From assembly GCA_016748015.1 (NCBI GenBank), contig JAAOMT010000710.1, positions 496,001 through 560,000 of the forward strand: a stretch of DNA of 64,000 nt, in the 5' to 3' direction. Below, piece after piece: positions 1 to 64,000 of the stretch. Source of the DNA: Geosiphon pyriformis uo1. Its lineage: Eukaryota > Fungi > Glomeromycota. The translations under genes were made by a program, and so were the position numbers. Positions within the stretch are counted from its first letter, which is position 1, and each line of letters begins with the position of its first letter. The notes below the pieces were generated by a model. That model ran no database searches. It had not been told where the DNA came from and saw nothing but the letters and a program-made list of their open reading frames with translations.

Positions 1-1087
1 TTAAAGAGATGAGAGAGCAGGGAGATAAGTATAATCCACCGGTGAATATTGATATCAAGTTTTAATCATTTTTAAATTATTTAACTGACACATTTTTCCA
101 TTTGAACAGTTCGATTTTGTACAAAAGATATTAGACGATAATTTAGCCGGGGAAAAAGAAAATATCGATTACAATCTAATGGCTGTAATGATTTATGCAA
201 TAATATTTCTTTCTATTTTAGCAACTGCTTCGAAACTTACATATGCGATTATAGGTAGGTCAATCTTTTATTAAGCCAAAATATTTCAAAAGACTATTAA
301 TTGTTATATTTTTATTTATTTAAATATTTAGATTATGCAACTGAGACTGATTATCAAAAAGAGTTACAAGAAGAACAAGAAAAAATCGCTCAAGAATATG
401 GACCTGATAAATGTATCACAATTCCTCAACTTGAAAGGATGGTTAAACTTGAGAGTTTTATTAAAGAATCGATGCGGTATAATGAGGATATTTGTAAGTA
501 TTTTTTTATTTTTATTTTATTTTATTTTATTTTTCTTCCCTCTTTTTCTTCTCCTCCTTCTCTTATTCTCATTCTTATTCCTTGACCATATTATAAAATT
601 TTCTAGTGGGCTTATCAAAGGTTAACTTGTCTTCGTCGCCCATCACGCTTTCAAATGGATATCAAATCCCCCCAAGTAAGTGTCATTACAAATCATTAAG
701 TAATTTGAATATTTTTCGCCCGTTAAAATTTACTAAACTTGAATAACACTCTGAAACACGACTATAGAAAGAACAGTATGGTGTGACCTTTTGAGTGTGA
801 AGGAGAGTGAAGAATATCACGGCTCTGATCCGACTAAATTTGATCCTCGTAGGTATCTCAATAAAAATAGTTCAACTACTCTAGTTAGCCGTACCTATTT
901 GCCGTTTGGACTTGGCCGACACGCTTGTCCTGGTCGCTTTTTTGCGATGACTAATATCAAGCTCTTGCTTTCGATGATCATTCGCAATTATAAAGTTAGT
1001 TTTGTGGGTGGTGCTAAACCAAAAAAAACGGTGTTTGAAGGACGTCTTCTACCTTCATCGGATGGTGTGATTTTTGAGAAAAGGTAG
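1..1087 (+). CDS. Cytochrome P450, 3' part (5' end outside window); exons <1-41, 110-254, 332-493, 607-675, 768-1087
   Basis: GT-AG introns give one continuous frame with K-helix ExxR (ESMR), PERF-like FDPRRY and the heme motif FGLGRHACPGRFFA. Confidence 0.93.
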
Positions 1088-2539
1088 CCTAAACTCTCTG
1101 AAAGCTGGTTAAGGTCTTCAGCATCTTTGGTTTAGATTTAACAAGTACCCTTTAAATTTTGATTAGTAAATTTATCTGATTTCTCAATGTAATGCCTAAT
1201 ATTTAAAATATTCACTAAAATTAGAAATGATATTAGGGCCGATGTTTGGTTGTCACCCGTATAATATTAACCTACCCCTGTTTTCGGATGAAAAATCACC
1301 TGAATAATCAGCTATATATAGAAAAGTCATTAATAATTCAATTAGCTCATATTTCTGATATGAATGCAGTTTGTTGATTAATTAATTATTATTAATCAAA
1401 AAATCATAATAATATAAATTATGTATATATGAATTAATTGAAACAAATATTATAATTTTAATATAAATTTTACTAATCATAATTATGTAATTGTTTTTTA
1501 TTAATAAATTTTATTTTTATTTATTTTTAATAATTGTAAATGTTTATAATTATTAAAATGATTAATAATTTATTTTAAAAACTTCTTAATAATTATTAAT
1601 TTTAGCATAATAAAAAATATTTAAAAAAAATTCATAAATATCAAATTCAAATGAAAAAATTGAATATTTAACTTCGCCATAATACCTCAAAATACCCTCT
1701 TCCTTTTTTACCTTATATAATTATTAATATAAATTTAATTTAAGACTATTATGAATTAGCATTAGAAAACTGCGCTTTAACGTTTTTTGCTTTGTATTGT
1801 TTCTTTTTTCATTAGATACAAAATTAGATGGGTATATTATGTTTACAACTCAGCATTGTTTATTTTGAGTATCATAATAAACAAACATCAAAAAGAAATT
1901 ATATTATCAATTCATCAACTAATGAATCAAAATTTAATTTAGAAATTGCATATAAATCATTAATCTTAAAAGGAAGAACTTGTATTTAGCCTTTTGAATT
2001 GAAAGAATCATTTATCTTATTTTGTAATTCTAGATCTTTTAACATGATTAATAATCTTTATCATTATAGTTTTAAAGAAAATCTTATTCTCTTTAATCGG
2101 AGTTTTGAACCCAAAATTGATTAATGGTGGAAGGTTAAATATCATAAACCAATTAAAAGAAAAAAAAATCCGAACATCTTTTACAAATTTGGGATTTTTT
2201 TTTGAAATCGCACTCCTGAAAAGTAGTTCATTGAAAACTAAGGGAATACCATAATTAATAATCTTCTTTCGACCTTATTGGCGACAAAACTTTTTTTAAT
2301 TCTCCTTTATCATAAATAAAAACATTTTCTTTAACAACCAATCCGCTTTTAATATGATAGTTTTTTACAATTAAAAAAATATTTTTACTACGTGAACTCT
2401 GAAACATGATATTGAAAATATTTTTCAGTGAAAAAATCAACCCATCATAACAGTAACTGCGACCTATAGCAAACAATATCAAAATATAGAATATTCTTCC
2501 TCCTTAACATTCTAAAAGATTCTCAAATTTGGAATCGTG

Positions 2540-2699
2540 ACGCGTCCATTCCATGTAATTAGCTGTTAAAAATTTTTAATTTCGTTACGCGTCAATATAA
2601 ATTGACGATTAATATTTTAATTCAAAATTCGGTTTTCTGCGAATAATATGGTACGACTAGGTCAAATTATTTAGCCTCACATGACTTTTTTCGCGGAAA
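2540..2699. promoter_or_regulatory. Candidate G1/S elements: two ACGCGT (MCB) boxes and a TTTCGCGGAAA E2F/SCB-like site
   Basis: ACGCGT at 2540-2545 and 2587-2592; TTTCGCGGAAA at 2689-2699; about 2 kb upstream of the cyclin gene. Motif match only. Confidence 0.3.
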
Positions 2700-2914
2700 T
2701 CACCATACAGCGAATAATAGCCTAATTGGAACACATTGTGATATTTCCTTAACTTATTATTTGAATAATCAAATTTTAATAATTGAAATAGAAACCGAGA
2801 ACAATGGCTGAATAAAAATTCTAAATGGTAAAATGTGTTTATCTCCTGAAATCCTTTTGAGAAGTACACAAATGACGTTTTAAGTGATTTTTGCATATAA
2901 ATGACACAGAGTGC

Positions 2915-2938
2915 ATGATGATGATGATGATGATGATG
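2915..2938. repeat. (ATG)8 microsatellite
   Basis: Read directly from the sequence. Confidence 0.95.
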
Positions 2939-4051
2939 TGATTAATGTTACTTTGATTAGTAAATTACCCTGATCTTTTTTGTACGAGGAACCTGCAATT
3001 TGTTCTAATTTTAGATGTCACCGATTAAAAAGACATTGACCGATTTTAGAAAATATCATCAGAAAATCATTGCCTTTCCCATAAAAGATAATAATGAAAC
3101 TGCGTTCGTCATTTATTGGCATCTACAAAGAAGTGAAAAAGCACACAAATTTGAATCAATTATCTGCAGAGTAATTTTTTTTTAAAATTTCCGTTTATGA
3201 AACGCCGGAATTTAGAACAGTATCTGCGAGGGGGTATTCAAATTTTTAACCGTTAAAGACCGATACTACGCCATCTTAAGATTAGATGATGTACTATCGG
3301 GTAATAAATGATAATAGTATGAGAAAATGGAATGGGGATTATTCTTTCATGTGACTTCTATCTCGGCTTACCCAATAGTGTTTCAAATAATAATATTGTT
3401 TAGTTATTGGTGATTCGGCTTAAAAAATAAAATGTCCCACTTTTTTAATTCTGAAATTTTTTAATTCTGGAAATAATTCAGTTTAAAAAATAACTTCAAA
3501 AAGAAAAAAAAACTCTGAATTTTTTAAATTCAAACCATACCAGGTTAGCTGTTGGAACTTTTTTCTCATCCAAACCGAAAAGAAAAGTGGTAAGTTTTAT
3601 CATAAATGTAGCCTTCAACGCCTTTAAGGCTTGGATCTAAAAAAGAAAATTCAAATTTAGTCTTGCAGAAAACTGGTGATTTCCCACATTACCATTAAAT
3701 CTTTTACTTCTACCGGAATTTGTCAACAAATGCTAAAATAATCTGCGCCGCCCTTTCTTTTTGGATTGTGCGATCACGAGACGCTGCGTATTACTCGTAA
3801 TTATATAAAACTAATGGTTTCTATCTTCTTTTACTGTGCCTTATCAACTTTGAAGCGAACGTTTGAAATCCCAAAATCTACTCAGTTTAGCTCCTAGAAA
3901 AAAAAGTTCCAAGCGTCCTAAAATATCGCCTTCATTCCTAGCCTCAGCAAACTAACCGATTCTCACCTAAAAGTCTTTGGTTCAATCCGCAGTCGGTATA
4001 CAGTTCTTAAAAAGATATTTTTGCTTTCGCAACAATAATACCCTGTAACTG

Positions 4052-4074
4052 TATATATATAATATATATATAAA
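4052..4074 (+). promoter_or_regulatory. TA-repeat/TATA-like element upstream of the cyclin gene
   Basis: TATATATATAATATATATATAAA about 600 bp upstream of the ATG at 4660; a second TATATAAAAG lies near 4529. Confidence 0.4.
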
Positions 4075-4350
4075 GCAGAGAACTTACTCTCTACAAAAAA
4101 AAAAAAAGCGAGAAACCGGCTATTCAAGTGGCAATAAAGTAGTACCCGATATGCAATTTCCCATAAGAAATACTTATTATTTCTAACCTTGATCTTTCCT
4201 TTCAACTACTTCGGCTCAACTCAACTTAATAACCCCAAAAAAAACTCTTTCTCCCTATTCTTTTATTTTTTTTATTTATCTAATTATTTTTTTGTCGGCT
4301 CAGCTGCCCTTCTAATATAATTTTTTATCCTTTCACCCCATTATAAAAAT

Positions 4351-4383
4351 ATGTCTATCGGTTCCAAGGACTCTTTTTGTTAG
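4351..4383 (+). promoter_or_regulatory. Candidate upstream ORF (MSIGSKDSFC*) in the cyclin 5' leader
   Basis: ATG in an A-rich context (ATAAAAAT ATG TCT), 10 codons, lying between the upstream TATA-like element and the main ATG. Confidence 0.3.
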
Positions 4384-4659
4384 AATACGTCTTTCATTTT
4401 CTTACACAAGATAAACGGAAACTCAGTCCACATTCGTCTGAAGGTGGTGTTTTACTTTTTGCCCAAAAAAGACAAAGAAAAACCTCACAATAATAACACA
4501 TCATACTTGTCTAAATACCCTAGTCTTCTATATAAAAGTCTCATCCTTTCCCTTAATCCTTACTTTCAAAAATAAAAACATTTTATTAAAAAGCTATTTG
4601 CTTTTAAATTAGATCTTTACTGAGATCACTTTAAAAGTAAATAGATTCCAATATAAAAA

Positions 4660-7098
4660 ATGATTAAAGTAGAGTCTTTGTTGACTGGCTATCATCAGAG
4701 CAGTCTGCCCTCGCGTACATTGTCACCATGTGGTGCTACTGGATATCCTCTTCAAAACGGGTCTTCCACCACGTTTTGGTCTAGTTTTCTTCCACAACAG
4801 CAACAGCAACAGCAACAACAACAAGATTTTATTAAAAGTCCTTCATCGTCCTCATCGTCTTCGGCTTATCAAAGTGAAGATGATGATCTCGCCCATGTAT
4901 CACATTCGAAAAGTTCAGTTGCACAATACAATCTTGGATTATATGATCTAAATGAATTGAAAACAACGAAAAATGAGGAAAAACTGAAAAATCCAAATCC
5001 ACAAACCAACAATAACCAGAAAACGCTCGCTTCTTCGTCAAATTGTTCAGATTGCAATACACCACCTCAGCCCTCCGTAATGATGAATGTGAATCCATTT
5101 ATCCGCTTCCAAAACATCATGGAAAGTAAATACTCATTAGAAAATCTAAAAGTTAAAAGAGCGAAAATAAGACAACCAGATCTTCTGGAAAATGATGGTA
5201 AGTAATCCACTTTTGCTCTGGTGAAGATGGTTTATAATCAGTCTCATGTAAATGCTTCCAAGTAAGTCCCAATGTGCATGAAAGATGATATCATATTTTC
5301 TTTCATACACCATATCGTGACTCTAGGTTTGCATTTACTAAAGCAAAGGTTTGTTTTGGGTGATCTGGTAACGACCCCAAAAATCAAGTCTGTTTTTTGG
5401 TCAGAAAGAGAAAAGCTATTTTTTTATTGAGTTTTTATTGCGTTATGGTCCACCTTTTTTTATGCACACATAATCACACGTATGCAAAATCTAGGGTGTG
5501 GCCATACTCTTCTTTCTCCAAATTGCAGGTTTCCCCTACCTTTGAGAATAGATCAAGATGTTGCCATCACAACCAGTGATTTGTATCATTATTTGAAAAA
5601 ATTTCAAAGGCTTTTTTTTAACGCCGATACTTTTTCTAGTTTTCATCTCAATCATCCCATTTTTTTAATAAATTAATATAGTAACACCTACCTTACAAGA
5701 TCAAGGCAATAAAGATATGGTAGATTATGTCTCCTTACTTCGGCGTCAATCTGCGTTCATAGAGTCTTCATATTCAGACTCTGACTCAATCCTTCGTACA
5801 AACCCTCTAACCCTTCCTCCAACAACCTCTTGGAAAGAAGAATCTCGTGCGCCATCTTTTAATTCCATCCAGGGACTCTATACCTCAAGTTGCTCAGACA
5901 ACATCTTGATCTCAAGGTGTCCACCCATTCTTCAACTTCAACCGCCCGGAAATGGCTCCGAATTTAATAATCAAGCATTTCAATTTAAACGCAGTCGTAT
6001 TTATGAAAAAGAAGAAGATACTCATTCTATTAGTACCTTGAATCATGGAATGACCACTAGTAGTAATAGTAGTAGTAGTAGTGGTACGAAGATTAAAACT
6101 GAGGATTCCCAATTACGAAAGATGGCTATTCCACGTAATTTAAAACAACCTTCTCAGTATCTCGTTCACTCGCAACAAAACACCAACAGGCCGGCAAATG
6201 AATTTTCTATTCTCAATATGATTCCGCAATTGATCAGCGAAAAAAATCGTAAGGCAGCATTTGTCGAAAACCTTGTGGGTGAGTAATAGGTATACATGTA
6301 TAGCTTCTTTCTTTTTCATATTACATTCCATCTAATTTATTTATTATTTATTAAACAATTTGATTTTTAGATACGGGTGCACTTATCATTGAAGTAATTT
6401 GGTGTCATTTTCACATCAATCCTGCTGCCAAAATCATTCCTCTTCGAATATTTCTTCAGGAAACTTTACGAAGGTCGAGAACCTCCTATTCCACCCTTCA
6501 GACTGCTCTCTTCTACCTTTTCCGTATAAAATCTCAAATCACTTCACGAGCGTTTTTACATCCTGCTGCAATTGCTACTGGCAATAATGCCGAAATTCCT
6601 CCGACTCCAACAGGTGTCTCCCAACGAAGAGAAAACAACGATCCTGCAACTTGTGGGCGTCGCATGTTTCTAGCCGCATTGATTGTTGCTTCAAAATATC
6701 TTCAAGATCGTAACTATTCGAATAAGGCCTGGTCAAAGATCTCTGGGTTGCCAGTTAACGAAATAAACCAAAATGAAATTATATTTTTAAAGCTTATCGA
6801 CTACAATCTCTTTATTGGTGAAGACATTTTTAAAAGATGGAGTAGTCTTCTTTTGACACACATTCAAGCCATATCAGGTACTGGTATGGATAATGCCAAC
6901 GCCTTTAGACAAGAGGAAAACCAGCGAGAAGTAGAACGCTTTCGAGAGACATTGAAAACTATGGATCCCATAATGATGCAAATTAACAGAGATTCTGTTG
7001 TTAATCGGACCAACTATCCTTTTACCCCTGAATCCAGTGCCCCTGGTTCCCCGCGAGAAGATCGTTCCGAAGCTGAGGCGCAGCAAATGGAAGTGTGA
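4660..7098 (+). CDS. Pho85-family cyclin (Pcl5/Pas1-like) with a long low-complexity N-terminus; exons 4660-5197, 5682-6278, 6371-7098
   Basis: Phase-1 GT-AG introns 5198-5681 and 6279-6370 join ORFs 4660, 5717 and 6664 in frame. Cyclin box FLQETLRRSRTSYSTLQTALFYLFRIK ... CGRRMFLAALIVASKYLQDRNYSNKAWSKISGL. Poly-Q and poly-S tracts in exon 1. Confidence 0.9.
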
Positions 7099-8749
7099 AT
7101 CCAATTTATCGATGCCCTGGATTCAGATGCATTTTCTTTTCATCAGCGTTAATCCAACATTGATTTTTTGTAACTCTATGACAATATTACTCGAATATAA
7201 CTACCACAAAGTAGTAGTTATTAAGTAAGATTACATATATCATATTAATACTATGAATACCTGCCATTTACAATACAGTGGCTTAAACCTACGCTTCTTT
7301 TCGTGTTTCTAAAATCCTAATTTACCGCTTCTTATATCACATATCCCTATTGGTTATATATCCATTTCTAATTTCAAATGGTCACATTTTTATTCGCAAT
7401 CCCTTACCTTCACATTTCAATTTGCATTTCAATCTTCGGGCCATCGGCTTAGTTAATATTCTTTGACCCAATATTATTGCTTTGGAGGCCTAACTAATCA
7501 GGTCCCTCTTATCTTGATAACTTTTGTTTATGGCTCTCTCGCATTAATTCGTAGACACACATTCCACAAATATTTAAAATGGACAATCAAAGACTTTATA
7601 CTTTATAGTTTCAATCCTTTTTCTTCACTCACATGCTCCTGCAGCGGGCAAGTTGGGAATGGGAAAAGGTGCGACACAGGAGTACATTTGTCATCCTACC
7701 AGTAACATACCTATCCACCTCGATCCCTCTTACTCTATCCAATATTTGCGGTGTGTGTGAATCTGATCGGACATTTCAAGATATGGAGAACCTTCTCACT
7801 GGGGTTTGAGCATCAGTCAAAATCTTTTGGAAAATCATGATGGAGAAAATGTTAAACATCTAAATCACTCTTCTTCAAACGAAGGGTTACCCGTTCCAAA
7901 AACTCGATTCATATGAATGGAATTTCTTGGAACAAAAGATGACATTTTCCCCAACACCTCGTTTCCATTAATTTTCCTAAACCTCTTTGATCTGGTCCCG
8001 GTCCTTGTTCCTGTCTTGGCCTTTTTCTTTTTCTTTTTCTTTTTTTTTGCTTTTCTTTTTAAATTGAGATTTAATCTGTTTTTCATTGATACGCATTTTG
8101 TAAGATTCTATAATTGCTGAATTTTCAGTTCTTAGGTAGAAATGTATCTTTTCCAATCCCCCGTACCTCTCCCCATGCCATCTACCTACTTTTCTGGTTT
8201 TGTTCCTCGTTTGATCTTGATGGGTTTGAAGCGTGCAATGAGACCAAAAGAACTTGGATATTGGCTTTTGTATAATTGGTGTCATCCATGAAACGCATAA
8301 TAAATCTCGGTTTTTTTTTCTTTTCTAATATTGGGCAATGAGCATTAAAATCAGCTAGCATATTTTAATAATGGTACGTGTTGAAATATTTCACTGCTCT
8401 GGACATGTGATTGGATGTGGATCTAAGCGGCTAAGGCGTACAGACAGTATGCTTTTAACCAAGTATTTTAAAAATTCAAACTATCGCCTTCGGTTTCAGG
8501 CTGGATGTTGCTTTGTTGGAATACAGAGTTTTAAATCACGTGATCATAATTGTGACGATTAAATTATTATACCAATTGAAATCATAATATCTGATGAAAA
8601 ATCTTGAAAAGTTGAAAACATTGTAAAATAACAAGATTATACAATTGTTGGTTTGAATACTGTAAAAATTCTCTAAATGAAGTAATTTCAAATTATTTTT
8701 TATTTAAAATAAAAATCTTTTACTTGAAAAAAATTTCAGTATTAAAAAA

Positions 8750-10200
8750 AATAGATTTTAAAAATTCAGTTTCTTTATAATTTAAATACATAATTGTTTT
8801 TATTAATAAAAAAATCTTGCTTTTTAACATATTTTGGATGCTTTTAATAGATTTTATTTGTGTATATTTAAATTAAATTGTTAAAAGATAACTAAAAATT
8901 ATTTGTTAAATATTAATTTAAATATTATTACTATTTATATAAACAGTTTAATTAAAAGTTTGGGTTTGTATAATATTATTATTTATTTTTTAAATGTTAA
9001 TTTTGGAATAAAAATTAGTGTTTATAATGTTTTTTTGTTTACTTTGGCTAAATTATAGATAATTGTATTGATTTTGAATTGTGTTTTACTTTAAAGTTTA
9101 ATTTTGTTTATTTAAATAGTCAAGTTTTTTTAAATATATGTGTTTTAAATATTAGTTTTACCAGTCTTAATTTTTATAACAAATATTAAATTAAGTACAA
9201 TTATATTAATAATATTATTTGAAAAAAAAATCTATTAGTTTATTGAAATAAAGTTAAAATTATTTTAATATAATTAATAATAAATATGTAATTTTTTTAT
9301 AAGTAATTTTATGGTTTTTTTTTATGTTTTATATTTTTATGTTTGTAAATACAATTTAATTATTAAAAAATTGTATAATTCTGTTAGTTTTGTTAATTAA
9401 AAATTAAATTATATTAATAAATTTGTGAACAAAATATTGGTTTATAATTTAATTTATTATATATGGTTTTGATTTGGTATTTAAATAGTATTATGTATAC
9501 TAATTTAATAAATTCAGTCTTTATTGTACTTTATTTATATTTTATAAAAGCTTTACATAAATATTTGCTGATTATTTTTAAAAAAAATTGTATATTTTTT
9601 TATATTTAAGTATTATTTATTTATATTATAACTTGTTGAAAAACTTAAACCATATATTTTTGTGTAATATTAATTTTATTATCAATTAGATGTATATTTC
9701 TAATTATTTAATATTAAATTTATTAATTTATTTATTATTATATAATATAATTGTTAATAATAGTTTTTATATAATTGTAACCAAAAATTTGTATTAAAAA
9801 ATTGGTTTTTTGAAGCTGTAAAAGTGTCTAATAATATTAAAAAAAGTATTATATATATTATTATATTTGTACATAATTTTGCTATTTATTACAAATTAGT
9901 TATATAGTTATTTAATATTAAATTGTAAATATTTTATAAAACATGAAAATTTTTAATCAATAATTATTAATTTAATATATTATAGTTTTGTTAAAAACAT
10001 TTACAAAGTTGGTTTTAATTATAATATTTTAATTGTATTTGGTTTTATTAATTTGTTAATTTTAATGTTTTTTAAATTTTGTGATAATATTTATATTTTT
10101 TGTAATATAAACTTGTAATATTGTTTTAATTAGCTTAAATGACTGATTATATATAAAAAAAGCATGAATTATACTTATTTTAAAAATTTTATAATTGTAT
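8750..10200 (+). mobile_element. Extremely decayed relic of the LINE 3' region (RNase H to 3' UTR); boundaries approximate
   Basis: AT-saturated but collinear with the intact copies: TTTAAATAGTCAAG (DSQ), TATTTTATAAAAGCTTTACAT (YFMKALH), and a 3' UTR remnant at about 10115-10180. Confidence 0.7.
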
Positions 10201-10409
10201 ATTAATAAGTAGTAATTTATTAAATAAAAATAAAAAAATATTAATGTTTTAAAAAAAAAATAGATTTAATAACTTAAAGTTATTAAAAAACTCGAAACAA
10301 AAATTTAAATTACAAAAAATTAATTGTTTTTATTTATATAAAAGTTAAATTATTATTTTTTGGTTATTTTTTTTAATTATTTGAAAAAAATAATTTTAAA
10401 AAATATAGT

Positions 10410-12488
10410 TAAAGGTTGGTTTGTTTTGAGATTTCCCAAATGAGGTGTTTTATTACTCTTTGTTTTATGGTTTAAAGACGTTTGAACAAGTTTAAGCTGA
10501 AAAAAAGTCTGCTTTTGTTATAAGTTTTTCTAACTCTTCTGGGGTTGTTGGTCAGCTTTTTAAGCACTGTTTTTTGGATTTACAGATTTTGAATTGGGCC
10601 CTTTTTAATCCTTTGTAGTATCTTGTGAGGCTGTGTGTTGGTTTTTCTAACAATTTTCTGGCTGGAATAGTGCATATTTTTTTAAACAATAATATTTTTA
10701 TGGTGAACAATTTGTCTTGTGCTTTTCTTAGTCCTGACAAGTATTCTGTTTCTAGTGTTTTAGGGTCTTCTTTGTACTATGATCGGATTAATTCTTTGAA
10801 GAAATTTGGTGTAGCTTTTTGTGATAGACTTTTAAACAAATGTGGTAGAGTTCTAGATTGGCAAACATTCTAGCATTGGAAAAGACTAAATCCCAGGGGT
10901 CCTGTCCCTTCTTGGTTTGTCTTAGTATTAAAATTTTTGCATAATAAAATTCTTCTGTTGACACTGTCCAGTTGTAATTTTTTAGTAGATGTTGATAATG
11001 TTTTGCTTTCAAATCAATTTTCTGATGTTAAAAATGATCTGCTTAAGGTCTAATCAAGTTTTATTTCTGTTTTCACAAATGGTTCTTTGAAGAAATTTGG
11101 TTCTGTTGAGGTAACTGGTAGTGCTGTAGCATTTTTTTCTGAGATTGGATTAGACATTGGGGTTAGAGTAGTGGATCTTTTGTCTTCTATAATGGCTGAG
11201 TTGTAGGCTATTGTCTTGGCATTAGAGTGTGTACTTTCTTCTTGTTTGGTGAAGATGTGTTTGGACAGCCAAGCTGCTTTAGATACATGTGTTTTGGAAT
11301 TGAGATCTGATGGTCCTGATTTTCATAATTGTTGTTGGATGAAAAGGAGGCATATTGCGAATTTGATTGTTTAAAAAAACATTTCTGTAAGCTAATTGAA
11401 GGTCAAAAGACACTCTGATATGTTGGGTAATGTTCATGCAGATGTATTGGCATATATTTCTGCTCATTTTTTTTTGCTGCTGCCAACCAATGTACATGAA
11501 CACTTTTTGACAGCCAATGACATGCTGATTTCTGGTAATGTTCGGCACTTTGTTTAAGACATTTTTAGATCTGTGAATTGTATGCACTAAGAAATTGGTC
11601 CTGGTTCTAAGATTCTGGGTGGTTTTTCAGTTTGTAATATTGATTGGATTAGGACCATGACTGTTTGGCATCCAGATTTGGGTATACTGTTAGGTTCCAC
11701 AAGTAAATATTTGGCTGGTTTGTGCTCCTATTTTATGAAAGCTGTGTATGACAAACTGTTTATTGCAGTTAGAAAGAGACTTTATAACAAGAACTATCCT
11801 GGTGTTTTGTGTTTGTATTGTGGAGAAGTTGAATTCTCTGATTATGTGTTTACATATAGCAAAGAGTCTGTCTTCCATAAAGAGATTTTTTTTGAATATG
11901 TGTCAGTTTGAAAGTCTTTGGCTGGTTTTTGTTGTCCAACTCCTTCTGTGGTCTTGATGTCTCTTTTCTTATGTGTGTTTGATGTTGGCCTATATGCTTT
12001 TTTTTGCAAGGGCTTTGTGCTCATAGAGTGGTTTAAAGAAGCTATGCAAATATTTGAGAATCACAAAAAAGCTGCCCAGATCCTGGTTGATTTTGTGTAA
12101 AATGTGGATATATATTACCATTCTGAGTTGTGAAAATTCAGGTCCAGATTTAGAGCTAGTATGAAGAGAGACAACTTGATTAGTAACTTGGGGGTGTTAC
12201 TAGTAATACATTGCAGCTCAGTGCAAGATTTATCAAATGAGACAGTTAAATTGATTGGTATTAATAATTCTTTTGGGATGAGTTTTGGTTTCCATAAGCC
12301 TTGGTTGTTTTTTTTCAGTTCAGTTAATATAATATCTGTTCATATAAGTGCGTAGTATCACCTAAATTAGTCCGAGTGACTAATCACATGTAGTAAACAC
12401 ATGAATCACATCTAGCTAGAGTCTATAGTCTTGACTTTGTATACTAGATAGTAATTAGACTGTACTTATTAAACTGAATAAAAAAAAA
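10410..12488 (+). mobile_element. 5'-truncated decayed non-LTR retrotransposon (post-RT linker, RNase H, CCHC, 3' UTR, A-tail); divergent subfamily
   Basis: Fragments RDFPNE, LNPRGP, FTNGS, LDSQAALD, KVKRHS, CLYCGEVEFSDYVF; structured 3' UTR at 12356-12470 followed by an A-run. Confidence 0.88.
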
Positions 12489-12794
12489 TGTTTTTATTAT
12501 TAAAAATCATTTAAGTTGTAATATTTTGTTTTGATTACAATTATAAAAATTATAAAAAAAAAAACTATAAATTTTTTTAATAATATGTTGTATTTTTTTT
12601 ATTTATAATATTATTATTAAATATTAAAATATTAAAAAATACAAATTAAATTAAAAAAACTTCTTTCTCTCCTTCATCCAAAATTCCCAAAAAAGAGTCA
12701 AGAATTTTTTTGAAAGAAGTTTTTTACTATTCAGTACAATAAATCAAAACCGTTTTTCGATTACGAGGCCACTGTTGGCTCTGTTATTGCTGTT

Positions 12795-14588
12795 ATGAAA
12801 AAGACTGCTAAAGTTTCTGGTTTTGAGAGTGGTTTTAAAGCGGTTGCATCAAGAAAAAAGAGGAAGAGAGGTGTGTTGGCAGAGGGTGTTGATAACGGAA
12901 GGGTTGCTGCTGAAGTTCCTGGTGTTTGTTCATGGGGTTCGGAGACTGAGGACACTACTGAGTCTGAAAGTGTTGATATGGAAAAGGAGTGTCTGGTGGA
13001 GGAAACCAGCTTTAATTATGGTAAAAGTGGAGCTCTGGCTGGTGGAGATTATGATCAGATGCCCACAAGTTCGAAGGTTAAAACCAAAAAGGCATTGGGC
13101 AAGCCATTGGGGAAAATTGACTTTTCAAAAGATGGTAATGATGATGGTGTTCTCTCGGATGCTCCTCTTGAGCTCCCTCTTTCTGTGAGAAATTTGGTCA
13201 ATGTTTCAGTTAGGAAATCATTCACATTGGATATTGGCTTGGATAAAGTGGCCGACAAATTTTCTCAGGAAAAACTTGTGGTGGTGAGGAAGTTGTTTTC
13301 TGGAATCAATGGTTTTGGGAGGGCATCTACCCCCTCAAAATTCTCAGGGATTATCAGGGCGACATTCACTTCCGAATCGAGTCTAATGAAAGCTACTGAT
13401 AAAGCTGCGAATGTGAAAATCTTAGTAAACGCCGATCTCAAAAAAGCATCTGGGTAATCAGATCGGGCTGTGGTCATAAAAGAAATTCCGGTTGGAACAT
13501 CGGCTGAGGCTGTGTGTGCTGCACTATCCGAGTTTGGAGTTATTAGGACAATCAAGATGCAGTTAATCGGGCTGTGGCAGAAGGCAGTGGTGAAATTCGA
13601 ACAATTGGATCAGGCTGATTTGGCTGTAGCTGAGTGGTCTATTTTAATCGGGAAAGATGCTGTGCATGTGGCTAGAGCTGATTCAGACAAAGAAGCATGG
13701 GATGTTAGGGACCAACATAGAGTGCTGTTCTATACGTTGCCGATGGGAACCAATGCTCATGATATCTGGGACTTTGTTAGATCTGTGGGTGGAAAAACGT
13801 GCATCATTGATCGTCATTCTGTTACGTATGCTCGGGCCAGGTGTGCTGTTGTTTGTTTCGACTCTGCTGAATTATTGGATGCTGCTGTGGGAACCACGCC
13901 AGTACTCAGGGACACCAATCTCTGCTGGTCTTATCTTATTTCTGCTAGATGCACCAAGTGTGAGAAATTGGGTCACACGTCATTGGGTTGTGCAGTTGGT
14001 GGGAAATTGTTTTCTAGTAGTTCACTGTGTAGGGTTTTCTTGGATACAGATAAAAGCAGGCTGGCAACCATCTATGCCAAACACTTGGCTCCGGTTGCCC
14101 GTCCAGTCTCTTTTGGTGGTCTCTCTTGGGCAAAGGTTGCTCGCGGGTCTTTTTTGTTCCCCCTCTCTGGTCAGAATGTTGTGGTAACAAATGGCTCCTT
14201 TTCAGAAATGAAGCCGTCCCAACCAGTTACAATAGAAGTCAACGATAGGTTCGCCGCTCTTGAGCGCAGTCTCGCCAGCCTCGCGGAGCAAGTTGGTAAG
14301 CTGGCTAAGAGGTTGGATGCACTCGGGCCAATGGTTTCCCAGCCTAGCCCTGGATGTCAGCTGTTGGTGACCCCTTCATCACAGGATCAAAGGGCAGATG
14401 TAGTGATGAGTGAGAGTTTGAGTGTGTCCACTAGTGGTGGGAATGTCGCGGGAGCGGTGTCTTTTGATATGTCTTCGGTGTCTAAGCTGGAAAACAGCAT
14501 GAAGTGTCTAATGGAAATGGTTCTGGGTCTTTCGGCCAAAGTGGACAGTTTAGGTGCATTTTCGGTATTTCTACCTCTTACTCAATGA
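12795..14588 (+). pseudogene. LINE ORF1 (RRM-like domains, CCHC knuckle, coiled coil); one internal stop at 13455
   Basis: ORFs 12795-13457 and 13470-14588 are in the same frame; knuckle CTKCEKLGHTSLGC; heptad RFAALERSLASLAEQVGKLAKRL. Confidence 0.88.
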
Positions 14589-17500
14589 GCAGTTTAGTCT
14601 GGAAAGTTGCTATGTGCAATGTCAGTGACATGAACAATCCCACTAAGCAAAAAGACATTATTAGGTGGCATAAGGAAATGAACAATTTAGTCTTTATCAT
14701 TACTAAAACGAAATTAAAGAGTAGGGTTCGTCTGTGAATTGCAGACAAGTTCAACAGTGTCCGAGTGTTCACTTCTGGTTTGGACTCTGGTCACTTGGGT
14801 GCAGGTGTTGCTGTTATCATGAATGTTTCTTTGGCTTGTTATGTGTGCAAGGTTTTTGAGGTGCCTGGTCGGCTCCTTTCCATTAAATTACTTTTTAAGA
14901 GTAAACTTTCTGTGTCAATTTTGGGGCTTTATGTTGGTGCTTCTTTAGTGGTTCGGTTTTCTCAAGCTGGTGAAATCAATTCTCTCATTGCAAAAACTGT
15001 CAATGAATCTTCTTTCATCATTCTCGGTGGCGATTTTAATAAAGACGGCTCTCATAAAAGTGCAAGTTTCAAAAGATGCTTTGATTTGGGTCTGGTCAAT
15101 TCTTTAGTTGGCAGCCTGGCTGCAAAAATGCCCACTTGGGAAAATTCTAGAGGCATTAAGAAAACAATTGATTACGTGTTTGTCTCCTCAAGTCTTGTCA
15201 ATGCGATAGTGCGTCGTGAGATTTTGAATGTCAGTGAGCATTTTAACACAGACCATCAAGCTGTTTCAGTGGATTTGGGTCTGAGTGGGCTCTTGGATAT
15301 GCGTTTGAATTCTCTTCGCAAGCAAGCGAATAAAGATCATTGGAAGTTTGACGTCAAAAGTGCCAATGAAGCTAAGTGGTTGGAGTTCAGGAATGCCTCA
15401 GCTGCTAATGTCTCTATGTTCTCGGATGCTTTCGGTGTGGCAGTAAAATTTTCAGATGTGGACGCTATGTGGGACATTGTTCGCAAGATTATGGTTCTCT
15501 TAGCGGGTGGTATATTTAAGAAAAAATGGTTCAAAGGTTTTGATGGCATGTTTACTAAGACTTCTTCTAGGTTTCACAAGCTGGAGCTGCTGGTTTCTAA
15601 GTTGGTCAAGGCTTCACGTTTGGCTTCTAGTGATGGTTTTGCTTCTTTGTTGGAGGTGTGACACAGACTCGACTCCCCTGGTGCATCGGTGGTTAAGTCT
15701 CTGTTTCTTTCAGGTTTTAATTTTGATCTTATTCGCTCTGCACTGGCCAAAGCTAGAAAATCATACTGCTCCTTCAAGTTAGCGGAATCCAAGTGCGCTG
15801 AGGAATCCTCGATCAAGCAAGCTATTGGTAAGAGAATGGAGAGTTTTGAGCTGAACAAGGGTCACACCATTAGGAGTGTTTTGGAGTGTCCTCTTCACAA
15901 GGTGGTTCTGGATCATTTGGTTGTAGAAGATGAGTTGATTTTAGAGCCTGATTTGGTTAAGTCTAAGGTGGACGAAATTATGGAGGGATGGACCAGAAAA
16001 CGTGAGGTGGTGTCTGACTTATCTGAGGATTGGGCCCGTCAATATTGGCCTCTGGATTACATATTCGATGGTGCTTTCTCTGATGTCATGTGTTTGATTA
16101 GTTTTGATGAGTTGTTAACTGTTGTTAAGGATCTTCCTGATAGAAAAGCGGCTGGTTTTTCTGGTATCTCCAATGAATTATGGAAACATTGTGACAAATC
16201 TGTTTTGAATATGCTTTTGGTGCTCTTGAATTTCTGTTTGGTTGGTGAGTTGGTCCCTGGGTCTTGGAGAAAAGCTTGGGTTTCGATGATTCTTAAACCA
16301 TATGAATGGGAGGGAGTTCTCACGAACACCCATTCTATAGCTTTAATTGAAACGGCCTGCAAGATTCTCTCCAAGATCCTTTCGGATAGAATCTCTCTGG
16401 CTTGCAGCACTTTTGATGTTCTTCGTGGGGACAATTTTTCGGTTTTGAAGGGTACAATGACTCAATCTCCCATTTTTGCTATCAGTTCTGTGGTTGAGAA
16501 TGCCTTGGAAAAGAACCGTGAACTTTGGCTGGTTTTACAGAACATGCGCAAGGCTTATGACTCGGTTGGTTGGGAACATCTTAGAAGGAGTCTAGTCAAG
16601 ATCAAAATGTGTAACAGGTTTATTAGATTTTTTGGCAGTATTCACAATGGTTGTGTCAACAAAGTAATGATTGACTTTGGCTTGACTGATGGATATTGTG
16701 TCCACGATGGGCTGGATCAAGGGGAAGTTTTCTCGCCTCTTCTCTGGCGTATTTTTTATGATTCACTTTTGTGTGAGGTCAAGAGACAGATAGTGTGTAT
16801 GGCTACAGGTTGAATTCTCATTTCATATCAAGGACTGGCCGGGTGGATCCTCGAGCTGGGCTGTCTTCATTTCTTGCTGCTGGCACTTTTGTCAATGATA
16901 CTATCTGGGTTGGTAGCAGCCAGGCTGCTACACAATGCATCCTTGATGTTGCTAGCGAGTTTTTTAGGTTTAACAATATTTCTATAAACAATGACAAAAC
17001 GGTGGCCATCCCCATCAATTGCCGGGTGTTGGATCCTTATTTGACTATCAGTGGGACACCTATTTCCATTGCCAAAAGAGGGGAATTTCATTGCTATTTG
17101 GGTATTTTTTTGTCTTCTGAGGGTCTTTTGAAGCCCAGCTTGGCTAAGGCCCAGGCTGATGTACGGTTCTTTGCGAATCTTGTTTTAAAAAAGGCAATTT
17201 CGGACAAACAGTGTGCATATTTGGTGTCTGCAGTTCTTTTCCCTATCATCAGCTATAGGACTCAGTTCAGTTTCGTTTCTGTTGGTGTTTGTAGTAAATG
17301 GGATGCTCTGGTTTGCAAGGTCTTAAAGTCCAAGTCTGGGTTGCCACATGATTTCCCTAGTGACGCACTTCATCACCCCTCTTTGTACAATTTAAAAACT
17401 TTCGAATAGATACAGGCTGAAAGTAAATCGGCCTCCGTTGTTGCTTTTGCGAATTCTACTGGTGTTTTGGGTCACTTGTTTTCTCATAGGTCTCATGACC

Positions 17501-19272
17501 TTCAGGTTCTCAGCTGGTGTCCTCGTCATCCTTTGCTGTTTCCGGTTCATGTTGGTGTTGGTCCCTCGGATAATTTTTTGGTGGGTGTGGTTCGCATTTT
17601 TTCTGGGTGTGATTTGTCTTTGGGAGGTCCTCTGGATTGTGCTTTTCGTCGTCGGTGTGGTACTTCTATGTCTTTGGTTCTTGGTGAATCCTGTTTTTTC
17701 AAGTGCATCTCTTTGCTCAGACGTTATAGAATTGCTTTCGTGGAACAGCTTTGTGACCATAATAATGATGTTTTCAGTTGGGGTACCTTCAAACGCTGGA
17801 AGAGGCTAGACCCTCGTGGCCCAGTCCCTTTCTGATTTGATCTTTCCATTCGCTTTCTTGGTGGTGTTGTTCCTCTCTCCTCAAGTTCTTCTTTGGTAGA
17901 TAGTCAAGCTATGTCTGATATTCGTCTTTCTCATAATTTTGGTGTAATTTATGACACTTTGCCAACCATTGATGCTGCCCACCTTTCTGTGTATACAGAT
18001 GGGTCTTTTTCTGGTCTGGGCACTGCTGACATGAGAGCAGATGCTGCCGCTTTTTTTGAGGACATTAACTTGGGTTTGGGTGTTGGGGTGTTTGGTTTGG
18101 TTTCTTCTACTCTGATGGAACTGCAGGCCATAGCTTTGGCCCTTGAGTGTGTTCCTTTTTCTCGTTCGATTGACTTGTTCTCGGATAGCCAGGCTGCTTT
18201 AGATGCATGTAGATCGGAGTCTTCGCTGGTTCATCTGGATTTCAGGAACCGTTGTTGGATCAAGCGTTGTCACATTGCCACCGTTATTCGTCAAAAGAAT
18301 TTGGATGTGAATTGGGTTAAGGTGAAAGGTCATTCAGGTGTCTCAGGCAACGAGCATGCTGATAAGCTTGCCAAGAGTGCTGCTCGCTCTGCTTGGCGCC
18401 TACCTCATTTAGTCAGTGAACGTTTTCTATGTGCTGGTGGCACGGCAATTTCTGGTAATTCTAGACACTTTGTTCGTGATGTTTTCTGGTTATTTCACCG
18501 AGCTCGTTGGGAGATTGGAGTGGGTTCTTGTGTTATAGATAATAGTTTGCGTGCTGATGTCAATTGGTCTATGTCTTCTATGGTGTGGCACCCCAATTTT
18601 CACTTGGCATCTAGTTTTACCAGCATGCGCACGGCGGGATGTCATACTTACTTTATGAAGGCTCTCTATCATCGGCTTCCTGTTGTTGTGCACAAGCGTT
18701 TATATGACAGGAGTTATCCCAGTGTGGTCTGTCTGTTTTGTGGTGATGTTGAGACCTCGGATCATGTTTTTTCATGTCCTCAGGATGCCGTTGGCTGTGC
18801 TCGTTTGTTGGGCACACATGCTTCAACTTGGGAGGCTCTTTCTGGCCTTTCTCGCTCTTCTTCATGTGTCTTACAGGCCTTAGCTTCTTGTGTTTCTGAG
18901 GTTAGAGTTAGTGTTGCTCTGTGTAAGGGTTTTGTTTTTGATGAATGGTTTCATAAGTCTATCTCGGTCTTTAAAGATTCTAGGGAGGGTGCTAAAAGGA
19001 TTGTGAGCTTTGTGCATGAGTTTTGTTTAGCATTTCGGGATGATGTTTGGTTGGTCTGGGCCAGACACCAAGCGTTTATGGAGAAGCATGGTTTGATTCC
19101 AAGTGATGGCTCCATTCCTGCTTCGGTTTCTGGTTTGTCTAAGATGCTTTCGGCTGGTGTGGTCAGATTGCTGGAGGTGGCTGAGGCATTTGGTGTTGGT
19201 TTTGGGTTTCGTAAATTTTGTCCATTTTTTTCAGGTATTGGAGATTTGGTTTCTGTGCATATAAGTATATAG
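14585..19272 (+). pseudogene. LINE ORF2: AP endonuclease, reverse transcriptase, RNase H, C-terminal zinc finger; several stops and one frameshift near 16790
   Basis: ATG overlaps the ORF1 stop (CAATGA). APE: GGDFN, IDYVFV, TDHQAV. RT: QNMRKAYDSV, GLDQGEVFSPLLW, FVND (decayed FVDD). RNase H: YTDGS, ELQAI, SDSQ, KVKGHSGVSGNEHAD. Zinc finger: CLFCGDVETSDHVFSC. Confidence 0.93.
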
Positions 19273-20599
19273 TGTAGTCCTGACTGGCCCGAGTGGCTGG
19301 TCACGTGTAGAAAGTGCATGATTCGCACCTAGTTTAGATCATTTGTATGATGTATAGCACTAGGTCGCGTTTGGATCTCACTTATTAAAATATAAAAAAA
19401 AAAAAAAAAATTAAATTAAACTTAACAAATTTCTAAGCTTGTATAATAAAAAATAATTGTATTTAAAATATTAAAATATTATAAGTGTTTTATTATAAGC
19501 ATTAAATTTTTTTATAATAAACAATTTTTAAAAAATTAAAAAGCTTCTTTTAAATTAGATATTTCCAAATTTAATTGTTTTTTTAAGAATTATAAAATAC
19601 TAAATTAATAAAAATTATTAATTAATAGATATTTTTGTTAATTTTATTTAACTTGATAGATTGTACTCTGGTAAAAATCTTGCTATAGTATTTGTAAAGT
19701 ATTATAAAAAACTTAATATTTTTATTAAAATATATTAATATTAAATTTTTTATTATATTTTTATTTACTTTTAATTTTTTTAATTTTTATATATATTATA
19801 AATAATATCTTAAATAACACTTTTTTTTGGCTATTATGTGTTATTTTTTTTTATAGCTATAATAAAACAAAGAATTAATTTTATTAATAAAAGTATAAAC
19901 TTGATTATTTATAATTATAAACATTAATAAATATAAATTTATTTAAAAATTTTATGGTTTTAAATAATTTAAATAATTTTTTTATTATTAAAAACTTACA
20001 TATATTATTTATAAAAAAATAATAATAGCAAAAATAGAAAATGTTAGTATTTTAAAAATTTGCTTTATTAAATATTCTGATAATAATAAAAATAACTTTT
20101 TTTTTAATTAAAAATTTTTATATATATTTTTTTTTAATTAATAGTTGAAGTTATTTGCATAATAATATTTATTTGCCCAAAACTCGAATTCTTAAAACTT
20201 ATAATTATAGTATCTATATGACTAGTATTATTTTTTACAGATCAAAAAAATTATTAATAATAAAACAAAGCTTTAAAATAATTAAATGTTTAATACTTAT
20301 TAATAATAAACCGAAATTTTATTTTTATTTATTATAATTTATAATTCTTTTATAAATTAAAATTATTTTTTTATTGGCCAAAAATCTAATAAAATTTTAT
20401 ATAACTAATAATAAGTCAAGTTAAGTTATAGATTATTAAACTTAATTCAATTTTTTAAAAATAAAAATTTTTTAAATTAAATCTAAGCCAGATTAAGACT
20501 TGACTTAATTCGATTTATTAAAAATTTTATTCTAAATAAAATTATATATCATTTATTTTTGTATGACTTAAAAATATTTATACAAGTACAAATAAAAAA

Positions 20600-21060
20600 T
20601 AAGATGATTTTAATAATATTTTTTTTAAATACTAATAGAATTTTAGATTATTTGTTTAATTATAAGTTTTTAGATTTACAAGTTTTAGGTTAATTTTTTA
20701 AACATCTATTAAATAATTTTTTGGTTAAGATTGTTAAGATTTTTTGTGATTATAATATTTTTTTTTAATAATAATTTGGTTTTTGTATATTATTTTTCTA
20801 ATAATATTTCAGTATTTTTTGTTTTAAAAGAATTGATTTTTTTTAATATTTTTTATTTATTTAAAATATTTTACATTGCTTTTGTTAAACAACTTTATAT
20901 TAAAAAAGAACTTGTTTTTGATTAAAAAAGTTTTTATTATTAAAAAAAATTGGATTCATGAAGTTTAATTTTTTATTGATTTTTTTATTAGTGATTTATT
21001 TAAATAGTAATGTCTTTTAATATATTGTTATATCTTTGACTAATAATTTTTATATAATAT
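20600..21060 (+). mobile_element. Left half of an old LINE relic interrupted by the 21061 copy
   Basis: Remnants GATTTACAAGTTTTAGGT (DLQVLG) and TTGGATTCATGA (LDPR); continues collinearly at 27820. Confidence 0.65.
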
Positions 21061-24000
21061 AAAAACTTCTTTCTCTCCTTCATCCAAAATTCCCAAAAAA
21101 GAGCCAAAAGTTTTTTTGAAAGAAGTTTTTTACCATTCAATACGATAAGTCAAAACTGTTTTTCAATTTTGAGATCACTGTTGATTCTGTTATTGTTGTT
21201 ATAAAGAAGACTATTAAAGTTTTTGGTTTAGAAGGTGGTTTCAAGGCTGTGGTATTAAGGAAAAAAAGAAAAGAAGGTGTATTGAAAGAGAGTGTTGATG
21301 ATAAAAAACTTGCTGTTAAAGCTTCTGGTGCTCGTTCATGGGATTCTGAGACTGGTGACACTATAGAGTCTGAGAGTATTGACATGGAGAAAGAATGCTT
21401 GATTGAAGAAACCAGTGTTGACTATGGTGAAAATGGTACTTTTGTGGGAGGAGATCCTGATCAAACACCAAAGGATTTGCATATGAAGACCAAAAAAGTG
21501 TTAGGAAAGCCACTAGGTGTAATTGATTACAATACTGTTGATACAGAAGATGATATGTTGGATGATTTCTTCTTTTTCCCACCCCTTCTTCCTATCAAGT
21601 CATCCGTTCAGGTGTCTGTTCACAAGTCCTTTGCTTTAGATATTGGTCTTGTGGCCATTGCTGAGAAGTTTTTTTAGAGAAAATTGAGTTTTATCAGAAA
21701 AATTTTTTCAGGTGTGAATGGTTTTGGGGAGGCTTCTACTTCTTCAAAATTTGGTGGAATTATTCATGCAACTTTCACTTCAGAAGAAGCATTGATGACC
21801 ACAGCTAGACTAGCAAATGGTTGTAGTGTTGTGATAAACACTGATCTTAAGCACCCTGACAACAATCATATGAATTGGGCAATTGTGCTGAAAGATATTC
21901 CTGTGGGAACATCTGTGGAGACTGTGTGCATGGCTGTGTTCAAATTTGGGGTGATTAAGATAATCAAAATGCAACTGGTTGGTTTGTGGCAGAAAGTGAT
22001 TATCAAATTAGAAGATCAGAATTAGGCTGATCTGTTAACTGCCAAATAGTCCATTCTAATTGGGAAAGATGCAGTATGAGTGGCCAAAGCTGACATCAAC
22101 AAACACTTGTGAGATGTCCAAGATAGATTTAAAGCTATGCTGTATACTCTCCCTATGAGTACTACTGCTCATGATTTGTGGGATTTTATTGGTTCTGTTG
22201 GTAGGAAGTCCTGCTTTATTGGTCGTGATTCTGTTAGTTATTCTCGCACATGCTGTGCTATTGTGTACTTTGACTCTAAGTCGGATTTGGTTGGTGCTAT
22301 GGTGGCTACCCCAGTTATAAAAGACATTGGTCTCTGATAGTCTTATCTCTCTTAGGCTTCATGTGTGGTTTGCGAAGGTTTTGGTCATATGTCTCTCAGT
22401 TGCCAGTCAGTTAAGAGAGCTGTGGTTCTGGATGGCAGAAAAACTCTCTTTTTGGCTCAGGACCAGTTTAGATTGGCTAAAATTTATGCGAAAAAGTCTG
22501 TACCTATTTCTCATCCTTTGGCTTTTAGCAGAAAAACTTGGGCATTAGTGGTTGGTACTCCTTCCATGCACACTTCTTGTGGTGCTGGTTTGTTTCTTGG
22601 TTCCAATAAAATTGGTGAACCCCTTCTTCTGGTTGTAAGTGACTTGGAATCTTGTCTGGTTAGAATAGAGAGCAGTCTTGTTAGCCTTGTGGGACAGATT
22701 GGTGAATTGGCTAAGAGATTGAAGTCACTTGTGCTGGTGGTTTCCCAGTCTAGCCCTGAATATCAGCTGCTGGTAACCCTCCCATCACAAAATCAAGAGG
22801 AGGATATAGTGATGGAAGTGGATTCAGATAAAGCCACTAGTGACAAAATTGACACAATTGTGAACTTGTTAGCTTTTTTTCACATTGTTAAATTGGAAAA
22901 TATATTGGATGGCCTCTCCAAGTCTGTGATTAGTTTGTTTGCTCACTTCGATAGTTTGGCTTCAGCTGGTAGTGCTGCTTTCCTAATTTCTTTTTAATGA
23001 GTAATCTTGTGTGGAAAGTTGCCACATGCAATGTTAAGGGTATGAATGTTTCTGCTAAACAGGATAACATTGTTCGATGACATAGAGATATGGACAATTT
23101 GGTTTCAATCTTCATGGAAACAAAGTTAAGAGATAAGACTCATTCTTGGTTGGTTGACAAATTTGATGGTGTTCGAGTGTTTTCTTTTGGTTTGGCCTTT
23201 GGCTATAGAAATGCTGATGTCGCAATTGTTATGAACAGATTCTTAGCTAAGCATATGTATAAAGTTTCTGAAGTTCTTGGTTGTCTTCTCTGTATTAAGT
23301 TACTTTTCAAGAATAAACTTTTGGTTTCAATTTTGGGACTGTATGCTAGTGTCTCCTTGGCTGTTTAATTTTCCCAGGCTGATGAGATTAATTCCTTGAT
23401 TGTGAAGACTGTGAATGAATTTTCTTTTGTCATTCTTGGTGGTAATTTCAACAAGGATGGTTCTCATAAGTGCACTAGTTTTAAAAAGTGCTTTGATTTG
23501 GGCTTGGTTAATTCTTTGGGGGAGAGCTCTTTTATTAAGGCACTGACTTAGAGCAATTCTCAGGGTGTTGCAAAGACAATTGATTATGTGTTTGTTTCTT
23601 CAAACCTGGTGAATGCAATAATACAGCGCAGTGTGTTCATTGTAAGTGAACATTTTGATATGGATCACAAAGCTGTTTCTGTGTCTTTGGACTTAAGTGG
23701 CCTTTTGGATATGCAGTTAAACTCTTTTCGCAAGCAAGTGAATAAGAACCATTGAAAATTTGATGTCAAAAATGCAAGTAATGCTAAATTGTGTGAGTTT
23801 AATGAATCTACGGCAGCCAATGCTACCATGTTTTCAGATGAATTCTTTTCAGCCAGTAGGTTTTTGGATCTGGAAGCTATGTAGAACATTATTTGCAAAA
23901 TCATGGTTCTTTCAGCAGATGGAACATTTAAAAAAAGGTGGTTCAAGAGTTTTGATAATGTTTTTATCAAGGTGTCTTCCAGGTTTCATAAGCTGAAATT

Positions 24001-27000
24001 GCTGGTTTCTAAATTGGTCAAGGCTTTGCATTCAGTCTCTGGTGATGACTTTGCTTCTTTGCTGGAGGTGTAGAACAGGCTTGATTCCACTAGTGCTTTT
24101 GCAGTAAGGTCTTTTTTTCTCTCAGGTTCAAATTTTGGTCTTATTTGTTCTGCACTTGCCAAAGCAAGAAAATTGTATCGCTCTTTCAAGTTGTTGGAAT
24201 CCAAGCATGTTGAAGAGTCCTTTATCAAGCAGGCTATTAATAAAAGAATAGAGAATTTTGAGTTGGACAAAGGCCACACCATCAGAAGTGTTTTGGAGCA
24301 TCCTTTCCGCAAGGTGGTCTTGGATTATCTGGTTATGAGAGATGAGTTGATTTTGGAGCCTGAATTGGTTAAGTCTAAAATGAATGAGATCATGGAAGGG
24401 TGGACCAGGAAGTGCAGGGTGATATCTAATATCTCTAATGATTGGGCCTGCCAATACTAGCCTTTAGACTATGTGTATAATAGTGTATTCTCTGATGTTA
24501 TATGTTTAATTAGTTTTAATGAGATGTCTGCTATTGTCAATAATCTTCCTGATGAAAAGACTACTGGCCTTTCTGGTATCTTTAATAAATTGTGGAAGCA
24601 TTGTAACAAGTCAGTTTTGGATATGCTTCTAGTGCTTTTGAACTGTTGCTTGGTCAATGAATTGATTCCTGGACCTTGGAGAGATGTTTGGGTCTCAATG
24701 ATTCCGAAACCTTATGAATGGGAGGGAGTTCTCACAAACACCTGTCTTATTGCTTTGATTGAGACAGCCCACAAGATCCTTTCCAAGATTCTTTTGGATA
24801 AGATCTCTTCAGCTTGCAGCATGTTTGATGTTCTTTGTGGAGACAATTTTTTTATTCTAAAAGGGATGACGACACAGTCTCCTATTTTTGCCATTGGTTC
24901 TGTTGTTGAAGATGCCTTGGAAAAGAACTGAAAGCTTTGGCTGGTTTTACAAAACATGTGCAAGGCTTATGACTTAGTTGGTTGGGAACATTTCAGAAGG
25001 AGTCTGGTTAGAATTAAGATATGTGACAAGTTTATAAGGTTTTTTGGTAGCATTTACAATAGTTGTGTTAATAGAGTGATGACAGATTTCAGCTTGACTG
25101 ATGGGTATCATGTTCATAATGGATTGGATCAAGGGGAAGTCTTCTCATCTCTTCTTTGACACATATTTTATAATTCACTTTTGTGCGAAGTCAAGAGACA
25201 AGAGAATGTGTATGGTTACAGAGTGAATTTCCACTTTATTTCCAAAACTGGCCAGGTGAATCCTCAGGTGAGAATGATGTTATTTCTTGCTGCTGGTGCT
25301 TTTGTCAATGATACAATTTGGGTTGGTAGCAGCCAGACTGCTATACAACACATCCTTGATGTTGCCAGTGAATTTTTCAGGTTTAATGATATTTTGATAA
25401 ATAACAACAAGATAGTGGCTATCCTTATTAACTGTCAGGTTGTGAGTTCTTGTCTAACTATTAGTGATGCACCTATTTCTATTGCCAAAAAGGGGGAGTC
25501 TCATCATTATCTGGGTATTTTTTTGTTCTCTGAGAGTCTTTCGAAGTTTAGCTTGGCTAAGGCTCAGTCTAATATGCAGTTTTTTGTGAATCTGGTTTTG
25601 AGGAAGACTATATCAGACAAACAGTGCATGTATTTGGTATCTATGGTCCTCTTTTCTATTATCGGCTACAGAACCCAGTTCAGTTTTGTTCCTATTAGTG
25701 TTTGTAATAAGTGGAACACTCTGGTATGCAAGATTTTAAAGTCTAAGTTTGGGCTGCCATGTGATTTTCCCAATGATGTACTTTATCATCTCTTTTTGTA
25801 CAGTTTAAAGACTTTTGAACAGATTCAGGCTGAGGGCAAATCTGCTTCCATTGTTGTTTTTGTGAATTTTACTGGTGTTTTGGGTCACTTGTTTTCTCAT
25901 AGGTCTTATGATTTTTAGGTTCTCAGTTGGCATTCTCATCATCCTTTGCTGTTTCCAGCTTATGTTGGTGTCAGTCCCTCTAATAATTTTTTGGCTGGTG
26001 TGGTTCGTATTTTTTCTGGGTATGATTTGTTTTTGGGTGGCTTTCTAGCTTGTGCTTTTTGCTGTCGGATTGGTACTCCTATGTCTCTGATTCTTGGTGA
26101 ACTCCATTTTTTCAAGTGTGTCTCTTCACTCAGACAATATGGAATTGCTTTTGTGGAACAGCTTTACAACCATAAAAGTAATGTCTTTAGTTGGGGTACC
26201 TTCAAGTGTTGGAAAAGGCTGGACCCTCGTGGTCCAGTCTTCTTTTGATTTGATTTCTCTATTTGCTTTCTTGGTGGTGGTTTTCATCTTTTTATTTGTT
26301 CTTCTTTGGTGGATAGATGTGTTGATTCTGATGTTCATTAATCTCATGATTTTGGTGTGGTTTGTAATACTCTGCTGACTATTAATGCCTCCTGCCTTTT
26401 TGTTTATATGGATGGGTCTCTGTGTGATCTGGGCACTGTTGACATGAAGGCTGGCACCACCATTTTTTTTGAAAACATTAACTTGGGTTTGGGTGTGGTG
26501 GTATTTGGTTTGGTTTCTTTTACTTTGATGGAATTGCAAGCCATTGCTTTGGCTTTTGAGTGTGTGTCTTCTTTTTATTTGGTTGACTTGTTTTCAGACA
26601 GTCAAGCCACTTTGGATGCATGCAGGTCAGAGTCTCTGCTAGTTTGTCTGGATTTTAGAAACCATTGTTGAATTAAGCATCACCACATTGCTAATATTAT
26701 TTGCCATAAGAATTTAGATGTGAATTGGTATAAGGTTAAGAGTCATTCAGACATCTCAGACAATAAGCATACTAATGTACTTGCCAAAGATGCTGCTTTT
26801 TCTGCTTGGCACTTGTCTCACTTGGTTAGTAAACATTTTCTGAGCACTGGTAGTACTGCGGTTTCTGGTAACTCTAAACACTTTGTGCATGATGTTTTCC
26901 ATTCTGTTTATCATGTTTAATAAGAGGTTGGGTCTAGTTTTCAAGTCATAGTAGATAGTTTGTGTACTAATATTAATTGGTCCAAGTCCTCTCTGGTTTG

Positions 27001-27820
27001 GCACTCTGATTCTCACTTGGCTGCTGGTTTTACTAGTGTGTGTATGGCTGATTGTTGGACATACTTTATGAAGGCTCTCCATCATTGGCTTCTAGTTGCT
27101 GTTCGCAAGCATTTGTATAATAGGAGTTACTCCAATGTAGTATGTTTGTACTGTGGTGATGTTGAGGTCTCAGACCATATCTTTTCTTGTCCTTATAATG
27201 CTGCTGATCATGCTCAGTTGTTAGACACTTATGCTTTAGCTTGGGAGGCTCTCTCTGGTTTGTTTCAATCCTCTTCATGTGTTTCACAGTTATTGACTTC
27301 TTGTATCTCCAAGATTGGAGTTGGCATTGCTCTGTGTAAAGACTTTGTTTTTAATAATTGGTATCATGAGTCTGTTTTGGTTTTTAAAGATTTTAAGATT
27401 GGAACTAAAAAGGTTGTGGACTTTGTGCATGACTTTTGCCTTATATTTCAGGATAATATCTGGTTGGTCCGCACCAAATACCAGGCCTTTATGGAGAAAT
27501 ATGGTCTGATCTCTCATGACAGCTTCATTCCAGCATTAATTTCTGGTTTACCTATGGCATTCTCAGCTAGTGTTGTGAGATTGCTGGATATGGCTGAAGC
27601 TTTTGGAGTTGGTTTCGGGTTTCGTAAGTTTTGTTTATTTTTCTCAAGTGTTGGGGATTTGGTCTCTGTACATATAGGTGTATAGTATTGTCTTGGCTAG
27701 TCTGAGTAGCTGGTCACATGTAGAAAGTGCATGATTTGCTTCTAGTTTAGATTATTGGTATAATGTATAACACTAGGTTGTGTTTAGATCTCACTCATTA
27801 ATTAATAATAATAATAATAA
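21061..27820 (+). mobile_element. Second full-length LINE copy, more decayed, with an (AAT)n tail
   Basis: Same 5' end and domain order. ORF1 about 21201-22997, ORF2 22997-27685, with many stops consistent with mutated TGG/CAG/CGA codons. 3' UTR about 27686-27800. Confidence 0.93.
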
Positions 27821-29290
27821 ATTTTTATTTATTTAATATGTTTAATTTTATTCAATTTGCTAACATTAAAAGTGGTTTGCTTAATGTTAATTTAAATATT
27901 ATTAATATTTATACTAATAGTTTTTTAAAGAGTTTGGACTCTTTTAAAATAAAAAATAGTGTTACTATATTTTTTGTTAATTTGAATATGATTATAAATA
28001 TTAAAATTTAAGATTTAATTTTTTTATATTAATTAAATTGTAAACTATTGTTTTAGTCTTAAAATACATTTTTGTATTTAGTTTTGTTGTAATAAATTTA
28101 GATAATTAAACTGTTTTAAATATGTATTTATTTAAATTAAATCAAATATTGTCTAATTTCCACAATTGTTATTAATTAAAAAAATATCATATTAAAAATA
28201 TTGTTAATAATAAAAATATTTATATTACTTAATCAAAAGTTAAAAACTATTTAAACAATTTTAATAATAATAAAACAAATAAATTAATTCATGTTGTTTT
28301 TTTTCTGATATAATATTGCTTATTTAAGTTTATAAAAATACATTAATACTAAAAATTTGGCTGTTTTTGAAAATACATAATATTTTATTTATAATTTTTT
28401 CAAAGTTATTAATTATGCTTATTGAGAAATTAAGTTTAAAATTAGGATTATTAATAAATATTTATTTGAAAATATTAATTAAATTAAGTTTTTTCAGTTT
28501 AGTATTTTAATTTACATATAACTTTTAGTTATAGAAGTAAACTTATAATTGATTTATTCTTTTATTTTATAAAAGCTTTAAATTATTAATTGTTTATTGT
28601 AATTTAAAAGTATTTATATAATAAGAAATATTTTAATATTTGTTATATTTATTGTAACAAGTTGAATTTTTTAATCATTTTTTTTATGTAAAATAAATTT
28701 CAATATTTGTAAATAATTGTTATTATCATATTTTTTCTTGTAAAAATTTATATTAAATTTATGTTAGTTATTTTTTTTTGTATTTTAATTGCTTTATTTA
28801 TGTTTATTTAATAATATATTATATATTATTTTGAATAAAAGTTTTGTTTTTAAAGATTAATATTTAAAATTTTTTTTTGTTTTTGAAAATACTGAAATTA
28901 TTGTTAATAAAGTTGTAAACTTTGTGTATAGTTTAAAAACAACCTATTGTAATAAAACTTAATTAGTTTACATTAAATATAAAATAGTTATAAAGAAAAA
29001 TTGCTTAATATTTAGTAATAGTTTAGTTTCTTCTTTTAGCTTTTTATTAATATGGTAAAAATGCTTAAAATTGTTAAAAATTTTGGTGTTTGTTTCAGTT
29101 TATGCAAGTTGTGTTTGTATTTTTTGGTATTAATAATAAAATCTTAAATATAAAAAATTTGTAATATTGTTCTAATTAGTTTAAATGACTGGTTATATAT
29201 AAAAAATACATAATTTATATCTAGTTTAGATTATTTAATTTAATGTATTGTACTAGATAATATTTAAATCTTACTTATAAGATAAAATAA
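27820..29290 (+). mobile_element. Right half of the old LINE relic (RNase H to 3' UTR)
   Basis: TATACTAATAGT (YTDGS remnant), TATTTTATAAAAGCTTTA (YFMKAL), and a 3' UTR remnant at 29160-29280 (TCTAGTTTAGATTATTT). Confidence 0.75.
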
Positions 29291-29431
29291 AATAAAATAA
29301 AATAATAATTCAATAAATTAATTAATTAAAATTCTATTTAAAAATATAATTTGTTTTGCTTTTAAAATTAGTAAAAATTAATATATTAAGCAATTTAATT
29401 ATGTCTTAATTCAAACTAATTTTAAGAAATA

Positions 29432-29432
<1 letters not shown>

Positions 29433-29474
<42 letters not shown>
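29433..29474. repeat. (ATT)n microsatellite
   Basis: Read directly from the sequence. Confidence 0.95.
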
Positions 29475-30307
29475 TAAAATAAAAAAACTGTTGTTTATAA
29501 CTAAAAAAACCAAAAAAAATCAATTTTTTTAACATGGAAAAGAAAAAATAAAATCAAAAACCAATAACTTAACTATAATTTGTGAATCAAAGTCTTAAAG
29601 CTTTTAACAGTAATATTAATAAAACCACATTAAAAAAACTTTATATAACTTAATAAATATTTACCTAAAAATTTATTTTAAACAATTTATAAAAATTGAC
29701 AAAAAAATAAGTAACAATAAAACTTATATATATTTAACAATTTGTTTTTATTAAATGATTCAAAATTTTAAATACTATAAAAGGATTAGTAAAAAAATTT
29801 ATTCTTTGCGACTTCTTGAAAAAGTGAGTTTTCTCACATCCGCTATTTTAGCACAACCAATCAAAAGTCTATGAATATAAGCATGAATAAAATAAACTTA
29901 CCTTCTAACTAGCTTTCCTGTAATGAGTATGAATTTTGCTAAAAATCTTGAATATTAATATAGTTGCGATTAAATCACAAGAGCAGCCTTTGGGAGGCTG
30001 TAAATTGTTGAGTTTTATCCGGGGTACAACCGTTTTAAGCTTGTCCTCGATTGAAAACGCGTCCGGATTTGGAATCAGATTGACAAAAAAAATGGTCAAC
30101 CAGATGACATCTCAAAAATGAAAAGATTTATTAGGAAATAAACTACCACCTTTATTATAAACTGCAGAAGGTTTCCTCGAAAACGGAATGATATACAAAA
30201 GTCGTCTAAAACAGGTAGCAGCAAACGAGCATGCACAATATAAAAGAGAAAGGGAGAAATAACGCCAAGCAAGTGATGATAAAATTGAAATAAATGTTCT
30301 AATTGAA

Positions 30308-34706
<4,399 letters not shown>

Positions 34707-35230
34707 TTTTGTAAAATTAAAGTCACTATTTGATGAAAAATTAGGCGAGTGCTCAAAATTCAAAGAGTTTAAAGACTTCGGATTCCTTGATGGGAGCGAT
34801 AGATGATATGACGTATTATGATATTATTTTTTATATTAAGTCACATTTATAAAAAAAAAATTAATTAATTATTAATCAAGAAAATAAATAAATAAATTAG
34901 AATTATTTAAAATTTTTGATATATAAAATATTATTAATATGATAAGAATAATTTGTTATTTACAAAAAAAGATTGAGAAAGATTTTATTTTGTAAAATTT
35001 TCACAAAAATAAGTTATTAAATTAATATGATTGTAATAAAATAAAATAATTTGTAAAAAATTTATAAAAAATTTTACAAGATAAAATTATGTTATTTTGT
35101 TTTTTTTAAAACGTTGAAAATTGTTGTTTTTATCAATTAATCTGTTTTTTAATATTAAATATTAAAATTTTGAAAATATGAATAATTAATTTAATAACAT
35201 TTTTTTTTGCAAAAGATTCAATTTGAAAAT

Positions 35231-35231
<1 letters not shown>

Positions 35232-35286
<55 letters not shown>

Positions 35287-35305
35287 TATTATTATTATTA
35301 TTATT
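35232..35305. repeat. (TAA)n directly abutting (TTA)n: an inverted microsatellite
   Basis: Symmetry centre at 35285/35286, with perfect arms of about 20 nt. Confidence 0.9.
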
Positions 35306-36193
35306 TGGTAATTGATTTCATGTAACTTGTAAAAATATAAATTCAAATAAACAACAACTATTTCGGTTTTCAAATAACAAAATAGATCATGAATTCTTGA
35401 ATTTAAATTTTATCCAGCTACAATTTATCAAAATAAAGTTAAAAATAGATACCAGTCTGTTTAATTCAAATATATAATAAGAATACTATTACGAAATTTA
35501 TACTTCATTCATTTATTGAAAAAAGAATGAGCAAAATTTGGATTTAAATCTTTTTTCATTTCTTTTCATAAAAAAATCATTTATATATTAATAACTTAAT
35601 TTCTTTTCAAAATTGAATCTTCTTTGATTATATAACAAGGATTTTTAAAAATAAAATAAAATATAATTTGAAAATCAGGTTCTCATTTATCATCATCTTG
35701 ATTATTTACTTTGGTAATAGAGTTCAGGTTTTAAACATAAAGCTAAATTGTTTTGGTAATTATTGAAAAAGTTGTAAAAGTATGATTGAAAAGGTTTATC
35801 TATTAGGTTTTAGAATGTTGTGCGAAAAATATAAATGATGTCAAGTATTAAAAATTAGAATAAAAATATTACTTTCTAATTTAGAAAAAATTAAAAATTA
35901 ACATGGAAAAATTGGGAGTTCATGTAATATCTTAATAAGAATTCAAAAGAAATGAATGTGTAAATGGTTCTATACACTTTTTTTGTTAGAGAATATCATT
36001 TTTACTAAATACAAACAAGGGAAGAAAATAAGTCATTTTTGACAAAGAAAATTTTCTAGAATCCTGAATTAAATATCAAAAAATGAAGATTTTTTTGGTA
36101 AAATCAAATGTCAAGAAAAATTAATATAGATTGTAAAATTATGAAAAAAATTCCTTTTTAATATTTTATCCTCTTTAAAAGTCAAGTTTATGA

Positions 36194-36876
36194 TTATAAA
36201 CATTTCCAGCTCTTGACATCCCTACTAATCCATCTAACCCTCTCACAAAACCCTGGATCAACCCATCCACGTTCTCTTGTCTCTGGATTAAAGCACAGCC
36301 ACCATTCTGCTCCTTCATCCGCCTCCACATACAACACGTATAAAATCCAATCAGCCTCAAAAGATAATTCTATTGGTTCGCGCGCCCTAAATTTGTGTAG
36401 GGTTCGGCAAAGAGAAGGGATTCTTTTGATACAATAAGGAGGCATAGTGTTTTGGGCGGAGAAATTTGATTCGGTAAAAGATGATGGTTCTTCATCATGA
36501 TCTGGTTCATTATGGATATTTCTTTAAAGCTTTAAATAATGAGAATTATTAAACTAATCCCCAAAAAAAACTTACATGATTTTTGCTGATTTATTAAAGA
36601 ATGAAATTCTATCATTACATTTTTTTGAAACACTGAAATTGTCGATCAGAAATAGAAGAATCTGGTTAAATAAATGAAAATTCAAAAATGAAAATCTCAA
36701 CACTCAAATTTCGTACCTTGAGGATTAACTATTTTCTTCGAATACCTTAAATATTCATTAGTATATTCACTTGGTTTTGGCGGTAACTCATCGATTTTAT
36801 GGTAAGAAGATTCTTCAGATTTATTGACTTTGTTTCGTCGCAGCAAATTTGAGAAATATCTTTTTAGGTTTTTCAT
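36194..36876 (-). CDS. Small SH3-domain protein, paralogous to the neighbouring RhoGEF SH3; exon structure uncertain
   Basis: Last exon 36521-36194 encodes ELSFEAD...WWLCFNPETRERGWVDPGFCER. The first exon starts at ATG 36876. The middle-exon phase works only with a GTTAAT donor or with exon skipping. Confidence 0.6.
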
Positions 36877-36944
36877 TATGATAATGATGTGATGATGTTT
36901 AAAAAGAATTTCGGTAATTTGAGTTATATCACTGGTTCGGGTAA

Positions 36945-37003
36945 TAATGATGATAATGATGATGATGATGATGATGGTGATGATGATTACTAATAATAAT
37001 AAC

Positions 37004-37047
<44 letters not shown>
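36945..37047. repeat. Compound (GAT)n/(AAT)n microsatellite
   Basis: Read directly; it explains the poly-Ile and poly-His ORFs in the track. Confidence 0.9.
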
Positions 37048-38768
37048 GTCCAGTGGATTTGATTTCCAAAAATTTGTTTAAAATTTTAATCTTAAAAAAG
37101 TCAATATAGAGTCTCAAAGAATTAAATTCATTGAATTAGGAATCTTTATTTAAATTTTAGATTCAGAGACTATATTAAAAAACTGTTTTTTTGAAACCGA
37201 AATATCACTTACTAGAAAAGGGGAGGGAGGTTTTTTTTTTTACAGAAAAGAATGAATAAATGTCAAAGACTAGATATCAAATATAAACATATGATGAGTT
37301 CCATTCAGAGTCGCTTTTCCATTCTGGGTCTTTATAGTAAAAAAAGTTTTTTGAATAGTACATTATCTTTTTAAATATAATAATTTAAAATGATTTTTGA
37401 TATTAAAAATAAAAATAATAATGATATTGATAATGATAAATGCCACACCTTTGTCTTGATGATCAATTCTATGGAGCTAACCGAGGGCTGAAAAAAAAAA
37501 AAAAAAGTTCCAAAAACCTGTGAAATTAATTTTAAGCCCACCTTCTGCTTTAAGGATGTGGGCGTATTTTTTCAAATAAACAATTATCTTTCTTTTTTTT
37601 TGTTTGTATGATCTGCTATTTTTATTATTACCTATTTAGGTGATCAAATATCATAATTATTCCAGAGACACAAACCATTATAAATTAAAAAACCGATTTT
37701 TTTTCACTGATCTTTAATCCTTTAAATAATATGATTGGCCCTCAATTGAAACCTTGTACAAATAACAATAGGTTCGTTACCTTAAATATCATAGATGTAA
37801 CACCCACGTTTTTTGTTATTAGGGTTAACAGGGATTATGTTTAATTACCCATGTTTGAAATTCAAATAACTTTATTCTTCAAAAAACCTTTTTTAAAAAT
37901 AAAATGTTTGCAGAAAATTGAAAATTTTAATTTAACAAACCGTTTATTCATTTAATTTGATACTATCGATTTGCAATTGAATAAAAAAACACTTTTTTTT
38001 ATAAAAAAAAATTTACAATTAAAAACACATTACCAATAAATATTTATAATAAATACGGTTGGTTATTGAAATAATTTAAATTTTTGATGGAACACGTTAT
38101 TATGTTATTCAAATGGTTTTCTAATCCGAATCTATCTATTTTTTAGAATCTAACTTCAAAAAACTGCAATCGATAACAGGAATCAAAATAAAACGTACTC
38201 AATTGTGATCCCAATGATTCGCATTTTGATTATCTATAAAAAAAAAAAACAATAGAAAATCTCCTATAAAAAAAAAAATTTCATTTAAACGTAATTTTGG
38301 AGAAATTCTTGTTTCTCGGTGTATTAATTACAGCGATGATGATTATATTATCATATTATGTAGGTAGTTTTGTAAGGGGTCAATGAATGTTTGCTATAAA
38401 TTACAAAATATGTCGAATAAGGGGAAATAGTTTAAAAATTCACAAATAAAATGTACAAAGAAATTAAAGTAATAATCAACCACAAACATATAATGTATGA
38501 TCTTGACTAGGAACTTTTCAAATACCCCAAGTTTTTTTTAAATAGATTCAATAATACTGCTTTGTATACCCCCGATTCTTATAAAAGATACCCCAACAAA
38601 AAAATTCACTTTTTTCAATTTTATGGTCTCAAAGGAAATATTATAAAATTAAATTAAGGAAAGTGATAAATAAATTGAAGATGAGATCTATTATATCCCC
38701 ACAATAAACAAGAAAATATTTTTTAACCCAATTGTCCAACATATCCATAACCCATAAAATGCTTGGTC

Positions 38769-41700
38769 TCAATCTAACTTTTCACAAAAAGCCGGATCTA
38801 CCCATCCTCGTTTTCCTGTGTCAGCGTTCACACAATACCACCAACAGTTCTTGTCATCATCATGTATATGAATAACTTGTAATAGTCCATTTCTATCAAA
38901 TGATAATTCATGTGGATTTTTGGGTTTACATGAATACACTGCCGCACACATGAAAAGCACCCGACTATCTTCTTGGTTCTCCTCTCCAGTCAAACTATCG
39001 TGGAATACTTCGTCGTCATCTTCATCTTCATTGCCATTGCCATTGAACTCATAATCATGATCATATTCTACCGCAGTAGTTTGTGATTGAAGCCCAGATG
39101 TCAGTACACTATCAGTGGCATATTTTCTATGAGTACTTATTCGCTCAGGCTCATGATGGATTCTTCCATTTCCAAAATTAAATAAATCATCTCCATTCTC
39201 GTCAATGAATGGATAAGTACCATCTAGATTCCATGTATTTCGGATATCATCTGATAAGGAAGAATTCGAGTGATAAGACATTCGTTCTATTAAATATAAA
39301 TCATTAGATTGTTATTCAATATTCATAAATCTTAAAAAATCATTATAAACTCACGTGAATGGTTAAATCCATGCTCCTCATGCATTATGGCTCGTCGATT
39401 ATCTTGCGACGCTTAGTTAGGTCGGCCGATCATAAAATTTTGATTTTATTGAACTGTCATCTTCTGTTTTGAGATCAAAAATATAAAAACCATTTTACCT
39501 GAGCGATTTAATGTGCTTCCAGGATGTCGTGATGATTCCGATGATCCTAAAGAGTAGGGTTCTGAAACACTCGAACTTCTGCCTCGACTCTTTCCTGTCG
39601 GACCAATATCTGGACTCGGAAACACTATTAATAACAAAGTCACCAGCGTAATAAGTTATCGGTTCAATTTTTAAAACAACATCGAAATTTTATATTAACA
39701 TTTACTAACCTCCTCCATTCCTCATTATAGTGAAAGAGCTCATATGATCATCAATTTTCAAAATAGCATCTGTATATTCCGTCGGAATGTCAAATTCTCT
39801 GAGAACCAAGTGCCGATCATCAGATATGTACTCTAATCCTTCTGGATCAATGAATTTGTAAAAGAATTGATTGAATTCCATTGTCATCTGATGATAAAAT
39901 TTGGTTTGTATTGCTGAGAATTCACTAAGTATGGCGTCAAAAAATCGGGTCATAAGTTCAAAAAATAGAGGTAGTTCTTCTTGGAGTTGATCACGTATTG
40001 ATTCGAAAGCATCGGCTGATTGCTGAAGCGTTTTGTCAGGCTATAAAAGTATTTGCTTCAAAAGGTAAATAATCGAATTTGGAACTCGGTCTTCGTGGTT
40101 GAAAAGCATATTCAATTCAAAAGACTCACTGTGTCACCACGAGCTTTTATTGCTCTGGCGCGATCATAATCGAGAATTTTACGATCACGTTTGCGCATCA
40201 CAGCCGCCGGGGCTTCGAATCGTTCCATGAATAACCCAATTCTTGGATACAAGTTATCCTTTAATGCTTCTTCCATTTCTTTTCTGCATGTCGCAAGGTT
40301 TTCCATAATCCTGCGATATTCAACCGATCGATGATCTTGAAATTTTTTATCATCCATTAAATAAAATTCAACAATTGATCCAGCAAGTCTTTCTTGGTCT
40401 TCGAGAAATTCTTCGAACATGGTGATTTTTATTTTTTAAGATTAAAAAAATGTTAAAGGAATAAAAAATAACATATAAATGAACATACTTTTAACTTCTT
40501 TGACCCAATCTCGAATCACTTTCAACAATTGCTGGCCATTTTGTTCCCATTTCTTAAACTTTCTCACATAAGCATCGTAAAACTGATCTTCGGTAGCTTT
40601 GGTGATCCCAGTGGCTTGTTTTATCTAGAGAAATTTAGTCGGGTCGTTAGAATAACATCAAATTTATACGAGCTAAGTTGACGATACATACTGTCATGGC
40701 ACGTCGTGTGAATGATTTTGTTATGCCATGTCTAAATAAAAGATATCAAAATTTTGGATCAATAGTGTAAAAGAAGAAAAAACATCAGAGGAAGCGCCAG
40801 CAATATATTGCTTACACAATCTGTCGGGTAGAAATGGAAAAAAAGCAATTATCAAGAAATTTTATGGTTAGTTCTAATGTATTAAAAAAACTCATTTTGT
40901 CAGCCCTAATTTAAAAACTTACATCTGCATCCGTCTTTTTCTTACGTCCGACAATTTTTTCTACAATATCTTTTCGCCTTTTTATTTCATTAATTCTTTC
41001 GGCAACAGTGGTTATTTTAACTACAGCAATTTTGAGGTTCTCAAAGTCAGGATGAGTGGGTTTCGTCAAGGTATATATTTGCTAATAGATGGAAAATTCA
41101 TTTTAATTAAGTCGATCTAATAAATTAAGTAAAATAATTAAATACATACATGCAATAACAACGGATATTTCAAAACTCGTTGCACTGGCTTGATCAATAA
41201 GCTTGCTATATCCCAACTTTTAGTTTGTCCTTCACACATTTCTTTGCATTTCTTGAGCAATGATCGAAATTTAATTCACAGGATTCGTAATTCCAATTTA
41301 ATATATTTTGATTAATAATATTGAATCAATGTCAAAAAACAGATTTATAGATAAGAATAAATACCTGCAAAAAGCTTTGGACATCCTCGTTAATTTCAAA
41401 TTCTTGAAGTTTCGCTACAGAAGCTTCGCGCCGTTTACAATATTCCCCATATATACTCTCCATACGGTTACCATTATCTGGAGTTTTCGTGTTATCTAAC
41501 TGTAGATTCAAAATAATCATATCGTATATTAAAAGTGTTAACTAATTTTGCTGATTTGCCTCCTAGATATTGAGCCTACTATCGAAACAAAACTCCATGA
41601 TAATTGTATCCATTACCATTAATAAAAATGCTTCTCCTATGGAAGTTTGATCATTTTCGTCTATCAAGTGTTTTTCAACATCATATACATCACCTCCGTC

Positions 41701-43370
41701 ATCTCCATCGTCTGCCCCACATCCAGCATGGACATACAGTAATTCAAGGAAATCGGACGAGAACTCTATCACATCATGCAAATTGCCAAATACAGTTTTT
41801 AAGTCATATGGATTAAAAATTGGAATTTCTTTTGCTTGAGTATAATAAATCTATGGGAAATTAAAATATTAGAATCCTCAAAAAAATTTAAAAAATGACA
41901 AGTATTTTTAAAAAATACAGACTTTCTCAAGCAACTGCATATCAGCCAAAAACACCTTTTCAGTATCTACAAGTTCCCTAATAGAATTCCGAAGCCTTCG
42001 CCTTCGTTTTTGTTGCTTGGTAATTTCATCTTCTTCAAAAAGAGTTATTGACGATGAAGTTTCCGTGCTATATTCCGAATTTTCACTATATGATCTACGA
42101 ATATTAAAATCAATAGCACCAATTCCAGATGGTTGAGTAAATGGACGAGGTGCCAGGCTCGGTCGAACTAATCTATCAGGCTTTGCTTCTATACTTTCAG
42201 AAGATGAAGATGAGGAATCAATATCGCTAGTTTGTGTCATTGATGTTGGGGACCCAGAAAGACGAATTTCAATGCCTTCAAGTTTTTCGGGGATAGGTGT
42301 ATGGATCGGAGAATTAGAGCAAGCATTCTTTTTTGATGATTGGGCATGTCCTTGTGACATGCTTCGACCCCATCGAGTAGGGTTTAATTTTGATGCCGAT
42401 TTTTTTATACCAATTGGCTGGGAAATTATTTTATGGGCTTTGCCATTAGCAGGAATGTGATTCATCTCTTCATAATCATAATCTGTGACATCAACCCAGC
42501 CTTTGCTATTATTGCCAAGATCGTCGTTTTCGTCTTCATGAAATGGATTGGGTTTCTCAATAATAGGGGTGGTTGGAGATGATCTTGAATAAGAATTTGG
42601 GCTTGGTCTATTCAATGTATTTTGCAAGTCATTATAATTCGGATAGGATATTGGGTGATTTGTGGGCCCATGTGCTATTAACAACCCAGTTGAATTTGAT
42701 GATGAATTTGGTGAAGATTGCCGCGTGGCTCCTGATGTCATGCTACGAGATATTATTCCAGTACGTTTCGTTATCTTTTTAATTCAGAGAGCATATTTTC
42801 CAAATTTCAATAAAAGTACAAATTAACGTTTAATATTCTGTCAAATTCAATTCTCTCACTAACCGTTGGTTCAATTGCATTTTCCAAAACCAGCCCATTC
42901 TGAAATTTCGCTTTTAAATCTCCGAATTCAAAATGTGAATTATCGATTCCGGGGCTTTCCGAATTAATTATATTCCCATCGGTGTCTATCAAAATATCCT
43001 CGAAATGAGATTTAGGAACTGCGATATATTTCGGTGCTTGGATTGAGGGTACGTCAGATATGGTAGGTACCGAGACTTGAGATTTCAGTACGGGTTGTTG
43101 GGGTTGTGGTAATATTTCGTCCACACAATTATTTTCAAAAATTCGGGAAATTCTATTTACATTTGAACCGCGAGTAGCGATAGCAACGGGTCGCTTGAGC
43201 GGTAGAATCGCGGCAGAAGAATTAATTTCAACTTGGTCGATTTTAGATGGCTTAGGTGAGCTTGAAAATTGAAGAGGTTTTGGTTTGGTAGGTGGTGGAG
43301 TAGCTCTAAATACGGAATTAGAGGTACCAACCCGACGGTTGACCCCACTGGGTAGCATTGCACTATCCAT
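38769..43370 (-). CDS. DH(RhoGEF)-BAR-SH3 protein (dynamin-binding protein/Tuba/ARHGEF37-like architecture), about 14 exons
   Basis: DH: IRELVDTEKVFLADM, LLIKPVQRVLKYPLL, HPDFENL, VAERINEIKRRKDIV. BAR: RKRDRKILDYDR, LQEELPLF. C-terminal SH3: ELSF..WW..GWVDPAFC. First intron 42863-42775 is phase 0. Confidence 0.88.
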
Positions 43371-44352
43371 TTGCTTTTTGAGTCAAATATACGGTTTCAA
43401 TTTGATGTATAAAATACTGATATAGTAGTACACACACTGGAATCAACTTTCTGAGGCTTCCTCAACTGACAAAAGAATATTCGTTCCTTGGTTAGATTAA
43501 GCGCGCAATCTTTGACTAAATGTCCCATGTAAAAATCTTTATTAAAAATACCTTTGTCTAAAATCTCGCAGCTATCTTTGGACCAGATACACGCATAAAA
43601 AATTACATAAAATACCTCCACAAGCGAAAACGTGAATCCTTTTTATTTTTATCTAATGCAACAACTGTCTTCCTCACTTACGTCCTTTGCGCTACAAAAG
43701 TAAAGAAACTATAACACTAAATACAACGATTCAAACTGAGAGTTCAAGTATTAAGGGGATAAGCGGCGATTAGCCGTTGCTGTCTCTATTTCTAACTAGC
43801 GTTTCAGGATCCACTATTTTTCAGTATTCTTGTAAAAATGCAGGTGGTTGTAGGCTCTTAGAGGTACATTTTTGTGATCCAATATCTATTCTAAGACAGT
43901 TTCACCATGATCCGAGTACAGCAGGCGGTCCCGAGTAGTAATAATAGGCGCGTTCATTTATTTGGGAATTATCTTTTTCTTAAACAGAATAAAGTTTAGT
44001 AAGGGCCCATTGAAATTTGTCAAGAGTATCAACTGTTTTGCATCAACTCAAGCTTTATGGGTTAGTTCTGTGATGATACAACCCGTTTTAAACTTGATGA
44101 TAAAGACAAATGATAAATTGATTGCGTCCCAATCACTTTTTTTTTAGGATAAAATATCAATATTATCATACTCGGTTAGCGCCAAAATCATTTAATAGAT
44201 TAATTTGATTATCAGACCCAAATCTTCGGTATAAAGAGGCTAAGAACTAAGCTAGTTTTTAGACTCAAGTCTCATTCGAAGGTTGAGTTAAAGAAGAAAA
44301 TTTTGATCATGAAAAAATGTCGATAAAACCGTTGTAGCTGTGGTTCATTTTA

Positions 44353-45979
44353 CTAAATTCTTACTCCTTCTTCATATAACTTGTTCCAAAAGAATTCTTC
44401 CAATTCATCAGCACATTTTACATAAATCGTATTGGGAGAATTGTAAGCACGACAATTTTCAAAAATGCGTTGAACATCTGTGTAAAACTCAGCAATAGTT
44501 GGATATTTGTCATTTTCCATTTTCTCCTTTACAGTTCTAAGATCAATCGGATTGTTGATGATATGATAATAATCGGGAACAATATCAGCATTGACCGGTT
44601 CCTGGAAAGGCCATGCGTATCGATGACCTTTAAGTGCACCCAGTACATTCTCCATGATAGCATAATGAGGTAAATGTTTGGTTTTTTTCGCTTGATCCTC
44701 CATTTCAGCAGTCCATCGGGATTCTAAAATCCCAGGAACCTCAGTGGGTTGAACTTTTTCGACGCCATCCTGGAAGCATCGTAGGCCAGGATAGATTGTG
44801 GCATTTTCATACCTACTTTTTAATTTTGACTTAATCGCTTCATGCTGTTGTTTTAACATCTTTTTCACATGTACATATTTAATTCTCGGAAGCATGGAAC
44901 ACTAATAAAAAATAAATTTTAAAGATAATAAAGGACAATATATAATGAAATAAGTAACGAACGGGTAAAAATCTAACCTTCATCAGCGTCCCTCCCGTAT
45001 AATCTTTTATATAACCGACCCACATTGAAGGGTCCAAATCAATCTCAGTCGTGAATCCATTCTTTTTGAAAAATCCAACAGCAAGGTCATCAGCATAGGT
45101 CATAAAATGTTCAACATCGGTAGTTGCCCTGATATAATCCTTAAAATAATTCATCAAACGAGATCCATGACCTCGTACTTGTTCTGTGGCGTCAATAGCA
45201 CAAAAAACAATTTCAGCAAATTTTTGTTGATGAAATGGTCGATATGTAATTCCTCCCACAATATTTGGTATCTTATTGCCGACCTGGGTGGGCCTAATAA
45301 GAACCACACTATGATGATTCATATCATATGTCAATCGTGCGATATAATGCTTGGGCATATTGGGCAATTGAGTGGCAAAGACTTTTTTGAGATTCGTAAG
45401 TAAGATCAAGTTCTGACGGGAGCCATCGTTGGTGATACATCGGAATTCGAGGTCCGAAGGTAGACCTTCAGGATACTCAAGTTTGCCATCATCTTCATCA
45501 TTCTCCTCCTTCACGTCCATCTTTCTTTTCTTACTATCATTTTCCTCCTCCTCTTCGGATTCTGATCGTTTGCGACGCTTTCCGAAATTTGCCATATCAA
45601 TCATTTCAGCTCTCATCCTCTTGACTTGATCATCCTCATACATAAAATCCAAAAGTTTATCCTTTTCATGAAGATATTGATCTATCTTCATTGCGACAGC
45701 TAATCGTCGACTGAAATCCTCATCCTGAGCCCCTCCATGATAACTGAGCCGATGTCCACAAATACAAGAGTCTGCCCGACCGCTGTTATTGGCGGTATTG
45801 GGTCGCCAACCTAAGCAATTACAGATAATAGTATCGCTTGGGTCAGTTGTCAGCTTTTGGGAACAAGGTACATGTCGTCCAACTTTCACGAGTCTTTCAT
45901 GAAGGGTGAGAGACTCAAGAGGTTTATCAGCAGATGGATAGGGGAAGGCAGGCTGAGGCGTTGGAAATTTTAACCGCAT
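44353..45979 (-). CDS. GCN5: GCN5-family histone acetyltransferase (PCAF-N-like Cys/His module, GNAT, bromodomain); exons 45979-44978, 44901-44353
   Basis: [30 protein letters not shown] (catalytic Glu), QVRGHG, TYAD; bromodomain [22 protein letters not shown]; one phase-0 intron. Confidence 0.92.
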
Positions 45980-47499
45980 TATAGTAAATATAAATTAGGT
46001 TGAATTGCTTTGATGACTGTAGTGAAAAGAAAATTATTTTTTCAAATAAAATGTCCATGACGCCAGGTCACACAAGAAAATAGACAGTATAGTTTGTAAG
46101 ACATCTATATTCTGAATGACGATCTGTCAATGACATTAAACTTCGTCATTTTTCAATACTAGGGAAGTCTTTACTCAATATAACCCAGTTTTTTTATTTT
46201 TCATAATAATATAATGTAATTTTTATTTCTCTATTTTATTTCTCTAAATAATATATAAAATATAAATATAAATTTTATTCACGCCAAACCTACTCTAAAA
46301 CTAAAATACAGCATTATTAAAAAAACATAATACAAACTATTTTTTATGTTTTAAAATAAAATATAGTTTGGTACAAAAAGTTTAATATACCAAAATAATT
46401 CTTTAAAGTATTAATTAAGTTTTATTAACATATTTATAATAAATTTTATTCATTCTAAAAGTTTTAAACCTAATTTTTTTGTTTTTTATTATGTTATACA
46501 AGCAAATTGCAACAGTTTCTAAAATTAAACTTGTAAAATTTCAATATTTATTAAATAACAACAATAAAAAAATTGTGAAAATTAAAGTTAAACTAAATAA
46601 TATAAACATAAATAAAATTTAAAAATAAATTAATATATCTGTTAAAAAACAAACAACATGCAAAATTGCAATTTATTTTAAATCTATTTAATAAAAAATT
46701 GTGTTATTAATAAGCTTAAAATTATTATTATTTTTTATTGTTTATTAAAGTATAATTTAAATACTATTTATATAATATTTGGTGTTTTTATATAATATAA
46801 GTTTTTAAAGTTTTTATAATATTTGAAAACTTTTATTTGTTTAAATATTGTGTTTTATTTGTAAAAAAATTTTTATAAAAACAGAAATATTAAAGTTTTT
46901 TATTAATTAATGTAACTACAAAATATTATAATTTGTTTATAATTATATTTAATTTAACTTGTTATTTAATTATAATTAATATAATTTGGTATTTGCTTTT
47001 TACTATTCTGATAAGTTAAAAATTTATTATAAAATTAATTTTTACAAAATGCTTTTATTTTTTACCAAATTAATATAATATTAAATTATATTATTATAAG
47101 AATTAAATTATTTGTTATAATATTAAATTAATTTGTCGTAAAAATCAAATTATTTTTATGATTTTTTTTTGGCATTTTCAGATAATTTTTAAATTATTTT
47201 TAAATAAAAAAATAACAAAAAATAAAAAAATTTAGTATTTTATTAATTATTATAATTAAAAATAATTGTTTAAGTTATTAAAATATAATTGTATTTAACA
47301 TAAAAAAAAATAAATTGTAAAAATACAATTAAATATAATAAAAAAATTAGATTTATAAATAATTAAAATAAAAGCAATTTAATTAATTTAATTATTAGTT
47401 TTTATTTTTAAATAATAAATATATTTGGCTTTTTAATTATAATCTAAATTATTTTAAAATATTTTTTCTAAAATAAAACCATTTATATATATGCATATT

Positions 47500-48259
47500 T
47501 TTTTTTTATTGCTTAACAAATGAGGTCCAAATACTACCTAATACAATACATTATACAAATGATCTAAACTAGACACGAATTATGCTTTTACTACACATGA
47601 CCAGCCACTCAAACTGATCAAGACACCACTATACAGTTATGTAAACTGAAACATCAATGCCAATACCAGAAAAGAACGAACATAACCTACAGAAACCAAA
47701 GTGAACACCAAAAGTGTCAGCAATTCTAAGCAACCTAATAACACCAGCAGACAGCTCTAATAACAAACCAGAAATCGAAGCCAGCATCAAACTATCAGAT
47801 GGAATCAATCCTTTTTTTTTCATGAGGGCTCAATATCTAGTGTGGACTAATTATATGCCATTCTTAAAGCTGAGACTTAGAGCATGCACAAATTCCACAA
47901 TTCTCCGACCTGTGAGTTTGAGATCATGAAAGACAGACACAGCTTCTCGGAACCAATTGTCAAAAACAAAACCTTTAAAAAGGGCTGTGGACACAGAGAC
48001 ATCAAAAGCACAAGACAACAGAAACTGAAACACACAGGAAAAGGAATGAGAAAGACCAGAAATTAGCTCTCAGGAAGCTACATGGGTTTTCAATAATTGA
48101 CAGTAAGTAGAAAGGTCAATTATACAAGAAAAAATATGATTAGAAAATTTAACATCACTACAGAACAAACATAATACAATAGAATAATGTCTAAAGTAAA
48201 GTCACTTCTATATAGCAACAGGCAATTGATAATGCAAGGTCTTTATAAAATATGTATAC
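47500..48259 (-). mobile_element. 3' fragment of a LINE (zinc finger, ORF2 end, 3' UTR, A-tail), interrupted by the LTR nest
   Basis: TYFIKTLHYQLPVA, KGFVFDNWF, GVHFGFC..SVYITV*; 3' UTR homologous to 19273-19385. Confidence 0.88.
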
Positions 48260-48267
48260 TATTATGG

Positions 48268-49331
48268 TGTTATAGATAAACTTGGTGGGTATGGGAAATG
48301 GTAATGTTTAGTGCTCTCAATTATTGATGAATGTGTCTTCTATGTAATTCTGTTGGCTTAGTCTTGATTATCAGTCTCTAAAGGTCTATTCCTGAATGTG
48401 AATTTTACCTGTTGAGTTCTTTGGTTATAAGACACAGAGTTTGTCTTTCGTCAATTGTAATGTTTTTCGTAAATGTGAACTTTTTTCTTCGAGCTAATGA
48501 GCACAGTTGTTAGGGTCTGGCGTTGTCTTTTCACCCTTCTGATAAGCTAACAAGATAATGTTAATATCCAAAACTTAGGGGGAGCTTCCCTCTTTTACCA
48601 GGTTATCACGAAGTCTATTTTCAGACAGTCGATTTTACTATGTTGCTGCTCCACAAAAAATTAACACAGAAAAAGAAAGAAAAAGAAAAAGAAAAGAAAA
48701 GAAAAGAGAGAAAAGATAAATTAGTATCGTCAATTGCTGTAATCAAGAGCAATTGGTCCAAATCATTAATAGATTCGAGGCAGTTATGCTAAGAGCATCT
48801 GTTTTAGAACGGAGGTACAAGACAAGAGTTAATTCACATAAATTTCACGAAATTCGAGAACATGAATTTACGATTTTGATTTCTTTTAATAATTGATTTA
48901 TTTCAAGAAATGAACTAGGGAAGATAATAAAGGATGAAGGGGTATGGATATTTTAATTTCTGGTCTAGAGATTCATATTTATTTTTTCTTCTCTGCTTTT
49001 TCTCACTTCTACAACTACTTGCTTTTATACATTCTTTTGGTTTTACAGAATTGCTTTCAATTGTCTCGCTATTGCTAGCTATTGCTTTGTTGTTTCTGTT
49101 TATTGCTTTGTTTTTCTATGTTATCACTAGTTATTCTATGTTATAATACATTATCTAACGTTATTACATGTTATTCTGTGTTATCCTGTATTATAATACA
49201 TTATCTTACATTATTGTGTGCTATTCTGTGTTATCCTGCATTATAACACGTTATCCAACATTATAACGCATTATCACGTTTTTGGTCACGTTTCTTTATA
49301 ACTTTGGATCAGTTTTTCTACTCAGGTAACA
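48268..49331 (-). repeat. 3' LTR of element 1 (1064 bp)
   Basis: Direct repeat of 57375-58463 with TGTTA...TAACA termini. Confidence 0.95.
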
Positions 49332-49333
49332 TT

Positions 49334-49347
49334 ATCCCTCTCTTTTT
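49334..49347 (-). other. Polypurine tract of element 1
   Basis: AAAAAGAGAGGGA immediately before the 3' LTR on the minus strand. Confidence 0.85.
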
Positions 49348-50140
49348 AAAATTGAGCTCCTACGAAACCATATGTATTTGTTATTGTGGCTTCGTTTGTG
49401 TAATGTTCGATTGTTGCCTTGAGTATTGCCTTTTGTAGGTCTTCGAACTGTTGATTGGTTATTTGTCTTATGCTGTTAACCATTATGGTTTTCATAAATC
49501 CATTCAGTAGTACATTTGGGCAATGTTGGAAGACAGCATATAATCGGTATGCTGCTTTGTAATGTAGAGTCAAGTTGTTTTTCCCTACAAATTTTTTTAC
49601 TTGTTGTATTGCTTCTTTGTTGAATGTTTTCTGGCTGAGATCTTCGTATGGTGTTTTCAAGTCAAGCTGTTCTCCAATTTTGTAGAACCAATAAGCTAGA
49701 GGAAGTCTTTCTTTTCATTCCTAGGGATTGTCAGGTGTCCACTCCCCTGTTTTGGGGAGTTTGGTTCCACAAGCTAAAGCTTGTTTTATTTCTTTAAGCT
49801 TGGGGACCAAGTATCTTCTTTTGTAATCTTTTTCTCATTCTTTGCCTCCTTCTTTTCCACCTTCCACCCAAAGGCAATTTTTCTTCTCACATTGCCTTTC
49901 GGGTGGTGGGTAAGGAAGAGAATGTTTAGTTCTAATTGAACTTTTGTCCTTTCCTTTCCTGCTCTTATCTTTGTACCATATCTCTTTTTTATCAGTTGTT
50001 ATTTCTGTTTGAGATGTCAATTTTTGAATTGTTTCAAATAATTGTTTAAATAATTTTAAAATTTGATCTGAAAGGTCTATGTTGAAATTTCTATCGTTTC
50101 TTGCTGCTTTTTGGATGCTATATATATTTGAATTCCCCAA
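49346..50140 (-). pseudogene. ORF3 of element 1, unknown function, internal stops
   Basis: ORFs 49835-50140 and 49346-49660 are in one frame and are homologous to 59347-60057. Confidence 0.8.
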
Positions 50141-50160
50141 TTTAATTTGCTGCCTGTTGT

Positions 50161-51528
50161 CTATATTTCAATGATAATAATTGGTTCCAGATCTCATGGT
50201 ATATCTTCTGGTCTGATTAATGAAATTTGTGTTCCTAGTTGAGGTACTGATGACAATGATTTCTGTTTTACATGATAAATTTTTAACCAATTTCCATGTG
50301 CTACTTTCTTTAAAATTCTGTCTTTCAATTGTAACTTGTAAGCTCCATTTCCTAACACTTCGTGTATGTGGAATGGACCGTCCCACTTTGGGTCAAACTT
50401 TCCACTCCACTGTTTCTCAGCTTTTGTACGATGTAACAGTACTTGGTCTCCAATCTTGAATTCCATTGGTTGTTCTGGCAGGTGTTTATCATGTCTTTCT
50501 TTTTGTTGTTCTTAAGCGTAACTAATATTGTCAGCTGCTGTTCTTTGATTGTTTTCCAACATTTCCATTAGCTAGTACGTTCTTTGGTGTAAGATAGCCT
50601 CAAAATTCTCTTCATTGATTGTTTTTGTTGGGTATGATAGTATCATTTGTTCAATCGGTAACATAGCTTTTTTTCTATAGACTAGTTTGAACGGTGTGAA
50701 CTGAGTCATATTTTGTTTTAATGTTCGGTATGCAAAGAGTACAGAAGATATGAATAAGTCCCATTCTTGTCTGTTTTTATGACTTATTTTTGCTAGTGCT
50801 TCACATAGTGTTCTGTTAAACTGTTCTACCAGTCCATTTGTTTGTGGGTGGTATGGTAACGATAAGGGTCTCTTTATTCCAAACCGTTGGCTTAGTTCAG
50901 TCAGCATATTATTAACAAAGTGTGTTCCCTGATCAGATAATAATTTTTTCGGACATCCATGTCAGCAAATTAGGTCTTGATGTACAAATTTGGTGACTGT
51001 TTTGGTGTCGGCCACTTGGATTGCTCTGGCTTCTGGCCATTTTGTAAGATAGTTTATAGCTACAGCAATATAATGATTTCCTTGAGATGTAATTGAAAGA
51101 GGTCTAACCAAATCGATCCCAATTCTATCAAATAGATTTCCAACTGGAATGGGTCAAAGTGGTTCTGTTGATCTTGCTCCTCCTCTTCGCTGGCATGCAT
51201 CACAATTGAGCACGTATTTGAAAATGTCTTTATGCATAGTTGGCCAATAGTATAAGTTTAGTGTTCTTTCGAGGGTAGCGTCTTTGTTAAAGTGTTCTGC
51301 AGTCAGATCTGAGTGCACGCTATATAGTATAGTTTCTCTTTCACTGTCCATGATTAGTTGTTGTGGGTTGGGGTGGTTTCAGTATTCTCGTCAATATAGT
51401 TGGTTGTCTTGAATAAAATAATTTCGGACTTGTTTTCATATGGTACTCTGTTCCTGTTGAGATAATATCTCCTTGAAACATAGTGTCGATAGGTACTGAT
51501 GTAGTTGTTAATAAGTGAGTGTGTCCAT
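50161..51528 (-). pseudogene. Integrase of element 1, encoded as a stand-alone ORF
   Basis: Own ATG (MDTLTY) at 51528. HHCC (H..H..CDAC), GIDLV, DQG, NGLVEQFNRTL, WDGPF; ends LEPIIIIEI*. Confidence 0.88.
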
Positions 51529-51538
51529 GGGTCTGGGA

Positions 51539-54500
51539 TTAGGTTTGTAGCATCTTCGACAAACTGTTAACATTGGTGTTCTTGGATCTTTTCTTGTAAT
51601 AGACTTTGAGTGGGAATTGTTGCAGATAAGTACTCTATCTCGCATATTTTCCTTCTAGTTGTGGATTGTTGAGTAACCAAATAAGTCCTTTGTGGTCGGT
51701 ATATAGATCAAATGGTTGACTGAGGTAATGTTTCCAAGTCTGTATGGCCCAATAAATAGCAAGACATTCCAGATCTGTTGTGCTGTAATTTTTTTTTGCT
51801 GGGCTAGTGCTGCAACTAGTATAGGCAACTGGGTGTTCTCTATTGTCTGGTCCTATCTGTGATAAGACTGCTCCTAGAGCATTTTTCAAGACATCCGTAG
51901 CAACAATGAACCGTTTAGTGAAATCTGGATAAATCAGGATTGGAGATGTGATCAATCGCTGCTTGAGATAGTCAAATGCTTTCTGTTGATCTTCCTTCCA
52001 CAAGTACAGTATGTATTTGGACAACAATTGATGGAGTGGTTTTGCGATGTTCGACAAACCTTTAACAAATTGATGATAATATTCTGCTAATCCTAGAAAT
52101 CCTCATAATTCTCTGAAGTTGATTAGGGCTGGAAAATCCTTGACTTTTTGTACTTTATCTGGATCGGGTTTAACTCCATCTTTGCCGATTACATGTCCTA
52201 GGAATTTTAACTCAGTTTTTCCAAAGAAGCACTTCTCGAGATTGAGTTTCAATCTGGCATTATGAAGGCATTCGAAGACTTGTTGCAGGTGGAACAGATG
52301 GTCTTCGAATGTTTCGGAGAACACGTTTGTGTTGTCTAAGTAGACTACTACTGATTTCCAAAGAATTCCTTTGTATACTACATCCATCAGGTGTTGAAAC
52401 GTGGCAGGAGCATTACAAAGTCCAAAAGGCATTATGTTAAACTCGAAGTTTCCGTCTTGAGTGGTAAACACTGTTTTTCTTTTGTCTTTGGAGTTCATTT
52501 CAACTTGCTAGTAACCACTTGCTAAATCTACTGATGAGAACCATTTCTTTTTCCCTAGATTGTTCAGAATTTCCTGGATGAGGGGAGTGGGATAACTATC
52601 TCCTCGCATGATGCTATTTAGTTTTCGATAATTGATGCAGAATCGCACTTTTCCATTTTTCTTGGTAACCAAGACTACTGGTGAGGACCAAGGGCTTAAT
52701 GATTCTTTGATTAGACCATTATTAAGCATCCGTTGCACTTTTTGCTTAATTAGATTATTACCAGATGGGGGTATGCAGTAAGCTCATTGCTTAATTGGTC
52801 AAGCGTCTCCTGTATTAATCTGATGCTTCACAATGTCAATGTGTTTGAACTCATTTTCGCTGGCAAAGACATCGGCATATTGATTCAGAAAGACTTTGAG
52901 TTGCATTTGTTGCAGGGTACTTAAATTTCCTAAATTCAATTTATTGATCTCTTCTGGTGTGAACAAGTAACTTTCTTTTAGCAAATTCCATACTTGTGAG
53001 GTAATGTCACAGAATAAGAATAATTGTGCGAAATCTGGAATGGACTGGGGTTTTTCAGGATTCTGACTATCTGTGAATATAGAACTGATGAGGGTCTCTT
53101 CGGGGATTTTAATGACATCTTCTGTCAGGTTGTGGATGGGGATTTTGAAGTGTTTATGGGCTTTGGCTGGTAGGTATAAATTAGCAACATTGGCTAGGGA
53201 ACAGATTTCGGGACTGGCTTCAAATAATAGGGCTTGATTTTGGATCTTTTGATTCACTTTGAGGATGTATTATCAGTATAGAGGAATAGAGATAACAGTG
53301 TCGGTGTGGATAAATTCTACCTGATCATTGTTTTCCTTCATGAAATTAACTGGTATGTTTTCTCTTCCACTTGATCCAAACCCATTGATTCCTCAGGCAG
53401 TGAGGCCTGACTCTTCTCAGATTGTTACCGGAGTTAATTAAGATATTTTGACTAGGGGTAGGAAGATAGCTTGGGCAATCTTTTCTTGTAATTCTATTTT
53501 ATAAGATCTGTCCGAATTGTTCTGTAGCATCACAATAATGTTTCTTGTGTAACTGGCATTGATGATTCCTCTTTTTATGTTGATTCCTTTCTTGGCTAGA
53601 CTAGATCGAAAGGCAACTTGTACCATTGTACTAACAGAAATTTCTAACGCTATCTTAAGATCTATTTTTACGAGAGAATGTGGGACTATAATGATGGGTG
53701 ATTGTCCAGGATATCATAGGTCAAAACTGGCATCAGTGTCATGCACTCTTTCGGGGCAGATTCCTTCTTCGTTGTCACTGTACTATTTTAGCTCTAGTTC
53801 TTTGGATAGGTCAGAATACATGAGATACTGTTCTGTTTTGGTATCCTCAGTTGAATCTTGAAACGACATGTCCTTGGTGATCAATACCTCTTCTTCAGGT
53901 TCAGGTAGTTCAGTGATTGGAAACAGTATTCTTGGAGGCGAATTGAACATGAGATCACATTTATCGCAGTACTGGAAGTGACAAGGGATCAAACAGTGAT
54001 CGCATAGTTTGGTATTCAAATCGGCCAACCTTTGCTCCTGTTCCTCGTGAATTGAGGCCAATTCCTGATATTGGTTCTGAAATGCATCTGGGTCATCTGT
54101 GAAGAAATCATCCTCGGGGTAGTCGGATCTAGTATATTTGGGCGTCCAAGGGTTGTCTTTAATTTTTCATATTTTTTCAGACATGGCGCCTTCGGCCTTG
54201 GCACTTGCCATTCTCCAGATTTCGTGGTCATTGTGTGAATAACCGTCTAGTCTGTTGAGTGTTCGTTTCCAAGCGTCCTCAATGGGGGTTCCCTTTTGTA
54301 CCCATTTGTTAATTAATATGGTGTATTGACAAGTCTCGTCACATGTTTCTCCTCTGCCAGGCACATTATTCCAGAGTCTTTCATTTGGCAGGATTTTGCC
54401 ACATGCGAGACACAGCATGTGGTCCCACTTGCCTTGTCATTTTGGTTGTCCAAATCTTTCCAGTAAACAAGGCTTGCAATAGTATTTGGTGGCGGTGGGC

Positions 54501-57312
54501 TATTCTTTGTTGTCCCTGATACATGCGCTCATAGTAGATAGTTTTTTTCCACAATCGACACATATTAGTCTTGGGGGTTGGTAAAATAAGTTTCTTTGAT
54601 CCAAGATTATGTATCTTAGTAATGACGATTGGAGTTCTTCTTCGGCTCTGTTTTTTTCTTTTTCTTCCCAGATTGATGGTGGGGGTAGTTCAGTTCGATA
54701 ATCATCTGCCCATAAAACCTGATAGGTCTCGATGGTTGGTGGCATTAATGTGTCTTCGAATTCAATAAGGGGTTCCTCAGTACATTGGTTTTTAAAGTGT
54801 TCGCACATAGCTGGGACTCGGGCATGCTGTCCGTTGAATGTGAGTTGAAGTTTTTGGGTGTTCCAGTCGAGAGTAGCGTTGGCTTTTGACAACCAGTCAT
54901 TTTCTACTAGAGCTTAATATTGAGTAGCTTCCATAATGAGTACTTTGGTAGGGATTTGGATTCCATTAATCTCGAAGGGGAAGTTGTCAATTTCTCCTAT
55001 CGAGGTTTTTGTGTTCCCATCCGCTGTAATGATCTGAGCAGTAGCAGCATGGTCTACTCGGTGATTTAGTTGGTCTATGAGCTGCTTCGTAATTATGCTA
55101 CCAGCTGATTCACTATTCAGGATTAATTTAATGTCTATTCCTCCAACTCTGGCATCAGTGTATAGAGCTGTTATTGGTTTATCCTAATTGATGGCTGCTC
55201 CACTAAAAAGGCTATGTGTGTTCAACTTATCGATGTCAAAAAGAAATATGGTGGCTAGGGTGGTGTCTTCAGTAATAGTGGCTGGTGGGATATTGCTTTT
55301 TGTTTGCTTGGAAGGTTGGAAGATTGTTCTATATCCTTCCCTTCCACAGGTGTAGATTTATCAAAACCCTGGTCTTCCATAAGACTGAGATAGGAAGCTT
55401 GATTCGGGTATTCAGTTGGTGTTGGTCGAGATTGAGCAGGACTACAAGGGATTGGTCGAAATGGTCCACTGTTGGTTTGCACCTGATTGTTGTTGGAATT
55501 CCTCCATCCCTAATTATAGTCTATAGCTCGAGGTCTGGATGGGCTGTAAGAAAAAGTTTGATAGTGAGGGATTGCTTGTGTCATTAGTGGTGGTTGATAA
55601 TAATTCTGGGACAGTGGTTGAGTGTATGGGACTTGTTGTGTGTATAGGGGCAGTTGATTCTAAGGTATGGAATATTAGGGTACTATGTTTTGCTGATATC
55701 TGGGTTGCTGGTATGGGTTTCCTTGATTTTGGTCCATGATCTTCCTTCTGCAATCACGGGTGATGTGTCTAGGTTTCTGGCAGTAGTAGCAGTTGTGGGG
55801 ATCAGATCTCCAAGGTTGTTGCTGTTGCTGTGGGTATTTGCTGTTGTTGTTATTTTCTCTCCGTTGGGGTGGTTGGTAAGTTTCTGTAGTTCTGGCTAAG
55901 AATCCCTCAATTTTCTGAGTTAGTTTCTCACTCAATTAAGTTATCTTTGTGTCAATGTCAGAGGTTTCATTAATGGCTAAATTAATGGCTTGGATATGGT
56001 TTGCTTCTTGTTTTGCAGATTCAAAATCATGAGTGAAAGTGACGGCGTTTTATAAACTGGTCGGATGGCGGAGTCTTATGGATCTTAGAATACTATTCCG
56101 CAATCCTTTAATGAATTGATTAAGAACTTGTGCCATGGTGTAGTAGTCCCTTTTGATAGCTAATATTTGATGCAGGATTTGATTGAATTGTCCGAAATAA
56201 GTAGTTATGGCTTTGTGATCTTTTTGTTTAATTATGTTGAATTGATTCTGCAATCAGATTAACATATTGGGGTCACAGAAGTATTTCAGAAATGCGAGTT
56301 TAAACTTGGTAAAGGAGGTAGGCTTCTCTGCCAGGCTTTGGTATTACGAATTGGTGGTTTTAGTCAGAAAGAATGGCAGTGCCTGAACTGTGCAATCGTT
56401 GTTCCAACCATTAGTGGTAATTGCTTTCTCAGCGTCCGCGATCCAAGAATATGCATTATCTTTTTCACCAGAGAATTTTTCCAATTTAATGATATTCTGG
56501 TAAGCCATGATCTGGTTAATGGGTGGAGTGTTACTGGTTATGTTTAAAGAGATTGGTGTCCACATATTCGAGTATTTTCTGGGTGCTAATGCTGGTTGCT
56601 TTTCTTTGTTACTTGAACCAATAGGTTGTAAGATAGCTGTTTCTTCCATTAGGGGAGATGCTAATTCTGCTAAGTTTTGTGCTGATGACTGTTCCTAAGT
56701 TGACGGGTTTTTTTCTGTTTAACTAGCTGCTAGGTTAAGATTTCCAAACAGCGATCCATATTTTCCTAGTGATTTGGTCCAACTGTGTTGATTCCAAGGG
56801 TGTGGATTTCCAGGAGTTCGTGATGTTTCCAACTGGGTTTCCAGGGGTGGGTTGAATACAATTCTACTTTGGAGTGTCTGATGGTATGATGGAGTTGTTG
56901 GGGAGAGGACCCTTGGTTTTTTGTTGACCGTGGACTTGGCTTGGACAGTTACGGGGTTGTTGGATTCATTTTTGTATTCTTCAGAGTCGGATTTCACTGG
57001 TTGTTGTACTTGGGAGAATTATTGTGCCACATAATATTTAATGTCTATATTGATTATGCACAGAGTTTCAGCAATTGCTCAGGTAGTCATGGCTGTTGAG
57101 TATCCTAGTAAGCTTTGATGGATTTGTTCTCCAAGTCTTCCTGTATCAGTTGCATGGCCTAACAAGCAGTCAATTTTTGTATTGATATAGTTACAAAAAT
57201 CACTTTCTGCATAAGCAGTTCCTGCTGGTATTCCTAGGTCTTTTCAAAAGTATTGAAATAGTGCTTTTCCATATGTGGAGTGGTCCTTTCCTATTGTTCC
57301 AATAGTTGCCAC
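51539..57312 (-). pseudogene. Gag-protease-Cys-rich-dUTPase-RT-RNase H polyprotein of element 1
   Basis: KLEKFSGE (gag), CYYCQKPRHITRDC knuckle, LILNSES (decayed DSG), dUTPase motifs, SPWSSPVVLV, DLASGY, MPFGLCNAPATFQ, YLDN (decayed YLDD), ATDVL..LGAVLSQ, YTDH; stop at 51539-51541. Confidence 0.88.
53366..53770 (-). pseudogene. dUTPase domain inside the element 1 polyprotein
   Basis: Motif I DASFDL, motif II RSSLA, motif III GIINASYTRNI (decayed GIIDAGYTGNI), motif IV IAQAI, motif V (R)GINGFGSSG. Confidence 0.9.
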
Positions 57313-57356
57313 TTTTATGTATTTTTGGGGGTGCTCTGTTTCTGTGGATTTATAAT

Positions 57357-57372
57357 CTCACAGGGAGCACCA
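57357..57372 (-). other. Primer-binding site TGGTGCTCCCTGTGAG
   Basis: Two nt after the 5' LTR; complementary to a tRNA 3' end CTCACAGGGAGCACCA (Ile-UAU or elongator Met type, unresolved). Confidence 0.88.
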
Positions 57373-57374
57373 AA

Positions 57375-58463
57375 TGTTACAGATAAACTTGGTGGGTATG
57401 AGAAATGGTAATGTTTGGTGCTCTCAATTATTGATGAATGCATCTTTCACGTAATTTTGTTGGCTTAGTCTTGATTATCAGTCTTTGAAGGTTTATTCCT
57501 GGATGTGAATTTTACCCATTGAGTTCTTTGGTTATAAGACACAGAGTTTGTCTTTCATCGATTGCAATGTTTTTCATAAATGTGAGCTTTCTTTTTCAAG
57601 CTAACGAGTGCAGTCATTAAGGTCTGGCATTGTCTTTTCGCCCTTTTGGTAAGCTAACAAGATAATGTTAATATCCAAAACTTAGAGGGAGCTTCCCTCT
57701 TTTACCAGGCTATCACAAAGTTTATTCCCAGACAGTCGATTTTACTATGTTGCCACTCCACAAAAAATAAGACAGAAAAAGAAAAAAAAAGAAAAAAAAA
57801 GAAAAGAGAGAAAAGATAAATTAGTATCTTCAATTGCTGTGATCAAGAGTGATTGATCCAAATCGTTAATAGGTTCGAGGTGGTTATACTAAGAGCATCT
57901 GTTCTAGAATGGAGGTACGAGACAAGGGTTATTTCACGTAAATTTCATGAAGTTCAAGAACATGAATTTGCGATTCTGATTTCTTTTAATAATTGATTTA
58001 TTTCAGGAGATGAACTAGAGAAGATAATAAAGGATGAAGGGGTATGGATATTTTAATTTCTGGTTTAGAGGTTCATATTTATTTTTTCTTCTCTGTCTTT
58101 TCTCACTTCTATAACTATTTGCTTTTATACATTCTTTTGGTTTTACAGAATTGCTTTCAATTATCTTGCTATTGCTAGCTATTGCTTTGTTGTTTCTGTT
58201 TATTGCTTCGTTTTTTTACGTTATCACTAGTTATTCTATGTTATAACATGTTATTTGACATTATTACATGTTATTCTGTGTTATCCTGCGTTATAACACA
58301 TTATCCTACGTTATTGCATACTATTCTGTGTTATCCTGCATTATAACACGTTATTCAACGTTATAATGTGTTATCCAATGTTATTGTGCGTTATTCTGTG
58401 TTATGTCACATTTTTGGTCACGTTTTTTCATAACTTTGGATCAGTTTTTCTACTCGGGTAACA
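57375..58463 (-). repeat. 5' LTR of element 1 (1089 bp)
   Basis: Direct repeat of 48268-49331; followed by the PBS on the minus strand. Confidence 0.95.
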
Positions 58464-59346
58464 ATGGGATGGTTTTCTTGTTATATTTAATTGCCAATAT
58501 CCTGTTTTAATTGCAATCAGTCTTTCGTGAGTTCCTTAATTCTATTTGTGTGATAATGTTACTGTTATACTAAAGGCTTTCTTTTTAATGTCATGATGTA
58601 AGTTATTCTTCAATTTCTGATTGTTGTGTGTATTTATGTATTCTTTCTCAGAGACTGAACTGAAATCTACCTGCTGTCTGGGGTTTTCTCTGAGGCTATT
58701 CTTGCAATTGCCTGATGTGTTTCTCTAATCTAGAAACACAGAATGTTAATGGCCTTTAGCGCTTTTTCTAATTCTTACAATAAAGCTTTTATCAATTAGT
58801 AACAACATAAATAATCTTGATCAAGAATTATTCTTCCAAGGGATTCAGTTGATGAATAATAGTTTCATTCAATAAATAATACAAGTAAGTTTCTTAATAC
58901 TTTGGGTTATGATAATTCAGTTTTAAATATTCTTTTTCATTTCTTTTTGATTTAAAGGTTTCTTGGAATATTTAATTTGAAAGTATGATTTAAAGTGAAA
59001 TTTGTTGGATAAAATTAGATCTATTGCTTGATAAATTATGATTTTTATTACTTGATTTTTTTTTCTCAATATTAAAGCTACTGTATATATATATGTTTGT
59101 AGTTCTATAAGAAAACACAATATAATACTTTCTTTTTGATATTTCAATTTGGTGTTTGCTGCTATCACCAGTTGGTGTTGGCTGCTATTGTGAACTGGTG
59201 CTTGCCATTATTGCAAGATGGTGTTTGCTATTATGTTAATTATTACCTTTCTAAGATTATTACTGCGCTATATTATGATTGAATAGTTTATATTATTTTT
59301 ATGATTCTTTTGCTAAATTCTTAAATCATAACATTATTCCCTCCTT

Positions 59347-60057
59347 TCAAGATTGAGCTCCATCGAAATCAAAGTTAATTTCTTCATTAAATTCTAAATT
59401 ACTATAGTGGTTTAATACTGTGTTATTAATTTGTTGTTGTAATTCTTGAAATTGTGAGTTGGTAAGTCGTCCAATACTGTTGGTTGTTATTATGTTCATG
59501 GTTGGATCCAACAATAGTTTGTGACAGTTTTCAAATGCTTTGAAAATTCTGTAAACTGTTTTTGAATAGAATGTAGTATTGGTTTTTCCAATGAAAGGTT
59601 CTAATAGTTGGATAGTTGTTTTGTCAAACACTCTAGTTGAATTTTTTGAGTATAATGTTTGTATGTTTAAGTGTTTTTCTAGTTGATAATAACAGTAGTT
59701 AATGGGAAATTTTGTTTTCAAGTTGCTAAATGTGTCTGGTGTTAATTCACTTATTTCTATTTCTTCTATTATTAATGTATTGTCCAATGCTATCTCTAAT
59801 TTTTCAATCACTTTGCTGATAAATTTGTTGTTATGTTTGGTAATATTATATGATTCAAAATTATGTTCTTTTTTTGTTTTTGGATTTTCTATTGTTCTTT
59901 TTATGTATGTTATTTTGGAGCTATTAACTGTGATTTCTGGATCGGATTTTAATTGTTGTAAGCTTTCAACTAATTGTTGAGTTATATTGTTGATGTTTTC
60001 TGAAATAAGTATTATTGTTTTAATTTTGACTGCTATTTTGGAATCTTTTGCATGCAT
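59347..60057 (-). CDS. ORF3 of element 2, 236 aa, open frame, unknown function
   Basis: ATG in an AAAA context 42 nt after the integrase stop; homologous to element 1 ORF3; stop overlaps the PPT. Confidence 0.75.
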   Translation of the reverse strand: MHAKDSKIAVKIKTIILISENINNITQQLVESLQQLKSDPEITVNSSKITYIKRTIENPKTKKEHNFESYNITKHNNKFISKVIEKLEIALDNTLIIEEIEISELTPDTFSNLKTKFPINYCYYQLEKHLNIQTLYSKNSTRVFDKTTIQLLEPFIGKTNTTFYSKTVYRIFKAFENCHKLLLDPTMNIITTNSIGRLTNSQFQELQQQINNTVLNHYSNLEFNEEINFDFDGAQS

Positions 60058-60099
60058 TTTTATGGTTGTTAAATCATTTTTGCTGTGATCTAAGATTAA

Positions 60100-61478
60100 T
60101 TATCTTTTTGAATAATGTTCAATTAAAACTATTGGTTCTAAATTTTGTGGAATTTGTTCTGGTAGAATTAAAGGTAATTGTGTTTCAATTCTGAGTGTCT
60201 TTGTTGTTATTACTGGTTTACTGTAATAGAATTTCAGCCAGTTACCATGTGCTGCTTTTCTTAATATTTTATTATCTAGTTTTAGCTTGTATGCTTTATT
60301 TTCAAGTATTTCATAAATATAAAATAGTCCATCTTACTTGTGATCAAATTTTCCACTCCATTGTTTTTCCATTTTTGTATGATGCAATAATACTTTATCT
60401 CCAATTTTGTAGCTAATTATATTATCTGGTAACTGGTTATTATGTCTCACTTTTTGTTGTTCTTGTGATTGTTCAATATTTTGTGCTGCTTTTCTTCTTT
60501 TTTTTCTAAAGTTTCTATTAATTTGTATGTTCTTTTAAGTAGTGTTTCCTAGAATGTTGCTTTAGTAATAGTGTCACTTGGATAAGTTGGGATAGTAAGT
60601 TCAACTGGTAATGTGGCTTTTCTTCCATAAACTAGTTCAAATGGTGTAAATTATATAGTATCTTGTTTTACTGTTCTATATGCTAATAGTACTGCTGGTA
60701 TGAACAAATCCCATTCTTTTTCATGTTCATTACTAATTTTCACCAGTGATTCACATAATGTGCGATTAAATCTTTCAACTAATCCATTTGTTTATAGGTG
60801 GTATAGTGATGACAGTAGTTGCTTGATTCCAAATTTTTGGCTAAGTTCTTTTAAGGTGCTGTTTACGAAGTGTGTGCCTTGATCTGATAGCAATTCTTGT
60901 AGACATCTATGTCAGCAAATTAAGTTTTCATGTATAAATTGAGCTATGGAAATAGCATCAGCTGTTTTAATAGCTCTAGCTTCTGGCTATTTGGTGAGAT
61001 AGTCCACAGCTACTGCAATATAATGGTTGTTTCTTGTTATTATTGGTAAGGATCCAACTAAATCAATTCCAATTCTGTCAAATGGCTGTCCAATTTTTAT
61101 TGGTCTTAATAATTCCATTGTTTTTGCTCCTCCTCTTTGTTGGCATGGGTCACAATTTTTTATGTATTAGATTATGTCTGAACTCATTTTTGGCCAATAG
61201 TAATGGCTAGTTGCATGTTGGATGGTTGCTGTTTTTCCAAAGTGGCCTGAATGAATATTTGAATGCATGTTAAATAAGATAGTTTCTTTTTCATCCGTGG
61301 TTATAACTCTTAATGGATTATCTGAATTTTGTCAATTCTGGTAATAAAATATGTGATTTTGGATGAAATAGTGTTTTGCTAATTTTTGGAGCTTAATTAG
61401 CTCTTTTACTGGCATTTCTTCATCTATTTGTAGTGTTTCCAAGTATTGGCTGAGGTTTTTATAAAGGTGGTTGTTTAT
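60100..61478 (-). pseudogene. Integrase of element 2, stand-alone ORF (start decayed ATG GAC to ATA AAC)
   Basis: HSNIHSGHFGK, CDPCQ, GIDLVGSL, SDQGTHF, NGLVERFNRTL; ends LEPIVLIEHYSKR*. Confidence 0.85.
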
Positions 61479-61694
61479 TGTTGTTGTGACAGGTGGGTTG
61501 GTAATTTTTATGTATGTTTCATTCTTGATAAACAGTCAGCATTAGCATTTTTGGTACTTTCTTTGTATTTAATAATATAATCGTATGATGTTAACGTTTG
61601 TGACCATCTGGCATATTTTCCTTTTAGCACTTTCTTGTTATTTAACCAGACCAGACCTCTATGATCTGTAGTAATCTCAAAGGGTTGGTACTAT

Positions 61695-63133
61695 TGTTAT
61701 TCATAGAAATATAGAAAATATATTAGTATGATTATTAGCCAATCAGAAGTAGGCATAGTAAATGTGGAATTCCAGGATTCCTCTCAGGAATTGCAGGATT
61801 CCAAGAATTTCAGGATTCCCCGACAAGGAATCGCAGGATTCCTCTCAAAGGGATTGCAGGATTCCAGGAATTTCAGAATTCCTGTCATGAAGAATCAAGG
61901 AATTAAGGAATCTCAAATATGTATATATAGCAGTAGTATTAGAAACAGAAAAGACAAAATTGATACCACAGAATCCTTAGCCTAGAAACAAAATCATCAA
62001 ATAAATAATTATTTTATATCTCAATCCACTCTCCACTATCAACACTTCATGTTGATAGTAATTAATCCTTAACCACGCTGGAACAATAGCTCTTGATTAT
62101 GGCTATTGACAAGATACTAATCTACCAAATGCCTTGGCTTATTTCTTTACATTTCTTTATTTTCGTTATTTTCTTTATTTTCTGTGATTTTGTTATTGTG
62201 CACTAACCAATTGATTAAAAGTGCTGATTATTGACATCAAGGATTGCCTGGTAAAAGACCCCTGCGAGTGGGTAGGACACATACAGAAGATACGAATTAT
62301 TTACTAGAAGATTGCCAGCCACCAAGCCGAGAAAAAAATTGACAGACTTGTGAGTTTGAGAAGCTACAGATAAAACAACTATTGAATCTCTGTCCATTAT
62401 ACAAAGGACTCATTGGAAAAACCTTCAGATCCCAAAACCTTCAGTTTATCATCAATGCAAATAGTTGTTGAGCACCAAGTTATGGATTTGTTATTTGACT
62501 TGAGACCCCAAAAAATCATTGTAACATTTGGTGCTCCCTGTGAGATATAATCCTACAGAGAACCAGCACCAACAAACACCATCCAAAAGTGGCAGAATCA
62601 GAAAATATAGGAGCAAACCATTTAGGATTCGCAAAATTCTTATTTCAATACTATTGTCAATACTTGGGATTAAACCACAATCATATATCCACCAAATCAG
62701 CCTTCAATTTCTACATCAACAAAAAGATTTCTTCTTTGTTAGGAACACCAGTAAATACTGAATCAGCAAGGGAAACTTTCTATAAAGAATTAATTCAAAA
62801 CACCAACCTACCAACAAATCATAATTTCGTATTTATCATCACTAAGATCAACCAAGAAATTGAACATCATACCCAACAAAGATATCCAATTACATACACT
62901 AGTAAAGGCAAAGGAAAACTACAAACACCAGCAGTAACACCTAAAAGAATACAACCATCTACTTAGAAGAAAACAAGAGTTGAATCCCCAACCAATTCAT
63001 CTTATCATTATACACTCAGAAGTGCCATCAACATTTTATTAACAAGCACATCCACATCAAATGTGGCATTAACATTTGGATGATTCTCATTCCAAAGTAA
63101 ACAAAGGAAAACAGAATTATTAAGACCATACGA
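61695..63133 (+). mobile_element. LTR element 3, 5' part: LTR 61695-62526, PBS 62529-62544, gag N-terminus from 62589; inserted in element 2 RNase H
   Basis: TGTTA...TAACA LTR, PBS identical to element 1, and gag N-terminus homologous to element 1. Confidence 0.88.
61766..61882 (+). repeat. Six tandem GGAATTGCAGGATTCC-type units in the LTR U3 region
   Basis: Located between a CCAAT box and TATATATAG; the sister LTR has three units (63205-63258). Confidence 0.85.
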
Positions 63134-64000
63134 TGTTACTCATAGAAATATAGGAAATATATTAGCATAATTATTAGCCAATCAGAAGTAAGCATAGTAA
63201 ATGTGGAATTGCAGGATTCCTTTCAGGAATTGCAGGATTCCAGAAATTCCAGGATTCCTGTCGTGAATAATCGAGAAATTAAGGAATCTCAATTATGTAT
63301 ATATAGCAGTAGTGTTAGAAACAGAAAAGACAGAATCAATACCACAAAATCATTAGCCAAGAAACCAATCATCAAATAAATAATTATTCCATATCTCAAT
63401 TCACTATTCACTATCAACACTTTATGTTGATAGTAATTGATACTTAACCATGCTGGAACAATAGCTCTTGATCATGGCTATTGACAAGATACTAATGTAC
63501 TGAATTGCCTTGGCTTATTTCTTTATTTTCTTTAATTTTATTTTCTTTCTTTTTATTTTTTCTTTCTTTGATTTTTGTTGTTGTATACTAATTGAGAAAA
63601 AAGATTAAGCACTGAGTTATTGATGTCAAGGATAGCCTGATAAAAGACCCAGAAATAAGGGTAGAATTATATATATTAACAGATAGCTTACCAGAAGGGC
63701 ATAACTGCCAGAATAAATCTGGCCACCAAGCTGAGAAAAAAATTGGGCATAATTGTGGCTCCAGAAAAACTACTACCATCACCACTGAATCTCTGTCTAT
63801 TATATAAAGAACTTTACAACAAAACCTTCAGATCAACCAAAATCTTCAGATACCATACCTTCCATACATCATCCACAAAAGTAGCTTTTAAGCACCAAGT
63901 TACAGGTTTGTTATTCAATACAACAACAGAAATAATCATCTGTAACATTTGGTGCTCCCTGTGAGGTATAATTCTACAGAGAACCAGCACCGATAACACC
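63134..64000 (+). mobile_element. LTR element 4 (same family as element 3): 5' LTR 63134-63947, PBS 63950-63965; inserted in element 3 gag and running off the window
   Basis: Homologous to 61695-62526, followed by a PBS and not preceded by a PPT. Confidence 0.88.

Follow-up and report, generated by a model that had tools for sequence, protein, structure and literature searches.

How does an LTR retrotransposon make its integrase, and bring it into the particle, if pol stops before the integrase begins? Two elements on the minus strand of a 64,000-nt stretch of Geosiphon pyriformis DNA (hereafter, the window) raise this question. To our knowledge, arrival of integrase in the particle within Gag-Pol is a near-universal rule among LTR retrotransposons and retroviruses. 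In both window elements, by contrast, RNase H and integrase are split, and we find that this split is a trait of the lineage and not a product of decay.

Structure of the two elements

Element 1 is bounded by a 5′ LTR of the form TGTT...AACA (57375..58463; placed by LTR-pair alignment and target duplication) and a 3′ LTR (48268..49331; placed by LTR-pair alignment). The pair aligns with 951 identical columns, 106 substitutions, of which 103 are transitions, and 40 gap columns, and a 4-bp target duplication, CCAT, flanks the element. A primer-binding-site-like sequence (57357..57374) directly follows the 5′ LTR, and a polypurine tract lies at 49332..49346. The primer-site sequence is also found behind both LTRs of a third LTR family, and no tRNA genes were found within the window. 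The gag frame (55255..57378), decayed by stop codons, matches PF03732 (E 3.7e-7) and the Ty3 capsid family PF19259 (E 8e-7). The pol frame (51539..55180), −1 relative to gag, stays in a single frame, interrupted by 16 internal stops but by no frameshift, for 1213 codons; it runs through protease, a Cys-rich insert, dUTPase, RT and RNase H to a stop, without integrase. Pfam matches were PF00692, PF00078, PF17919 and PF17917, with protease matches under the curated cut-off, and the dUTPase domain (53366..53761; PF00692, E 2.5e-14) sits between protease and RT. Behind the integrase lies ORF3 (49346..50167), decayed and without an assigned function.

Element 2 is interrupted at 61694 by the third LTR family, on the plus strand, which cuts off the upstream part and leaves the end of RNase H (61508..61694). 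Its integrase open reading frame (ORF; 60100..61478; PF17921, E 1.7e-18; PF00665, E 6.3e-8) contains stops and a frameshift near 60500, and is followed by a stop-free ORF3 of 250 codons (59347..60099) and then by a polypurine tract; at 59331 a TGTT resembles the start of an LTR. The two ORF3s share 30% identity (E 1e-28), and that of element 1 weakly matches ORF3 of metagenome locus L008 (E 0.005–0.009). Pfam assigned ORF3 to no family, and all matches in an Atlas search were under 0.9. Behind the integrase, both window elements have a third ORF with a start of its own, as do 8 examined loci. The initial annotation had described tricistronic elements encoding Gag-to-RNase H, integrase and ORF3; the separate integrase and ORF3 hold, but gag and pol of element 1 lie in different frames, with a shift near 55250, so that in this copy no single open frame spans Gag to RNase H.

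A stop and a start codon separate pol from integrase

In element 1, the RNase H frame ends ...SLSKMLQT before a TAA (51539..51541) four codons past the RNase H end motif. An ATG-free spacer of 10 nt (51529..51538) leads to the integrase ORF (50161..51528), which opens with its own ATG (ATG GAC at 51528) and has 455 codons, 9 decay stops and matches to PF17921, PF00665 and PF24626. A Pfam search of P0001 found no chromodomain family at the integrase C terminus, so the element is not assigned to the chromoviruses. In element 2, RNase H ends ...CLSRMKHT before the TAA at 61510–61508, the equivalent codon, and a 29-nt spacer with neither ATG nor an AG dinucleotide (61479..61507) precedes ATA AAC at 61478. 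Both junctions reproduce the initial description. ATA AAC had been read as a decayed ATG GAC; this stands for ATG to ATA and not for GAC to AAC, since Asn naturally occurs as the second residue in 10 of 101 Met-starting homologues and only the start codon must have decayed. The offset from pol to integrase is +1 in element 1 and +2 in element 2. The two elements had also been taken for two diverged families. Their integrases are indeed only 54% identical (172/320), but they are sisters in the integrase tree (SH-aLRT 99), which indicates one inherited split and not two independent cases.

At the copy level, we aligned 2444 contigs of run X1, possibly the window's own sample, to 51200–51900, which covers the junction of element 1. 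No indel reached 5% in these contigs, the stop and ATG were untouched by the differences among the 40 of 145 listed, and a sense codon made up most of the depth at 3 of 5 in-frame decay stops.

The split recurs among relatives

Of 120 homologous integrases, 101 begin with a Met aligned exactly to ATG 51528; 2 others have it behind a short extension, and 17 start later. Conversely, integrase is absent from 71 of the 80 closest RT–RNase H proteins (at least 47% identity), and of the 78 integrase-less proteins whose end motif could be recognised, 47 stop within 10 residues past it. Among the intact integrase ORFs of the group are P0029, P0030, P0055 and P0101 of Rhizophagus irregularis. Each of the 13 metagenome junctions that have the conserved Met and could be scored is split, with offsets 0, +1 and +2 all seen. 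Left out of this count are L037, which is split but whose start could not be placed, loci on contigs that end short of the upstream ORF, and 7 distant loci that are broken and lack the conserved Met (L035, L047, L050, L060, L063, L069 and L077). In L008, L011 and L026 it was resemblance to the sequence following RNase H in L004, and not RNase H itself, that identified the upstream ORF as Pol. More distant metagenome loci include 23 continuous ones. In the fused proteins in which the end motif was found (n = 19), the Met-equivalent lies 4–39 residues behind the motif in 16, and the Pol polyprotein would have been split inside a variable RNase H–integrase linker. Among viral contigs we found no relatives except 3 weak bacterial-type integrase matches, and we found no published description of a split Pol/integrase layout.

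The split goes beyond chance, since intact relatives have their stops and starts at the same places, and the occurrence of all three offsets excludes a conserved frameshift or readthrough; the initial argument from a shared stop and differing offsets is borne out. The opposite outcome named at the outset, a continuous RNase H–integrase frame in copies or relatives, did not appear: the relatives retain the stop and the Met.

Origin of the split

A branch of a quick RT tree (SH-aLRT 94) holds all 31 split rows together with 2 fused rows and 2 gene models; its neighbours include, with weak support, plant Pol proteins such as P0178. The fused ORFs P0129 and P0343 are placed weakly among split rows; the gene model P0127, also fused, retains both ends. 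In an RT tree on 28 of the 66 rows, split rows did not form one clade and a single change was found in 0 of 200 bootstrap trees; the AU test (p 0.367) does not reject a single origin. In the integrase tree (136 rows, quick method, base unresolved), the integrase+Ulp1 proteins P0150 and P0170, called Ginger1-like by Pfam domains alone, group apart from the window integrases. This comparison, in which no Ginger, Gin or Polinton sequence carried a label, does not favour capture of the integrase from either Ginger or Polinton.

Spacers and start context

Across 15 junctions (13 metagenome, 2 window), one has a stop/start overlap (L021, AUGnnUAA-type) and 14 have a downstream spacer, with lengths ranging from 10 to 727 nt. 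Twelve spacers of 10–190 nt contain 1 ATG in 979 nt, against a mean of 9.0 in dinucleotide shuffles (P 0.001), a count that omits the overlap and two long spacers, L005 and L015, by a choice made after seeing the data; over all 14 spacers, 20 ATGs were observed against 30.8 in shuffles (P 0.02). Both statistics rest on related, non-independent junctions. Over the final 150 nt of the upstream ORF, ATGs occur at 25–27 per kb, and 15 lie in the final 50 nt at 12 junctions; the zone free of AUGs thus starts at the stop, and the first AUG past it is normally that of the integrase. The spacer of L005 (365 nt) holds 7 ATGs and that of L015 (727 nt) 12; their last 82 and 110 nt, respectively, are ATG-free. 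A purine occupies −3 in 17 of 21 integrase starts, and element 1 has C at this position. GTA is likewise scarce in spacers (3), and several spacers have T-rich tracts. A transcript initiated in the spacer would produce an equal depletion of AUG.

For termination upstream ribosome-binding sites (TURBS), only L021 and element 1 (2 of 15 junctions) show an overlap or a distance of about 14 nt or less, and the core TGGGA (UGGGA 40–90 nt ahead of the stop) was found in 1 of 15. No promoter motif common to the junctions of the subfamilies was seen.

A covarying hairpin in one subgroup

At 8 loci, a covarying 13-pair RNA structure ends 4–16 nt ahead of the integrase AUG. Pairing holds in 96% of 104 cells, with 7 pairs changed on both sides, as scored with a model built from the same 8 related sequences; its covariation score was reached by 0 of 500 shuffles, and slid positions were at most 45% paired. 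A ninth locus outside the model, L003, matched in the same place (E 0.032). The hairpin is restricted to one subgroup (SH-aLRT 96): it was not found in other split loci, and the best score of the model anywhere in the window was E 0.63, the hairpin being absent at both window junctions. An Rfam search of 13 loci gave no hairpin match at E ≤1, and the exact pattern occurred 0 times in viral contigs and 0 times in prokaryotic genomes. The hairpin of this split subgroup is a new observation. A hammerhead ribozyme core, considered as its identity, was rejected by eye, the CUGANGA strand being missing. A stable hairpin in one subgroup's spacer would impede scanning.

Production of the separate integrase

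The observations to be accounted for are an LTR element with a Pol stop, a conserved integrase Met, and AUG-poor spacers of any frame. We put at an even chance the reading that the window elements are decayed copies of a Ty3/Gypsy-type lineage whose separate integrase is made from full-length RNA, by restart with short scanning after the Pol stop. Ribosomes would complete Pol, and post-termination 40S subunits would stay on the RNA, scan 10–190 nt and restart at the integrase AUG, with which the frequent −3 purine is compatible; subfamilies may tune restart by stop/start overlap or by structured RNA just ahead of the AUG. PMC5972666 gives as restart precedents LINE-1 ORF2, translated past a 63-nt spacer, and pneumovirus separations of up to 29 nt, and states that coupled termination–reinitiation normally wants a stop–start distance of about 14 nt or less. 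Against the restart reading stand the fused P0129, P0343 and P0127, the hairpin of one subgroup, the scarcity of GTA and the C at −3 of element 1; only 2 of 15 junctions lie within 18 nt, TGGGA precedes 1 of 15 stops, and plain scanning from the stop cannot serve the ATG-bearing spacers of L005 and L015. These two would be handled by a subgenomic RNA of the integrase's own, transcribed from an internal promoter in the pol end or the spacer and translated normally, a reading that we consider somewhat unlikely. The AUG-poor spacers and −3 purine would then form an ordinary 5′ leader, and the T-rich tracts and the ATG-free ends of the long spacers fit as well. However, with ATGs dense up to the stop, such an RNA would have to start inside the 10-nt spacer of element 1 and inside the L021 overlap, where there is little space between stop and AUG, or carry upstream AUGs, and a promoter motif shared across subfamilies was not seen.

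Pol-independent internal ribosome entry at the integrase AUG, aided by structured RNA, is more doubtful still: the covarying structure just before the AUG at 8 loci and its match at L003 speak for it, but that structure was derived from related sequences, belongs to one subgroup and is missing at the window junctions and other split loci. Typical internal entry sites are far larger than this hairpin. It is very improbable that an intron deletes the stop and fuses RNase H to integrase, so that spliced RNA yields a normal Pol polyprotein. Seven NCBI gene models from Rhizophagus clarus and Cetraspora do bridge the junction (P0125, P0126, P0462, P0470, P0485, P0499 and P0503), but they differ in joining point and lose the RNase H end motif; a donor-like site is absent from the 90 nt before that motif at 10 junctions (L004 not scorable), acceptor positions are not common to the spacers, 3 of 14 of which lack AG entirely, and a fusion would not keep Met at one column. 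Equally improbable, and largely refuted, is a continuous pol broken by decay or restored by programmed frameshifting or readthrough. The transition-rich mutation of the window copies and the seven distant loci broken without a conserved Met would suit decay, but intact relatives keep stop and Met at offsets 0, +1 and +2, in-frame stops lie inside spacers, and copies of element 1 show no 5% indel. Of the routes that the initial annotation had deemed necessary, splicing thus finds no support, and reinitiation and subgenomic RNA both remain candidates.

Integrase outside Gag-Pol logically calls for a packaging route of its own: integrase made from packaged RNA would enter the particle by binding RNA, Gag or RT. 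More tentatively, restart after Pol may belong to a large Glomeromycota-type LTR lineage in which separate translation replaces proteolytic release of integrase through several cis-solutions (overlap, AUG-free spacer, or a new compact RNA handing ribosomes to the AUG), with Gag-Pol-free packaging and with the hairpin as an undescribed class of eukaryotic reinitiation or internal entry. An abundant and successful lineage that departs from the Gag-Pol rule brings two questions within reach: by what means eukaryotic ribosomes, having translated a long ORF, restart beyond a spacer of tens to hundreds of nucleotides, and how a solo integrase is packaged. Reporter inserts could be taken directly from the natural variants of the junction and from the covarying hairpin. 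LTR elements make up as much as 41% of the DNA in G. pyriformis, according to PMC11952901, and gene predictors span the junction with invented introns or label the integrase a stand-alone transposase, which distorts the annotation of mycorrhizal fungi.

Relation to known systems

A second long ORF after a spacer or overlap is shared with LINE-1 ORF2 (63-nt spacer) and SART1 stop/start coupling (PMC5972666); those are non-LTR elements whose ORF2 encodes RT/endonuclease, whereas here the second ORF is an integrase in a particle-forming element type. As in caliciviruses, influenza B, victoriviruses and hypoviruses (PMC3542737 and PMC5972666), the downstream ORF begins near the upstream stop, with overlap in L021; unlike in viral coupled termination–reinitiation, 14 of 15 junctions are spaced and TGGGA precedes 1 of 15 stops. 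Ginger1 DNA transposons (PMC2836005) likewise have a stand-alone Gypsy-like integrase with an N-terminal extension ahead of the zinc finger, but they are bounded by terminal inverted repeats, target CCGG/CCGT, lack RT and in most cases encode a C-terminal protease; the window integrases lie inside an LTR element behind RT–RNase H and so fall outside Ginger1.

The RT–RNase H of the window lineage is 42–47% identical to fused Gypsy Pol proteins, in a set that held no labelled Copia or BEL outgroup. The nearest groups appear to be Athila/Tat-related, YPYY-motif Ty3/Gypsy elements; Gypsy-1-I_RO is counted among the YPYY-motif groups (PMC2836005). A dUTPase between protease and RT is shared with fungal Ty3/Gypsy elements such as PosPlaTy3-5 of Postia placenta, for which PMC2864245 describes one ORF or two, the integrase being part of Pol; integrase inside the Pol polyprotein is also what PMC3248453 and PMC2864245 describe for fungal elements. 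With canonical Ty3/Gypsy (Metaviridae), element 1 shares TG...CA LTRs, a 4-bp duplication, a primer site and a polypurine tract, and the lineage shares a Ty3-type capsid (PF19259, PF03732), Gypsy-type RT (PF00078) and the order PR–RT–RH–IN. It differs in having integrase outside Pol and a small, non-envelope-like ORF3 family behind it, and because its integrase is not in Pol, we class it as a Ty3/Gypsy variant and not as a canonical element.

The split junction in the window elements

In element 1, a complete LTR element on the minus strand (48268–58463), the RNase H frame ends at a TAA (51541–51539) and an ATG GAC opens the integrase at 51528, 10 nt on; in element 2 the TAA (61510–61508) is followed after 29 nt by ATA AAC at 61478, both as initially annotated. 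The two integrases were sisters in the integrase tree, and the nearest database proteins were Geosiphon pyriformis gene models (57–86% identity). Element 1 has a CCAT target duplication, a primer-site-like sequence, a polypurine tract and LTRs differing by 106 substitutions, 103 of them transitions. Its pol frame (1213 codons, 16 stops, zero frameshifts) contains protease, a Cys-rich insert, dUTPase, RT and RNase H; the approximately 350 codons between protease and dUTPase (53780–54900, minus strand) match no Pfam family and include several CxxC pairs. The gag of element 1 sits one step −1 off the pol frame, which could reflect either a programmed shift or decay. Of the proposed tricistronic layout, the separate integrase and ORF3 held, but gag and RNase H do not share one frame in element 1. 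At 61694 element 2 is broken by the insertion, in the opposite orientation (plus strand), of a third LTR family with two nested LTRs (61695–62526 and 63134–63947), each leading into the primer-site sequence of element 1 and then a gag-like start.

Elsewhere in the window, two related decayed non-LTR-type elements (12647–19330 and 21053–27760, plus strand) lie 8.4 kb apart, share blocks of 72–81% identity and carry, by eye, endonuclease-, RT- and RNase H-like frames; a fragment of this family lies at about 47500–47990 on the opposite strand. Two intron-bearing host genes on the minus strand are, judged by eye, presumably a Gcn5-type acetyltransferase with a bromodomain (44353–45994) and a Prp5-type DEAD-box helicase (30700–34820).

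The split is ancestral

Four lines of sequence evidence, from copies, integrases, Pol proteins and DNA loci, indicate that the split is ancestral, bearing out the initial proposal for the stop and ATG. For element 1 only, 2444 contigs of sequencing run X1 aligned on 51200–51900 with 0 indels at 5%. All 40 differences listed, of 145, left the stop and ATG untouched, and three of the five in-frame decay stops in this stretch were sense codons in most of the X1 depth.

An integrase search gave 878 matches (E ≤ 1e-30; 250–797 residues), the best 120 of which were 392–453 residues long and comprised integrase domains and nothing more. Of these, 101 started with Met precisely at the column of 51528, 2 had a short extension ahead of it and 17 started later; residue 2 was D (71), E (20) or N (10). 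Among the 120 matches listed in a search of longer proteins, no more than 5 had at least 41% identity, and each of these is a Glomeromycota gene model from NCBI: P0125 and P0126 omit both the end of RNase H and the start of integrase, for P0128 and P0130 no RT family is listed, and P0127 retains both ends around a 96-residue linker.

Among the best 120 RT–RNase H matches, 80 had at least 47% identity and 71 of these lacked integrase; six of the nine exceptions were Rhizophagus clarus models in which the junction was jumped at differing places. In 78 integrase-less Pol proteins with the RNase H end motif, the stop came within 10 residues of the motif in 47 and after 11–50 in 8, the other 23 having longer tails. 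In some Pol proteins an acidic, Cys/His-containing tail of 60–400+ residues follows RNase H where integrase would otherwise stand (loci L004:3496–4441 and L015:4800–6705; 23 proteins). A dUTPase is carried by element 1 and P0442, P0457, P0467, P0484 and P0493, the last with a 162-residue tail after RNase H resembling its own dUTPase, and a NUDIX domain (PF00293) by the Pol of relatives P0451, P0458, P0463 and P0475; repeated capture of such nucleotide-cleaning enzymes seems to have taken place.

Finally, 80 of 558 confirmed metagenome loci were kept, and all 13 with the conserved Met and a visible upstream ORF end were split. Continuous RNase H–integrase frames occurred in 23 more distant loci (≤39% identity). 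Otherwise open gag–pol frames contain in-frame stops at L005:872, L015:3360 and L021:483 and 1587, which could reflect either decay or readthrough. In the distant loci L072, L075 and L076 integrase lies 5′ of RT, an order that we take to be Gmr1-like.

Junction anatomy and a structured RNA

Spacers at 15 junctions (13 metagenome loci and the two window elements) measured −8, 10, 29, 30, 62, 63, 74, 77, 82, 89, 110, 163, 190, 365 and 727 nt. All three frame offsets occur, ruling out readthrough or a conserved frameshift, the latter as had been argued from the window alone. TGGGA lay upstream of the stop in 1 of 15. The 12 spacers of 10–190 nt held one ATG in 979 nt in total, against 9.0 in dinucleotide shuffles (P 0.001), and adding the 365- and 727-nt spacers weakened the depletion (20 versus 30.8, P 0.02); upstream of the stop, ATG density was 25–27 per kb in each of three 50-nt bins. 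Of 21 integrase starts, 17 had a purine at −3; 19 had G at +4, a preference that may reflect the protein. Ten scorable junctions had no splice donor-like site before the end motif, and no acceptor position was common to the junctions.

ORF3 homologues followed integrase in eight loci examined (L001, L004, L007–L011, L015) and in both window elements (59347–60099 and 49346–50167, minus strand). This conserved family (about 150–250 residues, no Pfam match) is usually reached after a spacer, once by an ATGA overlap (L007), and each element thus has to solve the translation problem twice. ORF3 of element 2 is stop-free despite the heavy decay of the integrase in that element.

An apparently new RNA motif of 35 nt, common to eight loci, ends 4–16 nt before the integrase AUG and consists of a lower stem, a conserved purine-rich bulge of 11 nt and an upper stem-loop. 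The 13-pair covarying structure (L004:4459–4505, L007:181–227, L008:581–627, L011:486–532, L017:171–217, L019:4–50, L026:488–534, L030:15–61) paired in 96% of 104 cells, with both-side changes at 7 of 13 pairs, a covariation score reached by 0 of 500 shuffles and pairing of at most 45% in slid controls, figures inflated because the structure was derived from these same related sequences. Run over the 80 loci, the model recovered the eight plus L003 (20–64) at the same place (E 0.032); it matched neither window junction nor any other part of the window, and Rfam had no match. Seven of the motif loci fall within one integrase branch (SH-aLRT 96).

Origin, translation and precedents

In fused proteins the equivalent of the integrase Met lies 4–39 residues past the end motif (16 of 19 with the motif found), so the split falls in a variable linker and leaves RNase H and integrase whole. 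A quick RT–RNase H tree (66 rows) gathered all 31 split rows under a single branch (SH-aLRT 94), together with two fused ORFs and two gene models. A careful tree of 28 of these rows did not recover them as one clade, and a single split clade was not rejected by the AU test (p 0.367). A single fission would be the simplest reading.

The split is a real, lineage-wide variant of Ty3/Gypsy organization. It has apparently gone undescribed: searches of open full text found no paper that describes LTR retrotransposons with integrase in an ORF of its own. The portions seen of PMC3248453, PMC2864245, PMC11952901 and bioRxiv 2021.03.30.436303 do not mention it; PMC2836005 gives the definition of Ginger and mentions an element from Rhizopus in the related YPYY group.

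How integrase is translated can be weighed from the junctions. The zone free of AUGs starts right at the Pol stop; the junction of L021 is an overlap, and another junction has a 10-nt spacer. Restart, in which post-termination ribosomes would scan briefly from the Pol stop to the integrase AUG, would explain this best, a reading to which we give an even chance. The long spacers would be better served by a subgenomic RNA for integrase, which we consider unlikely overall, and the hairpin motif would suit internal ribosome entry at the integrase AUG, which we regard as more doubtful still. Routes may differ among subfamilies. Integrase would presumably be packaged by a route separate from Gag–Pol, for which the Pol of foamy viruses, produced independently of Gag, offers a precedent. 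For restart after the Pol stop, LINE-1 ORF2 offers a closer likeness than the coupling of caliciviruses and victoriviruses, which, according to PMC5972666 and PMC3542737, depends on a stop and start that lie near each other and on a motif further upstream.
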